Shown here piece by piece: positions 1 through 64,000 of a stretch of 64,000 nt of DNA. Both the position numbers and the translations under genes were made by a program. The notes beneath the pieces are model-generated. The model worked only from the letters and a program-made list of their open reading frames with translations. It was not told the DNA's origin and did not search any database. This stretch comes from an uncultured Bacteroidales bacterium (GTDB taxonomy: Bacteria > Bacteroidota > Bacteroidia > Bacteroidales > CAIWKO01): positions 2,241-66,240 of the forward strand of contig CAZRFL010000012.1 in assembly GCA_964599365.1 (NCBI GenBank). Reading direction: 5' to 3'. How positions within the stretch are numbered: the stretch's first letter is position 1; each line of letters starts with the position of its first letter.

Positions 1-19
1 GGATCTTTTCAGGGACAGT

Positions 20-469
20 ATGCAAATCATAAGACAAATTCGTGACATTAATTATGACAGGAATTATTCGGAATTTTCTTTGAGTATAATAAAAGATAGT
101 ATTCATGCTAATCTAAAGCCAAACCAAGATGACCAGCAACCTAAATACACCTTCAACGACTATTTGCTATTCGAAGTCATAAATGAGGACTATAACCAAG
201 ATGGAAAGCTAAGCCCTGATGATCCCTTATACTTGTATGCTTCAAAAAATGACGGAACAGGATTAATTCAAATTACACCAAGATTTTATAGTTACAAGTA
301 TTATCAGTTTTTCAAAAAGGAAAATTTCATTTTAGCTGTATTAGTAAAAGATTCAAATGAAGACAAAAAATTTGACAATAATGACAAGGAAGTGGTGTAC
401 AAAATTGACTTGACAAATTTTAAGAAATCTAAGATTATAGTGGATATACAAATAAAAAGAAAACAATAA
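20..469 (+). CDS. hypothetical protein, possibly 5'-truncated by the window edge
   Basis: 149-aa ORF, AT-rich and rich in K/N/D, with no motif I recognise. The frame stays open from nt 2 to the first ATG, so the true start may lie upstream of the window. Confidence 0.35.
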   Translation: MQIIRQIRDINYDRNYSEFSLSIIKDSIHANLKPNQDDQQPKYTFNDYLLFEVINEDYNQDGKLSPDDPLYLYASKNDGTGLIQITPRFYSYKYYQFFKKENFILAVLVKDSNEDKKFDNNDKEVVYKIDLTNFKKSKIIVDIQIKRKQ

Positions 470-474
470 AGCTA

Positions 475-599
475 TGCATAACATGGGCTTTATTTCATGC
501 GGCCAGTGCTTCGGAGACAGGAACTCAACGGACAGAAACATTCGTTCTTTTAGACAAGGCAGGGAGGCCGCACGAAATTAAAGCCGCAACCGTTATGCA
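475..599 (+). other. long imperfect inverted repeat (hairpin) immediately after the stop of the first ORF
   Basis: Left arm TGCATAACATGGGCTTTATTTCATGCGGCC (475-504). Right arm GGCCGCACGAAATTAAAGCCGCAACCGTTATGCA (566-599). The arms pair over about 26 of 30 nt around a roughly 60-nt loop. Confidence 0.5.
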
Positions 600-715
600 C
601 AAGGCGAAGGACAAACGACATGAAAACAAAATGGGAAGAGAAAAAAATGATAAACCCCGTCTGTTAATAAACAGAAATGAATGATTCTTAGTATGAACCA
701 AAAATAAAGGAAAAA

Positions 716-2362
716 ATGTTGAACAAAGTGAAATTACCGCCTCCGCATGCAGTCCGATTTTTATCGGGAAAAAAAGTAATTATCTTTCTTGCAATTTCCT
801 GCACTTTGCTTTTCTTATGCAAGGCGAATGCACAAACACCATCTGTCAAATGGTGGTACAATACTAACGACGCTTCCTTCGGGCAATCGGCGGCAGGCGA
901 TATTGACGGTGACGGGAAATTGGAAATTGTTTTCGGCTGCTACCGAAACGACAGTTCGGTGTATGCTCTCAATGCAGAGGATGGAAGCCTTTTGTGGAAA
1001 TATAACACCCATTCCATAGGAGCCGAAGGCTGCAACGATGTTGCTCCCATTATTTATGATGTGGACAACGACTCTCACCTTGAAGTAGTATTGCCCAGTT
1101 CATGCAATCCGAAAACATTTTGTTTTAACGGGCTTACGGGAGCAGTTAAATGGCAGTGTAATACAGAAGGCAGCGATTCTCCGCCGACAATTGCTGATGT
1201 GGATAATGACGGGAAACCTGAAATACTTCATGGGGAATTCGGGGGTACAGTCAGATGTTTAAATGCAGAAAACGGAAGTTTAAATTGGGTATTAAATGTG
1301 GATCTTAATTCATGGATACAAACTGCCCCCACCATCGTTGATCTTGATAATAACGGACAACTTGATTTTGTGGTTGGCACCTGGAACTTTGACGATTTGG
1401 ATAGTATATATGCTTATCGTGGCGACAATCATACCTTATTGTGGACCTACCCCGTGCACGATGTCATGTATCACGGAACTGCTGTAGCCGATCTTGATAA
1501 AGACGGTAAGCCGGAATTAGTCATCGGCTCTTACAATGATACGCTTTATTGTATCAATGGCGAAAACGGAACAACCAAATGGAAATATGCTGCTTCAGGC
1601 GGGTATATCGGTGCACCCGCATCCATCGGTGATATTGATAGCGATGGATACTGCGAAGTGGTTTTTGTGAGTGGATATAAAGTCTGTGCGCTTTCTAACA
1701 CCGGTACGTTACAGTGGCAATATAATATTCCCGGATATTCAGGAGCATTCAGGGGGTGTGCATTAGCTGATATTAATAATGATGCTTTTCCGGATGTCAT
1801 ATTTGGAACAGATAATGGTAAAGTAATAGCCCTGATGGGAAACAACGGAACCCTCATCTGGTCAATAGATCTGGCAGCACACTACGGCAATTCTGATTTT
1901 GGAATTGACCATGCTCCGCTGATCTCTGATTTTGATAATAATGATACTCTTGATGTGTTTATTGTAGGTGGCTATAGTGAGTATCCGGCTTTTCAGAATA
2001 ATTTCGGACGCGCTTATATGCTCACTGCCGGTAAAGGAAATGGCCCCGACTGGCTTATGTTTCAGCGTGACATCAGACGTCAGTCGTCGCTTTGTAAGGA
2101 TACAACAAATGCTGTTATTGAAAATCCTGAGCAGAAAAACGAAATCAAGGTCTTTCCAAATCCGACACACAACAAAATTGAAGTCACAGGATTAGATAAT
2201 GGAACCATTGAGATAATTAATTTACAAGGACAAATCGTAAAAACCTTGAATACATCAGGTACAAAGACAACAATTGATTTGTCAAAACTTCCATCCGGGC
2301 TATATTTAGTTAAAATTTTAAGTTATGAAGGGGTGGTAACAAAGAAGCTAATTAAGGAATGA
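716..2362 (+). CDS. FG-GAP/VCBS-repeat beta-propeller protein with T9SS type-A C-terminal sorting domain
   Basis: Signal peptide. At least 7 repeats of D-x-D-x-DG-x-x-E/D (DIDGDGKLEIVFG, DVDNDGKPEILHG, DLDKDGKPELVIG and others). The C-terminus reads KVFPNPTHNKIEV...SGLYLVKILSYEGVVTKKLIKE, typical of Por secretion tails. Confidence 0.8.
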   Translation: MLNKVKLPPPHAVRFLSGKKVIIFLAISCTLLFLCKANAQTPSVKWWYNTNDASFGQSAAGDIDGDGKLEIVFGCYRNDSSVYALNAEDGSLLWKYNTHSIGAEGCNDVAPIIYDVDNDSHLEVVLPSSCNPKTFCFNGLTGAVKWQCNTEGSDSPPTIADVDNDGKPEILHGEFGGTVRCLNAENGSLNWVLNVDLNSWIQTAPTIVDLDNNGQLDFVVGTWNFDDLDSIYAYRGDNHTLLWTYPVHDVMYHGTAVADLDKDGKPELVIGSYNDTLYCINGENGTTKWKYAASGGYIGAPASIGDIDSDGYCEVVFVSGYKVCALSNTGTLQWQYNIPGYSGAFRGCALADINNDAFPDVIFGTDNGKVIALMGNNGTLIWSIDLAAHYGNSDFGIDHAPLISDFDNNDTLDVFIVGGYSEYPAFQNNFGRAYMLTAGKGNGPDWLMFQRDIRRQSSLCKDTTNAVIENPEQKNEIKVFPNPTHNKIEVTGLDNGTIEIINLQGQIVKTLNTSGTKTTIDLSKLPSGLYLVKILSYEGVVTKKLIKE

Positions 2363-2389
2363 ATTTCCCAGGCAATCCAGCAATCCAAC

Positions 2390-2413
2390 CCTGACCGACT
2401 GACATCGGTCAGG
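2390..2413 (+). terminator. GC hairpin downstream of the FG-GAP gene (no clear T-tract)
   Basis: CCTGACCGA-ctgaca-TCGGTCAGG gives a 9-bp perfect stem 28 nt after the stop codon. Confidence 0.3.
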
Positions 2414-2562
2414 CGGGAATTTAACAATTTAGCCATTCCCCTCTTCCAATTTTCCATCATTCCATCCGCCACGGCGGATTCCACTCCACCATCTTTCCAA
2501 AAGAATTATCCTCTGATTCCCAAAATTGTAGTAACTTTAGGCAAAACTTAATAGATACTAAC

Positions 2563-3621
2563 GTGGAAACTGAATCTCAATACCTGTTTGCCCCTGCCGA
2601 CTATAATGCCTTTGTCGAATATCTTTCTCAGAAAGAGCAGTCGGGCTGCCGGTTTTATATACTTACCGACGAGAACACCAAAAAGCACTGTCTCCCGGCC
2701 TTTGTGAAGAACACCCCCCATATTGATAGCTATACCGGCATCACCATTGCTTCGGGCGAGGCTCATAAAAACCTCAAGACTTGTGAAATCATCTGGAAAG
2801 CATTGACCGACGACTTTGCCGGACGCAATTCACTGCTCATCAATCTGGGCGGTGGGGTGATTACTGATATAGGTGGCTTTGCTGCTTCGGTCTACAAACG
2901 CGGCATACCCCATTGCAATGTTCCTACCTCTCTGCTGGGTATGGTTGATGCCGCCGTAGGAGGGAAGACAGGGGTAGATTTCATGGGGCTGAAAAATATG
3001 ATTGGTGCCTTTGCTCCTTCAGAGAAGACCTTTATCGATATCACCTATCTGCAGACCCTGCCCGAAGAGCATATGCGTTCGGGTTTTTCCGAATTGCTCA
3101 AGATAGCCCTGGTCTGCGGAAAACAACTCTGGCAGCAGCTTCAGGATATTGGCTACAAGGATATTCTCTCGCATGCTGAGATCATTGCTGCGGCCGTAAG
3201 TTTAAAAAGGGAAATAGTCAGTAAGGACCCTCTGGAAAAAGATATTCGCAAATCACTGAATTTCGGTCATACCATTGGCCATGCCATAGAATCCTATTCC
3301 ATTATACATGGCAAAAACCCTCTATTGCATGGCGATTCGGTGGCCATTGGCATGATATGCGAAACCTGGCTTTCGAACAAGGTGAGCGGACTGAGCGATG
3401 AAGAAACCAAATCCATCATCGACAAAATAGCCGGTTCCTGTGGCAAGCACAAGCTTAACATAGAGAAAAGCGAGTTGCTACGCATGATTCGCAACGACAA
3501 AAAGAATGCCGATTCGAAGATCAACTTTACCCTGCTCAGCGCTGTGGGCACTGCCTGCATCGACCAACATTTCAGCGAAAAGCTCATTTTCGAGGCCTTG
3601 GATTTCTATTATTATTTGTAA
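2563..3621 (+). CDS. aroB: 3-dehydroquinate synthase
   Basis: LINLGGGVITDIGGFAASVYKRGIPHCNVPTSLLGMVDAAVGGKTGVDF and HTIGHAIE metal-site motifs. GTG start as given in the ORF track. Followed by aroA. Confidence 0.9.
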   Translation: METESQYLFAPADYNAFVEYLSQKEQSGCRFYILTDENTKKHCLPAFVKNTPHIDSYTGITIASGEAHKNLKTCEIIWKALTDDFAGRNSLLINLGGGVITDIGGFAASVYKRGIPHCNVPTSLLGMVDAAVGGKTGVDFMGLKNMIGAFAPSEKTFIDITYLQTLPEEHMRSGFSELLKIALVCGKQLWQQLQDIGYKDILSHAEIIAAAVSLKREIVSKDPLEKDIRKSLNFGHTIGHAIESYSIIHGKNPLLHGDSVAIGMICETWLSNKVSGLSDEETKSIIDKIAGSCGKHKLNIEKSELLRMIRNDKKNADSKINFTLLSAVGTACIDQHFSEKLIFEALDFYYYL

Positions 3622-3711
3622 GAATAAGCCCTCTCTGAAAACGCACAATTTCTTTTTTTGCCGCAGATTCACAGATTCCTTTTCATTATGAGGAATTTCA
3701 CAGATTACATT

Positions 3712-3744
3712 CGTAAATTTAAAAATGAAATTTTTAAATTTACG
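3712..3744. repeat. perfect AT-rich palindrome (15-bp arms, 3-nt centre)
   Basis: CGTAAATTTAAAAAT-gaa-ATTTTTAAATTTACG, located in the 302-bp aroB-aroA spacer. Confidence 0.8.
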
Positions 3745-3901
3745 CTCTGCGCAAATTTGTAGCTTATTTTAATCTGCGAACTAAGCGAAGCGACCTCATG
3801 AGCCGAATTTATTCTCGAATAATCTGTGGCGATTTTAAACTCAAATTATTTATAAAAGCAAAATTCCCTGTAGTTTTTTTGTTTTGAATCTGCCGAATTA
3901 A

Positions 3902-3909
3902 TATATTTG
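3902..3909 (+). promoter_or_regulatory. Bacteroidota sigma-A -7 box (TAnnTTTG)
   Basis: TATATTTG lies 15 nt upstream of the aroA ATG. Confidence 0.45.
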
Positions 3910-3923
3910 TAGAAAAAAACAAA

Positions 3924-5162
3924 ATGTCCGGCATTCAGATACGCATGGGGTCAACGGGCATAAAAACTTCTGTTGACCTGCCTGCTTCCAAAAGCATCAG
4001 CAACCGTTTGTTGCTCATCAAAGCTTTGTGCAAAGAAAGCTTTACGGTAGATAATCTTTCCCTTTCGGATGATACCCTGATATTACAAAGATGCATTGAG
4101 AACCTTACGGAAGAAGAGGTATTCGATGTGGGCGATGCCGGCACGGCCTTCCGTTTTCTGACAGCCCTTTTTGCCATCACACCGGGTAAGCGCACCCTGA
4201 CAGGTTCGAAACGCATGCTGAAACGGCCAGTAGGCGATCTGGTGAAAGCCCTGAACAAACTGGGAGCCGATATTAGCTATGTCAGCAAAAACAATCATCC
4301 TCCCCTCATCATAAACGGAACAACATTGAGAGGCTCCAAAGTCGATATCAGGGCGGGCATCAGCAGTCAGTTCATTTCGGCCATGTTATTGATAGCTCCA
4401 CGGCTGCCACAGGGCTTGTCTCTTAAACTTACCGGCGACATTGCTTCTAAACCCTACATAAGCATGACTCTGAAAATGATGGAACATTTCGGGGTGTCAT
4501 CACTTTGGAAATGGAAAACCATAGAAGTGGCAAAGCAAGCATATCATCCACGAAATTTCGTGGTCGAATCCGATTGGTCGGCCGCGGCTTTTTGGTATCA
4601 GATAGTTGCTTTTTCCAAAGTGGCCGAAGTAGAGTTAAAAGGTTTGAGCCGGAATTCACTGCAGGGCGATGCGATAGTGGCCGATATTTATGACAAACTG
4701 GGCGTAAAAACTTCTTTTTTGGAGGATTCGGTTTTACTTACGCGTAAGGAAACATTAACTGTTGTCCTGATCAACGATTTTTTTCTGACACCCGATCTCT
4801 TCCCGCCAGTGACGGCTACTTGTGCAGGTTTGAAAATTCCTTTCCGTTTCACCGGTCTGCAAAATCTGGTCATCAAAGAATCTGACCGGGTGATGGCCAT
4901 GATCACTGAGTTAGCGAAATTTGGTTACTATTTTAACTACGATAAGCAGGAAGGCTCCTTGGTATACGATGGCAACAAAGGAAATTTCGACGATGCCGAA
5001 GTCGTCTGCGATTCGCATAACGATCACCGTATTGCCATGTCGCTCGCCCCTATGGCCATGATACATTGCCGTGTCAATCTCAACGATTCCAAGTGTGTCA
5101 GCAAGTCCTACTCGACTTATTTCGACGACCTGCAAAAAGCAGGATTTAAGGTTATTTGTTAA
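3924..5162 (+). CDS. aroA: 3-phosphoshikimate 1-carboxyvinyltransferase (EPSP synthase)
   Basis: LPASKSISNRLLLIKAL, GDAGTAFRFLTA, and DHRIAMSLAP near the C-terminus. Confidence 0.9.
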   Translation: MSGIQIRMGSTGIKTSVDLPASKSISNRLLLIKALCKESFTVDNLSLSDDTLILQRCIENLTEEEVFDVGDAGTAFRFLTALFAITPGKRTLTGSKRMLKRPVGDLVKALNKLGADISYVSKNNHPPLIINGTTLRGSKVDIRAGISSQFISAMLLIAPRLPQGLSLKLTGDIASKPYISMTLKMMEHFGVSSLWKWKTIEVAKQAYHPRNFVVESDWSAAAFWYQIVAFSKVAEVELKGLSRNSLQGDAIVADIYDKLGVKTSFLEDSVLLTRKETLTVVLINDFFLTPDLFPPVTATCAGLKIPFRFTGLQNLVIKESDRVMAMITELAKFGYYFNYDKQEGSLVYDGNKGNFDDAEVVCDSHNDHRIAMSLAPMAMIHCRVNLNDSKCVSKSYSTYFDDLQKAGFKVIC

Positions 5163-5254
5163 ATTTCTCAGCTTTTCATCGAAATTATGTAATTTCACCT
5201 TTAGTTTTTAAGCCTTATAATTCAATTAAAATCAAAACTTCAAATTAAGAAAAA

Positions 5255-8065
5255 ATGAAAAAAATCCTTTTGATTATCTTCTGTGCGTTGCTATTTGCAG
5301 GGCAGGGAGTAAATGCACAAACCGATCTTTCGGCCAAAATTCCTGTCACCTCTAAGGTGAAAATAGGAACCTTGCCCAACGGATTGAAGTATTATATCGT
5401 ATACAATGCCAAACCGGAAAAAAAGGTAGAACTGCGTATGGCAGTCAATGCCGGAGCTATTCTGGAAGATGACGATCAGCAAGGTCTGGCCCACTTCTTG
5501 GAACACATGAATTTCAATGGCCTTACCCATTTCCCGGACAACGAACTGGTTCATTACCTCCAAAGTATTGGAGTAGGTTTTGGTAACGACCTGAATGCCT
5601 TCACCGGTTTCGACGAAACCGTGTACATTCTTCCTGTTCCCAGCGATGATGCCGACAAACTCGACAAGGCTTTCACAGTAATAGCCGACTGGGCTCACGG
5701 AACTTTGCTTACTGATAAGGAAATCGATAAAGAGCGTGGCGTTATTTTATCCGAAAGCCGTCTGGGCAAAGGTGCCGACGACCGTATGATGAAGATATGG
5801 TTGCCCAAAATGCTCAACGGATCCAAGTATGGCGAACGTCTGCCCATTGGTATAGATTCCATCATTGCCAATTTCGATTACAAGGTGCTGCGTCGTTTTT
5901 ATACCGATTGGTATAGGCCCGATAACCAGGCTGTGATAGTAGTAGGAGATATGCCTGTTGAAAAGGCAGAACAAATGATCAAAGAAAAATTTGGCGATGT
6001 CAAAAATCCTACCCCCGAGCGCAATCGTCCTGAGACCTTCGAAGTGAAAGCATTCGCACAAAATCAGGCCATGGTGATCACTGACAAAGAAGCTGATGCC
6101 ACTTACGTTAATCTGCTGGGAAATTCGCATGTAAAAAAGCCATCGGTCACCGAAGGCGATTATCTGAACGATATTATCAACAACCTTTGTTTTGAGATGG
6201 TAAATTCACGTCTGGATGAACTGAAGAGTTCGCCCAATCCTCCTTTCATTTATGCTTATGTATATCTGGGCGGCTGGGCACGTGGTTACGAAAACTTCAC
6301 CACAGCAGCCATGTGCGGACCCGATGGTATCAAGCTTGCAATTCAGACCCTGGTTACCGAAAGTTTGCGAGTCAAGAAATTTGGTTTCACCGAAGCGGAA
6401 CTGGCCCGTGCCAAAGCAAAAGTATTATCAGATTACGAAAAGCAATACAACGAGCGCGATAAAACCGAATCGGGCCGCCTGGTTTGGGAATACGTAAATA
6501 ATTTCCTTTCACAGGAACCAATTCCGGGTATTGAATGGGAATATAATTTCGCCAAAACCCATATGGACAAGATCACTTTGAAAAATTTTGATGACATCCG
6601 CAACAAGATCGACATTGGCGACAAATATTTCAGCTACGTAACCACAAAGACCGCTGCCGGACTTCCTTCCGATGCACAGTACAAACAGTGGATTGATGAA
6701 GCTATGAAGAGTAATATAACTGCGTATGCCGAAAAACAAATCGCATCCAAAATGCTCACCAAAGAGCCGGTTGCCGGAAAGATCGTGAAAACAGTGAAGA
6801 ACGAAAAACTCGGAACCACCACCTTTACTTTGAGCAACGGAGCTATTGTTTGTATCAAACCTACCGATTTCAAAAACGATGAGATTTTACTCAAAGGAAG
6901 CAAATTCGGCGGATACAGTGCTTACACCGGAGCCGATTATCAAAGTGCACAGTTCAGCAATAATGTGGTCGAAGAAATGGGCTACGGTTCTTTCTCAACC
7001 ACCGATCTCGACAAATTCCTTTCGGGCAAAAACGTAAAAATATCACCAGTAGTAGATACTTACACTGAGTATATCAACGGAAACAGCACCATTAAGGACC
7101 TGGAAACGATGTTCCAGTTACTTTACCTCAAGTGTACTGAGCCACGTATCGATAAAGAAGCTTTCCAGTCATTCGTCACCCGTTCGAAACAACAGCTCGA
7201 ACTCACCAAACAGAATCCCGAGAATCTCTTCTCCGATACCGTTTATAATATCTTATATCAGGGCAATCCAAGAGCGCATCAGATCGAAAGCCCCACCGAT
7301 TATGATAAAATAAATCTTGATCGCGCTGTGGCATTTTATCTCGATCGTATTGGCAACCCTTCGGGAATGTATTACACCATTGTAGGAACTTTTACTGAGG
7401 CTCAAATCACTCCTCTAATCGAAAAATACATTGGTGGACTGACCGCAAAAGCATCCAAAGCCGAATACAAGGATATGGGAATGAATACCATCAAAGGAAA
7501 ACAGAGCTATACCCTGCGCAAAGGCAGCGAACAAAAAGCCATGCTTACACATTATTTTACTGGGGCATCTACTTATAATCCTGATGATAATTTCCTGTTA
7601 TCTCAGTTGAATGGTGTGTTGAACAACAAAATTACCGATACCATTCGTGAGAAAATGAGCGCCATCTATGGCGGAGGATTCTATGGTTCAGTATCCAAAT
7701 ATCCTAAGGAGGAGCTTACACTTCAATCATATTTTCCCTGCAGTCCCGATAATATTAAGAAGGTTGACTCAGCCTTCCTGAAGTTGGTGGATGGAGTGAA
7801 GATGGCTGGCGGTATTACCGAAAAAGACTGGCAGGGAGTTCGTGAGCCCGGCATACAGAGCTACAAGGTGAACATTAAGAAAAATAGTTACTGGTTGAAC
7901 AATCTTCAGTCGTTTTATCTTAACGGTGTTGATCCTGAAAGAATTCTCACTGTGGAACAAAGATTGCAGGCTATCACTCCTGAAAAACTGATAGAAACGG
8001 CCAAGAAATTCTATAGCACCCCTAATATCTTCACAGGTATGTGGCTGCCGGAGAACAAGAAATAA
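5255..8065 (+). CDS. secreted M16 (pitrilysin/insulinase) family zinc peptidase, two-module form
   Basis: Signal peptide and the inverted zinc motif HFLEHMNF (HxxEH). The 936-aa length fits fused active plus inactive M16 halves. Confidence 0.85.
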   Translation: MKKILLIIFCALLFAGQGVNAQTDLSAKIPVTSKVKIGTLPNGLKYYIVYNAKPEKKVELRMAVNAGAILEDDDQQGLAHFLEHMNFNGLTHFPDNELVHYLQSIGVGFGNDLNAFTGFDETVYILPVPSDDADKLDKAFTVIADWAHGTLLTDKEIDKERGVILSESRLGKGADDRMMKIWLPKMLNGSKYGERLPIGIDSIIANFDYKVLRRFYTDWYRPDNQAVIVVGDMPVEKAEQMIKEKFGDVKNPTPERNRPETFEVKAFAQNQAMVITDKEADATYVNLLGNSHVKKPSVTEGDYLNDIINNLCFEMVNSRLDELKSSPNPPFIYAYVYLGGWARGYENFTTAAMCGPDGIKLAIQTLVTESLRVKKFGFTEAELARAKAKVLSDYEKQYNERDKTESGRLVWEYVNNFLSQEPIPGIEWEYNFAKTHMDKITLKNFDDIRNKIDIGDKYFSYVTTKTAAGLPSDAQYKQWIDEAMKSNITAYAEKQIASKMLTKEPVAGKIVKTVKNEKLGTTTFTLSNGAIVCIKPTDFKNDEILLKGSKFGGYSAYTGADYQSAQFSNNVVEEMGYGSFSTTDLDKFLSGKNVKISPVVDTYTEYINGNSTIKDLETMFQLLYLKCTEPRIDKEAFQSFVTRSKQQLELTKQNPENLFSDTVYNILYQGNPRAHQIESPTDYDKINLDRAVAFYLDRIGNPSGMYYTIVGTFTEAQITPLIEKYIGGLTAKASKAEYKDMGMNTIKGKQSYTLRKGSEQKAMLTHYFTGASTYNPDDNFLLSQLNGVLNNKITDTIREKMSAIYGGGFYGSVSKYPKEELTLQSYFPCSPDNIKKVDSAFLKLVDGVKMAGGITEKDWQGVREPGIQSYKVNIKKNSYWLNNLQSFYLNGVDPERILTVEQRLQAITPEKLIETAKKFYSTPNIFTGMWLPENKK

Positions 8066-8087
8066 TAAGATTGACCGCAAATAATTA

Positions 8088-8127
8088 AGACGCCTGCCGG
8101 ATATGTTTCGGCAGGCGTCTTTTTTTA
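8088..8127 (+). terminator. rho-independent terminator between convergent genes
   Basis: AGACGCCTGCCG-gatatgttt-CGGCAGGCGTCT gives a 12-bp perfect stem, followed by T7. Confidence 0.8.
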
Positions 8128-8162
8128 TTCTTTCCAATAGATTTGGAGGCAGATCGACTTCT

Positions 8163-8945
8163 TTAACAGCCGCTGCTTCTCATGATGCGGAAAACATTCG
8201 ACGATAGCTGAACCACGCTGATAATATCGTAGCAGCCGTCGTCCATCAGCACCAATTCATACTTTCCGTCTTTAAAATAGAAAAGTTTGTAATCGTTTAT
8301 CTTATTATCTATCTCTTTTTGCAGTTCAATGCCCAATTTGTCGGGATGCGCTTTCATTTCTTCCACCTCCTTATCTATATCATCCTTAAAAACTGCCATA
8401 GCTATCAGGAAGCATTCTTCAGCCGAGGTTCCCTGAATGGTCAGACTTTCCGACCAGGATTCATAGCCAAAGCGTTCTTCATGTATCAGGTAAAATCCAT
8501 TATAAACAAAGAATTCCAGGGTGTCAGCCAGAGATAATCCTTCGCAATTATGAGGATAAACATTTTTTCGGCCACTTCGGAAAAAAGTCTTTTCGGCAAA
8601 TTGTTTCAAGGAAGTACATTGGAGCGACGGAGCAGGCAAACTGCTTAAGAATCCATCGAACACATAACCGGTCAGATCGTTATATTTTACTTTCATCCAA
8701 CTTCCTGAAATGCCTTCGGCTGTATAAGGCAGCAGATCGGCTGAAACGCCCCAGGGTTTGGGACAAACTATTACTTTTCCGCCCAGGGGAACTTTTCCTA
8801 TCACATTATTCCCTCCGGGTTCCGAACGTATCTTCAATCCTGAAACCGCCAGGCAGGTGAGTGTATCACCATAATCATAACCGCTAATGCAAAAGGATTT
8901 ACATGGTACCAGCAGGATGACAAGGATATAAAGTATTATTTTCAT
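8163..8945 (-). CDS. secreted hypothetical protein with bacterial SH3-like N-terminal domain
   Basis: Signal peptide. The segment GLKIRSEPGGNNVIGKVPLGGKVIV...WMKVKYNDLTGYVFDGFL resembles SH3b domains. The rest is unassigned. Confidence 0.5.
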   Translation of the reverse strand: MKIILYILVILLVPCKSFCISGYDYGDTLTCLAVSGLKIRSEPGGNNVIGKVPLGGKVIVCPKPWGVSADLLPYTAEGISGSWMKVKYNDLTGYVFDGFLSSLPAPSLQCTSLKQFAEKTFFRSGRKNVYPHNCEGLSLADTLEFFVYNGFYLIHEERFGYESWSESLTIQGTSAEECFLIAMAVFKDDIDKEVEEMKAHPDKLGIELQKEIDNKINDYKLFYFKDGKYELVLMDDGCYDIISVVQLSSNVFRIMRSSGC

Positions 8946-9014
8946 AACGAAATTCTTTAGAACATAAAATTACAGAATGTTTTAATATCGCTTAAAATTT
9001 TCTTCTGCAAAAAC

Positions 9015-9133
9015 CAATGTCAAAGAATGACAATTAATGACTACCAATGACCATTAATGACTACTAATGACAACAATATAACAATAGAACAATTTAGCAA
9101 TAGAACAATTTAACCATCCAGCCATTTAACCAT
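9015..9133. repeat. intergenic word-stutter tract (AATGAC / AACAAT / TTTAACCAT words)
   Basis: aatgacaattaatgactaccaatgaccattaatgactactaatgacaacaatataacaatagaacaatttagcaatagaacaatttaaccatccagccatttaaccatg. Confidence 0.8.
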
Positions 9134-9145
9134 GAAATTTTTCCC

Positions 9146-9153
9146 TACTTTTG
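9146..9153 (+). promoter_or_regulatory. -7 box TAnnTTTG
   Basis: TACTTTTG lies 18 nt upstream of the xdhC ATG. Confidence 0.45.
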
Positions 9154-9170
9154 AATAGAAATATTTTTTT

Positions 9171-9935
9171 ATGAACTTCTACAGCCAACTACATCAACTC
9201 ATACTCGAAAATCGTGCAGCCGTGCTCTGCATCATCACACACACCAGCGGGTCTTCGCCACGCAAGGCAGGCTCCAAAATGATAGTCTTCCCCGACCGCA
9301 AAATAATAGGAACCATAGGCGGAGGCGGTATAGAATTTCAGGCCATCACTGATGCTTTGGAAGTTCTGCAGTCGGGTATTCCCCTGAAAAAGGAATATAA
9401 CCTCGAAGACGATCTGGGTATGCATTGTGGTGGCAAAGTTGAAGTTTATTTCGAACCCATTCGCAACCTCATCGATCTTTATATTTTTGGTGCCGGACAT
9501 ATTGGTCGTGTGGTAGCCCGTTATGCCCTTGAGTTTGGATTCCGGGTCACTCTTTTCGACGAAAGGGAAACCATTTTCAATGAATTCGATGCTTCGCCTT
9601 ATCGCTGCGTCACAGAAGACTACTTCTCAGCCATCGAAAAAGCGGAATTCACCGACAGCACTTTTTCTGTGATCGTCACACCGCAGCATGCCTACGATGA
9701 AAGTATAGTGACGCAACTGGGTAAAAAACCATTCGCTTATGTGGGAATGATAGGCAGCAAAAGAAAAGTGGCCGAAGTAAAGAAGAATCTCTTGGAAAAA
9801 CATGGTTTTTCAGAGGAAGAAATCAGCCGTCTGGATATGCCCATAGGCATTAAGTTCAACGCTGAAACCCCTGAAGAGATAGCCGTAAGCATTTTGGCCA
9901 AACTGATTGATGTGAAAAACTCTCTAAACAAATAG
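9171..9935 (+). CDS. xdhC: XdhC/CoxI-family molybdenum-cofactor insertion chaperone
   Basis: N-terminal XdhC_CoxI-like segment (VLCIITHTSGSSPRKAGSKMIV...IGTIGGGGIE) and a Rossmann-like LYIFGAGHIGRVVA segment. The gene directly abuts xdhA. Confidence 0.8.
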   Translation: MNFYSQLHQLILENRAAVLCIITHTSGSSPRKAGSKMIVFPDRKIIGTIGGGGIEFQAITDALEVLQSGIPLKKEYNLEDDLGMHCGGKVEVYFEPIRNLIDLYIFGAGHIGRVVARYALEFGFRVTLFDERETIFNEFDASPYRCVTEDYFSAIEKAEFTDSTFSVIVTPQHAYDESIVTQLGKKPFAYVGMIGSKRKVAEVKKNLLEKHGFSEEEISRLDMPIGIKFNAETPEEIAVSILAKLIDVKNSLNK

Positions 9936-9936
9936 T

Positions 9937-11376
9937 ATGAACCGGATCAGCTTTGTGTTTGATGGCAAAATAGTCGAAATCGATTTCGTAACTTCAGGCT
10001 ATGCCCCGACCACCAGTGTATTGAAATACCTTCGTTCTCTCAGCGGATTCAAAGGAGTGAAAGAAGGTTGCGGCGAAGGCGATTGCGGAGCCTGCACCGT
10101 GGTGATTGCCGATATAGAAGGGAAGAAACTCAGATATCGTGCGGTGGATTCCTGCCTGGTATTCCTGCCCATGCTTCATGGCAAGCAATTGATAACAGTG
10201 GAGAATCTTGTAAGTTCTAATGGTGAATTGCATCCCGTGCAACATGCCATGGTCGAAGCCTATGCTTCCCAATGTGGCTATTGTACGCCCGGTTTCGTGA
10301 TGTCGCTGTTTGCCTTATACAAAAGCCCGGTTAAAGCAACCAAAGAGGTGATACTCGATGCCATTACCGGAAATCTTTGCCGATGTACCGGCTATACACC
10401 CATCATCGAAGCTGCGGAGAAAATCTGTAAGAATAAGAAAGCCGATCAGTTTACTAAAAACGAAGCCCAAACCATAGCTTTGTTGAAACAGATTGATTTG
10501 AAAACCACCATCAACATACTGACCAAAACCCAACAATATTATAAGCCCTTCACACTGGACGAAACGCTTGCAATAAGAAGCAAGCATCCTCACGCCTTAA
10601 TAGTTTCCGGCAATACCGACAACGGCCTCAGGGTAAGTAAAAAACACGAACTGCTTACTCAGATCATCGACATTTCGGATGTGAAGGAATTGAAATTCAT
10701 TACAGAAACCCTGGAAAGTGTTTCTGTGGGAGCCGGAACAACTATAGAAGAACTCAAGGAAGCTACCAAAGAAATGTTTCCCGCCCTTTATGAAATGTAT
10801 TCCGTTTTCGGTTCCAAGCAAATCAGGAGTTTGGCAACCATTGGTGGAAACCTGGGATCTGCCTCACCCATTGGCGATTCCCTGCCGGTACTTATGGCAT
10901 ACAATGCAGTGGTAGTAGTTCGCAGTCTGACAGATTCGCGTATCATCAATCTCAAAGATTTTATCAAATCCTATCATACCCCCGACCTTCATAAAGATGA
11001 GATCATTTACATGATAGGCATCCCCATCCCCGATGAAAGTCGCATCATTCGTTCCTACAAGATATCCAAACGTAAGGATATGGATATTTCTACCTGTAGT
11101 GCCGGCTTTATGCTGGAAAAAGACGAAAAAACCGGAAAGGTAAAGGATATCATTCTCGCCTACGGTGGCATGGCTGCCATCACCAAAAGAGCCGAAAAGG
11201 CTGAGAAGTTCCTCATAGGAAAGTCCTGGACCCTGCCCAACATCGAAAAAGCCTCCGAAATGGTCTTTAACGAATTCACGCCTCTTTCCGATGCCCGTTC
11301 TGGAGAAGAATTCCGCCGCATTGCTGCTCGCAATCTCTTACTGAAATTTTATCACGAAACAGCAGGAGGAAAATAA
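9937..11376 (+). CDS. xdhA: xanthine dehydrogenase small subunit (2x[2Fe-2S] + FAD-binding domain)
   Basis: GCGEGDCGACTV, QCGYCTPGFVMS and NLCRCTGY cluster motifs, followed by an FAD-binding-5-like region (SGNTDNGLRVSKK). Confidence 0.85.
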   Translation: MNRISFVFDGKIVEIDFVTSGYAPTTSVLKYLRSLSGFKGVKEGCGEGDCGACTVVIADIEGKKLRYRAVDSCLVFLPMLHGKQLITVENLVSSNGELHPVQHAMVEAYASQCGYCTPGFVMSLFALYKSPVKATKEVILDAITGNLCRCTGYTPIIEAAEKICKNKKADQFTKNEAQTIALLKQIDLKTTINILTKTQQYYKPFTLDETLAIRSKHPHALIVSGNTDNGLRVSKKHELLTQIIDISDVKELKFITETLESVSVGAGTTIEELKEATKEMFPALYEMYSVFGSKQIRSLATIGGNLGSASPIGDSLPVLMAYNAVVVVRSLTDSRIINLKDFIKSYHTPDLHKDEIIYMIGIPIPDESRIIRSYKISKRKDMDISTCSAGFMLEKDEKTGKVKDIILAYGGMAAITKRAEKAEKFLIGKSWTLPNIEKASEMVFNEFTPLSDARSGEEFRRIAARNLLLKFYHETAGGK

Positions 11377-13701
11377 ATGAAAACCGCAAAGAACAAATAT
11401 CTGCATCACGAATCCGCCGAAAAGCATGTCACCGGCAAGGCTGTTTACATAAACGATATGGCCGTGAGCGACAAAATGCTTTACGGAAAAGTGGTTTACA
11501 GTAGCGAACCTCATGCTAAGATCGTATCCTGCGAGTTCGAAAAAGCCAAAGCGCTGAAAGGCGTTCATGCCATTCTTACTTATAAAGACATTCCCGGACA
11601 GAATCAAATGGGGCCGGTTTTTCACGACGAGTCTTGTCTGGCTGTCGATGAAGTAAATTGTCTGGGTCAACCCATATTGCTGATAGCCGCCGAAAACGAA
11701 GCCATAGCGCTGGAAGCGGAAAAACTCATTAAGATCACTTACAAGCCCCTGCCGGCCATTCTCGATATAGCATCGGCCATTAAAAAAGATAGTAAAATAG
11801 CACCCACCCGCAAGATCGAAAGGGGAGATGTCGCGACTGCTTTTGCCAAAGCCAAACACATTCTCATAGGAGAATTGCATACCGGTGCCCAGGAGCATTG
11901 GTATCTCGAACCTCAGACCGCCCTTTGTGTACCCGGTGAAGATAAGGAAATGATGGTATATGCCTCCAGCCAAAACCCAGCCGAAACCCAGGCCATAGTG
12001 GCCGAAGTATTGGGAGTTCAGGCCAAGGATGTGGTTTGCGAAGTGAAACGCATGGGGGGTGGTTTCGGAGGTAAAGAAACCCAGGGCAATCATGTGGCTG
12101 CCTGGGCCGCTTTGCTGGCCAACAAGACCCGTCTTCCGGTTCTCTTCCATTTGTTCCGCGACGACGACCAGAAGATCACCGGCAAACGCCATCCCTTTTT
12201 CTCAACTTATAAGATAGCTTTCGACGATAAAGGTGTCATTACAGCCTACGAGATAGACCTGAATGCCGATGCCGGTCACGCCGCCGACCTGAGCATGGCC
12301 ATTTTGGAGCGTTCCATGCTGCATGCTGAGAATTCCTATTTTATCCCCAATATTAAAATCACGGCTACCGCCTGGCGCACCAATCATTTCTCCAATACCG
12401 CTTTTCGTGGTTTCGGTGGGCCTCAGGGCATAGCTGTCATCGAGCATGCCATCGACCGCATCGCACGTTTTCTGAAAAAAGATGCCACGGACATTCGCAA
12501 AAAGAACTTCTACCATGAGGGAAAAAATATCATTACCCCTTATGGACAAAAGCTGGAGAACATTCGCCTGCATACCATTTTTGATCAGTTGTTCATAAGA
12601 TCCGATTATGCCAAACGGAAAAAGGCCGTGGATGATTTCAACAAAAAGAATCCCCTTCAAAAGAAAGGCATTGCCCTGACTCCGGTCAAGTTCGGTATTT
12701 CTTTTACTACTGCCTTTCTCAATCAGGCGGGTGCTCTGGTCAATATTTATAAAGACGGCACCATGCTCGTCAATCATGGCGGCACCGAAATGGGGCAGGG
12801 GCTTAATACCAAAATGCTTCAGATCGCATCAGCCGAATCGGGTATTTCCCCCGAAAGTATCACCGTGAATGCCACCAACACTTCCAAGGTGCCCAACACT
12901 TCGGCCACGGCGGCTTCCAGCGGAACCGATCTCAATGGCATGGCAGTGAAAGATGCTATCGACAAGTTAAAAGTAAGAATGATTCCCATGGCTGTGGTTA
13001 TGCTGTCGACGAAATCAGAAAATACAAAGTGCCATTTTCATCACATCACCTTTGCCAATGATAAAGTTTTTGATTCCGAATGGCCCGATTGTTTTATCAC
13101 CATAAAGGAATTGATCGAAAAGGCTTATCTGGCCCAGATCAGTTTGAGTGCCACCGGCTTTTATAAAACTCCCGATATTTTCTTCAACCGCGACACCGGC
13201 ACAGGCAAGCCTTTCCACTATTTCGCCTACGGCATGGCTGTGGCTGAAGTACTCATCGATATCCTCACGGGAGCACACAAACTCCATCAGGTCGACATAT
13301 TGCACGATGTGGGCGAAAGCCTCAACCGCCCCATTGATATGGGACAGGTGACAGGAGCTTTTATACAGGGCCTGGGTTGGGTAACCACCGAGGAGATCAA
13401 ATGGGACGACAAAGGCCGCCTGCTCACCTATTCGCCCGACACTTATAAGATACCTTCAGCACAGGATATTCCCGCCATCTTTAATATCGATCTGCTGGAA
13501 GATGCCGCCAACTACAACACCATTCGTCAGTCCAAAGCCGTGGGCGAGCCGCCTTTTATGCTGGCTTTCTCGGTATGGATGGCCCTTCGCTATGCTGTTT
13601 CCGCCGTCGGAGATCATAAAACCGATCCCGACCTTCCCATTCCGGCCACCAACGAGAAGATATTGCTGGCGGTGGAGAAGTTGAGGAAAGGTGACAGGTA
13701 G
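11377..13701 (+). CDS. xdhB: xanthine dehydrogenase molybdopterin-binding subunit
   Basis: 774 aa with MGGGFGGKETQ, FRGFGGPQG and KAVGEPPF motifs. Its start codon directly follows the xdhA stop. Confidence 0.9.
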   Translation: MKTAKNKYLHHESAEKHVTGKAVYINDMAVSDKMLYGKVVYSSEPHAKIVSCEFEKAKALKGVHAILTYKDIPGQNQMGPVFHDESCLAVDEVNCLGQPILLIAAENEAIALEAEKLIKITYKPLPAILDIASAIKKDSKIAPTRKIERGDVATAFAKAKHILIGELHTGAQEHWYLEPQTALCVPGEDKEMMVYASSQNPAETQAIVAEVLGVQAKDVVCEVKRMGGGFGGKETQGNHVAAWAALLANKTRLPVLFHLFRDDDQKITGKRHPFFSTYKIAFDDKGVITAYEIDLNADAGHAADLSMAILERSMLHAENSYFIPNIKITATAWRTNHFSNTAFRGFGGPQGIAVIEHAIDRIARFLKKDATDIRKKNFYHEGKNIITPYGQKLENIRLHTIFDQLFIRSDYAKRKKAVDDFNKKNPLQKKGIALTPVKFGISFTTAFLNQAGALVNIYKDGTMLVNHGGTEMGQGLNTKMLQIASAESGISPESITVNATNTSKVPNTSATAASSGTDLNGMAVKDAIDKLKVRMIPMAVVMLSTKSENTKCHFHHITFANDKVFDSEWPDCFITIKELIEKAYLAQISLSATGFYKTPDIFFNRDTGTGKPFHYFAYGMAVAEVLIDILTGAHKLHQVDILHDVGESLNRPIDMGQVTGAFIQGLGWVTTEEIKWDDKGRLLTYSPDTYKIPSAQDIPAIFNIDLLEDAANYNTIRQSKAVGEPPFMLAFSVWMALRYAVSAVGDHKTDPDLPIPATNEKILLAVEKLRKGDR

Positions 13702-13950
13702 GTAGAAGATGAAAACTGGTATAAAACCGGAAGATATAAATTTTTAATTACAATCAATGAGGTTCAATTTGCAAACGAAATAACAAATTGCAAATGATAA
13801 ATGACAAATAAATTACAAAACAATTAAAATTCTCCCATAAGGATGCCTTTGGCAAAATATCAAAACTCGGGATTAATCATGTTTTGAAAATTGTTTTTTT
13901 GATAAGTGAATATTATTTGTTTTTTGCCTTTTGTATTTTGGTGCTTCAAC

Positions 13951-14030
13951 AACAAATGACCATGAATAACTACTAATGACAATGAATGACCACTAATGAC
14001 AATGAATGACCACTAATGACTTTTAACTGA
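13951..14030. repeat. intergenic AATGAC word-stutter tract with a perfect 20-bp tandem duplication
   Basis: AATGAATGACCACTAATGAC occurs at 13981-14000 and again at 14001-14020. It uses the same word family as 9015-9133. Confidence 0.8.
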
Positions 14031-14073
14031 CCCTCTAATCAATAACACTTTCCTTATTCTTCTAAAAAAACAC

Positions 14074-14081
14074 TACCTTTG
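14074..14081 (+). promoter_or_regulatory. -7 box TAnnTTTG
   Basis: TACCTTTG lies 48 nt upstream of the DUF4290 ATG. Confidence 0.45.
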
Positions 14082-14128
14082 CACACCATCTCCTGCAGAT
14101 ATTACATTTAAAAATCAACTTCATTTCC

Positions 14129-14827
14129 ATGGAATACAACACCCAGCGTCCTTTGCTCACCATATCCGAATACGGCCGTAACATTCATAAGATGATCGAA
14201 TTTGCCATGACCATCGAAGATCGCGACCGCCGCAACCGCGCTGCACAGACCATAGTTTCTATCATGGCGCAGCTCAACAATCCGCAGCGTCTCGATACCT
14301 CCGAATTCAAACAAAAGATGTGGGATCATTTGTTTATGATCTCCGGCTACCAACTCGATGTCGATTCGCCTTATCCAAGGCCCAATCCCGATGTCAAGGA
14401 ACTTGAGAAATTCAAATGTGCTTACCCCAACAAATACATCAAATACCGTCAATACGGCAAAAACGTCGAGAACATGATTCAAAAGGCCATCGATTATCCC
14501 GAGGGCGACGAAAAAGAGGCTTTGATACGTTATATTGCCAACCATCTCAAGAAACTCTACCTGAGCTGGAACCGCGAATCGGTCACCGACGAGGTCATCT
14601 TCGAGCATCTCAGCAACCTCTCGCAGGGGCAAATCAAACTCGACGAAAACACCCGCCTCGAACATTCCAGCAGCCTCATAGCCCTCAACAAAAGCAAGAA
14701 ATCCGACGTCAGCAAACCCGAAAGCAACAAAAACGGAAAATACCGCGACAACAACTGGAAAAAACGCAACCCCATCAATTCCGGCAAAAGCAATTACAAC
14801 AAAGGCAATGGGAACGGGAATAATTAG
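14129..14827 (+). CDS. DUF4290 domain-containing protein with K/N/G-rich tail
   Basis: MEYNTQRPLLTISEYGRNIHKMIEF...RDRRNRAAQTIV is the DUF4290 pattern. This family normally sits directly upstream of murA in Bacteroidota. Confidence 0.75.
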   Translation: MEYNTQRPLLTISEYGRNIHKMIEFAMTIEDRDRRNRAAQTIVSIMAQLNNPQRLDTSEFKQKMWDHLFMISGYQLDVDSPYPRPNPDVKELEKFKCAYPNKYIKYRQYGKNVENMIQKAIDYPEGDEKEALIRYIANHLKKLYLSWNRESVTDEVIFEHLSNLSQGQIKLDENTRLEHSSSLIALNKSKKSDVSKPESNKNGKYRDNNWKKRNPINSGKSNYNKGNGNGNN

Positions 14828-14936
14828 ACTCCCATTTTTTCTTTCTTCTTAAATATTTGGGCGCATCCCCCTATGGGGGTCGGGCTGTCCGCTCATAGTC
14901 CTCAGGCCGCCTTCCTGCCGTTTTGCAAACATTCTG

Positions 14937-14962
14937 TAGAGACGCAATGCAATGCGTCTCTA
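14937..14962. repeat. REP-like GC hairpin
   Basis: TAGAGACGCA-atgcaa-TGCGTCTCTA gives a 10-bp perfect stem and is preceded by TG. Confidence 0.7.
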
Positions 14963-15107
14963 ATCAATCCCGGTTGGCGTCCTTCCGGGCTATCCACTTC
15001 CATCCCTTGCGCTGGGGGCAAACAACCTTACTCTTCATAAACTGCACATTGCCCATCTATCCCTTTGCCCATCCGATAGGGTAGCAAAGGCATATATGCC
15101 GGAAAGA

Positions 15108-15330
15108 CAGGGGGATATTCTCTTATTAACCGTGGGTGAACTCCAACTAACCAGGGGTTTTCTCTTACTAACCGGGGGTGAATTCAAATTAACCGGGGGT
15201 TTTCTCTTACTAACCGGGGGTTTTCTCTTACTAACCGGGGGTGATTGAAAAAAAACGGGGGTGAATCAAAAAAAACGGGGGTGGATTAAAAAAAACGGGG
15301 GTGAACTAAAAAAAATGGGGGTGAACCTCC
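15108..15330. repeat. tandem array of 12 phased G5 tracts (21-bp then 20-bp period)
   Basis: G-runs occur at about 15110, 15132, 15153, 15174, 15195, 15216, 15237, 15257, 15277, 15297 and 15317. Units are TAACCGGGGGTTTTCTCTTAC (identical at 15190-15210 and 15211-15231) and AAACGGGGGTGAAyyAAAAA. Confidence 0.9.
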
Positions 15331-15656
15331 ATTCATCAAATGTTTTTTTTTCGCAATTGCACATTTCACAACCTAATCCGTAGTACGGCTCCGGGCCCTG
15401 CTACAGCTAAAAACCAACTCCTTAAAAATTAATTTCGCTCAACTGGGACTGTTTAAAAAACTTCGTTATTCATTATTCGATATTTCTTCCAATCTTTTCT
15501 CCGTGTATCTTCGTGTACTCAGTGTCTCCGTGGTTCCTTTTATTTATTCACTTTAGGCACTTCCTCTCCTCATATCCCTGTTAATAAATTTTCCCCCGCG
15601 TCCGAACAAATGAATCGCGAATCATGTACTTTAGTACTTTATTAATACGTAAGAGC

Positions 15657-16961
15657 ATGAAAGTTTTCGAAATAACCGGCGGCAAGCCACTGAAAGGCGA
15701 AATTGTGCCTCAGGGCGCCAAAAACGAAGCCCTGCAGGTGATATCAGCTACGCTGTTGACCTCCGAAACGGTTACTATCAGCAATATTCCCGATATAAAA
15801 GATGTGAACAAACTGATAGAATTGCTGATGGATTTGGGGGTGAGCGTAAGCAAACTGTCGGCCGACACCTACAGTTTCAGGGCCGATAAGGTCAACATGG
15901 ATTACCTTGCCTCGAAACGCTTTCTGGAGCAAACCACCAGCCTGCGCGGCTCGGTGATGCTGATTGGCCCTCTGTTGGCTCGTTTCGGCAAGGCTTTTAT
16001 GCCCAAACCCGGTGGCGATAAGATAGGCCGCCGCAGGCTGGATACTCATATTATAGGCTTCCAGAACCTGGGGGCGAAGTTCGAATACGACTACAAAAGC
16101 AATGTCTACACCATTTTTGCCGACAAACTACAAGGCTGCGAAATGCTGCTGGAAGAAGCTTCTGTGACGGGTACCGCCAACATTATTATGGCGGCTGTTT
16201 TTGCCCGGGGCACTACCACCATATTTAATGCTGCCTGCGAGCCCTATATAGTGCAGCTTTGCAAAATGCTCAACCGTATGGGAGCCAAAATCAGTGGTGT
16301 TCGGTCTAATTTGCTCACTATCGAAGGAGTTACTTCCCTGCACGGATGTGAACACCGTTTGTTGCCCGATATGATAGAGATAGGCAGTTTTATCGGACTT
16401 GCCGCCATGACACGTTCGGACATTACTATAAAAGACGCCGGCTACGAACACCTGGGCATGATACCCGATGTGTTCAAACGACTGGGCATACAAATGGAAG
16501 TGATTGGCGACGACATTCACATTCCAGCACAGGACGAATACGAAATTGAGAATTATATAGACGGCTCCATACTAACCATTGCCGATGCTCCCTGGCCGGG
16601 TTTCACGCCTGACCTTATCTCTGTGGCACTGGTGGTGGCCACTCAGGCCAAAGGCAGTGTGTTGATCCACCAGAAGATGTTCGAAAGCCGTTTGTTCTTC
16701 GTCGACAAACTCATTGACATGGGCGCTAAGATTATTCTGTGCGATCCTCACCGCGCCACGGTGATTGGCCTCAACCGTCTGAACCCCCTGAGGGGTATCT
16801 CCATGACTTCGCCTGATATACGTGCCGGGGTGGCCCTGCTCATTGCCGCCCTATCGGCTGAAGGCAAAAGCACCATTCACAACATCGACCAAATTGATAG
16901 GGGATATCAGGATATTGATGGACGATTGAGGAAACTGGGGGCGGAGATTGTGCGGCGGTAG
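15657..16961 (+). CDS. murA: UDP-N-acetylglucosamine 1-carboxyvinyltransferase
   Basis: MKVFEITGGKPLKGEIVPQGAKNEAL..., PGGDKIGRRRLDTH and PWPGFTPDL motifs. I prefer the ATG at 15657 over the ORF-track start at 15624. Confidence 0.9.
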   Translation: MKVFEITGGKPLKGEIVPQGAKNEALQVISATLLTSETVTISNIPDIKDVNKLIELLMDLGVSVSKLSADTYSFRADKVNMDYLASKRFLEQTTSLRGSVMLIGPLLARFGKAFMPKPGGDKIGRRRLDTHIIGFQNLGAKFEYDYKSNVYTIFADKLQGCEMLLEEASVTGTANIIMAAVFARGTTTIFNAACEPYIVQLCKMLNRMGAKISGVRSNLLTIEGVTSLHGCEHRLLPDMIEIGSFIGLAAMTRSDITIKDAGYEHLGMIPDVFKRLGIQMEVIGDDIHIPAQDEYEIENYIDGSILTIADAPWPGFTPDLISVALVVATQAKGSVLIHQKMFESRLFFVDKLIDMGAKIILCDPHRATVIGLNRLNPLRGISMTSPDIRAGVALLIAALSAEGKSTIHNIDQIDRGYQDIDGRLRKLGAEIVRR

Positions 16962-16969
16962 TGCGGATA

Positions 16970-17045
16970 TTGTCATTAATAGTCATCTGCTTCGCGTCAT
17001 TGGTTGTCATTCATTGCCGACTGCCAATTGCAGATTGCCGATTTC
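16970..17045. repeat. intergenic word-stutter tract (GTCATT = reverse complement of AATGAC; TGCCGA words)
   Basis: tgtcattaatagtcat...gtcattggttgtcattcattgccgactgccaattgcagattgccgatt. The 14-mer CATTGCCGACTGCC recurs at 34106-34119. Confidence 0.75.
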
Positions 17046-17091
17046 TTTCTTTTTATTATTTATAATCTTTCTACATTAAGCGAAAATTGAG

Positions 17092-17099
17092 TAATTTTG
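17092..17099 (+). promoter_or_regulatory. -7 box TAnnTTTG
   Basis: TAATTTTG lies 27 nt upstream of the ATG at 17126. It sits inside the TTG-extended ORF, which argues for the shorter sufB start. Confidence 0.45.
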
Positions 17100-17125
17100 C
17101 TTATCATTTATTTTATAATTCCGAA

Positions 17126-18574
17126 ATGGAAGAAAATTCGAATCAATACCTGAACGAGCTCACCCAGAGCGAATATAAATACGGTTTCTTTACTGATGTT
17201 GAAATGGATTCAGCTCCCAAAGGGCTGAACGAAGATATCATTCGTTTTATCTCGAAAAAGAAGAACGAACCTGAATTTATGCTGGAATTCCGCCTGAAGG
17301 CTTATGCCAAATGGCTTACCATGAAAATGCCGGACTGGGCACATTTGAAGATACCACCTATTGACTTTCAGGATATCATTTATTATTCCGCACCCAAGAA
17401 TGTGAAAAAGTTAGGCAGTCTGGATGAGGTGGACCCTGAATTGTTGAAGACCTTTGAGAAACTAGGCATTCCTTTGAACGAACAGAAGATCATGTCGGGT
17501 GTGGCCGTGGATGCGGTAATCGATAGTGTTTCGGTGAAGACCACCTATCAGAAGGTGTTGGAGGAAAAAGGAATTATCTTTTGTTCTATTACTGAGGCCG
17601 TTCAGAATCATCCCGATCTGGTGAAGAAATATATGGGCTCGGTGGTTCCTTATGGCGATAATTATTATGCTGCCCTGAACTCCGCGGTATTTACCGACGG
17701 TTCCTTCTGCTATATACCCAAAGGCATACGTTGCCCAATAGAGTTGTCTACCTATTTCCGCATCAATGCAGCCAATACCGGTCAGTTCGAACGCACCCTG
17801 TTGATTGCCGATGAAGGCGCTTATGTTAGTTATATGGAAGGCTGCACCGCTCCCCAGCGCGACGAAAATCAGTTGCATGCGGCTGTTGTGGAAATCGTAG
17901 CTATGGAAGATGCCGAAGTGAAATATTCCACTGTTCAGAACTGGTATCCCGGCGATAAGAACGGTTTAGGCGGTATCTTTAATTTTGTAACTAAAAGGGG
18001 TATTTGCAAAGGCAATAATTCGAAGATATCATGGACACAGGTGGAAACAGGGTCGGCTATTACCTGGAAATATCCCAGTTGTATTCTGAAAGGCGATAAC
18101 TCGGTGGGTGAGTTCTATTCGGTGGCTGTTACCAATAATTTTCAGCAGGCCGATACGGGAAGCAAGATGATGCATTTAGGTAAAAATACCCGGAGTACGA
18201 TTATTTCGAAAGGAATATCCGCCGGTAAAAGCGACAACAGTTATCGCGGACTGGTCAGGGTGGCCAAAGGCGCTTCGAACTCGAGGAACTACTCACAGTG
18301 CGATTCATTGCTGATGGGCAGTAATTGCGGGGCACATACCTATCCGCATATTAAAGTGGAGAACAAATCATCCATTGTAGAGCACGAAGCCACCACTTCC
18401 AAGATATCCGACGACCAACTCTTCTATTGCAAGCAGCGCGGTATCGACCAGGAAAGTGCCATCAATCTTATTGTAAATGGCTATGCCAAAGAGGTGCTGA
18501 ACAAGCTTCCTATGGAGTTTGCCGTGGAAGCTCAGAAACTACTTTCTATCAGTCTCGAAGGCAGCGTGGGTTGA
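17126..18574 (+). CDS. sufB: Fe-S cluster assembly scaffold protein SufB
   Basis: The full-length SufB pattern is present ([52 protein letters not shown]). The start is chosen at the ATG at 17126. Confidence 0.9.
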
Positions 18575-18589
18575 TCCGAAGGTAAGCCT

Positions 18590-20386
18590 TTAAAGTTTTA
18601 CAATCTTCCGGTTAAAGCTACCTCTTTCTGTTTCGACAGAAAGGATATAAATGCCCGGTTTCAGGGCGGAGATATTAATATCTTCGTTTGAGATTCCTGT
18701 TTTGAATTTATTATTGATCATGGTTTTGCCTTCCAGGGTTTTTATTTGGAAAGTTGTAACGGTATTTTCCGAGGTAAACTGAAAATGCAATATATCTGAT
18801 GCAGGATTAGGAAAGACCAGTAAGGGATTGGGTTCTGATGACCCAATATTTGTAATGATACTTGTCTGGCTGCAATCGGTAAATTGGGCTAAGTTGTACC
18901 GTTCCTTTGCAGGAATAGTTCCTGAATTTAAAATATTGGGAATGCCAATGTCAGGCCATGACTGGCTTACATTCCAAAAAGAAGGTGCAGTATTCAGAAA
19001 GTACGATTGGTCTGCCAAGGGCGATGTTCCAGTTGGAATAATGGTGCCGTTCTTATTATTGCCGAATTGAATGTGTCCGCTGCCTGTTAGTGTATAAGCT
19101 CCCCAGGTAAACGGAAAAGTGTAACCGCTCCCCGTAATTTCATTTCCCACAAAATTCTGATTATTGGTTAATGCCGACGACATGATGATGCCGTACATTT
19201 CCACCCGGTTGCGGAAGAAGGTATTGTTGGGCCCCGAAGGTCCCCAGGTTTGGTCGATATAGATGGTTTGCACTATGTTGCCTTCGAAAAGATTGGCAAA
19301 GGAATAATGCCCGTGCAAAGAAATATCACCGCAATAATCCTGAGGATATTCCATTGAACCGTTTCGGAAAGGATTGCGCGAATAATTGTAAGCAAAAACA
19401 TTTCCATTAGCCCCCTGCTTGGTCATCATGGCATGTCGCAGGTGGTTGAAGATATTGTTCTGAATCAGGCAGTGGCAGGAATGATCAATAAGCGTCACCC
19501 CATAACCCTTGGTACCGCTTCCGTCGTAAACAAAAGCATCATGAAAATAGCAGCCGCTAACGCCAATATGGGAACTAAAATCGATGAGGCAGTGGCTTCC
19601 CTGACTTTTGTTGCTTTCTATGCCCTTGAGTTCGCAGTTTACCGCATAGTAGAACTGGAAATTATAACCGGTACCTGCCGTCGAGTTATCGGTTCGCTCC
19701 ACATTCATGCACGAAATTCCTGAAGCTGAGCAGGGATTGATTTTTTGTATTTTTAGGTTCAGCGAAGTGTCGAAAGTAATATGCAGTTCGTCGAATAGGA
19801 TAAGCGTATCATTCACTACTGAATCCACTTGTACGATCTGTCCCACACAATAGGTTGCCCATGTAGCCGGATTGGAATCCCAGGTTCCGTTATCCTGTCT
19901 TATTTCACAATAATTACCTGCTGAGAACGAAGCAGGATTCAATACTTTGATCTTATGATAGCCTTTTTGAAAGCCGCTGACAATGTCTGTAAAATTGCCC
20001 GTTGCTGAGCCTGAAAAATTAAAACCATTGCTGCTGTGGGCTAATTTAATAAAGGTTGAATCCGAACCTGCCCCTTTCAGGCAAATAGAATCAGGAACAT
20101 CAACGGAAGAAGCCAACAAATAGGCCCCTTGAGGAAAATAAACTACCCCTGGATGTCCGCCAAAAGAGGCCATCGCATTTTGCAATGCGGTATTGTTACT
20201 CGTCGTACCATCCGCAATACCCCCAAATGACAAAATACTTACCTGAGGCGCATCAGCAGGAAATACAAAACGGTTGCCTGCTTTCGACCAATCAACAGTA
20301 TTGGCGGAAGGAATCACCTGTGCAACTAATCCGTTGACTAATAGAAAGAGTAACAACAATGTTATTATAATGGTTTTAACCCGCAT
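18590..20386 (-). CDS. right-handed parallel beta-helix (pectate-lyase superfamily) protein with T9SS type-A CTD
   Basis: Signal peptide. The N-terminus resembles Pectate_lyase_3 (ILSFGGIADGTTSNNTALQNAM...VVYFPQGAYLL). The C-terminus reads LLVFPNPASDILHFQF...GIYILSVETERGSFNRKIVKL. Confidence 0.7.
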   Translation of the reverse strand: MRVKTIIITLLLLFLLVNGLVAQVIPSANTVDWSKAGNRFVFPADAPQVSILSFGGIADGTTSNNTALQNAMASFGGHPGVVYFPQGAYLLASSVDVPDSICLKGAGSDSTFIKLAHSSNGFNFSGSATGNFTDIVSGFQKGYHKIKVLNPASFSAGNYCEIRQDNGTWDSNPATWATYCVGQIVQVDSVVNDTLILFDELHITFDTSLNLKIQKINPCSASGISCMNVERTDNSTAGTGYNFQFYYAVNCELKGIESNKSQGSHCLIDFSSHIGVSGCYFHDAFVYDGSGTKGYGVTLIDHSCHCLIQNNIFNHLRHAMMTKQGANGNVFAYNYSRNPFRNGSMEYPQDYCGDISLHGHYSFANLFEGNIVQTIYIDQTWGPSGPNNTFFRNRVEMYGIIMSSALTNNQNFVGNEITGSGYTFPFTWGAYTLTGSGHIQFGNNKNGTIIPTGTSPLADQSYFLNTAPSFWNVSQSWPDIGIPNILNSGTIPAKERYNLAQFTDCSQTSIITNIGSSEPNPLLVFPNPASDILHFQFTSENTVTTFQIKTLEGKTMINNKFKTGISNEDINISALKPGIYILSVETERGSFNRKIVKL

Positions 20387-20413
20387 GGTGTTATTACGTA
20401 GTAAATCTTAACC

Positions 20414-20803
20414 TTAGAAATTGAAATCGGCCATAGGCAACATCAATAGCCTTATGACCTCGATCACGCTCATCAGGGCATAAATACCTCCTATTACGAT
20501 CAGAATGATCTTCCATACCTTATTTTTTACAGTGAAAGCAAGTAGTATAGGAACCGCAGCCCAAATCAGGTTTACGAAATTGCCGAAATATCGCATACTA
20601 TGCCAATCGAAAGTATGAATCAGTGAGAACGCAGACCAAAAGAATTTCGAGAACATCATAAAGATAACGACCATAATGATTATGATGTCAGAGAACTTGC
20701 CTTTTTCGATGTTGCCTGATTCCAGAGATTGCAGACTATAGCCGCATTTGATACAATAAGAAGCATGAGTTTCGTTTTCTGTGTTGCAATGATTACAGAT
20801 CAT
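20414..20803 (-). CDS. zinc-ribbon domain membrane protein
   Basis: MICNHCNTENETHASYCIKCGY (CxxC...CxxC) is followed by 3-4 hydrophobic helices. Confidence 0.5.
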   Translation of the reverse strand: MICNHCNTENETHASYCIKCGYSLQSLESGNIEKGKFSDIIIIMVVIFMMFSKFFWSAFSLIHTFDWHSMRYFGNFVNLIWAAVPILLAFTVKNKVWKIILIVIGGIYALMSVIEVIRLLMLPMADFNF

Positions 20804-20847
20804 AAATAAAAGGATTAAAAATGAAGTCTAAAAGTACAAACAACCTT

Positions 20848-21765
20848 TTAATTCTGATCAGAATTTTTGTTGCTTGTCAGATATTTTTTCAAACGCAGTT
20901 GCGAAAGGGATAATCCCATGATCACGACGGCAATTCCTGCTATCTTTAGTGGTGTAAATTCTTCATGACCCATATGGTAAGAAAGAAAAGCAGTAATTAT
21001 AGGAATCAGATAAGTGAAAATGGAAGCCTTGGTAACTCCAATATGTTTGGTACCTATAGTAAAAAGGAAAAACGCCAGAGCCGAAGCAAAGATCGCCAGG
21101 GCGGTGATGTTGATGACCAATTCAGAATTTATCTGTACCGTTCTGAGAATATCAAAATCAAAGAGGATCAGCAGGGGCAGAAAATAGACGATGCCAATTA
21201 CATTCTGTGCCGAAATGATGGTGTAAGCATTGTATTTCTTTGTCAGACCCTGCAAAATATAGCTGTAACCCATCACACTGGCCACAGCAATCATAAGGAA
21301 TCCTATGCCCAGAGGGGATGCGGCAAAACTGAGATCTTTGTTCAGTACTACCATAAGGACTCCAATGAAAGCAATGAATATCCCGAAAAACGTTCCGGAA
21401 TTTATGGGTTCTTTTGCCAGGAAATACATAGAGAAAGGAACAAACAGGGGTATGGTGGAAATCACTATGGCGGCCACCGTGGGAGCTACATACTTTAGAC
21501 CATAACTTTCCCCCAGATAGTACATAAGTGGTTCGAAAAATGCCAGCAAGAGAAATTTATACAGGTCCTTCTTTTCTATCTTTTGCAATTTCCCCAAAAT
21601 AAGAGATAACCCCATAAGGAAGATAGAGGCAATTACCAGCCTTATGAAAACGGTGGAAATAGGATTCAGATATTTGAAGACATTTTGAGTCCAGATGTAG
21701 GAAAAACTCCAGAACACCATGGCCAGAACGAGTATTACGTAGATGAAAGCTTTGTTTGTCTTCAT
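20848..21765 (-). CDS. DMT-superfamily (EamA-like) transporter
   Basis: About 10 TM helices over 305 aa, starting at MKTNKAFIYVILVLAMVFWSFSYIW. The ORF-track N-terminal extension to 22104 overlaps the divergent OMT gene and is not hydrophobic. Confidence 0.8.
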   Translation of the reverse strand: MKTNKAFIYVILVLAMVFWSFSYIWTQNVFKYLNPISTVFIRLVIASIFLMGLSLILGKLQKIEKKDLYKFLLLAFFEPLMYYLGESYGLKYVAPTVAAIVISTIPLFVPFSMYFLAKEPINSGTFFGIFIAFIGVLMVVLNKDLSFAASPLGIGFLMIAVASVMGYSYILQGLTKKYNAYTIISAQNVIGIVYFLPLLILFDFDILRTVQINSELVINITALAIFASALAFFLFTIGTKHIGVTKASIFTYLIPIITAFLSYHMGHEEFTPLKIAGIAVVIMGLSLSQLRLKKYLTSNKNSDQN

Positions 21766-21828
21766 TTGGGAGTGCAAAAGTACACCATTATACTTAATCA
21801 ATATAATGCCCATCACAAAAAGTGTTGC

Positions 21829-21836
21829 TATATTTG
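21829..21836 (+). promoter_or_regulatory. -7 box TAnnTTTG for the OMT/radical-SAM operon
   Basis: TATATTTG lies 24 nt upstream of the ATG at 21860. Confidence 0.4.
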
Positions 21837-21859
21837 CATGAAAGAACCGAAACAGGCCA

Positions 21860-22960
21860 ATGACCGAAAAACTCAAGGACAAGAAACTACCCCCGCTTAT
21901 CATTATAAAAGCTACCATTGGATTAAGGAACTTCCTGGTCAGGCTTACCAAAAAGATGCTTCCTGCCAACTTCATTTTGCTGGAAGAGGCATCTGCATTC
22001 TGGAAAGCGAAATCAATAGAAGTAGCAGCAAGACTTAACATCCCCGACTTTCTGGAAAAAGGACCTATGAGTATTGAAAAACTGGCCGAGCTTTCCCAAA
22101 GCAATGAAGATGCGCTCTACAGGGTGTTGAGGGCGCTATCCGGCGAAGGTATATTTAAAGAATTACCGGGTCGAAGGTTTAAAAATACAAGGCTCTCCAG
22201 GGCTTTTATGATGAAGCAGGAATCTGTGAAGTACTTTGTGATGCATCACCTGGGAGAAAACAACTGGGACCTGGTGGGCGATTTATACAACTGTGCTAAA
22301 ACAGGAGAGAATGCCATCACCCATAAATTCAAAATGCCTCCTTTCGAGTATCTGGCTCAAAACCCTGAAAAGAATGACATGTTTAATAAGGCCATGACCG
22401 AAACAGCCGAATTGTCGGGGAGCATCTTTGTGAATGCTTATAATTTTGGGAAATACCAACTCATTGTCGATATTGGGGGTGGTCAGGGACACTTGCTGGC
22501 TCAGATCTTACAAAAATATCAGAACTCGCAGGCTATTTTGTTCGACCAGCCGCATGTTGTCACGGAAGCGACGGCACTGCTGCAGAGCAAGGGCGTGGAA
22601 AGCCGGTGCAACATCGTCTCAGGAAGTTTCTTTGAAGAGATACCTGCCTCGGGCAATCTGTATATCATGAAGAATATTTTGCACGATTGGGATGATGCTA
22701 CTTCGGAGGCCATACTTGCCAATATTCATAAAGCCATGCCTGCCGACAGCAGGCTGCTGATCATAGAAACCATTATCAAACCCAATAACAAGCCGTCGTT
22801 TGGTAAATTCATAGACCTTCAGATGCTGATAGGAACCATAGGAGGCAAAGAACGAACCCTGCCGGAGTTCGACAACCTCTTAAGGAAAGCGGGATTCAGC
22901 ATAAACCGGGTAATAGAAAATGCCACTCCATTCAGTTTTATTGAGGCTGTGAAACGATGA
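21860..22960 (+). CDS. class I SAM-dependent O-methyltransferase (Methyltransf_2 / COMT-CrtF-like, with N-terminal dimerisation domain)
   Basis: WKAKSIEVAARLNIPDFLEKGPMSIEKLAE (winged-helix dimerisation region), the SAM motif VDIGGGQGHLLAQI, and YIMKNILHDWDD. An alternative start at M33 (21956) is possible. Confidence 0.8.
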   Translation: MTEKLKDKKLPPLIIIKATIGLRNFLVRLTKKMLPANFILLEEASAFWKAKSIEVAARLNIPDFLEKGPMSIEKLAELSQSNEDALYRVLRALSGEGIFKELPGRRFKNTRLSRAFMMKQESVKYFVMHHLGENNWDLVGDLYNCAKTGENAITHKFKMPPFEYLAQNPEKNDMFNKAMTETAELSGSIFVNAYNFGKYQLIVDIGGGQGHLLAQILQKYQNSQAILFDQPHVVTEATALLQSKGVESRCNIVSGSFFEEIPASGNLYIMKNILHDWDDATSEAILANIHKAMPADSRLLIIETIIKPNNKPSFGKFIDLQMLIGTIGGKERTLPEFDNLLRKAGFSINRVIENATPFSFIEAVKR

Positions 22961-24381
22961 AAAAAGTACTGCTGGTAAACGTAAATACCGAAAAAGCCCC
23001 CTATCCTGTGCCTCCCATAGGATTGTGTATTATTGCCCAAAGCATTGAGGATAGTTTTGAAGTGGAGGTTTATGATGGCATGTTTGATGAGGGCAGGAAT
23101 CTCGAAGCGGCTGTGACGCGATTTCAACCCGATTTCATTGGTTGCAGCATTCGCAACATTGATTCCATGTCGATTCAGACCAAAGATTTTTTTCTGGATA
23201 AGGTGAATGAGGTATTTATAAAGCCCCTCCGAAAGTATTCTCAGGCCTCCATCATTCTCGGGGGAAGCGGATTCAGTATCTATCCTTATGAAACTCTGAA
23301 TTATCTTGATGTTAACTACGGCATCATTGGCGAAGGGGAAGAAACTTTCAAAGAATTATTACTGGCACTGGAAAACCATACGGACCTGGCCCTAATCAAA
23401 GGTGTTGCCTGCCGTGATTTTCCGGAGGAACTCAGGTTGAAGAAACTTACCAGCCCTCATCCCATAGCGAAATATCATTCCGGTATTTACAAGTACATTG
23501 ATTTCTCAGCTTACGAAGAAAGAGGTGCCTATTCCATACAAACCAAACGAGGTTGTGCCCACAAATGCATTTACTGCACCTACCCCGTGATTGAAGGTAA
23601 GAAATTTCGCAGCCGCACCGCTGTGGATATTGTGGATGAAATTCAGAGGGTTTATGAAAAACTGGGGAATATCTGTTTTGAGTTTGTTGATTCTACCTTT
23701 AACGACCCCAGGGGGCATGCAGAAGCCATTTGTCATGAAATTATTGAGCGTAACCTAAAAGTGAGGTTGCGGACCATGGGCATCAATCCCGACAATACCA
23801 GCGAGGAATTGTTCCTGCTGATGAAAGAGGCAGGATTCTCCCAGATAGATTCTACGCCCGATACCGCCTCGGAAGTTATGCTTAAGAATCTCGGAAAGAA
23901 TTTCACTCTGGCAAGACTGGAGGAAATGGCTGTGCAACTGATGAAGGTGAACATTCCCACCATGTGGTTCTTTGTGTTTGGAGGCCCGGGAGAAACTTAC
24001 CAGGCCATTGATGAAACCTTTGCTTTTATCGAGCATTTCATTTCTGAAAAGGACCTGGTGTATATTGCCACCAGTCTGCGCATCTATCCCAAAACAAAAC
24101 TCTATGACATAGCTTTGGCAGAAAATATGATTTCGGCGGAAGACAATCTGCTGAAACCCGTTTTTTATGAGAATCCACAGTTTCCCCATGAGGAGATTAG
24201 CCGCTATCTGAGGGAAAAGATTGGGAAAAAACACAATATCCTTTTTACTTCCGATGCCCGCCCTTCGCCCGAAATGATGCAGCAAGCCATGCAGATACGC
24301 AGGGAACAGGGGTTTGATGAGCCCATGTTCCGGACTTTGCTAAGTCTGAGAAAAATCTGGATTGCTGAAGGCAAACTATAG
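22957..24381 (+). CDS. B12-binding-domain radical SAM protein (class B)
   Basis: The N-terminal Rossmann-like region MKKVLLVNVNTEKAPYPVPPIGLCIIA is followed by the CX3CX2C motif TKRGCAHKCIYCTYP. The start overlaps the OMT stop (ATGA). Confidence 0.85.
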   Translation: MKKVLLVNVNTEKAPYPVPPIGLCIIAQSIEDSFEVEVYDGMFDEGRNLEAAVTRFQPDFIGCSIRNIDSMSIQTKDFFLDKVNEVFIKPLRKYSQASIILGGSGFSIYPYETLNYLDVNYGIIGEGEETFKELLLALENHTDLALIKGVACRDFPEELRLKKLTSPHPIAKYHSGIYKYIDFSAYEERGAYSIQTKRGCAHKCIYCTYPVIEGKKFRSRTAVDIVDEIQRVYEKLGNICFEFVDSTFNDPRGHAEAICHEIIERNLKVRLRTMGINPDNTSEELFLLMKEAGFSQIDSTPDTASEVMLKNLGKNFTLARLEEMAVQLMKVNIPTMWFFVFGGPGETYQAIDETFAFIEHFISEKDLVYIATSLRIYPKTKLYDIALAENMISAEDNLLKPVFYENPQFPHEEISRYLREKIGKKHNILFTSDARPSPEMMQQAMQIRREQGFDEPMFRTLLSLRKIWIAEGKL

Positions 24382-24456
24382 ATGTTACAGGAAAAAGGTT
24401 TATTTTTATCGTAAATTCCTGCAAAGGGAGCACTAAAACCAAAACCATTACGACTC

Positions 24457-26385
24457 ATGAGGATACTACTGATCAGCCCGGGCACAGCTGACGAAATTGA
24501 CAATAAAGTGATCAGGCAGATCCCTTATCTCTATGCCAAAGCTTTCAATGCCCCTCATGCCATTGCCACCGTGGCGGCCCTCACGCCTGCGGAGCACGAA
24601 GTGGTGCTTCACGATGAATACATGCGCGGGCCTTCGGAAGAATTTCTGCCTGGTAAAGAATTCGATATCATTGGGATTTCGGTTACCTCCAACCAGCTGC
24701 AGCGCAGTCTGACCATTGCAGCCGCCTGTCGTAAATTTTGTCCTAAGGCAACCATAGTCGCCGGGGGGATAGGAGTGGAGACCCTCATTTATAAAAATAA
24801 GGACGACATTGATGTGGTGGTTCATGGGGAAGCAGAAGAAACCTGGCCCAAGTTTCTGGAAGATTTCAAGAACGGGAAATACCTTAAGGTTTATAAAAGC
24901 CTTACCAAACCCGATATGACCAAAACCCCGGCTCCTCGTTGGGATCTGTTGGGTGAGGACATCATTCATTATAACTCGGTTTCGGTGCAGACCACCCGCG
25001 GATGTCCTTTCGACTGCAGTTTTTGCGATGTGATCTATACCTACGGACGCAAACCGCGCAGTAAGACCATTGAGCAGGTGCTGGAAGAGATTCGCCGGCT
25101 GAACGAACTGAAGGTGATGATGGTGTTTATAGCCGACGATAATTTTGCCGGCGACAAGAAGTATGTGAAGGAACTCTTGCGGCAGCTGATAGTGCTGAAC
25201 AATTCCTTTAAGATACCCATGGGCTTCTTTACCCAGCTGGATATCACGGTGGCTCAGGACGACGAACTGCTGCAACTGCTGGCCGATGCCAATTTCTATA
25301 ACCTCATGATTGGGGTGGAGTCCATCAATGCCGAATCGCTGAAGGACATGAACAAAAAGCAGAACATGGGAATTTCGGCGGTGGATGCCATCAAAAAGAT
25401 ACAATCATACGGCATGGCGGTGCTGGTGCATATGATCATAGGCTGCGATTCCGATGGGCCGGATGTGTTTAAGCATACCGCTCAGTTTGTTCAGGACGCC
25501 CACATTGTTTTTCATATCTGCCATCCGCTGGCAGCCCCTCCGGGAACCAAAATGTGGTACGATTACAAACGCAACGGACGTCTTATCACCACCGAGCATG
25601 AAGAAGCCAGCGATAAAATGGATATCCTCACCAACATCATCCCCAAACAAATGACGAGGATAGAGCTGTTGGAAGGACTGGCCAATTACTGGGATCATGT
25701 GTATACGCATGAGAAGTTCTACGACAGGGCCATGGGTTTTATCAACGGTATCAAATACAAACCCAAGGTGAAGCCTCCCGGTTTGCCCGATCTGTGGGCC
25801 CTGCGGAAGTTGGTGGGTGGGGTTTTCAAATATTATATGTTCAAAGCCGAAAAGGCCGACCGCAAGACCTTTTTCAAAATATTGGGCAAATCGAAAAAGA
25901 AACTCAGTTTCCTGATGCCCAAGATCATCTACATGTACACTTTCTTCCTGATCGATTGCATGCGCTCGAAGTATGATGCTCAGGTGGCCCGCGAAATGGC
26001 CCAATGGGAAAGAGAACATCCCGAAAAGATCAAAGTGGATTCTTGCGAGATACCAGTTTCGGAGACCATACGCGAAAATGCCAAGAGCCTGGTGACCGAT
26101 GCCTTTACGCATGTGAGGGAGAAAACCGATAGCAAAGAGCTTCTGTATAAAGCCGTGGTGAGCGCCATGTTGGACTTCAGCGACCGCTTCGGAGATACTT
26201 TCACTGTGTACGATGAGTTCCAGAAAGAGCACCTAAAAAGCGCCTGCGAACGTGCCCTGGGACAGGATATACCAAAGGAAGCATGCACTACCGTTACTCT
26301 AGCCGATACCCCGCCACCCTTCTTCACCCGCGAGATCATGGATGCTTTGGATAATGCGGTAAGGTATAGGAATATGTATAGTTAG
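24457..26385 (+). CDS. B12-binding-domain radical SAM protein with long DUF4070-like C-terminal extension
   Basis: MRILLISPG...IGISVTSNQ (B12-like fold) and TTRGCPFDCSFCDVIY (CX3CX2C). A helical C-terminal region of about 250 aa resembles those in BchE/HpnP-type enzymes. Confidence 0.85.
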   Translation: MRILLISPGTADEIDNKVIRQIPYLYAKAFNAPHAIATVAALTPAEHEVVLHDEYMRGPSEEFLPGKEFDIIGISVTSNQLQRSLTIAAACRKFCPKATIVAGGIGVETLIYKNKDDIDVVVHGEAEETWPKFLEDFKNGKYLKVYKSLTKPDMTKTPAPRWDLLGEDIIHYNSVSVQTTRGCPFDCSFCDVIYTYGRKPRSKTIEQVLEEIRRLNELKVMMVFIADDNFAGDKKYVKELLRQLIVLNNSFKIPMGFFTQLDITVAQDDELLQLLADANFYNLMIGVESINAESLKDMNKKQNMGISAVDAIKKIQSYGMAVLVHMIIGCDSDGPDVFKHTAQFVQDAHIVFHICHPLAAPPGTKMWYDYKRNGRLITTEHEEASDKMDILTNIIPKQMTRIELLEGLANYWDHVYTHEKFYDRAMGFINGIKYKPKVKPPGLPDLWALRKLVGGVFKYYMFKAEKADRKTFFKILGKSKKKLSFLMPKIIYMYTFFLIDCMRSKYDAQVAREMAQWEREHPEKIKVDSCEIPVSETIRENAKSLVTDAFTHVREKTDSKELLYKAVVSAMLDFSDRFGDTFTVYDEFQKEHLKSACERALGQDIPKEACTTVTLADTPPPFFTREIMDALDNAVRYRNMYS

Positions 26386-26390
26386 GGAGA

Positions 26391-26512
26391 GGTATTTAGT
26401 CTTTAGTATATGGTATTTAGTATTTAGTATATAGTAGTCGCCATTAACGGCATACCAAATACGAAAGGACAAATAACGAGTACCATATACCATATACCAT
26501 ATACCAGATACC
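26391..26512. repeat. stuttered imperfect inverted repeat between convergent genes
   Basis: The left arm uses GGTATTTAGT/TAGTATATGGTAT words (26391-26437). The right arm is TACCATATACCATATACCATATACCAGATACC (26481-26512), the reverse-complement word set. Confidence 0.7.
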
Positions 26513-27849
26513 TATTTCCCCGTATAATTCTGCGGTGTTATGTTTCTTAATTCTTCTTTAACGGCTTCGTTCACCGCAAGGGTTTCAATAAATTCCTGTA
26601 TACTTTCTTTGGTGATGGCCTGATGGGTGCGGGTGAGGGCCTTGAGGGCATTGTATGGATCGGGATAGTTTTCGCGGCGCAAAATGGTCTGTATGGCTTC
26701 GGCTACTACGGCCCAGTTGTGTTCCAGATCGGAGGCTATCTTGGTTTCGTTGATGAGGAGCTTGTCGAGGCCACGTTTCAGCGATTTCAGGGCTATGAGC
26801 ATATGAGCCACAGGCACGCCAATGTTGCGGGTGACGGTGGAATCGGTGAGGTCGCGCTGGAGGCGTGATACGGGAAGTTTTTCGGACAGGAATCCGAACA
26901 AGGCATTAGCCAGTCCGAAGTTGCCTTCGGCATTCTCGAAATCTATGGGATTTACCTTATGCGGCATGGCCGAAGAACCAACCTCATCCTTTTTGATCTT
27001 CTGACGGAAATAATCCATGGAAATGTAGGTCCACATATCGCGGCAGAGGTCGGTGCTGATGGTGTTGATACGTTTCAGGGTGTCGAAATAGGCGGCAAGG
27101 TTGTCGTAATGCTCAATCTGAGTGGTGCATTGCTGACGTTTCAGACCTATACGTTCGAGAAATTTATTGGCGAAAGCATGCCAGTCGAAGTCGGGATAGG
27201 CAACACAATGGGCGTTAAAATTGCCCGTGGCACCCCCGAACTTCCCTTCGAAGGAAATGATGTCGAAATATTTGAACTGTCCTTTCAGTCGCTCGGCAAA
27301 TACATTGATCTCCTTGCCCAGACGGGTAGGAGAGGCGGGCTGACCGTGAGTGCGCGCCAGCATGGGAATGTTTTTCCATTCGTGGGCCAACAGGCTGAGA
27401 TGGTCGGTGATGAGGGTGAGCATGGGCAGCAACACATTGCTGTGGGCTTCCTTCATCAGCAGGGGCATTGCGGTGTTGTTGATGTCCTGTGAGGTAAGAC
27501 CGAAATGTATGAATTCCTTGTATTTCGAGAATCCCAGCTCATCGAACTTCTGTCGCATGAAGTATTCCACCGCTTTCACATCATGATTGGTGACGGCTTC
27601 GTATTCCTTTACTTTGGCGGCATCCTGCAGGCTGAAATCGCCGTAGATGTTGCGTATCTTATACAGATCGTCGGCGCTGACTTCCCACAGGGCAGGCAGC
27701 ACGGGACAAAGCTCGATGAAGTATTCCGCTTCCACATACACCCGCTTTTTGATGAGGGCATATTCCGAAAAATAATCAGAGAGGATTTCGGTGGCTTTGC
27801 GATAGCGGCCATCGACGGGCGAAACGGCGGTCAAAGAATTGAGTTCCAT
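26512..27849 (-). CDS. purB: adenylosuccinate lyase
   Basis: SPVDGRYRKAT start, THGQPASPTRLGKE, and GSSAMPHKVNPIDFEN, the fumarate-lyase signature. Confidence 0.9.
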   Translation of the reverse strand: MELNSLTAVSPVDGRYRKATEILSDYFSEYALIKKRVYVEAEYFIELCPVLPALWEVSADDLYKIRNIYGDFSLQDAAKVKEYEAVTNHDVKAVEYFMRQKFDELGFSKYKEFIHFGLTSQDINNTAMPLLMKEAHSNVLLPMLTLITDHLSLLAHEWKNIPMLARTHGQPASPTRLGKEINVFAERLKGQFKYFDIISFEGKFGGATGNFNAHCVAYPDFDWHAFANKFLERIGLKRQQCTTQIEHYDNLAAYFDTLKRINTISTDLCRDMWTYISMDYFRQKIKKDEVGSSAMPHKVNPIDFENAEGNFGLANALFGFLSEKLPVSRLQRDLTDSTVTRNIGVPVAHMLIALKSLKRGLDKLLINETKIASDLEHNWAVVAEAIQTILRRENYPDPYNALKALTRTHQAITKESIQEFIETLAVNEAVKEELRNITPQNYTGK

Positions 27850-27893
27850 AGAAGTGGTTTATAGAACAAAAGTACGAAAAAGTTCGGAGTTCG

Positions 27894-27918
27894 TGTAGGG
27901 GCGAATGGCATTCGCCCA
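27894..27918. repeat. REP-like GC hairpin
   Basis: TGTAG-GGGCGAATG-g-CATTCGCCC gives a 9-bp perfect arm. It shares the TGTAG prefix with 14935-14962. Confidence 0.65.
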
Positions 27919-28011
27919 TTAATATTATTGGAAGATTTTTTTATTAATATTTCGGCGTTCGGTGTGTCAGTTATTACCTTTCGGAAAAAGGTTTTCATGA
28001 AGACCGGACAC

Positions 28012-30063
28012 CTATTGTTTTACGATCTTCCTGACGGCTATGCTTTCGTCGGAGGAGATGACCCTGACCATATACAGTCCTTTGGTCAGGCCCGAGAGAT
28101 CAAGGGCTTTTCTGCTTCCTCCGGCCCCGGCTGACAGTATCAGTTGACCTTCGATATCGTAGACCTCTATGGTTTTGAGATTGGCATCCGATTCAATATA
28201 CAGGTAGTCCTGGGTTGGGTTGGGGAAGATCTGCAATATGGGTGCCTGAGTTATTTCGCTAAAGCCTACGTTGGGGCAATAGCCCGGCATGTTAGCGTCG
28301 AGCCAGGCCAGCCTGACCTTGATCCAGTTCTTGAACTTTTGAATCTCGCCCGCATAGGTGAGGGGCTGATTATCCACTTCGGGCGTGCCAACATTCACAC
28401 CCAGTATGGGCCATTTCTTGTAATGACGCAGCTGAGCCTCATTTACCAGGGATTGCACCGAATCGACAAAATGGAACATATAGGTGGTGTCGAGAATATT
28501 GCGCCGCAAATTGAAATAGCGGCAGTTCAGCTTATGGGTGAAGGCTGTATCCTGCATCATCCTGACCGCCCATCCCGAAGAATTGTTGTCGGGGCTACAA
28601 TCGTTCACTTTGTAGGCCCATCCCGAGCCATCGGTGACGGCAAACATAGGACATTCGTTGATGTTCTTCCATGCCCAATCGTAATCCCAAACGGGACCTG
28701 TTTGCAGCAGTGGATTCTTGCTGTCCTTGTCCTTATACATGTAGACGCTTTTCTTGAAGCCATCGTTGTTGCGCGAAAGCTCGCTCAGAATGAAATAATC
28801 GATAAAGGAATCCACATCGAGCCAGGCACGGTAGCCGGTGACGGGATTGGCGAAATTGCTGCCGTAGAGGGCCGCTTCCAGCGAATGGTAGAAGCCCTGA
28901 ATGTAAGTTTTCTGCTGGGGGGTGATCACATCGAATTCCGGATAATCGTACACATAATACACATCGGAAGTGGGATGGTCGTAGGGATGAAAATCGGACA
29001 GCCAACTGTTGCTGCCATCATGATAATCCAGTTTCACTATGTAGCCTCCCGTCAGGCTGTCGTTGGCATTGTCGTCGAGGTCGAGTTTGGAAATGTCGAC
29101 ACGCTTGTTGTCGCGCTTGATCTTTTCGGTCATCACATAAATGCCCTGGTAGCTTCCGTTGATCATCACCTCGCAAAAGCGGGTGCGGGGCGCATAGCGG
29201 TCCATCATGCGCGCAAGCTTGAAAGGGAGGGCATTTCGCATAAAAACCTTGTCGTTGTAAACGGCCAGCAATATCCAGTCGTTTTCGGAAGGCATGCCCA
29301 GCAGGGCGGTATCTAGGTTTTCGCCGAAAGCATCGCGGGTCTCAAATCCGTACGGCTTCTGGGGCAGGGAGGCAGAATAGGAGCCGCGTATCTCAATGCC
29401 CACTTTGCCGTTGTAAACATTGGGGACATCGGTGGGATGATTGTAGAGGCCCAATCCGTGATAAATTATCTTCATGCCGGCGTTGATCTTGGGTTCGTCC
29501 GAAATTTCCTGTCCGTAGGTGTCGATGAGCACCAGGGGAAGCACGGTGGAATCGACAGTGAGGGGTGCGGTGGCGTTGTTGCCGAAAGTGATGGACCAGT
29601 TGAGCAGGTTTCCTGCATCCTGAGCATAGGTGTCGGTGATCTTCAGCTTCCAGGTGCCGTTGCCGTTCTGTCCGTTGTTCACGTTGCCCATTATATCCAT
29701 GGGGCCAAAACTGCCCGTGAAAGGAGCCGCACCGGAGGTGATGTTGTTGCTGGCACTGCCCACGAGGCAGGTGTTGGTGAAATTGTCGTCGCCTCCGCCT
29801 ATGCCGCCAAACAAGAGTATCTCGGTTTGGTCGGGGGCCACCAGTTTCACATTGAGGTCGCTGTCGTAGGTGTGGGTGATGCTCAGGCAAACGCTGACCA
29901 ACCCGTGAGAGGCATTGAGCAACGAGGGCGACAGTCCGCTGACATTGATGGTGAAATAATTGGGCTGGTTGTCGTCGCTGATGCTACCGCCGCTACCGTT
30001 AAAGGTTTGGGCACTGAGTTGTGTGGTAAGCAGTATGCAAAGAAGGAGTAGGGTTCGTTTCAT
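28012..30063 (-). CDS. CotH-family protein with N-terminal proprotein-convertase P-domain and T9SS type-A CTD
   Basis: Signal peptide. P-domain-like region (ITHTYDSDLNVKLVAPDQTE...GTWKLKITDTYAQDAGNLLNWSITF). CotH core (MTEKIKRDNKRVDISKL...GGYIVKLD). C-terminus FPNPTQDYLYIE...GLYMVRVISSDESIAVRKIVKQ. Confidence 0.8.
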   Translation of the reverse strand: MKRTLLLLCILLTTQLSAQTFNGSGGSISDDNQPNYFTINVSGLSPSLLNASHGLVSVCLSITHTYDSDLNVKLVAPDQTEILLFGGIGGGDDNFTNTCLVGSASNNITSGAAPFTGSFGPMDIMGNVNNGQNGNGTWKLKITDTYAQDAGNLLNWSITFGNNATAPLTVDSTVLPLVLIDTYGQEISDEPKINAGMKIIYHGLGLYNHPTDVPNVYNGKVGIEIRGSYSASLPQKPYGFETRDAFGENLDTALLGMPSENDWILLAVYNDKVFMRNALPFKLARMMDRYAPRTRFCEVMINGSYQGIYVMTEKIKRDNKRVDISKLDLDDNANDSLTGGYIVKLDYHDGSNSWLSDFHPYDHPTSDVYYVYDYPEFDVITPQQKTYIQGFYHSLEAALYGSNFANPVTGYRAWLDVDSFIDYFILSELSRNNDGFKKSVYMYKDKDSKNPLLQTGPVWDYDWAWKNINECPMFAVTDGSGWAYKVNDCSPDNNSSGWAVRMMQDTAFTHKLNCRYFNLRRNILDTTYMFHFVDSVQSLVNEAQLRHYKKWPILGVNVGTPEVDNQPLTYAGEIQKFKNWIKVRLAWLDANMPGYCPNVGFSEITQAPILQIFPNPTQDYLYIESDANLKTIEVYDIEGQLILSAGAGGSRKALDLSGLTKGLYMVRVISSDESIAVRKIVKQ

Positions 30064-30125
30064 CTGACCGTGATTGGTGTTGCCGCGATTAAATTGAGAT
30101 ATAATTTTCAGTAAAATTATGATTT

Positions 30126-31658
30126 TTATTCTCCCTTAGCAGGCAATTGCAAAATAATCTCAAACTGATCCTGAGTCCCGGCCTCTTGGATGGCGGACCA
30201 GCGGTCGGCATGTATGAGTTTTATTTGCTGATCGTGATAAACAATGATGTCGGTGGTTTCCATCAGGTCGATGTATTTGTCGAGCCTGGAACGGTTGGGT
30301 AAGGTGAGTTTTTCTATCCTTTCGGGTGCAATAAGCGAAAGCCTCTGTGTATGCAACTCTTTTTGCTCTTTTTCCTGAAGCATCTCCATCTCCACTTCTG
30401 CCTGCTTTTCGAGCCTGAGCTTTTCCAAACGGCTTTGGTAGTCCTCTTCGGTAAGCATGCCGTTGTTCCTGCGTTTCAGCAAGGATGCGGCCAGATCGAG
30501 GCTGCGGCATTTCACCTTAATTTCTATGGTTTTTTGTTCGAATTCTGTTTCGCTGATCTCGCCTTTCGCTTTGGATTCCGCAAGCAGATTCAGTTCCTGC
30601 GTTTCCATTTTCATAGGACTTAAGGGTAAGTGGGCCATTGAGGCATCCTCATCCGGTTCATCCTCATGAAATTTGTTGTAGTTGATCCCCAGCAGCACCA
30701 GTATGGCAACATAGTAGCTGCATAAAAACAGAATCCCGGCAACCTCGACCTCATGTAACTGAATTATCATCAAAACCACGCACGAAAGGACGCCCAGCAC
30801 TGCCATCAGGCGGTTCTTTTTTATGTGCCATATCACGGCAACGCCCATCACCAGCGTGAAACCTGTGGCAATAAGATTTAATAAGGCAATAAACGAAGTG
30901 AGGCCGTTGAGTTGAAGTGCAATGACTAAAGAAAATAAAAACCAAAATGCGGGAAGCACTATCATCATTATCCCAGCAACTATCAGAGCGGCATTTTTTC
31001 GCTTTTTGGGCAGAGGTACATCCTTAACATCGGCCACCACTCTTTTGGCCAGATCGAGACGGGGATCTTTTGCCACGGGGGGAGTAACCACCGGCGCCGC
31101 TTCGACAGGGGGAGGTATCACAGGGGCGGGTTCAGGGGCATCTGCGACAACCATGTTATGATCTCTGATGCCTTCGCGGGTGCTGCGGCGCATCAGAAAA
31201 TAGGCTCCGACAAGAAATGTGGCTGCATACAAGCCGTAGACAATCACCATGAAAAATGTCATGAAAGCGGGTATTTCGTTTACACTGAAGAAAAGAAATC
31301 CCATGGACTGCATAAATATGGCCATCAATATTAAATAAATCACGCAAACTTTCCTTCCCCATTCTTTAAATTTATTTAAGGCACGAGCCCCGAAAAACAT
31401 GGGAATCCAGATAATAGAAAATGAAAGGGACAAAACCGTATAATGGGAAAAAATCCAACCAATAAATTCTGGGATTATAGGGAAATTCTTATTTGCATGG
31501 TGGATATGGCTTATCTGGTCCATTTCTGGAAACATAAACATCGACATCAAGGCAGCTATGATATTACTGGAAAATCCAATAATTGATGTTACAAGTAATA
31601 TTATGCCTATAATTTTGGCTGCATAAAGTCGTTTGTCCAGTTTCTTTTTAGGGCTCAT
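30126..31658 (-). CDS. polytopic membrane protein with Pro-rich linker and SHOCT-like C-terminal repeats
   Basis: Two clusters of TM helices are separated by APEPAPVIPPPVEAAPVVTPPV. The cytoplasmic tail carries KAKGEISETEFEQK and NNGMLTEEDYQSRLEKL (SHOCT-like). Start taken at MSPKKK; an alternative ATG lies at 31721. Confidence 0.5.
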   Translation of the reverse strand: MSPKKKLDKRLYAAKIIGIILLVTSIIGFSSNIIAALMSMFMFPEMDQISHIHHANKNFPIIPEFIGWIFSHYTVLSLSFSIIWIPMFFGARALNKFKEWGRKVCVIYLILMAIFMQSMGFLFFSVNEIPAFMTFFMVIVYGLYAATFLVGAYFLMRRSTREGIRDHNMVVADAPEPAPVIPPPVEAAPVVTPPVAKDPRLDLAKRVVADVKDVPLPKKRKNAALIVAGIMMIVLPAFWFLFSLVIALQLNGLTSFIALLNLIATGFTLVMGVAVIWHIKKNRLMAVLGVLSCVVLMIIQLHEVEVAGILFLCSYYVAILVLLGINYNKFHEDEPDEDASMAHLPLSPMKMETQELNLLAESKAKGEISETEFEQKTIEIKVKCRSLDLAASLLKRRNNGMLTEEDYQSRLEKLRLEKQAEVEMEMLQEKEQKELHTQRLSLIAPERIEKLTLPNRSRLDKYIDLMETTDIIVYHDQQIKLIHADRWSAIQEAGTQDQFEIILQLPAKGE

Positions 31659-31917
31659 AATGTCTTGTGGGTTAAAGTAAGTAGTGTTTTTTTTCGTGAA
31701 CAAATTTAATATTATTCTCAAACGGATAAAATTTTTTCACTATGGTCCGATTAAAAAAATATCGCGTCCCATACGGAACTTAAATGTCTTTTTTTAATCG
31801 CTATTCTACCAATATTTTGTCCCTATGGGACAATCCCATTTAGGATTGAATATGGGGTTGCTTTATCGTCCTATAAAAGTGAATAAAATATCTTTTTTTT
31901 ATTCGTTAATCTACTGC

Positions 31918-33069
31918 TTAGTGTAGTTTTTCCATAAGGAATTCGAGGTTGATGGATTGTGTAGCGCCGATTATGATGGTGAAGTCGATGTCGCTATAGC
32001 CAGGCAAGGTGAGCAGAGCCTGCAAAGTGGTTGTGGGTAGATTGGTTTTGTTGGCTATTCCGTTTTCGTCGGTGAGTATTGAGATTGCGATGGCGGGTAT
32101 CAGGAGTGAAACATCTTTGAGAGGGATGGAGGTTTCTTTGTCGCAAACCTTGATAGTGAGGGAGTTTGTGAGGATTATCTTGTGCAGTTTGCAGTTGATT
32201 CTGACAATTTTATTGTTGGAGATGGCTATATTGTTTTTTAGCAGAGGTGTGTAGCCTTTACATTCGGCTGCAAGGGTATAATTGCCTTCCGGCAAGGACA
32301 TAAAGCGTGCGAAACCCCTGACGGTGCTAAGTTTGGTATATTCTTTACCGCCACGATTGAAAGTGGTTTTAACTTTATGCATGGGGGTGCCGGTTTCGGC
32401 ATCGAGAAAGGAAATGATGGCGGAAATATGACGAACCCCAATTATATTGCCCACCTTAATTGCTGTTTTATACTGAGAAAAATATTCGGGCAAGTTAGAT
32501 TCGAAGATTTTTCCAATATAATCTCTTGGAATTTCGGCCTGATTGAGCAACAAAGGAATAGAATCGGTGCCTTTTGTTTTACGGTAATTGATGGCGGCTT
32601 TTGGTGATGCTGCCAGATCAACATATGATTTGATGGCAAGTTCCATTAGTGTAATATCAGAGGGAAGAATGTTGGAGAGTATGGTGAGATTGAAGGCAAT
32701 AATTTTTTTTATTTCTTCGGCCCTTACGTTTACTACATCATCTTTTGCACGTTTCAAATAGGATTTTGTGAAATTAAGCGCGGTGATCAGTTCCTGATTG
32801 GAGACATTGAGTGCTTTCACTTGTGCGATATGGAGATAATGTAAAATTGTATCTTCCATTGCCAGTCGGACTTGTTTTTTTAGCTTCGCTTTGTCTTTGA
32901 TATTTGCCTTGCTGATGGCGCGGGACTTTTTGATTTTTTCAATTATATTATCCAGAGATGATTTCAGAGTAAGATAACCATCTATAGGAGTTAATAAGGC
33001 CGAGAGGGAAGCACAAAGAGTTTTCAAACGGATGAGAGCGGCTAAACGGAGAGCATCTTTTGCTGTCAT
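31918..33069 (-). CDS. hypothetical protein, helical N-terminal half plus two carboxypeptidase-regulatory-like beta-sandwich segments, no signal peptide
   Basis: 383-aa ORF, visibly AT-rich. The segments ARFMSLPEGNYTLAAECKGYTP and LTIKVCDKETSIPLKDVSL...TDENGIA resemble CarboxypepD_reg folds. Confidence 0.4.
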   Translation of the reverse strand: MTAKDALRLAALIRLKTLCASLSALLTPIDGYLTLKSSLDNIIEKIKKSRAISKANIKDKAKLKKQVRLAMEDTILHYLHIAQVKALNVSNQELITALNFTKSYLKRAKDDVVNVRAEEIKKIIAFNLTILSNILPSDITLMELAIKSYVDLAASPKAAINYRKTKGTDSIPLLLNQAEIPRDYIGKIFESNLPEYFSQYKTAIKVGNIIGVRHISAIISFLDAETGTPMHKVKTTFNRGGKEYTKLSTVRGFARFMSLPEGNYTLAAECKGYTPLLKNNIAISNNKIVRINCKLHKIILTNSLTIKVCDKETSIPLKDVSLLIPAIAISILTDENGIANKTNLPTTTLQALLTLPGYSDIDFTIIIGATQSINLEFLMEKLH

Positions 33070-33247
33070 AATTTTATTTATTTAATCATTAAATAGCTAA
33101 TGATGAGATAAAAGAATTTGATATTCATGAGTTTAATTAAATCGCAGATTATAAAAATCTTTGTATTCATGATGGAAAAACGAAAATACCATTCCAAAGA
33201 TAATACATCCTGAGTTAATAATAATAGATCCTGTGTTATTTTCAAAT

Positions 33248-33474
33248 CATCCAGTGTCGTTTGCGGATCATCCAGTATCGTTTGCAAACCATCCAGTGTC
33301 GTTTGCGAACCATCCAATGTCGCTTGCAGACTATCAGTGTCGTTTGCGGCCCATCCAGAGTCGTTTGCGGATCATCCAGTGTCGTTTGCAGACCATCCAG
33401 TGTCATTTGTGGACCATCCAGTGTCGTTTGCGGCCCATCTAGTATCGTTTGCGGCCCATCCAGTGTCGTTTGCA
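33248..33474. repeat. 21-bp tandem repeat, 11 copies
   Basis: The CATCC anchor falls at 33248, 33269, 33290, 33311, ~33332, 33352, 33373, 33394, 33415, 33436 and 33457. The consensus unit is CATCCAGTGTCGTTTGCGGnn. Confidence 0.95.
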
Positions 33475-34173
33475 ATGAAAAAAGAGTCGAAAAACACGAT
33501 ATCGATGTAATTTAGCTGTGAAGAATAGCATGGATAATGTGTTGAAATGGATGGTGGTATGAAGTTACTAGCTTGTTTTTATTGTTATATCGTCCCGGGC
33601 GGCGGTGGACACTTACCTGGACTTATCTTTATGCTGCCCTATTTTTTTTGAAGGAGTCCTACGGGCTTATTGTGATATAATTCCCTTAGTGTATCTTCGT
33701 GTCTTGGTGGCAAATTATTTCTTAAATACTCCCATGCAGGAAAAAATGTCTGAACCCTGCCTACGGCAGGCAGGCGCTGATGAAAATGATGAAGATGATT
33801 AATTTTGAAGGGACAAAGGAAAGAACAGAAGAAAAAGTGAACCACAAAACTTTATTACTTTAGTAACAAGGCAGTAATCACCAACGAAACTTAACTTTAT
33901 TACTTTATAAGGTGTATTTTCTATTGTGACCTAATGTGTCTAATGTGGTGAATATTCTCCCTGTAGCTCTTTGTCCGCCGCGGCGGATTTGTGTCCCTGA
34001 CTGCCGTCCGTGGTTCATCTTCTTAGTGCATCTTTGTGTCTTAGTGCCTTGGTGGCAACAAAATAACTTCCCGTTCAATAACCCGCCCTTTCAGGTTCGC
34101 CTGCCCATTGCCGACTGCCGGTTGCCGACTTTATTCTTCTGTCTTCGGTCTTCCATCTTTCCCGAAGGGACCC

Positions 34174-35190
34174 CTATGGGGCCAACTTCCTCCTAAACCA
34201 CTGCGCGATAATACTCACCGTTATCAGTTGCAGCGCATGATACATCATAATCGGCAGCAGAATGATACCCATATTGGGATTAAGCGGAAACAACACCTTA
34301 GCCATTACCGTGCCATGCACCAGCGACTTCTTCGAACCGCAAAACTGAGCGGTGATCTTATCTTCGCGCGTAAAATGCAGCAAGCGGCTTATCACATAAA
34401 CTATCCCGTAGACCGAATAGAACATAGCCACCATGCCTGCTCCCAGCAGCAAGAGGAACTCCCATGAATACCCCTCGAACATCTTCTTGGCAAAGGATTC
34501 GCAAAAGGCCGTATAGACGATCAGCAGAATAATGCTCTGGTCGAAATAGCGCAATCGTTTGCGGTTCCTCTCGGCAAAGGCACCCCACTTCGAATTCAGT
34601 AAGATGCCCAGTACCACCGGCAAAAGAACCTGCAGTAAAAGTTTGATGATAATGGGGCCCATATCGAAACTGCCTGTGGAAGCACCCATGTATAGTCCCA
34701 TCAGCAGGGGGGTAATGAAAACTCCTATCAGCATAGAAAGGCTGGCATTGAAAATAGCTGCCGGTATATTACCTCCGGCAATAGACACCATCACCACAGC
34801 CGAAGAAACCGTGGAGGGCAAACAGGCCACAAAGAATACCCCCAGCCATATGGTTTCGTTCACCATACTGCCCGTCAGAAACTGTGTCATTAGCACAATC
34901 AGTGGAAACAGCAGGAAGGTGGTAGTTTGTATCAACAGGTGCAGTCGCCAGTTGCTGATGCCTTCCATCAGTTTTTTGGGGCTGAGCCGTAGTCCGTAGA
35001 AAAAGAAGATTACCGACACCCCCACATTGGCAATGTCTGAAAGGGGAAGCATCGATTCTTTGGCTCCTATCTGCGGCCACAACTTTGCCAGCACTATCAT
35101 AGCGATCAGCATCACTATGAAGCCATCCAGCCCAAATCGTTTGGTGAATTGGTAGAACTTTTGGAAAGTATTGGATGATGGCTCTGGCAC
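34174..35190 (-). CDS. bile acid:sodium symporter (BASS/YfeH-like) family transporter
   Basis: FGLDGFIVMLIAMIVLAKLWPQIG...VSVIFFFYGLRLSPKKL, with about 9-10 TM helices over 338 aa. Confidence 0.8.
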   Translation of the reverse strand: MPEPSSNTFQKFYQFTKRFGLDGFIVMLIAMIVLAKLWPQIGAKESMLPLSDIANVGVSVIFFFYGLRLSPKKLMEGISNWRLHLLIQTTTFLLFPLIVLMTQFLTGSMVNETIWLGVFFVACLPSTVSSAVVMVSIAGGNIPAAIFNASLSMLIGVFITPLLMGLYMGASTGSFDMGPIIIKLLLQVLLPVVLGILLNSKWGAFAERNRKRLRYFDQSIILLIVYTAFCESFAKKMFEGYSWEFLLLLGAGMVAMFYSVYGIVYVISRLLHFTREDKITAQFCGSKKSLVHGTVMAKVLFPLNPNMGIILLPIMMYHALQLITVSIIAQWFRRKLAP

Positions 35191-35405
35191 TTGGTTGTTT
35201 TAGGATTAGTACAAAATTAGGATTATTTATATTGTTGAAGTGAAGTTTTTTTTTTGCCACCAAATCTCCAAAGCACCAATTTGCACCAAGGTATTTTATA
35301 GATTTTGGTGAGTTTTGGTGTTTTCGTGTCTCGGTGGCTATTTCTTATAAAAAGATAATGCCGAAACAAGGAAACTACTAACGAAAAGCAATAAGTAAAA
35401 AAATA

Positions 35406-35413
35406 CTATTTTT
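35406..35413 (+). promoter_or_regulatory. -7 box TAnnTTTG
   Basis: TATTTTTG lies 13 nt upstream of the NCS2 permease ATG. Confidence 0.4.
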
Positions 35414-35425
35414 GATAAAAAAAGC

Positions 35426-36754
35426 ATGAAGATCTTTGAGAAACTCTTCCAACTGAAGCAGAACGAAACCAACGTCCGCACCGAGATACTTGCAGGCATC
35501 ACCACCTTTGTAGCGGCCATGTACATCATAGTCGTCAATCCGGCCATAGTATCAGCCACCGGCATGCCCTTCAGCGCCGTACTCACAGGAACCGTTATAC
35601 TAAGCGCATTTTGTACCATCATGATGGGCCTCTATGCCAACAACCCCATACTGATAGCGCCCGGCATGGGATTGAATGCCTTCTTCACTTACTTTGTGGT
35701 GGTAGGAATGAAAGTCCCCGTGGAAGAAGCCCTGGGAGCCTTGTTTTGGGCAGGAGTTATTTTCTTTCTTTTGTCGGTGTTCAACATACGCTCTTATATC
35801 GTCAAAGCCATTCCCAAACAAATTCGTTATGCCATTGCGGGCGGCATAGGCCTCTTCATTGCCATGATAGGATTTGTGAATGCCAAATTCATAGTGGTAA
35901 AAGAGCCTTTCATCGGACTTGGGCACTTCAACCTTATGTCCCTCATCTTCATTGCAGGACTCATAATCACCGCCATACTGGTCGTCAGAAAAGTAAAAGG
36001 GGCCATGATCATCAGCATGCTTATCATAACCCTGATGTGCCTGCCCATAGGGCGTTGGTTTGGCGATGCTACCACTTACAACAACGGAGTGAGTACCCTC
36101 ATCAATTACAAAGGTTTTTTCCAGTCGCCCGATTTCAGTTTCTTCTTCCGCCTCGATCTGGTAAATTCATTGAAATGGGCCTTATGGCCTGTGATATTCG
36201 CGGTGATATTCACCGATATGTTCGACAGCCTGTCCACTTTCGTGGGAGTTTCCGAAGCCGCCAACCTGGTGGATAAGAATGGGGAACCCCGCAACATCAA
36301 GCAATCCCTCATTGTCGATTCCGTGGCTACGGGAATGGCAGGATTGATTGGAACCACCTCGGGCACGGCCTACATAGAATCCGCTTCGGGAGTGGCGGCC
36401 GGAGGCCGCACCGGATTAACTGCCGTGGTAGCAGGTTTGTTGTTCATTCCGTTCATGTTCTTTTCTCCTTTGCTTTCCATGATACCCTCGGTGGCAACGG
36501 CTCCGGTACTGGTCATGGTAGGCGTTTATATGATGAAGCCTGTGCTGAAGATACGCTGGGATAAACTGAGCTTCGCCATACCTTGTTTCATTGCCATGTT
36601 CCTCATCCCGCTCACCTATTCCATCACCCAGGGCATCATCTGGGGGCTGTTGTTTTATACTATCGTCATGCTGGTCACGGGCAAATTTAAAGAGATCAGC
36701 CTTACCCTCATCATCATCAATATTCTTTCTGTACTTTTGCTGATCTTTGAATAA
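35426..36754 (+). CDS. NCS2/AzgA-family purine (adenine/guanine/hypoxanthine) permease
   Basis: FQLKQNETNVRTEILAGITTFVAAMYIIVVNP and SGTAYIESASGVAAGGRTGLT are hallmark AzgA/PbuG segments. Confidence 0.85.
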   Translation: MKIFEKLFQLKQNETNVRTEILAGITTFVAAMYIIVVNPAIVSATGMPFSAVLTGTVILSAFCTIMMGLYANNPILIAPGMGLNAFFTYFVVVGMKVPVEEALGALFWAGVIFFLLSVFNIRSYIVKAIPKQIRYAIAGGIGLFIAMIGFVNAKFIVVKEPFIGLGHFNLMSLIFIAGLIITAILVVRKVKGAMIISMLIITLMCLPIGRWFGDATTYNNGVSTLINYKGFFQSPDFSFFFRLDLVNSLKWALWPVIFAVIFTDMFDSLSTFVGVSEAANLVDKNGEPRNIKQSLIVDSVATGMAGLIGTTSGTAYIESASGVAAGGRTGLTAVVAGLLFIPFMFFSPLLSMIPSVATAPVLVMVGVYMMKPVLKIRWDKLSFAIPCFIAMFLIPLTYSITQGIIWGLLFYTIVMLVTGKFKEISLTLIIINILSVLLLIFE

Positions 36755-36766
36755 AACCTACTCGTT

Positions 36767-37399
36767 ATGAAATATTCCCTCTTAAAATACTTCCTCTGCC
36801 TGTTGACAAGCGTGTTACTGCTGCCCTGTTTTGCCCAGACTTCCAAAACCAGCTTCATGGACGACAATCTGGCCTTTCGCAAAAAGATGAACGAAGAATT
36901 CCGTGATACCGCCGAAACCCCTCTGACCAAGGAGGGTTTGCTGGCTTTTAAGGAGATTGAATTCTTCCCCATACGGGAGAAATATTGTGTGAAAGCCAAA
37001 CTGGTACTTACACCCGACGAGAAACCTTTCGAGATGCCCCGTTCCAAAGGCAACACAGGAACCTATCGTAAATACGGTGTGGCTACCTTTACCCTCGACG
37101 GCAAAGAATGCCATTTGAGCGTCTATCAATTCATGAAACTCATCAACGACCCTCAATATAAGAACGATCTTTTTCTGCCTTTCAAAGACCTGACCAACGG
37201 CAAGGAAACCTATGGAGGGGGACGTTTTCTGGAACTTCAAATACATGAAGGCGACGAACTGCTGATAGACTTCAACAAAGCTTACAATCCTTTATGCTGT
37301 TATCACAATCCTAAGTATTCCTGTCCCATTCCGCCGCCTGAAAATCATCTGCAGGTGAAGATACTGGCAGGGGAGAAGAAGTATAAGGGGGAGAAGTAG
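36767..37399 (+). CDS. DUF1684 domain-containing protein (secreted)
   Basis: Signal peptide. The C-terminal segment YNPLCCYHNPKYSCPIPPPENHLQVKILAGEKKY is the conserved DUF1684 end motif. Confidence 0.8.
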   Translation: MKYSLLKYFLCLLTSVLLLPCFAQTSKTSFMDDNLAFRKKMNEEFRDTAETPLTKEGLLAFKEIEFFPIREKYCVKAKLVLTPDEKPFEMPRSKGNTGTYRKYGVATFTLDGKECHLSVYQFMKLINDPQYKNDLFLPFKDLTNGKETYGGGRFLELQIHEGDELLIDFNKAYNPLCCYHNPKYSCPIPPPENHLQVKILAGEKKYKGEK

Positions 37400-37434
37400 T
37401 CTCCGGAATTTGATGAGTTGAGTTGAAACGGCTC

Positions 37435-38916
37435 TCAGTTTCCTGATTTTATTACTTTAAAGGATACAGATTTTTTAGAACCGCAAATCGTAATAAAATA
37501 AAGACCGTCGGCCATTCCTGTGAGATCGGCAAGGTATGAAATATCTCCCGCAACTGTAATGTTCTCAGTAAATACTACCCTGCCCTGCAGGTCGCTTATT
37601 CTTATTACATCATAGGATGATGAGGAGTTTGGCAAGCTGATAGTGTATTTTCCTGTGGATACCGTTGGCATAACAGAAATTTCCTGAATGGGTTCATTTA
37701 CCATAAGGGTTTCAATTCCGGTAACATTCTGCGTAGTGTTACTATAGCTGCAGTGCAGACCCATCTTGACCAGATAAATATTGTCGATTCCGTTGCCCAT
37801 ATTATTGGTATTGCCTATCATGGCATAGGCCGAATCTCTGGTTTGTATCACATCAAAGGCTTCTTCATCACCCAACGATCCGTCGGTATGACTGCATTTG
37901 AATTGATTGTGTTCGCCCATCAGATAAAATGCCGCATCCTTGCCTCCGTTACCAAAACTGGTGGTGTAACCAGCTATGGCATATTGTGCCGAATCCGTAA
38001 TGAAAACAGAGTTAAACACATCCTCACCCAACTGAATGTTCCACGATTCGGGAAGCATCCAGACAAAATTCCTGTTCTTGTCATATTTTGCCAACCAGCC
38101 ATCGTGCAACACAGCATTATAACTCATGGTCGAACCTACAAAAACAAAACCCGAGTCTGGGGTTTGTTTGATGGAGTTTATGATGTCTTCTTTTTCCTGA
38201 CCGTAAGTTGCGGTCCACAGGGTATCGCCGTTCAGGTCAAGATTCAGAACATAGCCGTCGTAGCTTCCGTGTCCGAAACTATTGGTAGTGGCTCCGATAA
38301 GATAGGTACTGTCGTAACGGATGTCTGCCGACATCGCATTGTCGGTGCTGTCGCCTCCGAAAACTTTGGTCCAGAGGGTATCGCCGCTCAGGTTGGTCTT
38401 TATCACATAAATATTCCCGGCTGCGGGTCCGTAACTGAAGGTCTGCCCTGATATCAGGTAAGCGTTGTCTTTGGTTTCTATCACTGAATTTCCCATATCC
38501 CAATCCGCACCTCCATAGGTCTTTTCCCATTGCACCACAGCATTCGAATCGGTTTTAACCAAAAGAACGTCATAGCCTTTTGCGGGATGTTTGTTGGTGA
38601 GGCCTGTGATCAGAAAACCTTTGTCGGCAGTTCTTATAAAATCGTTGGCGGAATAAATGGAAGCATCTCCTATGGTTCTTTCAAAAAGAATTACTCCCAA
38701 TGAATCGATGCGAATGATGTGGATATTGGTGTTGGCAATATCACCGTTCTCATTGGCTAACAAATAATATCCGCCATCCCAGGCCTGAAGTATGCGTTTG
38801 CCGTAATTGTAGGGCATTTGCCCGTAGGTTTTATTGAAGGTGACCTGCGATTGCGCAGTAGTATTTGCCAGAAGAAGGAAAAGTATGGAAAAGATTATGG
38901 CCGAAAGTTTTTTCAT
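37435..38916 (-). CDS. secreted repeat (beta-propeller-like) protein with T9SS type-A CTD
   Basis: Signal peptide. About 7 repeats of roughly 45 aa fit the pattern YGG..D.G.SVI.T.D..Y.I.G.T.SFG.G..D.Y..K....GDTLW. The C-terminus reads DLQGRVVFTE...DGLYFITICGSKKSVSFKVIKS. Confidence 0.7.
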   Translation of the reverse strand: MKKLSAIIFSILFLLLANTTAQSQVTFNKTYGQMPYNYGKRILQAWDGGYYLLANENGDIANTNIHIIRIDSLGVILFERTIGDASIYSANDFIRTADKGFLITGLTNKHPAKGYDVLLVKTDSNAVVQWEKTYGGADWDMGNSVIETKDNAYLISGQTFSYGPAAGNIYVIKTNLSGDTLWTKVFGGDSTDNAMSADIRYDSTYLIGATTNSFGHGSYDGYVLNLDLNGDTLWTATYGQEKEDIINSIKQTPDSGFVFVGSTMSYNAVLHDGWLAKYDKNRNFVWMLPESWNIQLGEDVFNSVFITDSAQYAIAGYTTSFGNGGKDAAFYLMGEHNQFKCSHTDGSLGDEEAFDVIQTRDSAYAMIGNTNNMGNGIDNIYLVKMGLHCSYSNTTQNVTGIETLMVNEPIQEISVMPTVSTGKYTISLPNSSSSYDVIRISDLQGRVVFTENITVAGDISYLADLTGMADGLYFITICGSKKSVSFKVIKSGN

Positions 38917-38917
38917 A

Positions 38918-40249
38918 CTATAGCGTTTTAATAATAGAAACGTAAGCCCCCAATCCTGCCGAATGTTTCACATCGAGAAATCCGTTCAGGTAATCGGTTC
39001 GTAGCTCAAAAAAGAATTTGCTGTTGATAGAAGCCGAAAGGCCCAGTCCGTAGTTCAGTCGGCCATATCCTCCGTATTCAATGTTGGGGCTGATGCAAAC
39101 CAACGATCTTTTCATATATATGCGGTAGGTCGGCTCGAAACGGATCAGGGGATTGAAGTGCAGAAAATGATAATTGATCAGGCTCAGCGATAAAGACAAC
39201 CTGTCCTGCAGTAAATACCTTGTATAATTGATACTGCCTTTCATAGGGATCATTCGGGTGAACCTTGAGGTTTTATCGGAATATACAAATTCGTTTTTGA
39301 GGCTGTCGCCCGAAAAAACGCTAATGGTTTCGGTATTCAGATCGAAAATATTCCCAATGTCAATCCCATCAAAAGTGATCAGGGTGTCTCTGCTGAATTG
39401 CTGGGAATGCTTGTTCCATGTGATGAATCCCAGATTCTCCATTTTGATCTCAAATGAACTGTGTGCATCCCGATGATAGAACGACAGATCGAGGCTCATA
39501 CCCAGGCCGTTCTCAGCCCCAAACTTCGAACTGAGGGTGTCTGAACGCTGCATGTTCATTTGCAGGTCCAATGCCAGGTATTCCGCATTGCTGTGGGTAA
39601 AGAAGTTTCCTTTGGGAATGCTGTACGACAACAGCGATTGCCCGTTGTTGATCCCCAAACCCGCCGTCAGCACATTCACCTTTGCCTTGCCAAACCAGGT
39701 TTTAATGACACCCGCTTTGATCTGCTGAAAGTTCATTAAAGTAAAGTATTGTTTGTCAAGGTAAGCATTTTGGCCAGCCAGGTCCTTATTGCCAAAAAAC
39801 ACCAGTTGGAACAGGTTCTTATCGAAGCACAGTTCTCCGTAATTGTGGTTTTCGAAAGCAGCGTAATAGCTGATGCCTTTCTTCCTAGAAGGGATATTTA
39901 TCCGCAGTTGTGTCACCCAGTTGTATCCTATCAGGTTCTTTTGTTCTTTGAGCCTGTTCAGGTTCTGAGTTTTTAGATCAGCGGAAAGATAATTGCCATT
40001 GTAAAACTGATTGATAAAATCGTTGTTGATCCCATTTGAGTTGAAAGAGGCTTCGGATTGTAAAGTAAGGTAGGTATGATTGTAATCAATATCGTAAGTG
40101 TCTCCGTCTGGGGTGTATTGTGGAGAAGAGTTGAAACCCGGCGTTACAGTGAAATGGTATTGACTGAACAAAGGATTTGCCATGAGCATGAAGGCAAGCA
40201 TGCCTAAGTGAAATACTATATGTCTGATCAAGTTCCTTTTCATCCGCAT
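38918..40249 (-). CDS. putative outer-membrane beta-barrel protein
   Basis: Signal peptide. Alternating hydrophobic beta-strand patterning runs throughout, with an aromatic-rich sequence and the terminal strand GLGAYVSIIKTL. No family was recognised with certainty. Confidence 0.45.
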   Translation of the reverse strand: MRMKRNLIRHIVFHLGMLAFMLMANPLFSQYHFTVTPGFNSSPQYTPDGDTYDIDYNHTYLTLQSEASFNSNGINNDFINQFYNGNYLSADLKTQNLNRLKEQKNLIGYNWVTQLRINIPSRKKGISYYAAFENHNYGELCFDKNLFQLVFFGNKDLAGQNAYLDKQYFTLMNFQQIKAGVIKTWFGKAKVNVLTAGLGINNGQSLLSYSIPKGNFFTHSNAEYLALDLQMNMQRSDTLSSKFGAENGLGMSLDLSFYHRDAHSSFEIKMENLGFITWNKHSQQFSRDTLITFDGIDIGNIFDLNTETISVFSGDSLKNEFVYSDKTSRFTRMIPMKGSINYTRYLLQDRLSLSLSLINYHFLHFNPLIRFEPTYRIYMKRSLVCISPNIEYGGYGRLNYGLGLSASINSKFFFELRTDYLNGFLDVKHSAGLGAYVSIIKTL

Positions 40250-41826
40250 TACATTCCGACAGTGTAATTGAAATCGCCCGTGAGTTTAAGCTTAAGGTCA
40301 TAGGTGCTGTATATTTTCACATAGTGGCCCAACCCGGCAGTGTTGAATTTGGCTACCAGATAGGCTTTCTTGTAAAGGAAAAAGGATTGATACCTGTCAG
40401 CGGGCAGTATAATATCAAATTCGGTTCTTCGCGGAGTTATCACTTTATAATCGGCATCCAGTGCCGGTGCTTCAATGATACTGCTGACCAGCAAGGAATC
40501 CGCAATATGATTATTGGCATCTATCAGGTAGATCTGAAAGTCAGCACTGAAAGGAAATCCATTGTCAGCTATCAGTTTTAGTTTTCCTGACGAAGGATTG
40601 TCCCTGTATTCGCCCAAATCCCAGTTCACCGAATCGGCCAGGGTGAGATCATTTGCTATAAGCGATAAGGGTATCTCAAGGTTCAGCAGGGTCTTCAGAT
40701 AATTGCCCTTATACACGAAATCGTTGCCTGAAGAAACGTTTCCCAATGGATTGGTGGTGATATGCAACTGATAGGTAATCTTGTCGGGCATATCTTCCAG
40801 CATGTTCACCACATTCGAATTGCTGAGAGGGAAAGAATAAGTGGCAGGCGTAACCGGCGAGGCAGGGTTGTGGGTTTCTGTTCCTCGCGATATGTTGAGC
40901 GTCTGACCTATGATGGGGTCGTTAAATAGTATCTCATGACCGGTTTCGGTATTAATGGTACTCACTTTATCGAAAACCACGCGGGCATCCATACCGAAGC
41001 CATTCTGCACATCCAGCGACATTTTTACATTATCGAGATCGAAATTACCTGAAGTGAAAATGTTGAAGATGTCCATGTTGGTGGTGTCGGGCCCCAGCTC
41101 ATTGCTGCTGCTCCCGAAATAGCCTTTGGCATAACTGAATTTGATCTTCTCCAGCCTAACGTTAAAATAGAGCTGATCCTGTGCATCCAGTGTAATTTGG
41201 TTACCGGCAGGGTCCAGCACAGCAACGGTTTGGTTGACCAGGGTGTTACAGTCCAGGTGGGTCGATCCGCGCATATCGAGTGAGTATCCTGCCACGTCAA
41301 TGGATTTGGAGAAATGCACCATGTTACCTGCTGTGGCAGCAGGAACCATTTCGGTAAATACAAGGGGGACGCCATTTTTTAAGGCATAAGGTACTTTGTA
41401 AGTAACAAAAATATTCTGAGTGAGCGAGCTGTTCACTTCCAGTATCAGTTTGCCGCCGCAGAAATCTACCTGGCTGATCTGTGCATTCTGTATTTGCAGT
41501 TTGGTGTCTTCCGTAAAGTCAAAAAAGGTTTGTCCGGGATGAAGTATGGCCCCGCTGAGCGAAGGCAATGCATTTTGCGAAATGGTGTCCGGAAAATCAG
41601 AAAGAGAATCTAGCACGTAGTCAGTCAAATTGAACTGAAAGACCAAACTCAGAAAATTATCCGGATTATTCACCAGGTTTGAATCAGCAACGATATCGCC
41701 AAAATCCAGAGAGGTGTTGAAAATAGGAGCATACACACCAATATCCCAACTGGGATCTATCTTTTTCTGACACGAAGAAAACGAAAGGAGAAGCAGTAGA
41801 AAAAGAAGCGTTTTTTTTATTTTCAT
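40249..41826 (-). CDS. hypothetical lipoprotein
   Basis: Lipobox LLLLSFSSC. 525 aa with beta-rich composition. Its stop overlaps the start of the next gene (TAATG). Confidence 0.5.
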   Translation of the reverse strand: MKIKKTLLFLLLLLSFSSCQKKIDPSWDIGVYAPIFNTSLDFGDIVADSNLVNNPDNFLSLVFQFNLTDYVLDSLSDFPDTISQNALPSLSGAILHPGQTFFDFTEDTKLQIQNAQISQVDFCGGKLILEVNSSLTQNIFVTYKVPYALKNGVPLVFTEMVPAATAGNMVHFSKSIDVAGYSLDMRGSTHLDCNTLVNQTVAVLDPAGNQITLDAQDQLYFNVRLEKIKFSYAKGYFGSSSNELGPDTTNMDIFNIFTSGNFDLDNVKMSLDVQNGFGMDARVVFDKVSTINTETGHEILFNDPIIGQTLNISRGTETHNPASPVTPATYSFPLSNSNVVNMLEDMPDKITYQLHITTNPLGNVSSGNDFVYKGNYLKTLLNLEIPLSLIANDLTLADSVNWDLGEYRDNPSSGKLKLIADNGFPFSADFQIYLIDANNHIADSLLVSSIIEAPALDADYKVITPRRTEFDIILPADRYQSFFLYKKAYLVAKFNTAGLGHYVKIYSTYDLKLKLTGDFNYTVGM

Positions 41827-41904
41827 TAATTAAGTCAGCTATTACACAGAGTTACTAATCCGTCGTTTGGCGGACACAAAGATACATAGAGAATTCTTTA
41901 CTTT

Positions 41905-42022
41905 TATCCAATTATCCATTTTTCCACCCAACAATATAACAATTGAACCATGTACCCATTTCCATCTATCCAATTTTCCAATCTTCCACTCATCCAATCT
42001 TCCATTCTTCCCTTCCCCACCT
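41905..42022. repeat. intergenic word-stutter tract (TTCCA / ATCCAAT words)
   Basis: tatccaattatccatttttccacccaacaatataacaattgaacc...ccatttccatctatccaattttccaatcttccactcatccaatcttccattcttccc. It shares CAACAATATAACAAT with 9070-9084. Confidence 0.75.
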
Positions 42023-43293
42023 CAATACTTATATTTTTTCGTCCACCGTGTTTTCAAAAACTTCCTGATCTCGTTCTCGCGAGCATTAGCCTGAGGCTCG
42101 TAAAAGGTCGTCCCCGCAATTTTCTCCGGCAGGAACTCCTGTTCAGCAAAGTTGTTTTCGAAATCGTGGGAATATTTATACTCTTTTCCGTAGCCTATTT
42201 CTTTCATAAGCGTGGTGGGCGAATTGCGCAAAGCCAGCGGCACAGGCAGATCTCCTGTCTGCTTTATTTTGGCTTGGGCATTCAGCAGGGCCATATACGA
42301 TGCGTTGCTCTTCGGCGAAGTGGCCAGATAAATGGCCGTTTGCGAAAGTATCAACTGACATTCCGGATAGCCTATCATCTGCACGGCCTGAAAACAATTG
42401 GTAGCCAGCAGCAGGGCATTCGGGTTGGCATTGCCAATATCTTCCGAAGCCAGTATCAGCATGCGCCGGGCAATAAACTTGGGGTCTTCGCCACCATCCA
42501 CCATACGTGCCAGCCAATAAACTGCCGCATTTGGATCGCTGCCACGCATCGATTTGATGAAAGCCGAAATAATATCATAATGTTGTTCGCCCAGTTTGTC
42601 GTACAAAGCCAGGTTTTGTTGCACCACATCCATCACCAGTTGATTGCTGATGACTATCTCCTGCTGTTTCGAGCGTTCCGATTCAACCACCAGTTCCAGT
42701 GCATTCAGCAGTTTGCGTGCATCTCCTCCCGATATGCGCAACAATGCTTCGTCTTCTTTCAGGGTGATATCCACCTCATATTGTTGTTTCAGCAGCTTCA
42801 TGCCATTGGCAATGATCTGCTGCAGCTCAGCTTTTTCAAGATTTTTAAGGATATACACCTGGCATCGGGAAAGCAGGGGCGAGATCACCTCGAAGGAAGG
42901 GTTTTCTGTGGTGGCACCTATCAGCGTGATGATGCCTTTTTCCACGGCACTCAGCAGCGAATCTTGTTGTGCCTTGTTGAATCGGTGAATTTCGTCGATA
43001 AACAGAACGCTTTTCTTTTCGTCGGTGCCGGCTTTTTCTATGATGCTGCGCACATCTTTCACCCCGGCATTTACGGCACTCAGGGTATAAAACGGTCGGT
43101 CCAATAGTTGCGAAATAATGAAAGCCAAAGTGGTTTTTCCCACACCGGGAGGCCCCCACAAAATCATCGAGGGTATGTTACCCGATTCAATGGCTTTGCG
43201 CAACACAGCCCCTTCACCAATCAAATGCCGCTGACCGATGTAGTCATCAAAACCCACGGGACGCATTTGTTCGGCTAAAGGAGTGGCTTGCAT
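42022..43293 (-). CDS. rarA: replication-associated recombination protein A (AAA+ ATPase)
   Basis: Walker A LWGPPGVGKTTLA, Walker B VLFIDEIHRFNK, and the MgsA C-terminal domain (YDIISAFIKSMRGSDPNAAVYWLARM). Confidence 0.9.
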   Translation of the reverse strand: MQATPLAEQMRPVGFDDYIGQRHLIGEGAVLRKAIESGNIPSMILWGPPGVGKTTLAFIISQLLDRPFYTLSAVNAGVKDVRSIIEKAGTDEKKSVLFIDEIHRFNKAQQDSLLSAVEKGIITLIGATTENPSFEVISPLLSRCQVYILKNLEKAELQQIIANGMKLLKQQYEVDITLKEDEALLRISGGDARKLLNALELVVESERSKQQEIVISNQLVMDVVQQNLALYDKLGEQHYDIISAFIKSMRGSDPNAAVYWLARMVDGGEDPKFIARRMLILASEDIGNANPNALLLATNCFQAVQMIGYPECQLILSQTAIYLATSPKSNASYMALLNAQAKIKQTGDLPVPLALRNSPTTLMKEIGYGKEYKYSHDFENNFAEQEFLPEKIAGTTFYEPQANARENEIRKFLKTRWTKKYKY

Positions 43294-43407
43294 AAAGAAA
43301 TATTGTACGAAGTTAAGAAAAAAACAGAAGTCATAATTTTGAAATCTGAATTCTTAAATCGAAAATCTCAAATCTTAAATCTTAAATCTAAAATCAAAAA
43401 CCTCCAC

Positions 43408-44289
43408 TCACCAAATGATCCTCAGCGAAGCCGGCAGAATCCGTACATTCAGTTCTTTTCCCAGGTTGATCTCGTCGCCGTCTATATGGGCAATATTGTT
43501 TTTGTGTTGTATCACCCTGATCTCTTTCGCCCGTATGATATTCACAAAGGGAGTTTTGTGTGCCAAACCCATAAATATAAAAGGTATCACAAAAGCCGCA
43601 TAATATATCAGAGGTTTCCTTACTATGCAAAAATCCAGATATCCGTCGTCAATCACTGCCGTAGGGGCAATGCGTGCATTAAAACCAAACTGGTCTGAGT
43701 TGGCAAAGCTCAGCATAAAAGCGCTTCGGTTAATCTTTTTTCCGTTCACATAAATCCTAAAGCGTTTGGGATTGTATTTTATATACTCCGTAAAAGCGAT
43801 GCGGGCATAAGCCCAGAAACCCCGTTTCTTCGACTGCGAGAAGCGTTCAGCTACATGCGAATCGAAACCCACACCGGCAATGCTCACAAAAAGTCTTCCG
43901 TTGATCTCGCCTGTGTCCATAGGTTTCACCCTGAAACGGTTGATGATATCGAGTCCTTTGCGGGTCTTCAGTGGTATATTAAGGAAATGTGCCAATCCAT
44001 TGCCCGAACCTGCGGGTATAATACCCATGGCGGTTTCTGTATGCACCACGCCCTGGGCCACTTCGTTAATGGTCCCGTCGCCACCCACGGCCACCACAGC
44101 ATCATAGTTTCGTTGGGCGGCTTCGCGGCTCAGTTCGGTAGCATGAGCTTTGGCCTCCGTGTAGCATATCTCGTGATCGAAAAACCGGGCATCAATATGA
44201 CTGGCTATCAGCTTCTCTATCTTTTGCTGCTTCCCTATTCCCGATTTGGGATTGATGATAAACCGTATCTTTTTCCTGGGCTCACTCAT
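43408..44289 (-). CDS. diacylglycerol/lipid kinase family protein (DAGK_cat, YegS/BmrU-like)
   Basis: IRFIINPKSGIGKQ, VVAVGGDGTINEV and GIIPAGSGNGLA motifs. Confidence 0.8.
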   Translation of the reverse strand: MSEPRKKIRFIINPKSGIGKQQKIEKLIASHIDARFFDHEICYTEAKAHATELSREAAQRNYDAVVAVGGDGTINEVAQGVVHTETAMGIIPAGSGNGLAHFLNIPLKTRKGLDIINRFRVKPMDTGEINGRLFVSIAGVGFDSHVAERFSQSKKRGFWAYARIAFTEYIKYNPKRFRIYVNGKKINRSAFMLSFANSDQFGFNARIAPTAVIDDGYLDFCIVRKPLIYYAAFVIPFIFMGLAHKTPFVNIIRAKEIRVIQHKNNIAHIDGDEINLGKELNVRILPASLRIIW

Positions 44290-46216
44290 CTGTTTCGGTC
44301 AGTTTGTTTTCTATCATCCGCCCATTATACGTTTGAATATAGGCTTTCAGGAAAGTTTCTATGGTTTTTGCCCTTTCGGGAGATGTTGGCAGCAGGTTGT
44401 TTTTCAAAAGCCTGTCTGCCGAAAGATCATACAAGCCTATGGGTTTATCATTGCTGAATTGCAACACATACCCATCTTTCACTAGTTGGTAAACATTGTT
44501 CACATACGAAACAGCAAAGTGAGGCCCTACACTATCGAACACACTTCGGCCGAAGGCAGCATAAGGTTCTTTATAATGAATCAGATCAAGTATCGATGGC
44601 ATAATGTCGGCTTGTTGGGTCACCATGCTGCTTTGTCCGCTCAACCCGCTGTTGTGCATATAATAAATGATAGGAATGGCATATGCCCCCAGGCTGTTTT
44701 GGTAATAGGGCGATTCCACTATCGAAGTATGGTCGGCCGTAATAACAAATAGTGTACTGTCGAACGAAGGGTCTTTTTCTATAGTGCGAAAGAACTGCTT
44801 CAGCGAATAATCCGCATAGCCCATACTTTCGTGAATCTCGAGTGTGCCTTTCGGGAATTTGTTTTTATATCTTAATGGAACCGAATAGGGATGATGCGAC
44901 GATAAAGTGAAGATAACCGAAACATAAGGCGCTTGGGTTGCCATCAGGGTTTTGGCCGTATATTGAAGAAATTCTTCATCGTAAATACCCCATTCACCAT
45001 CGTAGTCTTTGTCGTTATTATATTCGTTCTTGCCATAATAATTATCGAAGCCGGCTACTTTGGCATATGCATCAAAATTCATGGTGCCATTCTTTCCTCC
45101 ATGAAAGAAAGCCGAACTATAACCCTCTTTTTTCAATAGCAGCGGCAATGAGTTGATCTTGTTTCCCGAAAATACAGAAGTAAGATAAGCGTCATCCATC
45201 AATGCCGGCAATCCCGAAACCACCGCAGGAATACCCTCAATAGAACGTTTTCCGTTGGCAAACGAATAGTTGAAATAAAGACTGTGATCCATCAGCGAAT
45301 CAATGAAGGGAGTGTAGCCTTTGTAAGTACCTGCTTCATGTTCTTTGTTTAGTTTCCCCGAGTATTCTTCCGAAAGGCTCTCCACAATAAGGATCACCAC
45401 ATTCAGTTTCCTGAATTTCTTATCCTCTTTGTTATCGGGAACCACAACAGGGTCGTATATTTTTTTAACTTCTGCCTCTCCGTAATATTTCTTTTCGCTT
45501 ATAGCGTCCATCTCATAAGTGCTAAAAATTGAGAAAGGAGTATTCACTATCAGCGGAATATTATTGGGTGAGGTATATTCACCGGCCGTCACCAGGCTGA
45601 TGGGCCGCAGTTGCAAACCGCCGCGGTAAATCAGCACTGCAAAGGTTATACAGGTCAGAAACCAGAGGGTGTTTGCCAGATATTGCTTCACAGTTTTTAT
45701 CTTATCACTGGCCGGTGTAATGGTTTTCCGGTAAAGAAAAATCATAAGAACGACCAAACCTATCCAGATGAACACCACATACCAATAGTCGGCCAGATAT
45801 TTCCAGAAAACCGTTTGTAAGTCGTCGCCAATAAGACTTCCTTTCACCACATCCCATGTAGTTCGGCGGAAAATAAATTTGAAATAGATCAGGTCTATGC
45901 AGTTTAGCATCAATGCAATGCCGTTGGTAATGTAGAACAGTATCTCCGAGAATTTACGATAGATTTGATGGTCTCTGATATTAAATGGTAGGGTTTGCAG
46001 CGCAACAAAGATCAGGTTGATGAACAAAATGGAAGAAAGATCAAACTTAATCCCATACAGAAACACGGAAAGTAAAGAAGGTAATGTGGCTTCGTGAAAA
46101 TACCCGGCATTAAAGAAATAGAAAAGCAAACGTGAAACTGAAAACAACAAAGTTATGATCCCCAGTCGTGCGATCATAGCCAGGTAAACGTTGCTGAACA
46201 CAGAGGTTTTCTTCAT
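44282..46216 (-). CDS. LTA-synthase-family (LtaS-like) sulfatase-fold phosphoglycerol/phosphoethanolamine transferase
   Basis: Five N-terminal TM helices are followed by an alkaline-phosphatase-superfamily domain (NVVILIVESLSEEY, ITADHTS). The 3' end overlaps the kinase start by 8 nt. Confidence 0.8.
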   Translation of the reverse strand: MKKTSVFSNVYLAMIARLGIITLLFSVSRLLFYFFNAGYFHEATLPSLLSVFLYGIKFDLSSILFINLIFVALQTLPFNIRDHQIYRKFSEILFYITNGIALMLNCIDLIYFKFIFRRTTWDVVKGSLIGDDLQTVFWKYLADYWYVVFIWIGLVVLMIFLYRKTITPASDKIKTVKQYLANTLWFLTCITFAVLIYRGGLQLRPISLVTAGEYTSPNNIPLIVNTPFSIFSTYEMDAISEKKYYGEAEVKKIYDPVVVPDNKEDKKFRKLNVVILIVESLSEEYSGKLNKEHEAGTYKGYTPFIDSLMDHSLYFNYSFANGKRSIEGIPAVVSGLPALMDDAYLTSVFSGNKINSLPLLLKKEGYSSAFFHGGKNGTMNFDAYAKVAGFDNYYGKNEYNNDKDYDGEWGIYDEEFLQYTAKTLMATQAPYVSVIFTLSSHHPYSVPLRYKNKFPKGTLEIHESMGYADYSLKQFFRTIEKDPSFDSTLFVITADHTSIVESPYYQNSLGAYAIPIIYYMHNSGLSGQSSMVTQQADIMPSILDLIHYKEPYAAFGRSVFDSVGPHFAVSYVNNVYQLVKDGYVLQFSNDKPIGLYDLSADRLLKNNLLPTSPERAKTIETFLKAYIQTYNGRMIENKLTETDE

Positions 46217-46273
46217 GCAAATAAAAACGGCTGACTTAGTTTAGAGTTGATTGGGAATTAATTCGGGCGAAGG

Positions 46274-46591
46274 TCAAAATATCATAACGATTACTTTTCT
46301 TTTCACTTCTGCTGCTTGGTTGCCCGCTTTATCCGAAACATTATAAGTGATCCAATAGGTGCTTTCCGTGTGGATATTAACCGGATTGCTTACAACAATA
46401 CTGCTGCTGATATCTCCGTCTATATCATCCGAAGCGGTGGCGCCGGCATCCACATAGGTGCTATCTTTTTGACTGTAAACTTCTGCACTGCCTGTAAGTG
46501 TTATTATCGGGGCTGTTTTATCGGATGAGGTCTTTTTGCAAGCAACGAAAGCAATAAGAAATATCGGAATAAGGATAAGGAGTTTTTTCAT
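46274..46591 (-). CDS. DUF5011 (Ig-like) domain lipoprotein, short form
   Basis: Lipobox FVAC. APIITLTGSAEVY...YVDAGATASDDIDGDISS...YWITYNVSDKAGNQAAEVKRKVIV. Confidence 0.7.
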   Translation of the reverse strand: MKKLLILIPIFLIAFVACKKTSSDKTAPIITLTGSAEVYSQKDSTYVDAGATASDDIDGDISSSIVVSNPVNIHTESTYWITYNVSDKAGNQAAEVKRKVIVMIF

Positions 46592-46621
46592 GACATTATT
46601 ATTAAGTACGAAATTATTGGT

Positions 46622-47272
46622 TTAATTCGATCTGGTATAAACCGTCGTTCCATTATAAATGATACCGGAAACTGAATCAGTAAAGTTTATTTCAAATATG
46701 GTATGATCGTTTATGGTCTTGATGAAACCCTCACCTGAAAATGCATGGGTTTGAGCTGGAGAACCGGCATTCACAATCTGATGCGGAATATTAATAGTGT
46801 CGTTTCTTAGGTCAGCATAAACAACGGCAGTTGCAATATCAGAATATCCTACCACCCAAACACGTTTGTTCAGTATGTTCGAAACAGTCGATACCGCTTG
46901 GTAATAAGTGGTGTCAGTTCCTATTACTGCCATAGCATTATAGTTGCCATTATACTCTTCAGCTTCATTCCTGACCACAACGGTACGTATGGCTTCAGCC
47001 TGATTCCCTGCTGCATCCATTGCCGTATATTTTATATAGTAGTTACCGGCAAAGTTCGTGTCAACTGTCCCTTCACTACTAACTGACAGTATGCCATCAG
47101 CATTGTCGGTGGCTGTCGCTCCGGCATCAGTATAGGGCGTATTTAAGGTGACAATTATAAGGGAAGAGCCTTTTATGGTTATTTCCGGAAGTGTCTCATC
47201 CTTTTTTGAGCAGCCGGCGACCAGAATAAAAATGAATAGGGATATGATAATGGGAAATTTCACAGACTTCAT
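46622..47272 (-). CDS. DUF5011 domain lipoprotein with paralogue-specific C-terminal domain
   Basis: Lipobox VAGC. A DUF5011 module is followed by a C-terminal module of about 110 aa (INIPHQ...FSGEGF) shared with the next two genes. Confidence 0.7.
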   Translation of the reverse strand: MKSVKFPIIISLFIFILVAGCSKKDETLPEITIKGSSLIIVTLNTPYTDAGATATDNADGILSVSSEGTVDTNFAGNYYIKYTAMDAAGNQAEAIRTVVVRNEAEEYNGNYNAMAVIGTDTTYYQAVSTVSNILNKRVWVVGYSDIATAVVYADLRNDTINIPHQIVNAGSPAQTHAFSGEGFIKTINDHTIFEINFTDSVSGIIYNGTTVYTRSN

Positions 47273-47296
47273 TTTTAATAATGCAATTAGGTGTTA

Positions 47297-47932
47297 TCAA
47301 TTCAGTTTGTATTCTCCACGGCCTGTAAACACTGACGAGGAGTCAACAACGGTGTAATTGATGATGAAAGCAGTATCTGCAACAAAACTGCCGGTTCCTG
47401 AAAAAGTAACCAGGCGGGCAGGAATTCCGCAGGTATCAGTTTGCTGAGGGATATTAATAGTGGTTCCTGTCAAGTTTGCAAGCACATGAGCGTTTTTATA
47501 GTAGGCAAATCTGTTAAATTCCAACACATTGTTGGTAGTGGTGACTGATAGTGTGTCGGTATATGTTGAATTGAGAACAATCCCTATGTAGTTTTTTACA
47601 GTAAAAATACCTTGCAGATATAAGGCTGCATCCACAATTACAGTCCTGGTTGCACTCGTTTCATTACCTGCCTCATCGGTTGCTTTGTAAGTTACCGTAT
47701 AGCTGGCTGCCGAATACATATTGACTGTGCTATCAACTGCATAGGTTAGCGTACCGTCCATGTCGTCGGTAACAATAGCTCCAGGCTCTGAATATTTTGC
47801 CGCACTACCCCATTCCACCACATCCGGATTGTTGCCTTTTAATGTGATAATCGGTTTTACTGCATCATTTTTTTTACAAGATACAATAACAACCATAGCA
47901 AGAAAGAGTAATAAATAGGTGAGTTTTTTCAT
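47297..47932 (-). CDS. DUF5011 domain lipoprotein paralogue
   Basis: Lipobox IVSC. PIITLKGNNPDVV...GAIVTDDMDG...YKATDEAGNETSATRTVIV, then NRFAYY...INIPQQ...FSGTGSF. Confidence 0.7.
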   Translation of the reverse strand: MKKLTYLLLFLAMVVIVSCKKNDAVKPIITLKGNNPDVVEWGSAAKYSEPGAIVTDDMDGTLTYAVDSTVNMYSAASYTVTYKATDEAGNETSATRTVIVDAALYLQGIFTVKNYIGIVLNSTYTDTLSVTTTNNVLEFNRFAYYKNAHVLANLTGTTINIPQQTDTCGIPARLVTFSGTGSFVADTAFIINYTVVDSSSVFTGRGEYKLN

Positions 47933-48061
47933 AGTTAAGCGGGTTTTGAAATAATTATCAAATGTACGAATATTTATAAACCTGTTTGAAAAGAGTTCTT
48001 AAATAAAATTTCAAAAGTATGGCAGACTTAATCCTGCACCTATAATATATAATGAGAATGA

Positions 48062-48095
48062 TAAAAAAAAGACTGCCAATTTGGCAGCCTTTTTA
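48062..48095 (-). terminator. rho-independent terminator of the DUF5011 paralogue at 48122-48784
   Basis: On the minus strand, GGCTGCCAAATTGGCAGTC forms a hairpin followed by T8. It lies 27 nt after the stop. Confidence 0.6.
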
Positions 48096-48121
48096 TAAAA
48101 CGCTTTGAACGTTATCAAATA

Positions 48122-48784
48122 TTATTGTTTTGTGAAAACGTCAACACCAGTATAGGTAGCATCTGAAACTTCAGTCAGGTTAACTGTAATAACCATAGGT
48201 GAAGTTGTAACAGTGCCGCTACCTGTAAATGTGCGCATCATAGCTGGGCTTCCGCATGTAAATGATTGTTGTGGTAAAGTACATGAAGTGTGAGCAGAAT
48301 TCAAATCAATGTACGGTGAACAACCTGTATAATATGCAAATCTGCTGAAAATTATACGATTGTTAGTAGTTGATGATGCAGTAATGGTTTCTGTCCATGC
48401 AAAATGCCAGGTTCCACTGATACCATCATCGGTAGCATTATATGTGCCTGCAAATGCTTTTGCATCATTTTCTACAGTAACGGTTCTTTTTACTTCTCCG
48501 GTGTTGCCATCAGCATCTGTTGCGGAGTATGTGTAAACGTAATCGCCTGCTAAATCTTTATTGAAAGCAGGAGCAACCGTAACAGTCACAGTTAATACAG
48601 CACCCTTACTGTCTTTTGCAGTAGCACCTGGGTCGGTAAAAGCTGCATTTAATGATGAAGTAATAGTTGCATCACCATTCAATGTTACTGTTGGTTTTGT
48701 TGTGTTTGTTTTATCACAACTTGTGATCGTAAACATGCCTGCAATAAGAACTACAGACGCGAAAATTAAAGCAATTTTTTTCAT
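48122..48784 (-). CDS. DUF5011 domain lipoprotein paralogue
   Basis: Start at MKKIALIF, lipobox ITSC. The DUF5011 module is followed by SRFAYY...TLPQQ...FTGSGTV. Confidence 0.7.
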   Translation of the reverse strand: MKKIALIFASVVLIAGMFTITSCDKTNTTKPTVTLNGDATITSSLNAAFTDPGATAKDSKGAVLTVTVTVAPAFNKDLAGDYVYTYSATDADGNTGEVKRTVTVENDAKAFAGTYNATDDGISGTWHFAWTETITASSTTNNRIIFSRFAYYTGCSPYIDLNSAHTSCTLPQQSFTCGSPAMMRTFTGSGTVTTSPMVITVNLTEVSDATYTGVDVFTKQ

Positions 48785-48919
48785 TTTTCTTTGGTTTTGG
48801 TTAATAAACATTATTGGTTTTTAATTATTCTTAATTAGCAATTATGGTGCAAAAGTACAGAAAAAATAAAATTTTCTCGATTTTTTTTGAAAAAAAATTT
48901 TGTTTTAGAAATTTTATAT

Positions 48920-48927
48920 TACTTTTG
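48920..48927 (+). promoter_or_regulatory. -7 box TAnnTTTG
   Basis: TACTTTTG lies 32 nt upstream of the ATG at 48959. This supports the shorter start. Confidence 0.5.
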
Positions 48928-48958
48928 CAATTCAAAATCCTTAAAAAAAGTTAAAAAA

Positions 48959-49219
48959 ATGAAAAAAGTATTTACTTTAATCGTAGCTGCCAGTATGGTT
49001 TCTCTTATTGCTTGCGGACCAAGTGCTGAAGAAAAAGCTGCAAAAGAAAAAGCAAAACAAGACTCAATTGCTAATGCTCAGAAAGAACTGGCTATCCAGG
49101 ATTCAATCGCAGCAGTAGAAAAAGCAAAACAAGATTCAATTGCTAACGCACAGAAAATTGCTGATTCAATCGCAGCAGCTGCTGAAGCAAAAAAAGGTGG
49201 TAAAAAAGCCAAAAAATAA
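48959..49219 (+). CDS. small lipoprotein with about 11-residue A/K/D/S-rich repeats
   Basis: MKKVFTLIVAASMVSLIAC lipobox, then (E/Q)KAKQDSIANA-type repeats and a KKGGKKAKK tail. Confidence 0.65.
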   Translation: MKKVFTLIVAASMVSLIACGPSAEEKAAKEKAKQDSIANAQKELAIQDSIAAVEKAKQDSIANAQKIADSIAAAAEAKKGGKKAKK

Positions 49220-49240
49220 TTGATTATTCGTAATCAGGAA

Positions 49241-49269
49241 AAAGGCAGATTTTATCTGCCTTTTTTTTT
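49241..49269 (+). terminator. rho-independent terminator
   Basis: AAAGGCAGAT-ttt-ATCTGCCTTT followed by a T-run. Confidence 0.8.
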
Positions 49270-49341
49270 GATTTGTTAAGAGAAGTTAATTTCCTGTTGA
49301 TAAAAAAATCATTTTTTTTATCTCCTGAGATTTATTTGTAT

Positions 49342-49349
49342 TAACTTTG
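49342..49349 (+). promoter_or_regulatory. -7 box TAnnTTTG
   Basis: TAACTTTG lies 33 nt upstream of the ATG at 49382. The spacing matches that of the paralogue upstream. Confidence 0.5.
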
Positions 49350-49381
49350 CATCCAAATTCATAACCAAAAACTTTGAAAAA

Positions 49382-49684
49382 ATGAAAAAATTATTAAGTG
49401 TATTAGTTATCGCCGGTATGGCAGCTTTAGTATCCTGCGGACCAAGTGCAGAAGAAATTGCAGCTAAAGAAAAAGCAAAACAAGATTCAATTGCAGCAGT
49501 TCAGAAAGCAAAAGATGATTCAATTGCAGCAGTTCAGAAAGCAAAAGATGATTCAATTGCAGCAGCTACAAAAGCAAAAGAAGATTCAATTGCAGCAGCA
49601 GCAGCTAAAAAAGGCACAAAAGGAACAAAACCAACCACAAAACCTGGTCAGGTTACTAAAAATGCTCCTAAAGGAAAAGGTTGA
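49382..49684 (+). CDS. small lipoprotein with exact 11-residue (33-bp) repeats, paralogue of 48959-49219
   Basis: Lipobox ALVSC. QKAKDDSIAAV is repeated with DSIA at an 11-aa period. At the DNA level there are four 33-bp units at 49472-49603. Confidence 0.65.
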   Translation: MKKLLSVLVIAGMAALVSCGPSAEEIAAKEKAKQDSIAAVQKAKDDSIAAVQKAKDDSIAAATKAKEDSIAAAAAKKGTKGTKPTTKPGQVTKNAPKGKG

Positions 49685-49705
49685 TCCTAACCGAATTTCT
49701 TAATG

Positions 49706-49737
49706 AAAAAGAGGCTGATTTATCAGCCTCTTTTTTT
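49706..49737. terminator. bidirectional rho-independent terminator
   Basis: A5-GAGGCTGA-ttta-TCAGCCTC-T7. It overlaps the stop of the convergent gene at 49736. Confidence 0.8.
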
Positions 49738-50428
49738 ATTTTCCACAAATTTCCCTTAGGAAACTCAATATGCTATACAATTCAACTGATGCCTCATCTG
49801 GATAGACTATATGAGATTCATCATTACAACCATCCTTTGCTAAAATGAAAAGACTATATTTTTGTGAACTCAATTCAGGTAGTTTTATGATCTTTCCTTG
49901 CAGTTTTTCTCTTTCAATATAAAAATCAGCTATCCTTTTTTTATCAGTTTCCGTTTTTGGAGTGTATATAATATTGCCTTTAGAACTTAATTTTTGATCC
50001 TTTAAGGATGTTATTTTGAACTTTTCAGGCAACAGACGTATCTCGTTATATGTACTCTGATTCACAAGAGTCGCTTCCTGTATTTTAAGGAAGTCCCATT
50101 TGTCTTCGTATTTTATTGTGATTTTGGAAACCGATTTTTTTCCATTTGCTAATATTCTTTTATTCCTTTCATCTTTCTTTTCGAAAGGAACATTTAATGT
50201 GTTTTCTGTTAGCTCCCAAATGGAATCGTTTTTTTGAAAAATAAAATTACCTTTTTCCTCTTTGAAATTCCATCCCTTCGGAATGTAATCGATTAGAATA
50301 TTAATTATGCCATCAGTTGTGTAACCTTTTTTTACAACATCTTCTTCTGAATACTGAGCGGAAAGACTCTGTGTAGATATTAGAATCATTATAATAATGA
50401 CATAAAACTCTGAGATTATCTTTTTCAT
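49736..50428 (-). CDS. hypothetical secreted protein
   Basis: 230-aa ORF with a signal peptide (IMILISTQSLSAQ), very AT-rich, no recognised domain. Confidence 0.45.
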   Translation of the reverse strand: MKKIISEFYVIIIMILISTQSLSAQYSEEDVVKKGYTTDGIINILIDYIPKGWNFKEEKGNFIFQKNDSIWELTENTLNVPFEKKDERNKRILANGKKSVSKITIKYEDKWDFLKIQEATLVNQSTYNEIRLLPEKFKITSLKDQKLSSKGNIIYTPKTETDKKRIADFYIEREKLQGKIIKLPELSSQKYSLFILAKDGCNDESHIVYPDEASVELYSILSFLREICGK

Positions 50429-50517
50429 AAAAATAATTTGGTATTAGTTGTAGCCCAAAAAACGTACCATAAAACTATAAATTTTTTAATTCATTTCGGA
50501 GGTTACTTATGTTTGAC

Positions 50518-50525
50518 TAAATTTG
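50518..50525 (+). promoter_or_regulatory. -7 box TAnnTTTG (a second candidate TATGTTTG at 50508-50515)
   Basis: TAAATTTG lies 24 nt upstream of the ATG at 50549. Confidence 0.4.
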
Positions 50526-50548
50526 CCGGGTTAAATAAACTTTACATT

Positions 50549-51778
50549 ATGGAGCAAAATAAGTTGGTAACTATTGGAAATAAGGGTAAAGGAGTAAGAT
50601 CCGACTGCTTTATTTCGTTGGAATTGACCGATTCCGGAGGTATTATAATTGAATTGACTAGTAAGGTCAAGGCACTTTATGGCAAAACAATTGTCGAGCA
50701 GGTTAAAGATATTCTGAATTTCTTCGAAATTAAAAATGCAAAAGTCAGTATTGAGGATTCGGGAGCTTTAGCTTTTCTCATTGCAGCACGCATGGAAGCA
50801 GCTATAAAATTATTGATTCAAACGGATAAAGAGTATTTAACACCTTTTCTGGAATCAAATCGTTATTCTACCGAAAAGAGCCGCAACCGTTATTCTAGGC
50901 TATATCTTCCGGGAAATACTACTAATCTTATGATTAATGCAGGGATTCATAATCCCGATGGGATTATTCTTGATTTAGAAGATGCTGTTGCTCCAGATAA
51001 AAAATACGAAGCAGGATTTGTGGTTCGGAATGCCTTACGAAGCCTTGATTTTTATGGCTGTGAAAGAATGGTGAGAATCAATCAGATACCCAGGGGGCTA
51101 GATGATCTGAAACTAATTGTTCCAAATAATGTAAATCTGATATTGGTTCCGAAATGCGAAAGTGCAGAACAGATCCGTCAGGTTAATTCACGGATTGATG
51201 AAATTCGAAAAGCTAAAAACATAAATGGTAGTATATGGCTGATGCCTATTATTGAAAGCGCTTTGGGTGTGATGAAGGCTTTTGAAATTGCTACTGCTGC
51301 TGAAAATGTTGTCGCTTTGGCAATAGGACTGGAAGATTATACTGCTGATCTTGGTGTCAGAAGAACAAACGAAGCTTCCGAATCATTCTTTGCACGAAGC
51401 ATGATAGTTAATGCTTGCCATGCTGCAGGAATTCAGGCTATAGATTCTGTGTTTTCGGATGTTGCTGACATGGAAGGTTTAAAACAAAATGTTATAAAAT
51501 CAAAGGCTCTGGGATTTGATGGAATGGGATGCATTCACCCTCGTCAGATTAGGGTTATTCATGAGTATTTTGCTCCTGATGCAGTTGAAATTGAAAAAGC
51601 AAAGAAAATAGTAAAGGCTTTCATGATTGCACAGGAAAAAGGCCTTGGTGTAGTATCTCTTGGAACAAAAATGATTGATGCTCCAGTAGTGAAGAGAGCG
51701 CAAAAAATTATTGATATAGCAATTTCGTTGGGTAAAATTTCAAAAAACTGGAAGGAAGAAGAAAATGAAAAAGTATGA
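50549..51778 (+). CDS. citE: fused citrate lyase acyl-carrier (gamma, CitD) and citryl-CoA lyase (beta, CitE) protein
   Basis: The N-terminal ~95 aa resemble CitD (GKGVRSDCFISLE...EDSGALAFLIAARMEAAI). The rest resembles CitE/HpcH (RLYLPGNTTNLM...IILDLEDAV, ESALGV, IGLEDYTADLG). Start chosen at MEQNKLV. Confidence 0.75.
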   Translation: MEQNKLVTIGNKGKGVRSDCFISLELTDSGGIIIELTSKVKALYGKTIVEQVKDILNFFEIKNAKVSIEDSGALAFLIAARMEAAIKLLIQTDKEYLTPFLESNRYSTEKSRNRYSRLYLPGNTTNLMINAGIHNPDGIILDLEDAVAPDKKYEAGFVVRNALRSLDFYGCERMVRINQIPRGLDDLKLIVPNNVNLILVPKCESAEQIRQVNSRIDEIRKAKNINGSIWLMPIIESALGVMKAFEIATAAENVVALAIGLEDYTADLGVRRTNEASESFFARSMIVNACHAAGIQAIDSVFSDVADMEGLKQNVIKSKALGFDGMGCIHPRQIRVIHEYFAPDAVEIEKAKKIVKAFMIAQEKGLGVVSLGTKMIDAPVVKRAQKIIDIAISLGKISKNWKEEENEKV

Positions 51779-53327
51779 TAAGCTTGTAAAAAATGCTTTG
51801 GGACGCATAGTGCCAACTGAGATTAATGGCCAACCCGCTGTTCCTTATATGGGTGTGGGAAAATATAAACCCACCGGCCGGAAATATGCTCCACCGATTT
51901 CAAGCTGTGCCGATTATCCGGCAGACGGCAATAAAACCGTTCCCACCTTGAAGCAGGCCTTAATACAGGCAGGTCTGAAAGATGGAATGACTATATCGAC
52001 TCATCATCATTTTCGCAATGGCGACCTGATTGCTGAACAAATTTTTGATATCGCATCCGAAATGGGTGTTAAGGACCTGATGTGGTTTCCTTCTGCTTCT
52101 TTCGAATGCCATTCTCCCCTGGTAAAATATCTGGAAGATGGTACAATTCATCACATAGAAGGAAGTATGAACGGTTCATTGGGTCGTTTTACTTCAGATG
52201 GAAAAATGAAAGGCTTAGGAGTTCTTAGATCTCACGGAGGCAGATACCAGGCAGTGCAGGATGGGGATGTTCATATTGATATTGCGGTAATCGCTGCTCC
52301 AACGGCTGACCCATTTGGTAATGCTACTGGCGATAGAGGCCAGGCGGCTTGTGGTTTACTGGGTTTTGCGCTAGCTGATTCTCAATACGCCGATAAAGTT
52401 ATTGTTGTTACTGATAATTTGGTTCCATTCCCATGTATACCCTGGCAAATCCACGGAAATCTTGTTGACTATGTTGTGGTAATGGACAAGATAGGTATTC
52501 CTGAAAAGATTGTTTCAGGAACTACTGAGATTACTAAAAGCCCTGACCGACTTTTATTGGCAGAAATGTCAGCCCAATTTTGCGATGAAGCAGGTATCAT
52601 AAAAGATGGATTCTCTTTTCAGGCTGGTGCAGGCGGAACCGCACTTTCCATTGGTGTTTATTTTGCCGATATGCTGCGCGAAAGAGGAATGAAAGCACGT
52701 TTTGCTCGTGGTGGTAGTAATAAATATCTGGTAAAAATGCTGGAAGAAGGACTCACGGATTACATTCTTGATGGTCAAACTTTCGATCTGGAAGGAGTTC
52801 GTTCGATGCGCGAAAATGCCAACCATATCAACACTAGCCCATTTACCAGCTATAATTACCACGGTAAGGGAAACTTCTCATCTATGACAGATGTTGTGAT
52901 TCTTGGTGCCACAGAAGTGGATGTGAATTTCAATGCCAATGTGGTGACTCATTCAGACGGAGTGTTGCTTCATGGTATTGGGGGATGGCAGAATTGTATC
53001 TTCTCGAAATGCACCATACTCCCCATTCCATTATTCCGCGACAGGATACCTGTAATAATTGATGAAGTTACTACTATCTGCGGGCCCGGGGAACTGATTG
53101 ATGTAATCGTTACCGAGCGCGGCATTGCTATTAATCCCCTTAGGACAGACTTGATAGAAAAGATGAAGAACTCTACTTTGCCTATCAAAACCATTCAAGA
53201 GTTGAAAGCCGAAGCGGAAGCCATTTGTGGAAAGCCAGAAAAACTGGAGTTTGAAGATGAGATCGTGGCCGTAATAAAATGGGTTGACGGGACTGTGATA
53301 GATTCCGTGAGAAAGATCAAAAAATAA
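51765..53327 (+). CDS. citF: citrate lyase alpha subunit (citrate CoA-transferase)
   Basis: The full-length CitF pattern is present (MTISTHHHFRNGD, GGRYQAVQDG, FQAGAGGTALSI). The start overlaps citDE by 14 nt. Confidence 0.85.
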   Translation: MKKYDKLVKNALGRIVPTEINGQPAVPYMGVGKYKPTGRKYAPPISSCADYPADGNKTVPTLKQALIQAGLKDGMTISTHHHFRNGDLIAEQIFDIASEMGVKDLMWFPSASFECHSPLVKYLEDGTIHHIEGSMNGSLGRFTSDGKMKGLGVLRSHGGRYQAVQDGDVHIDIAVIAAPTADPFGNATGDRGQAACGLLGFALADSQYADKVIVVTDNLVPFPCIPWQIHGNLVDYVVVMDKIGIPEKIVSGTTEITKSPDRLLLAEMSAQFCDEAGIIKDGFSFQAGAGGTALSIGVYFADMLRERGMKARFARGGSNKYLVKMLEEGLTDYILDGQTFDLEGVRSMRENANHINTSPFTSYNYHGKGNFSSMTDVVILGATEVDVNFNANVVTHSDGVLLHGIGGWQNCIFSKCTILPIPLFRDRIPVIIDEVTTICGPGELIDVIVTERGIAINPLRTDLIEKMKNSTLPIKTIQELKAEAEAICGKPEKLEFEDEIVAVIKWVDGTVIDSVRKIKK

Positions 53328-53339
53328 TTTAATCAGCTT

Positions 53340-56300
53340 CTAACGCAACAGGGTAATATTCCCTTTTTTCAGGTATTTCACCTTATTGTGGCAGGTGGCA
53401 TCCAGGTAGTAGACAAACACTCCGGGATCGCATTTCTTACCACGGTAGGTTCCGTCCCATCCAATGTTCATGTCGTGGGACTCGAATACTTTTTCGCCCC
53501 ATCGGTCGTAGACCAGGAAGTCCATTTCAGAAACCATTTTACTTCTGACGAATAATACATCGTTACGGGCATCTCCATCGGGAGTGAATGCATTGGGAAC
53601 ATACACATAAGGATCGACACAGAAAACTTCCAGAACGGTTATTTTTAGAGTATCCAGATAGGTGCATCCGTTAGGGTCGGAGATGGTCAATATGTATGTG
53701 GTGGTTTGAGTGGGACTGGCAATGGGGTTGGCTGAATTGGGATCATCAAGACCAGTGGAGGGTACCCATGTGTAACTGCAGGTTGGGATAGTTGTTGCAT
53801 GCAGACCGGTTGACTGTCCCTGATATATGGTATCCTTATCGGAATATACATCCACATGGCTGAATATAGAATCAACAATTAGTGTAAACGATTCTGTCAA
53901 CTGACAAAGTTCTGAATCGTTAATAGTAACAGAATATGTTCCTGCGCAAAGCCCACTGATTTGATTTGTAGCACCACCGGTACTCCAGCTATAGGAATAG
54001 GGGGGAGTACCGCCTGTCATATTTAATGTAATACTTCCCACACAGGCTTCATCACAGGGAAGATTCACCAGTTGAGCATTAGTCAATAGTGGATCAGGTT
54101 GGGGAAGTATAACTGTAGAAACCGAAATACAGGTGGATAGATCTGTAACTGTTACCGTATAAGTGCCGGCACATAATCCGGAAATAGTATCGTTGGAGCC
54201 TCCGTTACTCCAGTTGTATGTGAAAGGAGGAGTCCCTGCGGAGATCAAAACTGCTGCCCATCCATCGCAACTATCGTGGCAGGCTGGCGGATGTATGTTA
54301 AACGAATCGGCCACTACAACAAATGAAACCAACACACTGTCAATGGCAGTGCAATACCCGTTGTCGACCGACACATAATAATAAGTAGGGGCTGTGATGT
54401 TGGTTGTGATGGAGGGATTGGAATGGGGCATATTTAACCAGTCCGTAAAGTCGTGATTGGTCGACCAATGGAAAACATTCGCATCCTGCCCCGTATTTGC
54501 TGTTAAGGTTATTTGCCCGTCGCAGGTGGTGGTGTCGCTTCCCGCAAAGGCATCCAGATTATATACCACCAGGTTTTGTCGAAGTGTATCAGTGCAAACT
54601 CCGTTCGAAACCAATAGTGTGTAAGTCATTGATATGGGTGGATTGGCAATGGGATTGCATATGTGAGGATCGCTAAGGAAGAATGCCGGTGACCACTGGA
54701 AGGTTACTGTAGAATCGCCCGTAGGCAATATCCCAATCTGTGTGAAATCGCCATTGCATATACGTTTGGTGGGAATAGTATCACTGGTATTGGAAAGTAC
54801 CAATACCTGTTTTGCAATGGTATCGGAGAAGTTACAGGTTCCGGTATCGGTCACCGCCAGGGTCACAATGTAAATGCCGTTGTTATTATAATAATGTGTG
54901 GGGTTGGTGAGAGTAGAATAGGTCCCGTCGCCAAAATCCCATGAAAAGGTCATGCCTACTCCTCCTGAGTAAGAAGTGTTATTGAAATGTACCGAATCAG
55001 GCAGACAGATGACAGGTGGAAGATGGAAATCGGCAATGGTAATAGGCAACATGAAATCGAACTTGAAGGTCCCGTTGTTGCAATTATTGCTGTTGTTGGT
55101 GTTCGACCAGGCTCCGGGTGTGGTAGGGAAATCGTCGTTGCTGCCGCAACCGGCACAGACTGACTGATATATTTTTCCTTTACGGTCGAAACGCGAAGTG
55201 CCCCCGTCAACGTGTTCCTGGCTGAAAGGTCCCCCGAAATACGTTCCGTATTCCATGGCCGAAGCATCATCTTTAATTACCAAAAGGTAGAAATCATTGT
55301 TATCTGTTGATGATTGAAAGGCATTACCCGAAATAGGCAGACCACTGGTGCCACCGCTGCCGTTGAGCGAACCTCCCCATCCCGATAGGTAAATTTTAGC
55401 ACAGAGATCGACCAGGAATGCTGTTGGGGATATATTGATGATGCCGCTTCCGGTTCCGAATGCTGTGGACCACACACGGCTGTTGAGTTTAGGATTGAAT
55501 TTGGTAATGAATTGTCCTCCTCCCGGTTGGTTCCAGGCAGCATTTTGTATAAATACACTCCCTGCATCTGTGGTTTGTCCGTAAACAAAAATGTGACCTT
55601 TTTTACTTCGATCCATGAGGTAGTTTTGATCGTATGACGATGAACCGTAGTAGGTGGATGCCTGTATGCTACTTCCGTTCGGAGCAATTCGTGTGATGAA
55701 TCCATCGGATGTTCCCCCGTTGTAAGTAGTTTGGTAAGCGCCTGGTGTGCTGGGAAAATCGGTGGAGGTGGTTCCTCCGCAAACATAAATGTTCATGGTG
55801 TCGTCGACGGTAATACCATAAATGGCATCCAATTGCGAGCCTCCCAAATAGGACGACCATATCATGTTTTGAAGGTTGTTGTCGAGCACACTGATACATC
55901 CGTCAAGAGTTCCTCCTGCTGAAGAAGGCTGAAATACACCGGGGGTGACAGGGAAATCGGCCGAAGAGGTAGTGGAGACTATATACACATTGTTGTTTAT
56001 GTCGATATTGATCTCTCCCCGGGCACCGTCGGCATAATTGTGCGAAAGCGGAGCATAAAGATTAAGACCATCGTTGCCCGTTCCACCAAGATAAGTGGAC
56101 GACAATAGTTGATTGCCTGCTGCATTGAGCTTGGCAACCCACATATCCACTCCCAAAGCAAAAGTGAGCACATTGTCGTAGGTGATATTTCCACCTCCGT
56201 TGAAAGTTGCATCGAAAGCATTGGCCCCCATGGGAAAATCAGGGGAACCCGTGGTGCCGAAAAGCAAAAGGTTGCCATTAATGTCGACTATAGTACTATG

Positions 56301-57329
56301 CGGAAGATCGTTTTTAGAACCGCCCAAATAAGTGGCATAAAGGCGCGAAGTTCCGGAAGGGTTGTATTTAATAATGGCAACATCACACCCCCCGCTATAG
56401 GTGCCTTCGCCTCCGCCAAAGTTTACCTGAAAAGCTCCGGGCGAAACCGGATAGCCGTTAACAATATCGTTAAAACAAATGCCGCCTGAATAGGTATCGC
56501 CCAGATCATCGTAAGTGGCTGTGAAGCCCCAGTTATCGGCCATGGATCCTGAATAGGTGGAAAATATCAAAACAGGGTCAATCACCAGTTCGTAATCTTT
56601 GTTATAGCCTTCCGGAAATTCAAAACTCAGACGGTTTTTCTTCAGAGCGAAATTGCAGGATACTTCGATACGCTGCCCGTTGATCATCTGATAGGCAATA
56701 GGCGCCAATTCAGTAACCTGGTTGACGGTAGTTTTGATGATAAGGTTGCGTTGTTGAATAGAAATGTTGGTCACACCATCGTAATCGATGGCGATGTTGC
56801 GGGCATCGGCTCCTTGGTGAAGAATGAACTGATACTTGAGCAATTGTTTGTTTTCGAGCAGCTCCAGATCAATTTTATCATAAAGGTTGATGTAGGAGAT
56901 TTTTTGAAAGTTGAGCACACCTGAGGCCCATTTGGAGCGATCACTGCCCAGAAAATAATTGCTATAGTCTGACCCCGGTTCAGAAGGTATGATCTCAACC
57001 TCGTGATTGGAGTTTACGAAGGTAGCCCGATAAGCGTGATAATCTATGATATATTCGGAAGAATCGGGATGAATTTCTTTGTTGACAGGATTGAGCTTGT
57101 AGGAGAGCAGTTTTTGATATTGCTGCATGTTGCGGAAGACGAATTGCAGTCCATTGGGCAGGCATTGAAGGTATCCTTCATTGAGGTCGGCCTTGTAGCG
57201 AACACGGGCATCCCATTGGCCTTTGTTTTCGACGAAACGCAGGTGCTGAGAGGTAAGCGAGTCTTTTTCGTGGGCAAAGGAAGCTATGCTTAACAACAGA
57301 AATGATAAGAGAGCGATAAACTTTTGCAT
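53340..57329 (-). CDS. giant cell-surface adhesin-like protein: SBBP beta-propeller repeats, PKD domain, SprB-type repeats, T9SS type-B (CHU_C) CTD
   Basis: Signal peptide and N-terminal FVENKGQW. PKD module (FSWDFGDGTYSTLTNPTHYYNNNGIYIVTLAVTD). Cys-rich repeats (C.DSCDG...GGTPPY.Y.WS.G). The C-terminus reads VPNAFTPDGDARNDVLFV...YDRWGEKVFES...GWDGTYRGKK...GNITLLR. Confidence 0.8.
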   Translation of the reverse strand: MQKFIALLSFLLLSIASFAHEKDSLTSQHLRFVENKGQWDARVRYKADLNEGYLQCLPNGLQFVFRNMQQYQKLLSYKLNPVNKEIHPDSSEYIIDYHAYRATFVNSNHEVEIIPSEPGSDYSNYFLGSDRSKWASGVLNFQKISYINLYDKIDLELLENKQLLKYQFILHQGADARNIAIDYDGVTNISIQQRNLIIKTTVNQVTELAPIAYQMINGQRIEVSCNFALKKNRLSFEFPEGYNKDYELVIDPVLIFSTYSGSMADNWGFTATYDDLGDTYSGGICFNDIVNGYPVSPGAFQVNFGGGEGTYSGGCDVAIIKYNPSGTSRLYATYLGGSKNDLPHSTIVDINGNLLLFGTTGSPDFPMGANAFDATFNGGGNITYDNVLTFALGVDMWVAKLNAAGNQLLSSTYLGGTGNDGLNLYAPLSHNYADGARGEINIDINNNVYIVSTTSSADFPVTPGVFQPSSAGGTLDGCISVLDNNLQNMIWSSYLGGSQLDAIYGITVDDTMNIYVCGGTTSTDFPSTPGAYQTTYNGGTSDGFITRIAPNGSSIQASTYYGSSSYDQNYLMDRSKKGHIFVYGQTTDAGSVFIQNAAWNQPGGGQFITKFNPKLNSRVWSTAFGTGSGIINISPTAFLVDLCAKIYLSGWGGSLNGSGGTSGLPISGNAFQSSTDNNDFYLLVIKDDASAMEYGTYFGGPFSQEHVDGGTSRFDRKGKIYQSVCAGCGSNDDFPTTPGAWSNTNNSNNCNNGTFKFDFMLPITIADFHLPPVICLPDSVHFNNTSYSGGVGMTFSWDFGDGTYSTLTNPTHYYNNNGIYIVTLAVTDTGTCNFSDTIAKQVLVLSNTSDTIPTKRICNGDFTQIGILPTGDSTVTFQWSPAFFLSDPHICNPIANPPISMTYTLLVSNGVCTDTLRQNLVVYNLDAFAGSDTTTCDGQITLTANTGQDANVFHWSTNHDFTDWLNMPHSNPSITTNITAPTYYYVSVDNGYCTAIDSVLVSFVVVADSFNIHPPACHDSCDGWAAVLISAGTPPFTYNWSNGGSNDTISGLCAGTYTVTVTDLSTCISVSTVILPQPDPLLTNAQLVNLPCDEACVGSITLNMTGGTPPYSYSWSTGGATNQISGLCAGTYSVTINDSELCQLTESFTLIVDSIFSHVDVYSDKDTIYQGQSTGLHATTIPTCSYTWVPSTGLDDPNSANPIASPTQTTTYILTISDPNGCTYLDTLKITVLEVFCVDPYVYVPNAFTPDGDARNDVLFVRSKMVSEMDFLVYDRWGEKVFESHDMNIGWDGTYRGKKCDPGVFVYYLDATCHNKVKYLKKGNITLLR

Positions 57330-57348
57330 ACGCGTATGAATTTACAAA

Positions 57349-57356
57349 CAAATATA
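57349..57356 (-). promoter_or_regulatory. -7 box (CAAAnnTA on the plus strand) for the adhesin gene
   Basis: CAAATATA lies 20 nt upstream of the ATG at 57329. Confidence 0.4.
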
Positions 57357-57586
57357 GGGAAATAATTTGAAATTGCCGAAAGTTTGAGAATTTCAGGAAG
57401 AAATTAGATTACGAGGGAGGGTGAAAAATATAATGGACTTTTCTCAGGTTATGACTTCTGAAAACTTCTCCTGAGCATTATTGATACGAAGAATATTCGG
57501 GATAAAAAAAACATTCGTGCAAAAATTTATTCCTAAAGTGTTTTATATACTGTGCTTTATACTTGAGGAGTTCCCAAACTTCATTA

Positions 57587-57922
57587 ATATATGGAAATTG
57601 TTTGAATTCCGGATAGACCAGTTTCCCGCGCGGGAAACTGGCCTATACACCTGTACAGACATGTTTCCTTCGCGGGAAACTAGTCTATACAACAGTCTAG
57701 ATGTGTTCGCTTCGCGGGAAACTCACCTATACACCTGTACAGACGTGTTTCCTCTGCGGGAAACTAGTCTATACAACATTATAGACGCATTTCTTTCGCG
57801 GGAAACTCATCTATACACCTGTACAGACATGTTTCCTCCGCGGGAAACTCACCTATACAACCGTACAGACCAGTTTCCCGCACAGCTAATGCATCTATAC
57901 AACTGTATAGACCCATTTACTT
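57587..57922. repeat. 42-bp tandem repeat (about 7.5 units; 84-bp higher-order) carrying two alternating palindromes
   Basis: The CGCGGGAAAC anchor falls at 57629, 57671, 57713, 57755, 57797 and 57839. Palindromes are GTTTCCCGCGCGGGAAAC (57621-57638) and CTATACAnnTGTAyAG (57643-57658; perfect at 57895-57910). Confidence 0.95.
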
Positions 57923-58080
57923 TCTTCGAAACAGGGTATTAATTTGTTGCAATTAGCAAATTTATTTCAAATCTCCCTCCAAGAGGGCGAAGTCAGAATA
58001 TTGAATGATTAAAATGGCATTCTTTATGCCAGATAAACAAATATCCCTGCTCCCTCTAACTTATAACTAACTCCTAATGC

Positions 58081-58848
58081 CTAAAAATTCATAAACCCCT
58101 GCCGGGTGATCACCCTCAGGAAGCTTTTGGAGAAAGCCACATTGTCGCCTTTGGTGTAGCGCTTTTGTGTAAAGATCTGCGCCAGCGTCTCCAACTGGTT
58201 TTCTTCAAGAAGTTTGGCCGTCAGCGGCAGGCTTTCTTTTTCTTTATAGAATTTATCTATGGCTTTGGCAGTGTATTTTTTGTATTTTTCCTGATGAATA
58301 ACGGCTTCCATGGGCAGGCGGTCTGTTAATTCCGGAGTTTCGTCGGGATAACCTACCACCAGTGTGGTAATTGGAACAACACCCTCGGGACAATCAAAGA
58401 AATCAACCAGTTTGTCGGCATTATAGGTAGTGGTTCCCAGATAGCATATCCCCAAACCATGGGCCTCGGCGGCAATGGCTACATTTTGGGCTGCCAGCAA
58501 GGCATCGATGGCGGCAGTGGTAAACGAAAGGAAATTATCGTAGCCCGGCTCGGCCTTGCGCTGCAGGCACCATTGGTTAAAACGGTTGAAATCGGCACAG
58601 AAGGTGAGCACCACGGGAGCTTGCAGCACCATATTCTGTTTGAAATGGTATTCCCAGAGTTTTTTCTTTTTGGCCTCATCGCGGGTAACGATGATGCTAT
58701 ACACCTGCATATTGCCGGTGGTCGAAGCGCGTGTCCCGGCTTCCAGAATTTGTTTGAGTACATCCTCAGCTATGGGATCAGATTTGTATTTGCGTATGGT
58801 TCGATGACCCATAATGGTTTTAATAGCATCCATGGTTTTGTTTTTCAT
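58081..58848 (-). CDS. NADPH-dependent nitroreductase-family oxidoreductase (NfsA-like)
   Basis: IMGHRTIRKYKSDPI...ILEAGTRASTTGNMQVYSIIV. Start chosen at MKNKTMD because the longer ORF runs through the upstream palindrome. Confidence 0.8.
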   Translation of the reverse strand: MKNKTMDAIKTIMGHRTIRKYKSDPIAEDVLKQILEAGTRASTTGNMQVYSIIVTRDEAKKKKLWEYHFKQNMVLQAPVVLTFCADFNRFNQWCLQRKAEPGYDNFLSFTTAAIDALLAAQNVAIAAEAHGLGICYLGTTTYNADKLVDFFDCPEGVVPITTLVVGYPDETPELTDRLPMEAVIHQEKYKKYTAKAIDKFYKEKESLPLTAKLLEENQLETLAQIFTQKRYTKGDNVAFSKSFLRVITRQGFMNF

Positions 58849-58871
58849 TGTTGATATTGATGTTAAATTAG

Positions 58872-58891
58872 AGACGCAAAATTTTGCGTCT
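58872..58891. repeat. perfect 20-nt palindrome (REP-like GC hairpin)
   Basis: AGACGCAAAATTTTGCGTCT lies between the AlkD-like stop and the nitroreductase start. Confidence 0.75.
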
Positions 58892-59602
58892 TTACTGTTT
58901 TCGTTTGTCAAATTTTTCCTGGCTTCGTTTCATGCGGTTGATGGCCGTTTGGCCCATGAGTTCGCGGTAAGCATCGCTGCCTATCCATCGGGCGGTCTTG
59001 TTTTCTGAGTTCATAAGGCTCTCTGATACTTTCAGAGCCTGATCGTACAGAGTCTGATTGCGCTTGCCTATCTGTCTTAGTGCCCAGTTCACTGCTTTGC
59101 GGACGAAATTGCGGCTGTCAGTAGAATATTGCACAATAAGTGGCAGAAATCTTTCGAAAACCTCATCCCTTGCTTCCCTGTCGTGCACCGCCAGGCAGGC
59201 CATCAATACAAACCCGGCACGTCGCACATATTCTTCTTCACGTTTGGTCCATTCCGAAATCTTTTGCAAGGCATAAGGGGTTTTGTCGAACAAATTGCTG
59301 CAGCATTGATCGCACACATCCCAGGAATCAAACTCCGAGACCCATTGCTCCATTTGTTCATTGGTCACTCTGGCGGGATCGTCGACCATGGTAGCCATTA
59401 TAAGTGCTTCATGTATGCCTGTTTCCCAAAGTTGCATGGCTAGGTTGTGATCTTTTTGATGAACTTTGGCCAGCTGTCGTAAATAGGGAAGGGGTACCCC
59501 CAAGGCTTTATCTGCAGTGATGCCGAATCGGGCCATGCCTTCACGATTGGCTTCGCTGCCTGCGGCTCTCAATTGCTCTATGATATCATTCAACAGGGAC
59601 AT
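58892..59602 (-). CDS. DNA alkylation repair protein (AlkD/AlkC-like HEAT-repeat family)
   Basis: GSEANREGMARFGI...LGVPLPYLRQLAK...LWETGIHEALIMAT...WDVCDQCC is the characteristic family pattern. Confidence 0.75.
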   Translation of the reverse strand: MSLLNDIIEQLRAAGSEANREGMARFGITADKALGVPLPYLRQLAKVHQKDHNLAMQLWETGIHEALIMATMVDDPARVTNEQMEQWVSEFDSWDVCDQCCSNLFDKTPYALQKISEWTKREEEYVRRAGFVLMACLAVHDREARDEVFERFLPLIVQYSTDSRNFVRKAVNWALRQIGKRNQTLYDQALKVSESLMNSENKTARWIGSDAYRELMGQTAINRMKRSQEKFDKRKQ

Positions 59603-59605
59603 AAT

Positions 59606-60577
59606 CTATTCTATTAAAACCAGGCCATCATTGGTGGCAAACCATTTGCGGTTGCGTCCGTCGACAGCAATTTTATTGACGAAGAAACTTGGCAGGCAGG
59701 AGTTCAAAGGATTGTAAAGGTTCCACTTTGTGCCTTCCCAACGGATGATGCCGTTGCCCGAGCCAAACCACATCACGCCTGTGTTGTCCATGCAGGGTTT
59801 GTAGTCGGTGAATTTCTGCAGTCCGGCATTTTCTGAAGTATAAAAGGTCCAGTGTTCACCCTCAATTTTGATAAGACCGCTCCAGTAGACAACCCAAACT
59901 GTCCCTGAAGCATCGGCATACACGTCGTTCACCTGGTTGTTAGGAAGCTGCGAATTGTTTTTCTGATAAACGGTGAACTCCGTCCCGTCGAATTTCGCAA
60001 AACCGCTGTTGGTGGCTATCCATTTGTTATTTTGCTTGTCCACGGCCAGTGCATTAACCAAATTGTCGGGCAGTTTCGAATTCGGAGTAGTATAAGCCGT
60101 CCAATGTTGCCCATTGAATGAGCACAATCCTTTGTCGGTGGCAAACCACATTACATCGCTGCGATCCTGTGCCATGGCAGTTATATGCACATCGCTGAGT
60201 CCGCTGTTGTCAGGATTATAGTTCACCCAGCTAGTATCATTATAAAGGTACACTCCATGATATCTTGTTCCTATCCACTTGCGGTTGTCGTTGTCGACAA
60301 AAATGGTGGTAACAAATTTATCCCTGAGCCCCGAATTGGTAGAATCAAAAATAGCGAAGTCGTAGCCATTGAACATTACCAACTTTCCTCCGAAAAAACA
60401 ATCGCCCGTAGCAAACCAAACCTGGTCCATATTATCGGTGGTTAATGTCTTGATGATATTGTCAGGGATCTTCGAGGTGTTCATGTCAAAGACTTTACAG
60501 TTGATGCTTGTGGTTTGCCCATGGGCAAAAGCCATCATGAACAGAAAGATCAGAATACCCGGGACTAAGTTTCTCAT
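59606..60577 (-). CDS. secreted two-component-regulator propeller (Reg_prop) repeat protein with no kinase or output domain
   Basis: Start at MRNLVPGILIFLFMMAFAHGQ (ATGA overlap with gldB). Repeats have the form N.KWIAT..G...FDG..WT.Y...NS.LP.N.V. Confidence 0.7.
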   Translation of the reverse strand: MRNLVPGILIFLFMMAFAHGQTTSINCKVFDMNTSKIPDNIIKTLTTDNMDQVWFATGDCFFGGKLVMFNGYDFAIFDSTNSGLRDKFVTTIFVDNDNRKWIGTRYHGVYLYNDTSWVNYNPDNSGLSDVHITAMAQDRSDVMWFATDKGLCSFNGQHWTAYTTPNSKLPDNLVNALAVDKQNNKWIATNSGFAKFDGTEFTVYQKNNSQLPNNQVNDVYADASGTVWVVYWSGLIKIEGEHWTFYTSENAGLQKFTDYKPCMDNTGVMWFGSGNGIIRWEGTKWNLYNPLNSCLPSFFVNKIAVDGRNRKWFATNDGLVLIE

Positions 60578-61587
60578 GGCTTTTTGGGTTTGTATTTTGA
60601 GATCTGTAGTATCTGCTGCGAATCTTTTGTCTCGATAAGCTTCTTGAGATTGATCTGTCCGGTATTGCGAATATAGTCCCTGACGATCTGCCAACCTATC
60701 CATGTTCCGGTGCGGGCAGGTGATTCCTTGCCGAAGGCAGTGGTAAAGGGACCGTCGCTGATAAATTTCATGAAGGCTGTATAATCTTTGCTGTAAAGCA
60801 TCTTATTGTTGATGAAAAAGGCCCACATTTTCGATTCATTATCATTACACCAGTCGAGTTGCTTTTGGGAGTATTCCATTTTAATGCTGTCAGGTGTTTC
60901 GGGCAGCAAAGCATCAATGAAAAACTGCAGCTTGCCGCTATATACCATATAGTCCAGGCAGGTGGCATCTTTCAGTTCTTCGTAATCGTAATATTTTGCA
61001 ATGGCCTGGGCGCAATCTTTGGCAATATATTCTTTGGTCATGCCTTTTCTGATAAAGATAGGCAATCCAACCTGACTATACAGGGGGTAATCTTTCCCGA
61101 GATACATATCCAGAGCTATGAGTAATACACTGTCGGCATAGATTACCGGATGTTCGAAATCCATACCGCAGACATAAGTATAAACCTCTGGTAATCGATG
61201 GTCAGGGAAATAATAGGCAAAATAGGATATCATTCCTGAAAGTTCTTTCTCAAGACTGCTCAAATCCGAATATTGTTTCTGTACTTCCTCATAATTCTTA
61301 ATCATTTCGGGGTCGTTCAGGTATTCAGCATACTGTTTGAGGTTGGCCGGGTCGTTCAAATCTCCGTCGAGAAAGAAACTGTATTTCGGTTTTAGCTTCA
61401 CCAGTTCGTTTTTCAGGTCTTTTTTATTGATGGCAAAGAGTTCCTTATCGTAACGGTTGATCTTTACCACCACTTTCTTTTCTATTTTGGGAGCATCAAT
61501 TTTATTGTCTTTTTTGTGATTGCAACTGCAAGCCGTGAACAAATAAAGACAGACCAGCAGCGGGCTTAGTATAAGAAAACGTTTCAT
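60574..61587 (-). CDS. gldB: gliding-motility lipoprotein GldB-like
   Basis: Lipobox LFTAC. VKINRYDKELF..., YYFPDHRLPEVYTYV and LIALDMYLGKDYPLY match my recollection of GldB. A nadE neighbourhood is also seen next to gldB in flavobacteria. Confidence 0.6.
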   Translation of the reverse strand: MKRFLILSPLLVCLYLFTACSCNHKKDNKIDAPKIEKKVVVKINRYDKELFAINKKDLKNELVKLKPKYSFFLDGDLNDPANLKQYAEYLNDPEMIKNYEEVQKQYSDLSSLEKELSGMISYFAYYFPDHRLPEVYTYVCGMDFEHPVIYADSVLLIALDMYLGKDYPLYSQVGLPIFIRKGMTKEYIAKDCAQAIAKYYDYEELKDATCLDYMVYSGKLQFFIDALLPETPDSIKMEYSQKQLDWCNDNESKMWAFFINNKMLYSKDYTAFMKFISDGPFTTAFGKESPARTGTWIGWQIVRDYIRNTGQINLKKLIETKDSQQILQISKYKPKKP

Positions 61588-61652
61588 CCCTGTATGTTTA
61601 TATTTTAGTGCAAAATTATTATTTAAACTGATTTTGCCGTTGCTTATTATAT

Positions 61653-61660
61653 TAATTTTG
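61653..61660 (+). promoter_or_regulatory. -7 box TAnnTTTG
   Basis: TAATTTTG lies 23 nt upstream of the ATG at 61683. Confidence 0.45.
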
Positions 61661-61682
61661 CTGTAAATTAAATCAGTGTATT

Positions 61683-62381
61683 ATGAAAAAGGTTTTGATT
61701 TTAAGTGTTTTGTTAGTCGCATTTTCTGGACTGAAGGCTCAGGACAGGGCTTTTAATTTTGGTTTGCATGGCACGCCCAATCTTAGCTGGATGAAGTCCA
61801 ATGTTGACGGTGCAGTTTATAAATCCGACGGTTCCACCATTAACATGGGCTACGGCGCCGAATTCAATTATTTTTTTATTGACAACCTAGGTATAGGAAC
61901 CGGAGTAAGCGTTGTTTATACCGGAGGTAAGTTGAAATACGAAACAAGGTATCCTGATGTTAAGGATACTACAGGTATTTTGGAGAGGAAATATAAACTC
62001 CAGTATCTTGAAATTCCCTTGGTAATGATAGGAACTACCGGAAATATGTTGGGCAAATTCGCTATATATGCGAAATTTGGATTAGGCACTTCCTTTAAGC
62101 TGAGTGCTAAAGCAAATGACAAATTTACTCCAGACGACGCTACTAGTACTCCAATATTAGTTGAAAACAAAAAAATCACAAAAGTAAGTTTTATCCGCGA
62201 ATCCATGATCATAGGCGTAGGTGCCACTTATAAAGTTGCCAAGATTATTTCGGTCAATCTGGGACTTACCTATAATAATGGGTTTACGGATGCACTCACC
62301 AGTACTAATCTGGCAAAACCTGAAATAAAAGAGAATGCCAAGATAAACTATTTCGAAATGTCGCTGGGGATATTATTCTAG
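61683..62381 (+). CDS. outer-membrane beta-barrel (porin-family, OMP_b-brl_2-like) protein
   Basis: Signal peptide ending in KAQ. Alternating beta-strand pattern with the terminal strand YFEMSLGILF. Confidence 0.7.
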   Translation: MKKVLILSVLLVAFSGLKAQDRAFNFGLHGTPNLSWMKSNVDGAVYKSDGSTINMGYGAEFNYFFIDNLGIGTGVSVVYTGGKLKYETRYPDVKDTTGILERKYKLQYLEIPLVMIGTTGNMLGKFAIYAKFGLGTSFKLSAKANDKFTPDDATSTPILVENKKITKVSFIRESMIIGVGATYKVAKIISVNLGLTYNNGFTDALTSTNLAKPEIKENAKINYFEMSLGILF

Positions 62382-62395
62382 AACATACCACCACT

Positions 62396-64000
62396 ATGAA
62401 AATTGCTTTGGCTCAACTGAATTTCCATGTAGGCAATTTTGAGCTGAATTGTCAGAAGATCATTAACACCATCGAGGAGGCAAAGCTTAATCAGGCTGAT
62501 CTGGTTGTTTTTCCGGAGCTCTCTGTTTGCGGCTATCCTCCGCGCGATTTTCTCGAATTTTCCGATTTTATTCAACGTTGCAACCAAGCCATAGCGGATA
62601 TTGTGCAGCATACTGCCGGCATTGCTGTTATAGTCGGCGCCCCTTCGGTGAACCCGGGTATAGCAGGCAAGAACCTTTTCAACTCTGCCTATTTCATTTC
62701 CGATCAAAAGGTGGTGTTTGTTCAGCATAAATCATTGCTGCCTAATTATGATGTGTTCGATGAGTACCGCTATTTCGAACCCAATACACTTTTCGATGTG
62801 TTTGAATTCAAAGGGCACCGCATTGCCCTGACCATATGCGAGGACCTTTGGAATGTGAACAACGACCCTCAATATGTGATGGAACCTATGGCCGAACTAA
62901 GTATACTTCAGCCGGACCTGCTTATCAATATTGCGGCTTCCCCTTTTCACTACAATCAGCATGAGATACGCAAGGAGATACTGATCACCAATGCCCTGAA
63001 ATATAAATTGCCTGTGGTTTATGTGAACCATGTGGGCGCTCAAACCGAACTGATCTTCGATGGAGGCTCTATGGCCATGGATGCCGAAGGCAATACTATA
63101 GCCGCATGTCCTTTCTTTACAGAAAGCCTGACCACTTTCGATCTGGATAAGCCGGCGATGGAGAACCCTTCGGTTAAGATACCCGACAAGATAGAACGCA
63201 TTTATGAGGCTTTGATTTTGGGTGTAAGAGATTATTTCTCCAAAATGGGCTTTACGAAAGCCATTCTCGGACTTTCGGGGGGTATAGATTCGGCGCTTAC
63301 CATGGTGATTGCCAAGGAAGCATTGGGAGCCGAAAATGTGCTGGGTGTGCTGATGCCCTCGAAGTTTTCATCCGACCATTCGGTGAATGATGCCATACAA
63401 CTGGCCAAAAACCTGGGGTGTAAATATGAGATCATCCCTATAGAACCAGCTTACCATACCTTTGAAGAAACCCTTGCGCCTTTGTTTACCGGGCAGCCTT
63501 TTAATATAGCCGAAGAGAATATTCAGGCGCGCATACGGGCTGTTTTGCTGATGGCTGTTTCGAACAAGTTCGGACATATTTTGCTGAATACTTCCAACAA
63601 AAGCGAGGCTGCCGTGGGTTACGGAACCCTTTACGGAGATATGTGCGGCGGTTTGTCGGTTTTGGGCGATGTGTATAAAACCCAGGTGTATCATCTCGCG
63701 CAGTTTGTGAATCGTGAGGAAGAGATCATCCCGGAGAATACGATTCAGAAACCCCCTTCGGCAGAACTGCGACCCGACCAGAAAGATTCGGATTCCCTGC
63801 CTGAATATTCTATTCTGGATGAGATATTGTTCCAATATATAGAACGCCGCCTAGGCCCCAACGAACTTATTGCTATGGGTTATGAAGACGACATGGTGCA
63901 CCGCATACTGAAACTGGTGAACACCAGCGAATATAAACGCTACCAGACACCTCCCATTTTGCGCATTTCGCCCAAGGCTTTTGGTATGGGGAGGAGACTG
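62396..64000 (+). CDS. nadE: glutamine-dependent NAD+ synthetase, 3'-truncated by the window edge (not in the supplied ORF track)
   Basis: My own translation from the ATG at 62396 gives MKIALAQLNFHVGNFELNCQKII...VVFPELSVCGYPPRDFLEF (CN-hydrolase domain). Further on it gives GLSGGIDSAL (PP-loop SGGxDS) and SNKSEAAVGYGTLYGDM. The frame is open to nt 64000. Confidence 0.9.
   Translation, partial: MKIALAQLNFHVGNFELNCQKIINTIEEAKLNQADLVVFPELSVCGYPPRDFLEFSDFIQRCNQAIADIVQHTAGIAVIVGAPSVNPGIAGKNLFNSAYFISDQKVVFVQHKSLLPNYDVFDEYRYFEPNTLFDVFEFKGHRIALTICEDLWNVNNDPQYVMEPMAELSILQPDLLINIAASPFHYNQHEIRKEILITNALKYKLPVVYVNHVGAQTELIFDGGSMAMDAEGNTIAACPFFTESLTTFDLDKPAMENPSVKIPDKIERIYEALILGVRDYFSKMGFTKAILGLSGGIDSALTMVIAKEALGAENVLGVLMPSKFSSDHSVNDAIQLAKNLGCKYEIIPIEPAYHTFEETLAPLFTGQPFNIAEENIQARIRAVLLMAVSNKFGHILLNTSNKSEAAVGYGTLYGDMCGGLSVLGDVYKTQVYHLAQFVNREEEIIPENTIQKPPSAELRPDQKDSDSLPEYSILDEILFQYIERRLGPNELIAMGYEDDMVHRILKLVNTSEYKRYQTPPILRISPKAFGMGRRL

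Follow-up and report, generated by a model that had tools for sequence, protein, structure and literature searches.

A conserved operon for an O-methyltransferase and two class B radical SAM enzymes in an uncultured Bacteroidales bacterium, a candidate satellite of flexirubin-like lipid pathways

Flexirubins are phenolic compounds in which a 4-hydroxyphenyl-polyene is esterified to a dialkylresorcinol, and their aromatic C-methyl group originates from methionine (PMC3992019). This methyl group was taken to lie ortho to the hydroxyl, the sole pattern seen in flexirubins, with its position unconfirmed in the authors' own strain (PMC3992019). In one study, the genes lolA2 and lolB2 occurred without exception within loci for flexirubin-like pigments (PMC11885536). 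In aerobic flexirubin clusters, the methyltransferase is a class I enzyme, FlxJ. For the bza genes, the comparative-genomics study behind their HMMs did not separate BzaD from BzaE, given how similar the two are (PMC6461909).

We examined a 64-kb stretch of DNA (the window) from an uncultured Bacteroidales bacterium, in which an EamA transporter gene on the minus strand is divergent from plus-strand genes for an O-methyltransferase (OMT) and two radical SAM enzymes (rSAM-1 and rSAM-2, in this order). Our favored, tentative reading is that the operon is a tailoring satellite, its enzymes adding O- and C-methyl groups to a phenolic lipid that is synthesized elsewhere. The first-pass annotation of this DNA stood in part: its gene identities, its view that no described pathway matches, and its guess of lipid tailoring held up, while its comparators proved distant and the trio is not a fixed unit.

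Structure and transcription of the locus

An ORF check confirmed all four genes where they had first been placed. OMT (positions 21860 to 22960, plus strand) encodes a COMT-type SAM-dependent O-methyltransferase of 366 aa (Pfam Methyltransf_2, 154 bits; Dimerisation, 49 bits). It is translationally coupled through an ATGA overlap to rSAM-1 (22957 to 24381, plus strand; 474 aa), the start of which (22957) overlaps the OMT stop (22960) as annotated. A spacer of 75 bp (24382 to 24456, plus strand), also of the length first given, precedes rSAM-2 (24457 to 26385, plus strand; 642 aa), and a motif search of this spacer found no TAnnTTTG -7 motif, consistent with co-transcription of rSAM-2.

The EamA/DMT transporter (20848 to 21765, minus strand; 305 aa) has two EamA repeats (Pfam EamA, 138 bits) and scores far below the cutoff of every NCBIfam equivalog. 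The mechanically called ORF (20848 to 22104) was over-extended. Placing the start at 21765, where there is a more sensible ATG, makes the gap to OMT 94 bp; the divergence described earlier is correct, and only its length of 95 bp is not. Both sides of this gap carry a match to the Bacteroidota -7 promoter element TAnnTTTG. On the EamA side it is TACTTTTG (21775 to 21782, minus strand), 10 nt upstream of the EamA ATG, and among the 15 short gaps between EamA and OMT listed for relatives, 13 keep its GCAAAAGTA block, with variants in those of L009/L010 and L152. On the OMT side it is TATATTTG (21829 to 21836, plus strand), 24 nt upstream of the OMT ATG; relatives have T-rich elements off the strict consensus in the same place (e.g., TCTTATTTTTAC and TATTTGTACTTTTAC).

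The rSAM-2 and purB genes converge on a long imperfect hairpin of heptad repeats (26390 to 26513; TRF, GTATTTA x6.4 and TACCATA x4.6). Its RNA fold of -30.5 kcal/mol (z = -3.3) was equaled by 0 of 200 shuffles, and it is probably a bidirectional terminator. The ATGA overlap, the motif-free spacer, the back-to-back -7 elements (of which that of EamA is conserved in relatives), and the terminal hairpin together suggest that OMT, rSAM-1, and rSAM-2 are transcribed as one unit, from the -7 promoter in the 94-bp gap to the hairpin before purB.

Downstream of EamA, a zinc-ribbon membrane protein (20414 to 20803, minus strand; 129 aa; Pfam Zn_Ribbon_1, 28 bits) adjoins the transporter in relatives at 44 to 80% identity; it is a conserved neighbor, possibly co-transcribed with EamA. 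Pfam and NCBIfam scans of ∼12 kb on each side found genes of housekeeping or T9SS-cargo type (xanthine dehydrogenase, murA-like, sufD, purB, and one for a CotH protein) and, as had been reported, no SPASM, peptidase, PKS/NRPS, or pigment genes. The locus encodes three tailoring enzymes that use SAM and none that would build a scaffold; scaffold genes (KS, ACP, FabD, etc.) were found nowhere within the 64-kb window, which counts against lipid tailoring.

Relatives of the enzymes in a flexirubin-like lipid cluster

Every NCBIfam equivalog score at the locus was below its cutoff, in agreement with the earlier view that no described pathway fits, and no close homologue with a demonstrated function was found for any gene; source names read only "radical SAM protein" or "methyltransferase." The CAHKCIYC motif and B12 domain ascribed to rSAM-1 are both present (Pfam B12-binding, 54 bits; Radical_SAM, 74 bits), making it a cobalamin-type (class B) enzyme. 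Its top NCBIfam family is TIGR04072, "lipid biosynthesis B12-binding/radical SAM protein," at 331 bits versus a cutoff of 360. This shortfall of 29 bits counts against the lipid reading; the homologues embedded in the lipid cluster described below score practically the same (323 to 330 bits). The next families are BzaD (199 bits) and TsrM-type (117 bits), both aromatic/Csp2 C-methylases, and the best solved structure is TsrM (105 bits). The comparators first named proved distant: HpnR scored 80 bits (cutoff, 650) and BchE 72 to 77 bits (cutoff, 481), and HpnP and the archaeal ring synthases were absent both from the listed NCBIfam matches of rSAM-1 and from the best 25 of 28 for rSAM-2.

In a neighbor-joining tree, the rSAM-1 clade of the window (23 sequences) was monophyletic and sister to a clade of 104 sequences. 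Members of this sister clade (46 to 52% identity) lie in a conserved type II FAS cluster at 11 of 16 loci; at 2 further loci, from Fibrobacterota, FAS-type genes are ∼3 kb off, with unrelated genes between. The cluster encodes a GT2, an MMPL-acyltransferase-methyltransferase, a CrtI-like oxidase, a C45 acyltransferase, FabD, ACP, KS, a 3-hydroxyacyl-CoA dehydrogenase, two enoyl-CoA hydratases, a thioesterase, an ApeI-like dehydratase, and LolB2/LolA, together with four B12-radical SAM genes (the rSAM-1 homologue and three more). Its KSIII is a DarB/StlD-like ketosynthase, and a 212-aa protein, at 79.8 bits, clears the cutoff of 60 for NCBIfam NF053540, "flexirubin biosynthesis protein LolB2."

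The OMT points to the same cluster. Its nearest nonorthologous relatives (44 to 46% identity in L104 to L106 and L126; 38 to 39% in L020 and L023) stand last in an operon of this flexirubin-like or "ladderane-like" cluster, and reciprocally the nearest relatives of the cluster OMTs are EamA-linked OMTs. Among solved structures, that of the phenazine O-methyltransferase LaPhzM (6C5B; 229 bits) matches best; AlpH, described as an O-methyltransferase-like enzyme installing a diazo group, also ranks high (181 bits), followed by CalO6 and MmcR (173 to 174 bits). In the alignment, OMT retains the DIGGGQG SAM motif, ERT, and the LHDWDD block, which holds the putative catalytic His. Its closest counterparts are enzymes that O-methylate phenols of aromatic natural products (LaPhzM, CalO6, and MmcR).

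The closest paralogue identified for rSAM-2 is likewise a gene of the lipid cluster, its 531-aa radical SAM gene (30 to 33% identity), which scored 192 bits (32% over 485 aa), above any NCBIfam family. The nearest relatives of all three enzymes thus sit in an uncharacterized flexirubin-like/"ladderane-like" lipid-pigment cluster of anaerobic Bacteroidota, so the trio may well decorate a phenolic lipid, and the early guess of lipid tailoring gains real support. It counts against this reading that the product of the non-anammox "ladderane-like" cluster is unknown (PMC9902471, PMC13459092). Moreover, one pattern-limited scan of genome contigs found no MAG with both window-type and cluster-type rSAM-1, weak evidence that the window type could work without the cluster.

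Gene order in relatives and the place of rSAM-2

The three-gene operon is real and conserved. The order EamA (divergent), OMT, rSAM-1, rSAM-2, and convergent purB is kept at rSAM-1 identities of 90% (L006/L007/L015), 70% (L008), 68% (L009/L010), and 60% (L152), and because it recurs on independent contigs, it is not a chance arrangement. The trio is not a fixed unit, however: in sister lineages at 61 to 66% identity the genes are dispersed, and only EamA and OMT are still linked. The EamA gene is divergent from OMT in every OMT orthologue locus at 61 to 91% identity, even where radical SAM genes are missing. OMT-rSAM-1 pairs recur at 48 to 52% identity in two other operon types, adjacent on the 4.86-Mb contig of L153 (52/48% identity) and in the order rSAM_L4a-like, OMT, rSAM-1-like in L154 (51/49% identity). 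The conserved cores are the OMT-rSAM-1 and EamA-OMT pairs. Of the four relatives in which an OMT-rSAM pair is dispersed or falls outside the window clade, three had no lipid genes within 10 kb, a further point against lipid tailoring.

The EamA-OMT pair, as the most persistent linkage, outlasting the departure of the radical SAM genes, also bears on an improbable alternative, in which a redox-active aromatic cofactor or small metabolite ((mena)quinol or phenazine-like) would be reduced to its phenol form, O-methylated, and C-alkylated and the product exported by EamA. The LaPhzM match is in keeping with it, as is a gene for an NDH-2-like flavoprotein (Pfam Pyr_redox_2 and NDH2_C) 29 to 55 bp upstream of OMT on the same strand in L006/L007/L015 and L008. 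This gene is, however, absent from the window, L009, and L152, and its product matches only generic pyridine-nucleotide-disulfide oxidoreductase families (NCBIfam). Further, quinone or phenazine biosynthesis genes were not found nearby, and MenK/MqnK, the anaerobic C-methylases known for menaquinone, belong to class C of the radical SAM enzymes rather than class B.

For rSAM-2, the CPFDCSFC motif and DUF4070 tail first described are present (Pfam Radical_SAM, 68 bits; DUF4070, 35.8 bits; cutoff, 22), while its B12-binding match (29.1 bits) falls just under the Pfam cutoff of 32.1, and no NCBIfam family comes near its cutoff. The structures matched by an AlphaFold (AF2) model (pLDDT 86.5) are those of class B radical SAM enzymes, with TsrM, AprD4, CysS, MgmA, and TokK as best Foldseek hits (TMq ≤ 0.51). 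The C-terminal domain is large and helical, and the C-terminal ∼240 residues appear to be structurally unmatched. Orthologues at 57 to 63% identity are numerous and solitary, with unrelated neighbors, which again counts against lipid tailoring and fits a reading that we consider unlikely, that OMT and rSAM-1 form a unit of two genes and that rSAM-2, widely conserved in Bacteroidales, works independently on a different substrate and just happens to adjoin them in this lineage. In line with it, rSAM-2 lies ∼11 kb from rSAM-1 in the L001/L011 and L151 lineages and 3.3 Mb from the OMT-rSAM-1 pair on the L153 contig, and in L154 a different radical SAM type flanks OMT. Against such independence, same-strand adjacency with a 49- to 108-bp spacer is maintained from 90 to 60% identity, the window's spacer lacks a -7 motif, the closest paralogue belongs to the same lipid cluster, and the orthologues share a genome or contig with OMT/rSAM-1 wherever a long contig permitted the check.

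Proposed tailoring and comparison with known enzymes

Under the phenolic-lipid reading, the operon would most likely be a satellite of the type II FAS/aryl-polyene outer-membrane lipid-pigment pathways of anaerobic Bacteroidota, with the scaffold pathway presumably elsewhere in the genome. The COMT-type enzyme would O-methylate a phenolic hydroxyl, on the aryl head group or the resorcinol ring; rSAM-1 would then use methylcobalamin to methylate that molecule at a carbon, the most plausible choice being an sp2 carbon, aromatic or polyene; rSAM-2 would add a further cobalamin-dependent alkylation or rearrangement; and EamA might move a small substrate or product. We infer the substrate class, step order, and both radical SAM chemistries. 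Given FlxJ in aerobic clusters, and given that the anaerobic cluster already has a methyltransferase domain as part of its MMPL fusion protein, the role of the radical SAM enzymes may be other than aryl methylation.

The trio also has a formal parallel, missed in the first-pass annotation, to bzaC-bzaD-bzaE, with the same enzyme types and gene order. In this weak and highly improbable rival, the module would remodel a cobamide lower ligand from a scavenged precursor, importable by EamA: OMT would act on 5-hydroxybenzimidazole (or its riboside or ribotide), rSAM-1 would add the ortho C-methyl, and rSAM-2 would convert the methoxy-methyl intermediate to 5,6-dimethylbenzimidazole. BzaD (TIGR04385) is the second NCBIfam family of rSAM-1 (E 1e-58; model positions 18 to 435 of 438) and is regarded as a Csp2 methylase resembling TsrM (PMC12931638), and rSAM-1 retains the equivalent of TsrM R69. 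Its 199 bits are nevertheless set against a cutoff of 450, with TIGR04072 higher at 331, and rSAM-2 reaches only 28 bits on the BzaD model despite the similarity of BzaD and BzaE (PMC6461909). An Rfam search found no cobalamin riboswitch in the window, bzaA/B/F, cobT, and other cob genes are absent from the neighborhood, and the closest relatives of OMT and rSAM-1 are in the FAS-type lipid cluster, not at cob loci.

Among solved enzymes, TsrM offers the closest comparison for rSAM-1. The counterpart of TsrM R69, R66, is invariant in 121 of 121 sequences, while T247 replaces the E273 cap and Y209 replaces E236. Like TsrM, rSAM-1 would have an arginine under the cobalamin; unlike in TsrM, its [4Fe-4S] cluster would be uncapped.

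Operon structure and surroundings

The ORF listing and Pfam placed an O-methyltransferase gene (OMT; 21860-22960, plus strand, 366 aa), two radical SAM genes (rSAM-1, 22957-24381, plus strand, 474 aa; rSAM-2, 24457-26385, plus strand, 642 aa), and a divergent EamA transporter gene (20848-21765, minus strand, 305 aa) where the first-pass annotation had put them. The ATGA overlap of the end of OMT with the beginning of rSAM-1 was likewise present, and the rSAM-1/rSAM-2 spacer has its claimed length of 75 bp (24382-24456). The mechanical ORF for EamA (20848-22104, minus strand) was too long, and the ATG at 21765 was taken as the start; this gives a divergent gap of 94 bp rather than the 95 bp claimed. 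On the EamA side, the operon is flanked by genes for a zinc-ribbon membrane protein (ZnRib) and a T9SS pectate-lyase-like protein, sufD, a murA-like gene, and a xanthine dehydrogenase set; on the rSAM-2 side lie purB and genes for a T9SS CotH protein and an SBF-like transporter. Pfam analysis of the genes and inspection of the 94- and 75-bp spacers agreed with the earlier view that precursor-peptide, SPASM, peptidase, and PKS/NRPS genes are absent. Pfam and NCBIfam found no FAS or cob genes in the flanks, and an Rfam gathering search of the whole window returned 0 hits, hence no cobalamin riboswitch. The flanking genes mark the host as a member of the Bacteroidota, and the nearest database relatives were uncultured Bacteroidales MAGs.

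A search for the Bacteroidota −7 element (TAnnTTTG) identified two matches back to back in the 94-bp gap: TATATTTG (21829-21836, plus strand), 24 nt before the OMT start, and TACTTTTG (21775-21782, minus strand), 10 nt before the EamA start. Comparison across relatives showed that the EamA-side block is kept in most of their EamA-OMT gaps and that T-rich elements resembling the motif, but not matching its strict consensus, occur on the OMT side. No TAnnTTTG element was found in the 75-bp rSAM-1/rSAM-2 spacer. This search and comparison were used in place of a sigma-70 promoter scan, which gave 16 matches versus 13.3 expected from shuffles and uses a model unsuited to Bacteroidota. An imperfect hairpin of 124 nt (26390-26513; −30.5 kcal/mol, z = −3.3) lies between the convergent rSAM-2 and purB genes and is probably a bidirectional terminator. 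Its arms are two heptad-repeat arrays, GTATTTA (×6.4) and TACCATA (×4.6), that pair together, an unusual form for a terminator. Judged from the sequence, OMT-rSAM-1-rSAM-2 would form a single transcription unit, divergent from EamA(-ZnRib).

Several other features of the window were recorded. A xanthine-dehydrogenase-type molybdoenzyme set (XdhC, FAD/[2Fe-2S] subunit, and molybdopterin subunit) with a xanthine/uracil permease (9171-13701 and 35426-36754) suggests purine catabolism in this anaerobe. The 683-aa protein encoded at 28012-30063 (minus strand) carries three domains (proprotein-convertase P, CotH kinase, and T9SS C-terminal sorting) and would be a secreted CotH-type kinase. Three tandem paralogous Bact_surface_Ig-like proteins of ∼215 aa (46622-48811, minus strand) are encoded at the edge of the window's lowest-GC stretch (48000-52000; GC, 0.34 to 0.36 versus an average of ∼0.44), and together these may be a variable surface-protein island. 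Citrate lyase genes occur at 50438-53327 (plus strand), with CitD-like acyl-carrier and CitE-like lyase domains fused in one protein (446 aa), followed by CitF. Large ORFs of 443 to 531 aa are present at 37435-38916, 38918-40249, and 40249-41826 (minus strand) and at 30126-31721 (minus strand), and those at 30126-31721, 37435-38916, and 40249-41826 had no Pfam match at an E value of ≤1e-5.

Family assignment of the enzymes and transporter

The Pfam content of OMT comprises Methyltransf_2 (PF00891, 154 bits) and a dimerisation domain (PF08100, 49 bits), which identifies a COMT-type enzyme. The best solved structure was that of LaPhzM (6C5B, phenazine O-methyltransferase; 229 bits, residues 34 to 363), with AlpH, CalO6, and MmcR at 173 to 181 bits. 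The OMT motifs DIGGGQG, LHDWDD, and ERT align with these four proteins, and the putative catalytic His is intact. A parallel with the chlorophyll enzymes BchU/BchQ/BchR was rejected, as the BchU/CrtF model (TIGR02716) gave 49.9 bits versus 276 and OMT is far nearer to phenol O-methyltransferases. EamA carries two repeats of PF00892 (138 bits), and its scores on the named exporters YedA (42 bits) and YddG (25 bits) were far under the cutoffs.

We identified rSAM-1 as a class B radical SAM enzyme by PF02310 (54.1 bits; cutoff, 32.1), PF04055 (74 bits; cutoff, 29.5), and a CxxxCxxC motif (C200, C204, and C207) that was invariant among 121 aligned sequences. The top NCBIfam family was TIGR04072, "lipid biosynthesis B12-binding/radical SAM protein," which aligned end to end (residues 3 to 462 versus 1 to 442 of 443) at 331.1 bits without reaching the cutoff of 360. 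BzaD (TIGR04385) came second, with 199.3 bits versus a cutoff of 450, and the TsrM-type family third, with 117 bits versus 500; the remaining families scored far lower.

By sequence, the best solved structure for rSAM-1 was that of the tryptophan 2-C-methyltransferase TsrM (PDB 6WTE/6WTF; 105 bits). In TsrM, Arg69 lies under the cobalamin, and Glu273 caps the cluster and precludes radical chemistry (PMC12931638). The HMMER alignment pairs Arg69 with R66 of rSAM-1 (invariant, 121/121), Glu273 with T247 (Thr in 119/121), and Glu236 with Y209 (Tyr in 121/121). Thus, of the two marks of a TsrM-type non-radical methylase, rSAM-1 has the Arg and lacks the Glu cap, a combination that points to an uncapped cluster and to cobalamin surroundings like those in TsrM. 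Going by these residues, the [4Fe-4S] cluster should be free to bind and cleave SAM. This unusual mix of markers is relevant to the choice that class B enzymes make between polar and radical methyl transfer.

For rSAM-2, PF04055 (68 bits) and the cysteines C183, C187, and C190, invariant among 50 sequences, are those of a class B enzyme. Its Pfam content is Radical_SAM, DUF4070, and a weak B12-binding domain (PF02310) at 29.1 bits, slightly below the cutoff of 32.1; rSAM-2 is a putative cobalamin binder. Every NCBIfam family was far from its cutoff, including BzaD (TIGR04385; 28.2 bits versus 450). A Foldseek search with the AF2 model (pLDDT, 86.5; pTM, 0.86) returned TsrM as the top match along with AprD4, CysS, MgmA, and TokK; the probability was 1.0 for TsrM, CysS, TokK, and MgmA, and the TM-scores on query length were ≤0.51. 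Such TM-scores suggest that the match of the predicted structure is confined to the N-terminal two domains and that the helical C-terminal ∼240 residues would be unmatched.

HMM classification against NCBIfam, which the first-pass annotation had proposed, left the window enzymes outside every characterized family at the equivalog level. Two of the enzymes it had named as examples of the chemistry proved distant: HpnR gave 43.8 bits for rSAM-1 and 79.9 bits for rSAM-2 (cutoff, 650), and BchE gave 71.9 and 76.6 bits, respectively (cutoff, 481). The 24 listed NCBIfam matches of rSAM-1 and the best 25 of 28 for rSAM-2 did not include the names HpnP or archaeal GDGT ring synthase, for which the library may lack models. 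RiPP maturation was also considered and rejected, as there was no precursor, SPASM domain, or peptidase, and RiPP methylase families scored 43 to 69 bits versus cutoffs of 282 to 750.

Gene order in relatives and a related lipid cluster

In a neighbor-joining tree of rSAM-1 homologues, the clade containing the window sequence was monophyletic (n = 23), and its sister clade (n = 104) lay at ∼50% identity. We examined gene order in the loci of relatives (here designated by L and a number), which extend ∼10 kb to either side of the homologue match. The full layout, with EamA divergent from OMT-rSAM-1-rSAM-2 and purB convergent with rSAM-2, was found on independent contigs at 90% rSAM-1 identity (L006, L007, and L015) and again at 70% (L008), 68% (L009 and L010), and 60% (L152); the partial contigs L014 and L094 agree with it. 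Whether the trio is syntenic elsewhere therefore has a divided answer: the layout is kept at 90 to 60% rSAM-1 identity, but the unit is broken in lineages at 61 to 66%. For instance, an 11-kb block that includes purB separates rSAM-1 from rSAM-2 in L001/L011 and L151. OMT is still with EamA at a separate place, followed by pyrimidine genes (L096 to L103 and L107).

On a 4.86-Mb Bacteroidales contig (L153), the genes for a 52%-identical OMT and a 48%-identical rSAM-1 homologue are tightly paired downstream of a 240-aa gene, and an rSAM-2 orthologue is 3.3 Mb away. The 240-aa protein (L153:9282-10004) has no Pfam or NCBIfam match, and its gene overlaps the OMT start by 4 nt in a 240aa-OMT-rSAM operon. 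L154 has an OMT (51%) flanked by a 446-aa radical SAM gene on one side and an rSAM-1 homologue (49%) on the other. From this recurrence across lineages, the robust couplings are OMT with rSAM-1 and EamA divergent from OMT, and the link of rSAM-2 to OMT-rSAM-1 is one of lineage-specific adjacency and co-occurrence. OMT, rSAM-1, and rSAM-2 appear to share contigs in the window clade (6914, 4776, 7847, 6366, 6848, 10121, 34651, 23316, and 140702 bp); for the cluster-type homologues (sister-clade rSAM-1 proteins inside a FAS-type cluster), no shared-contig link was found across the matches listed for the three proteins (at least 120 each). That rSAM-2 works independently of OMT-rSAM-1 would fit its solitary orthologues at ∼60% identity, but the conserved adjacency and the co-occurrence with OMT and rSAM-1 make this fairly unlikely.

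Two flavoprotein genes accompany the operon genes in relatives. An NDH-2-like pyridine-nucleotide-disulfide oxidoreductase gene, absent from the window, is located between EamA and OMT (L006:7594-8874, L007:1026-2306, and L008:2710-4035); it occurs in L006, L007, L015, and L008, on the OMT strand, 29 to 55 bp upstream of OMT. Its product could be a redox partner or a pointer to a quinol-like substrate. A quinol or phenazine-type cofactor as the substrate would accord with this gene and with the similarity of OMT to LaPhzM, but the gene is patchy in occurrence and generic, and we consider such a substrate very unlikely. On the 4.86-Mb contig, a gene for a 1095-aa Fer4_20 and Pyr_redox_2 flavoprotein (L012:6675-9962) lies 38 bp upstream of the solitary rSAM-2 orthologue on the same strand and is a possible dedicated electron donor.

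For 11 of 16 sister-group loci, the rSAM-1 gene is part of a single conserved cluster, which supplies the FAS-type context of TIGR04072 that the window lacks; in two further Fibrobacterota loci, FAS-type genes are ∼3 kb off, with hisD and a flotillin gene in between. The first arm of the cluster comprises genes for a GT2, an MMPL-acyltransferase-methyltransferase fusion, a CrtI-like oxidase, a C45 acyltransferase, and a 423-aa B12-radical SAM enzyme. The central part has the rSAM-1 homologue, preceded by a divergent 446-aa B12-radical SAM gene. The second arm encodes FabD, ACP, KS, 3-hydroxyacyl-CoA dehydrogenase, a 531-aa B12-radical SAM enzyme, and KSIII, and then two enoyl-CoA hydratases, a thioesterase, an ApeI-like dehydratase, a 212-aa protein, and LolA.

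The cluster-embedded Bacteroidota homologues of rSAM-1 scored 323 to 330 bits on TIGR04072, level with rSAM-1 and likewise short of 360. The nearest non-orthologous relatives of OMT (44 to 46% in L104 to L106 and L126; 38 to 39% in L020 and L023) are the final gene of the GT2...radical SAM arm, and reciprocal searches from the lipid-cluster OMTs returned the EamA-linked OMTs as nearest relatives. The best paralogue of rSAM-2 is the 531-aa radical SAM enzyme of the cluster (32% over 485 aa, 192 bits). Taken together, these homology results place the closest identifiable relatives of all three proteins in one cluster type. A single-protein scan of genome contigs yielded mostly class B radical SAM genes of 24 to 30% identity from unrelated phyla, without OMT or lipid genes. 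A sub-module of a 423- to 426-aa B12-radical SAM gene, a 125- to 128-aa protein, and an OMT recurs within the lipid cluster (L105:8310-11104 and L020:38-7162), and in L020 and L023, genes for large proteins of 650 and 794 aa are inserted ahead of OMT. NCBIfam and Pfam gave no family match for the proteins of 125/128 aa and 240 aa encoded alongside OMT homologues or for the 650-aa protein of L020, and the 794-aa protein of L020 has only CarboxypepD_reg-like domains in Pfam.

The 212-aa cluster protein passes the NCBIfam flexirubin LolB2 model (79.8 bits; cutoff, 60), the KSIII is DarB/StlD-like (DarB, 87.5 bits, under the cutoff of 550), and the oxidase is CrtI/CrtD-like. LolA2/LolB2 pairs have been reported solely in flexirubin-like pigment loci (PMC11885536). 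In flexirubins, a 4-hydroxyphenyl-polyenoic acid is joined by an ester bond to a dialkylresorcinol; their methionine-derived aromatic C-methyl was taken by the authors to be ortho to the hydroxyl, which was unconfirmed in their strain (PMC3992019). No tyrosine ammonia-lyase, coumarate ligase, or CoA ligase was found in the readable cluster flanks, which hold only regulators and housekeeping genes. The gene set found here, with its CrtI-like oxidases and cobalamin radical SAM genes, is the one that genome miners call "ladderane," and Kuenenia and Desulfotalea were the first organisms in which it was described (PMC2649909). Such clusters are predicted across many anaerobic phyla that make no ladderanes, and reviews from 2023 to 2026 still call the product outside anammox bacteria and the radical SAM reactions unknown (PMC9902471, PMC13459092). 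We found no functional study in the literature on TIGR04072, ladderane-type clusters in Bacteroidota, or aryl-polyenes with B12-radical SAM enzymes.

Proposed role and comparison with known systems

Our preferred reading, held tentatively and at slightly less than even confidence, is that the operon provides tailoring steps for a phenolic lipid of the flexirubin-like/"ladderane-like" family. OMT would methylate a phenolic hydroxyl, and rSAM-1 would move the methyl of methylcobalamin onto a carbon, plausibly sp2, of the ring or polyene, as suggested by analogy with its nearest characterized relatives, BzaD and TsrM. rSAM-2 would carry out a further cobalamin-dependent step, and EamA may transport the substrate or product. 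It is important to note that only domain content, motifs, and genomic associations have been demonstrated here; the substrate and reactions are what we infer from them. The phenolic-lipid reading is weakened by the absence of scaffold genes (KS, ACP, FabD, ECH, and other cluster genes) from the 64-kb window and by one genome scan in which no MAG yielded both a window-clade and a cluster-type rSAM-1. A further weakness is that a class I methyltransferase domain is already present in the cluster and that aerobic flexirubin loci use FlxJ.

A broader reading takes OMT-rSAM-1 as a general anaerobic module that O-methylates and then performs cobalamin-dependent ring C-methylation on phenolic lipids; as a whole, we regard it as decidedly unlikely. 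Under it, the module may parallel BzaC-BzaD in mechanism, with undescribed methoxy/methyl-aryl (or resorcinol) lipids of strictly anaerobic Bacteroidales as the product. rSAM-1 may be a hybrid of TsrM-type and canonical class B enzymes, with an arginine under the cobalamin and an open cluster, and rSAM-2, with its unmatched C-terminal helical domain, may catalyze a new reaction, which could be to replace methoxy with methyl in a BzaE-like manner. If the broader reading is true, solving the operon would give a first handle on the chemistry of widespread orphan "ladderane-like" clusters. In other respects, the result is a well-supported annotation upgrade for "hypothetical/radical SAM" genes of uncultured Bacteroidales. 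The operon isolates three lipid-cluster enzyme types in a compact unit without scaffold genes and thus offers a tractable entry for heterologous expression and in vitro enzymology. The enzyme classes are well known, and the operon by itself shows no new principle; what is new is the satellite-module arrangement of parts from a known but orphan cluster type.

Among known systems, BzaC-BzaD-BzaE of the anaerobic 5,6-dimethylbenzimidazole pathway matches OMT-rSAM-1-rSAM-2 in its three enzyme types and in their order, and its BzaC-BzaD logic, phenol O-methylation and then ring C-methylation, is the model for the steps proposed for OMT and rSAM-1. A bzaCDE-like benzimidazole module, which if true would mean lower-ligand remodeling in Bacteroidales, gains from this gene order and from the BzaD similarity. 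However, the scores are far below the cutoffs, rSAM-2 is not BzaD/E-like, and the homologues of the window proteins are in the lipid cluster. The bza context (bzaA/B or bzaF, cobT, and a cobalamin riboswitch) is also missing, as the neighboring genes are unrelated, with no cob genes, and Rfam gave 0 hits; we therefore consider such a module hardly likely at all.

TsrM shares its R69 with rSAM-1 (as R66) and not its Glu273 and Glu236. The TIGR04072 clusters of Kuenenia and Desulfotalea are similar in that the FAS-type cluster around the sister clade of rSAM-1 likewise encodes CrtI-like oxidases and contains several radical SAM genes; they differ in that the window rSAM-1 is under the 360-bit cutoff and lacks FAS context. 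The natural-product phenol O-methyltransferases LaPhzM, CalO6, and MmcR have the dimerisation domain, DxGGGxG, the HDW His, and ERT in common with OMT, against which the O-methyltransferase-like enzyme AlpH also ranks high; compared with LaPhzM and its kin, the window OMT has an extra N terminus of ∼33 residues. The core of flexirubin/aryl-polyene loci (type II FAS, LolA2/LolB2, exporter, and acyltransferase) is absent from the 64-kb window. The described flexirubin loci belong to aerobes, are without B12-radical SAM genes, and have the class I methyltransferase FlxJ, and in these respects they differ from the relatives' cluster. Yet that cluster shares with the flexirubin/aryl-polyene loci (flx/dar, LolA2-LolB2) the LolB2, LolA, DarB/StlD-like ketosynthase, and type II FAS genes, as well as the thioesterase, ApeI-like dehydratase, glycosyltransferase, and MMPL exporter-acyltransferase.

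Follow-up and report, generated by a model that had tools for sequence, protein, structure and literature searches.

Genes and features of the locus

In the window, i.e., the whole 64-kb stretch of DNA that was analysed, a nitroreductase gene and the gene of a large T9SS adhesin are separated by a spacer of 752 bp which contains a tandem repeat array (Table 1). The adhesin ATG (57329) is 258-593 bp away from the array and the nitroreductase stop (58081) 159 bp, in agreement with the position given in an earlier note on this DNA, and the proximal -7 box which that note reported between the array and the adhesin is also present. The array ends 256 bp upstream of this conserved box, so that the array is situated outside the core promoter and the 5' coding region. 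The AT-rich DNA in between contains no repeat and no significant ORF and has no homologue in any of the fetched loci (blastn against the window and these loci).

Promoters of Bacteroidetes have the -7 consensus TAnnTTTG and a -33 element TTTG. On the nitroreductase side of the array a candidate -7 box (TAAATTTG) matches the former, and no good -33 TTTG was found at the proper spacing to it. Judged from the sequence, this box would be no more than a candidate start for a transcript across the array. The chromosomal gene order GldB - DNA alkylation repair - nitroreductase is kept in many MAGs, and the exact nitroreductase protein is present on JGI and Logan contigs.

Table 1. Coordinates (positions in the window) of the features of the nitroreductase-adhesin locus.
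Feature	Position	Strand	Description	Basis
Adhesin, downstream gene	53340..57329	-	1329-aa T9SS cargo with DUF7948, SBBP, PKD, SprB repeats and CHU_C sorting domain	Pfam
Proximal adhesin -7 box TATATTTG	57349..57356	-	~20 nt before the ATG	Sequence comparison
AT-rich lineage-specific spacer	57357..57612	no strand	Between the array and the putative adhesin promoter	
Core minisatellite	57613..57924	no strand	Seven 42-bp units plus degenerate edges	TRF, unit table, identity matrix
Only perfect A-type dyad	57618..57641	no strand	Unit 1, 24-bp palindrome CCAGTTTCCCGCGCGGGAAACTGG, 10/10 complementary	
Best B-type dyad	57894..57911	no strand	TCTATACA-AC-TGTATAGA, last full unit, 8/10 complementary	
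Degenerate partial eighth unit ATTTACTTTCTTCGAAACAG	57915..57934	no strand	Decayed A-type site, dyad score 3/10	
Candidate -7 box TAAATTTG	57956..57963	-	Matches TAnnTTTG, ~30 nt upstream of the array with respect to the direction of the flanking genes	
Second small GC hairpin	57975-57987			Read from the sequence
Terminator-like hairpin plus T run, TGGCATAAAGAATGCCA TTTTAAT	58015..58031	-	50 nt past the nitroreductase stop	
Nitroreductase, upstream gene	58081..58848	-	255 aa from the first ATG	Pfam

The array consists of ~7.5 units of 42 bp arranged head to tail (full units starting at 57621, 57663, 57705, 57747, 57789, 57831, and 57873). The strict 42-bp period described previously was recovered both by TRF (57621-57878, 6.1 copies, 75% matches) and in the self-identity of the array, which is 0.73 at a lag of 42 and only 0.20 at a lag of 21. 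The 84-bp higher-order repeat was likewise confirmed, period 84 yielding the top TRF score (57613-57878, 3.2 copies, 80% matches, score 362) and a self-identity of 0.78. The anchor GCGGGAAACT-N3-CTATACA occurs in six exact copies on the plus strand (57630, 57672, 57714, 57756, 57798, and 57840; 0.01 expected by chance), and no copy of the anchor or of either palindrome is found outside the array within the 64-kb window. The units are 64-86% identical to each other, with the odd units most resembling odd ones (83-86%) and the even units even ones (86%). Divergence is highest in the units at the edges (unit 7 shares 64-71% identity with the others), and both array ends are degenerate, with a fragment of a B arm preceding unit 1 in register. 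This combination of diverged edges and odd/even likeness is the usual signature of a satellite that has been homogenised in its centre. No convincing terminal inverted repeats surround the array (the best are 12-17 nt at 76-83%) and a conserved leader or tail is absent, blastn with the flanks having returned no homologue from the window or the fetched loci; MITE-type flanks or terminal inverted repeats were therefore rejected.

Each unit is itself an inverted repeat, H'+H, of one 21-bp half-unit (H = GCGGGAAACTnnnCTATACAn; H' is its reverse complement), and the array accordingly appears as a repeat family (D1) with inverted pairs (I2 and I3), of which I2 has arms of 37 nt that are 81% complementary. 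The palindromes A and B of the earlier note, which had been taken for two different elements, correspond to the H'|H and H|H' junctions, respectively, with a dyad every 21 bp. A sequence with period P and a dyad at c necessarily possesses a second dyad at c + P/2. The 42-bp periodicity and one dyad thus suffice to generate both palindromes, which are a single property of the unit and not independent of each other. Alternating palindromes in such a tandem array are, therefore, a mathematical consequence of one palindromic unit and do not represent two binding sites. The sequences themselves are as reported: palindrome A is perfect at 57621-57638, with the perfect stretch even widening to the 24 bp listed in Table 1, and palindrome B is perfect at 57895-57910 (CTATACAACTGTATAG). 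Of the claim of ~14 phased dyads, the 21-bp spacing stands and the number is overstated: within +/-10 nt of the centre only the A site of unit 1 (10/10) and the B site of unit 7 (8/10) score high, while the remaining 12 sites reach 4-7/10, and the mean dyad complementarity of the array is 0.64.

Several other identities were considered and rejected. The array is not a CRISPR, in line with the earlier note, because the whole 42-bp unit is repeated without any unique segment (lag-42 identity of 0.73 over all columns) and cas genes are absent among the large ORFs of the window (Pfam). It does not resemble an oriC: the spacer contains no DnaA box at one mismatch or less, the total for the window is at chance level, and the GC skew shows no inflection near 57.7 kb. 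The 14-aa repeat frame running through the array (ORF 57481-57942), which would weigh against the reading of the earlier note if it were a conserved, expressed protein, found no homologue in a collection of 5.8 billion protein clusters and was not called by the JGI gene calling on three contigs (L015-L017). Its variable columns are spread as 5/6/7 over the codon positions in every frame, i.e., without third-position bias, and its sole Pfam match is sub-threshold (PF22013, 21 bits vs. a cutoff of 27). No known RNA family (Rfam 15) reaches its gathering score in the window, the sub-threshold matches being to generic miRNA-hairpin and sRNA families (18-33 bits vs. cutoffs of 88-119). A sopC-like centromere or iteron array is contradicted by the chromosomal synteny and by the lack of a ParA/ParB or Rep Pfam domain in the window. 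More generally, Pfam searches of the large ORFs of the window revealed no regulator, transposase, RAYT, ParA/B, Rep, or Cas.

Distribution of the array and of similar arrays

The full spacer is 100% identical to that of the window on contigs from three JGI metagenomes (L015, L016, and L017; metagenomes 3300044987, 3300044991, and 3300045131) and from the Logan run SRR35365870 (L234), a comparison of consensus assemblies representing four independent full-length contigs of the same strain. The unchanged number of units among these four speaks against a phase-variable repeat. Three further contigs from short-read assemblies (L018, L235, and L236) end inside the array, as any repeat would be expected to do in such assemblies.

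Syntenic nitroreductase-adhesin loci were found in four other Bacteroidales MAGs (L126-L129), in which the N-terminus of the adhesin is 64-67% identical. Their spacers measure 78, 367, 146, and 78 bp, respectively, compared to 752 bp in the window, and contain no array of comparable size or period; TRF reported only short 8-12-bp runs of ~2 copies. Three of these loci (L126, L128, and L129), all of them array-free, have the -7 box TATATTTG similarly close upstream of the ATG; it was not seen in L127. Its presence in orthologous loci lacking the array indicates that the putative adhesin promoter is ancestral and independent of the array. That related bacteria have no array ahead of this adhesin gene points to a lineage-specific array, which apparently arrived together with ~600 bp of lineage-specific DNA. 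Relatives with 87-92% identical nitroreductases possess a different downstream neighbour at a gap of 52-214 bp, for example a 244-aa ORF in L019 (nitroreductase 92% identical) and a pair of CCG/Fe-S genes next to P0007 (87% identical). For the close relatives P0003, P0004, and P0007 the comparison was made on the level of gene maps. Because the neighbouring gene differs among these closer relatives, the junction downstream of the nitroreductase is considered a synteny breakpoint.

Searches of larger collections returned only single chance matches or unrelated arrays. Among the 185,579 species genomes of GTDB, GCGGGAAACT-N3-CTATACA gave 14 matches, all of them single chance ones, and palindrome A alone gave 27 isolated hairpins across many phyla. 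The two-anchor 42-bp pattern yielded 27 matches in JGI metagenomes, all in unrelated 21/42-bp arrays; the AGTTTCCCGC/GCGGGAAACT palindrome recurs in only one of these (L105), the second half of which is unrelated. The unit had no match beyond single chance ones in viral contigs and none in plasmids or phages, and an origin from a plasmid or phage was rejected on this basis.

Tandem arrays as such are not restricted to this spacer, and the window has an unusually large number of them. TRF detected unrelated intergenic arrays in the window at 9013-9133, 13955-14020, 15111-15325, 33228-33475, and elsewhere, and the window holds, with the target included, six of the 14 non-coding arrays with a period of at least 15 bp identified in 1.37 Mb of related loci. 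The other arrays of the window adjoin genes, several of them housekeeping ones, such as those for EPSP synthase/MurA-type and DUF4290/MurA-type proteins, xanthine dehydrogenase, adenylosuccinate lyase, and a transporter, and no such array accompanies the remaining three T9SS cargo genes of the window. The formation of arrays, therefore, seems to be a trait of the genome rather than of adhesin regulation.

A census of fundamental periods of at least 12 bp covered 23 non-coding arrays, a small number, from the window and 0.94 Mb of related loci. The mode was 21 bp (six arrays, not counting the target at 42 bp), and periods of 19, 22, and 23 bp did not occur. This clustering at 21 bp in the clade is not predicted by a purely neutral slippage model. 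In two or three close relatives the nitroreductase gene is likewise followed by an array, which differs from the present one and has a period of 21 or 42 bp; among these are the 21-bp arrays of L019 (7932-8213) and L233; the array of L019 has a palindromic unit and is located beside an ORF with a LytTR domain. This LytTR ORF gave no significant match in the window in single-sequence tblastn and phmmer searches, which are of limited sensitivity.

Neutral decay and comparison with known repeat systems

The array was compared with simulations in which a perfect (H'H)n array with a two-subunit higher-order history decays neutrally (unit identity of 0.77 simulated vs. 0.75 observed). The observed dyad complementarity (0.64) is close to that of neutral decay (0.70 +/- 0.06) and so is the folding energy of the best strand (-159 vs. 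-172 +/- 25 kcal/mol). RNA folding favours the minus strand (-163.5 kcal/mol, z = -13.9) over the plus strand (-123.4 kcal/mol), a gap of 38-40 kcal/mol. However, a gap of 38 kcal/mol was reached in 27 out of 400 neutral simulations, and also in other arrays the G+T-rich strand is usually the one that folds better. At the level of single hairpins, the B hairpins of four units are more stable on the minus strand (-5.5 to -7.9 kcal/mol) than on the plus strand (-1.1 to -2.1 kcal/mol), because their substitutions are G-U compatible only on the former. The A-type hairpins slightly favour the plus strand, and those of units 3 and 5 are nearly lost (-1 to -3 kcal/mol). A strand-specific RNA structure, promising by eye and in the folding, thus fails against the neutral simulation. 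As a counterpoint to a neutral reading, tolerance of G-U pairs on the minus strand only is the pattern expected of a constraint at the RNA level.

Conservation of the two halves of the unit was also compared. In units 1-6 only 4 of the 21 columns of the half-unit GCGGGAAACTnnnCTATACAn are variable vs. 14 of 21 in its mirror half (Fisher P = 0.004 for this post hoc split; P = 0.04 when corrected for the choice of the best half-window). With all seven units P is 0.54, and polar conservation of one half-unit was rejected since the signal vanishes when unit 7 is counted. The contrast in units 1-6 could, on the other hand, mean a constrained asymmetric 20-bp site per four helical turns. Taken together, these tests provide no robust evidence for maintenance of the dyads, the hairpins, or a binding motif. 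A lack of conservation is, for its part, compatible with a recently acquired function. The neutral-decay simulation offers a simple baseline against which a selection signal in the dyads, hairpins, and strand asymmetry of such arrays can be judged.

The best reading is that the array is comparable to BrickBuilt, BIME, and BOX and adds one species-specific hairpin-forming minisatellite to a known class. The BOX elements of Streptococcus pneumoniae and the MIRUs of mycobacteria are intergenic arrays of 40-55-bp modules that can adopt stable secondary structure and that vary by whole modules. They form multi-copy families with conserved terminal modules (boxA/boxC) or overlap the stop and start codons of the flanking genes, and unlike the present array they are from other phyla, without any sequence relationship to it.

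BrickBuilt of Porphyromonas gingivalis has a 23-nt unit and 19 copies per genome, i.e., ~1 per 120 kb, which are strictly intergenic (49-591 nt from coding sequences), have no BLAST match elsewhere and no Rfam match, and possess a conserved leader and tail with terminal inverted repeats, a strain-variable copy number, and measured promoter activity (Klein et al. 2015; PMC4596501). Both BrickBuilt and the array are spacer-less, intergenic, species-specific tandem repeats of Bacteroidales with dyad symmetry, predicted long stem-loops, and one more conserved half of the unit. In both cases the natural terminator of the upstream gene is intact and a T9SS cargo gene is a neighbour (a PorSS CTD gene for several BrickBuilt copies). 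The array differs in that its 42-nt unit is itself palindromic, that neither a leader or tail nor inverted terminal repeats could be identified, and that a single copy is known in which no variation was seen. At the density of BrickBuilt, ~0.5 copies would be expected in 64 kb, where one array copy was observed (PMC4596501).

The REP/BIME elements of enterobacteria and pseudomonads are imperfect extragenic palindromes of ~20-40 nt with >100 dispersed copies per genome, linked to RAYT, a Y1 transposase (PMC2817692, PMC3333891). The array shares their imperfect palindromes and their regularly spaced copies of alternating orientation, exactly as the H and H' half-units are arranged. REP/BIME elements, too, usually lie between co-directional or convergent genes and form RNA stem-loops. 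In contrast to these elements, the array occurs at one locus in 64 kb, without a RAYT in the window or a further copy in related genomes, and its half-units are only 21 bp and abut without linkers. The sopC centromere of plasmid F comprises about a dozen direct repeats of ~43 bp, each with a protein-binding inverted-repeat motif (PMC3177203), and resembles the array in this architecture only. It is located on a plasmid beside sopA/sopB, whereas the array is chromosomal within conserved housekeeping synteny, has no partition or replication gene nearby, shows no similarity to plasmids or phages, and has much more diverged units.

Origin and possible roles

We consider the array to be a young, lineage-specific intergenic minisatellite with a hairpin-forming unit and no dedicated control role, a reading to which we assign a probability of roughly 0.58. 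A hairpin-forming palindrome of ~42 bp would have been amplified head to tail within an expanded nitroreductase-adhesin spacer, likely by replication slippage or unequal recombination, both of which hairpins would favour. Amplification may later have proceeded in steps of 84 bp, followed by decay through point mutation. The array would have no dedicated trans-acting partner and would lie outside the ancestral control of the adhesin, which presumably retains a proximal promoter of its own. Effects in cis, if any, are probably incidental, such as the displacement of upstream DNA by ~600 bp from this promoter. If transcription of the nitroreductase gene reads through, the array would form a run of stem-loops in the RNA, which could, by analogy with what is thought for REP/BIME and BrickBuilt, stall exonucleases or the polymerase.

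The alternative that survives best, which we nevertheless consider unlikely, is a phased protein-binding array, in which a protein recognising the asymmetric 20-bp site GCGGGAAACT-N3-CTATACA would build a nucleoprotein filament or loop by which the adhesin promoter is silenced or insulated. It would make two major-groove contacts one turn apart on six sites spaced by 42 bp (four turns), with weaker inverted copies interleaved. Six consecutive units carry an exact copy of the site next to a variable remainder, as reflected in the half-window contrast (P = 0.04), and the 21/42-bp spacing corresponds to whole helical turns. There is also a resemblance to sopC, with its 12 x 43-bp repeats and a 16-bp inverted repeat that is bound by SopB (PMC3177203), and the closest genome (L019) has its different 21-bp palindromic array adjoining the LytTR-domain ORF. 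However, this conservation signal is marginal and gone with unit 7, the dyads decay at a neutral rate, and the motif is unique to the array in 64 kb. Moreover, the large ORFs of the window include no regulator, ParB, or Rep, and the LytTR ORF found no counterpart in the window in the searches of limited sensitivity mentioned above. Since the syntenic adhesin loci are array-free, the proposal in the earlier note of an operator array tied to the adhesin was not borne out.

Next in order, and also improbable, is a multi-hairpin RNA from the minus strand, either as a 3' extension of the nitroreductase mRNA or as an independent transcript initiated at the TAAATTTG box (57963-57956). With its 12-14 stem-loops, this RNA would make the upstream message more stable or block read-through into the adhesin gene in a REP/BIME-like manner. 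The stronger folding of the minus strand, the G-U compatibility of the B-hairpin substitutions on that strand only, and the minus-strand orientation of both flanking genes are consistent with such an RNA, as is the -7-like box just upstream, ahead of which there are only weak terminator-like hairpins. On the other side, the gap between the strands does not reach significance under neutral decay and the better folding of G+T-rich strands is common to other arrays. The A-type hairpins lean to the plus strand or, in units 3 and 5, are nearly gone, and in L019 it is the strand antisense to the neighbours on which the array folds better. With neither an Rfam family nor conservation at the orthologous loci, the dedicated multi-hairpin RNA suggested in the earlier note did not find support.

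Lower again we place a broader proposal, namely that the array belongs to a clade-wide class of intergenic arrays in which the period is held at two helical turns (21, 42, or 63 bp) and the sequence turns over freely; we regard this as doubtful. The examples are three arrays in the window (57613-57924, 33228-33475, and 15111-15245) and those of L019 (7932-8213), L031, L049, L090, and L233. If true, such a period class would point to a phase-sensitive process, possibly a nucleoid protein that selects for curvature or platforms for a regulator that binds direct repeats spaced ~21 bp apart, in connection with which the LytTR-domain ORF beside the array of L019 is of note.

Two further alternatives are very improbable. 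A contingency locus, as envisaged in the earlier note, would switch or tune adhesin expression within populations through gain or loss of 42- or 84-bp units, and tandem arrays are indeed prone to slippage, a surface adhesin is a typical target of phase variation, and three assemblies break within the array; yet no difference in sequence (100% identity) or unit number exists among four full-length assemblies from different samples and runs, the breaks are expected from short reads, the array lies >250 bp upstream of the conserved core promoter and not inside it, a 42-bp step keeps the helical phase, and a unit identity of merely 64-86% lowers the slippage rate. Equally remote is that the array is the internal minisatellite of a dispersed MITE-like (BrickBuilt-type) or REP/BIME-type element with copies outside the 64-kb window, which the ~600 bp of extra lineage-specific DNA relative to the orthologous spacers and the habits of BrickBuilt (likewise species-specific, intergenic, dyad-symmetric, often beside T9SS cargo genes, and at ~1 per 120 kb easily represented only once in 64 kb; PMC4596501) might suggest; against it are the lack of convincing terminal inverted repeats, of a second copy of the flanks in the window or the fetched loci, of a transposase or RAYT gene in the window, and of any other copy called as an ORF in a translated search.

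The interpretation in the earlier note is thus partly supported, in that its description of the repeat largely stands and its proposed roles lack positive support. For the biology of these bacteria, our analysis of the lineage-specific minisatellite takes away an attractive account of how a T9SS adhesin might be regulated, and as it stands the array matters little. If, however, the 21-bp mode were to hold genome-wide in the clade, it would raise a real question on DNA phasing or on a repeat-binding factor.

The junction downstream of the nitroreductase gene

The gene that follows the nitroreductase gene varies by relative, being the adhesin gene, a 244-aa ORF or CCG/Fe-S genes, as judged from a comparison that covered the closest genome (L019), four other Bacteroidales MAGs (L126-L129) and contigs of the close relatives P0003, P0004 and P0007. 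Upstream, GldB, a 310-aa ORF and a DNA alkylation repair gene are conserved. Synteny breaks recurrently at the junction between the nitroreductase gene and whatever follows it.

Relatives of the window's genome carry different arrays downstream of the nitroreductase gene. In L019, whose nitroreductase is 92% identical, the array differs from that of the window and consists of ca. 12 palindromic 21-bp units (TCGGGGAnCTCCGrCAA), flanked on one side by a 122-aa LytTR-domain ORF and on the other by a 244-aa ORF with no assigned family (L019 7932-8213 and 8373-8741). Direct repeats spaced approximately 21 bp apart are bound by LytTR proteins. In L233 (nitroreductase 88% identical) a 21-bp array with the unit GTCACCAAAGGAGGnnnTGTG, unlike the other arrays, starts ca. 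130 bp past the stop codon, and the contig terminates within it.

A period of 21 bp among non-coding arrays

Among 23 non-coding tandem arrays of this Bacteroidales clade (the window and related loci), six have a period of 21 bp, to which the 42-bp target array can be added, and none has a period of 19, 22 or 23 bp. The unit sequences show no kinship with each other; the obvious common denominator behind the clustering is a length of two helix turns.

A further 42-bp array was encountered on an unrelated metagenome contig (L105), ca. 150 bp upstream of a cobalamin-riboswitch-like sequence and a TonB-dependent receptor gene. Its unit contains a palindrome similar to that of the target unit (GAGTTTCCCGC..GCGGGAAACTC), and in the first of the L105 units this palindrome is perfect. 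Outside the palindrome the L105 unit is unrelated to the target unit. The pattern searched for may itself have imposed part of the resemblance.

Repeat-related features and their positions
Feature	Sequence	Position
Arrays listed with the 21-bp period cluster	window	33228-33475; 15111-15325
	L019	7932-8213
	L031	11226-11543
	L049	7094-7273
	L090	2631-2704
	L233	1617-1697
42-bp array	L105	3827-4052
AATGAC-decamer and AACAATTT arrays	window	9013-9133; 13778-14020
AACAATTTAACAAT run	L019	~6920-6950
Dispersed-motif sites	window	33692-33709; 34029-34054; 35319-35336; also 15498-15540
	L019	~6975-7012
Lipoprotein-like ORFs (110 and 100 aa)	window	48887-49219; 49382-49684
33-bp tandem repeat	window	49456-49630
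Ig-like paralogues	window	46622-48811
Contig end (window equivalent)	L018	57859
	L235	57752
	L236	57631

Other repeats in the window

In spacers adjoining xanthine dehydrogenase accessory and subunit genes, an AATGAC decamer (period 10/20) and the sequence AACAATTT (period 8/16) form arrays, and L019 has a similar AACAATTTAACAAT run. The short intergenic motif TATCTTCGTGTCTTGGTG is dispersed (4 matches observed versus 0.12 expected), and a related element, TCTCCGTGTATCTTCGTG..GTGTCTCCGTGGTT, is common to the window's genome and L019 at non-orthologous sites; these motifs may constitute a small dispersed repeat family. The 33-bp tandem repeat is coding, since two small lipoprotein-like ORFs lying side by side carry 11-aa KAKxDSIAAxQ repeats. 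A Bact_surface_Ig-like domain is present in every member of a tandem trio of paralogues (216, 211 and 229 aa).

Assembly breaks within the target array

Three independent short-read assemblies of the window's own strain (L018, L235 and L236) stop within the target array, a reminder that arrays of this kind are under-represented in MAGs.
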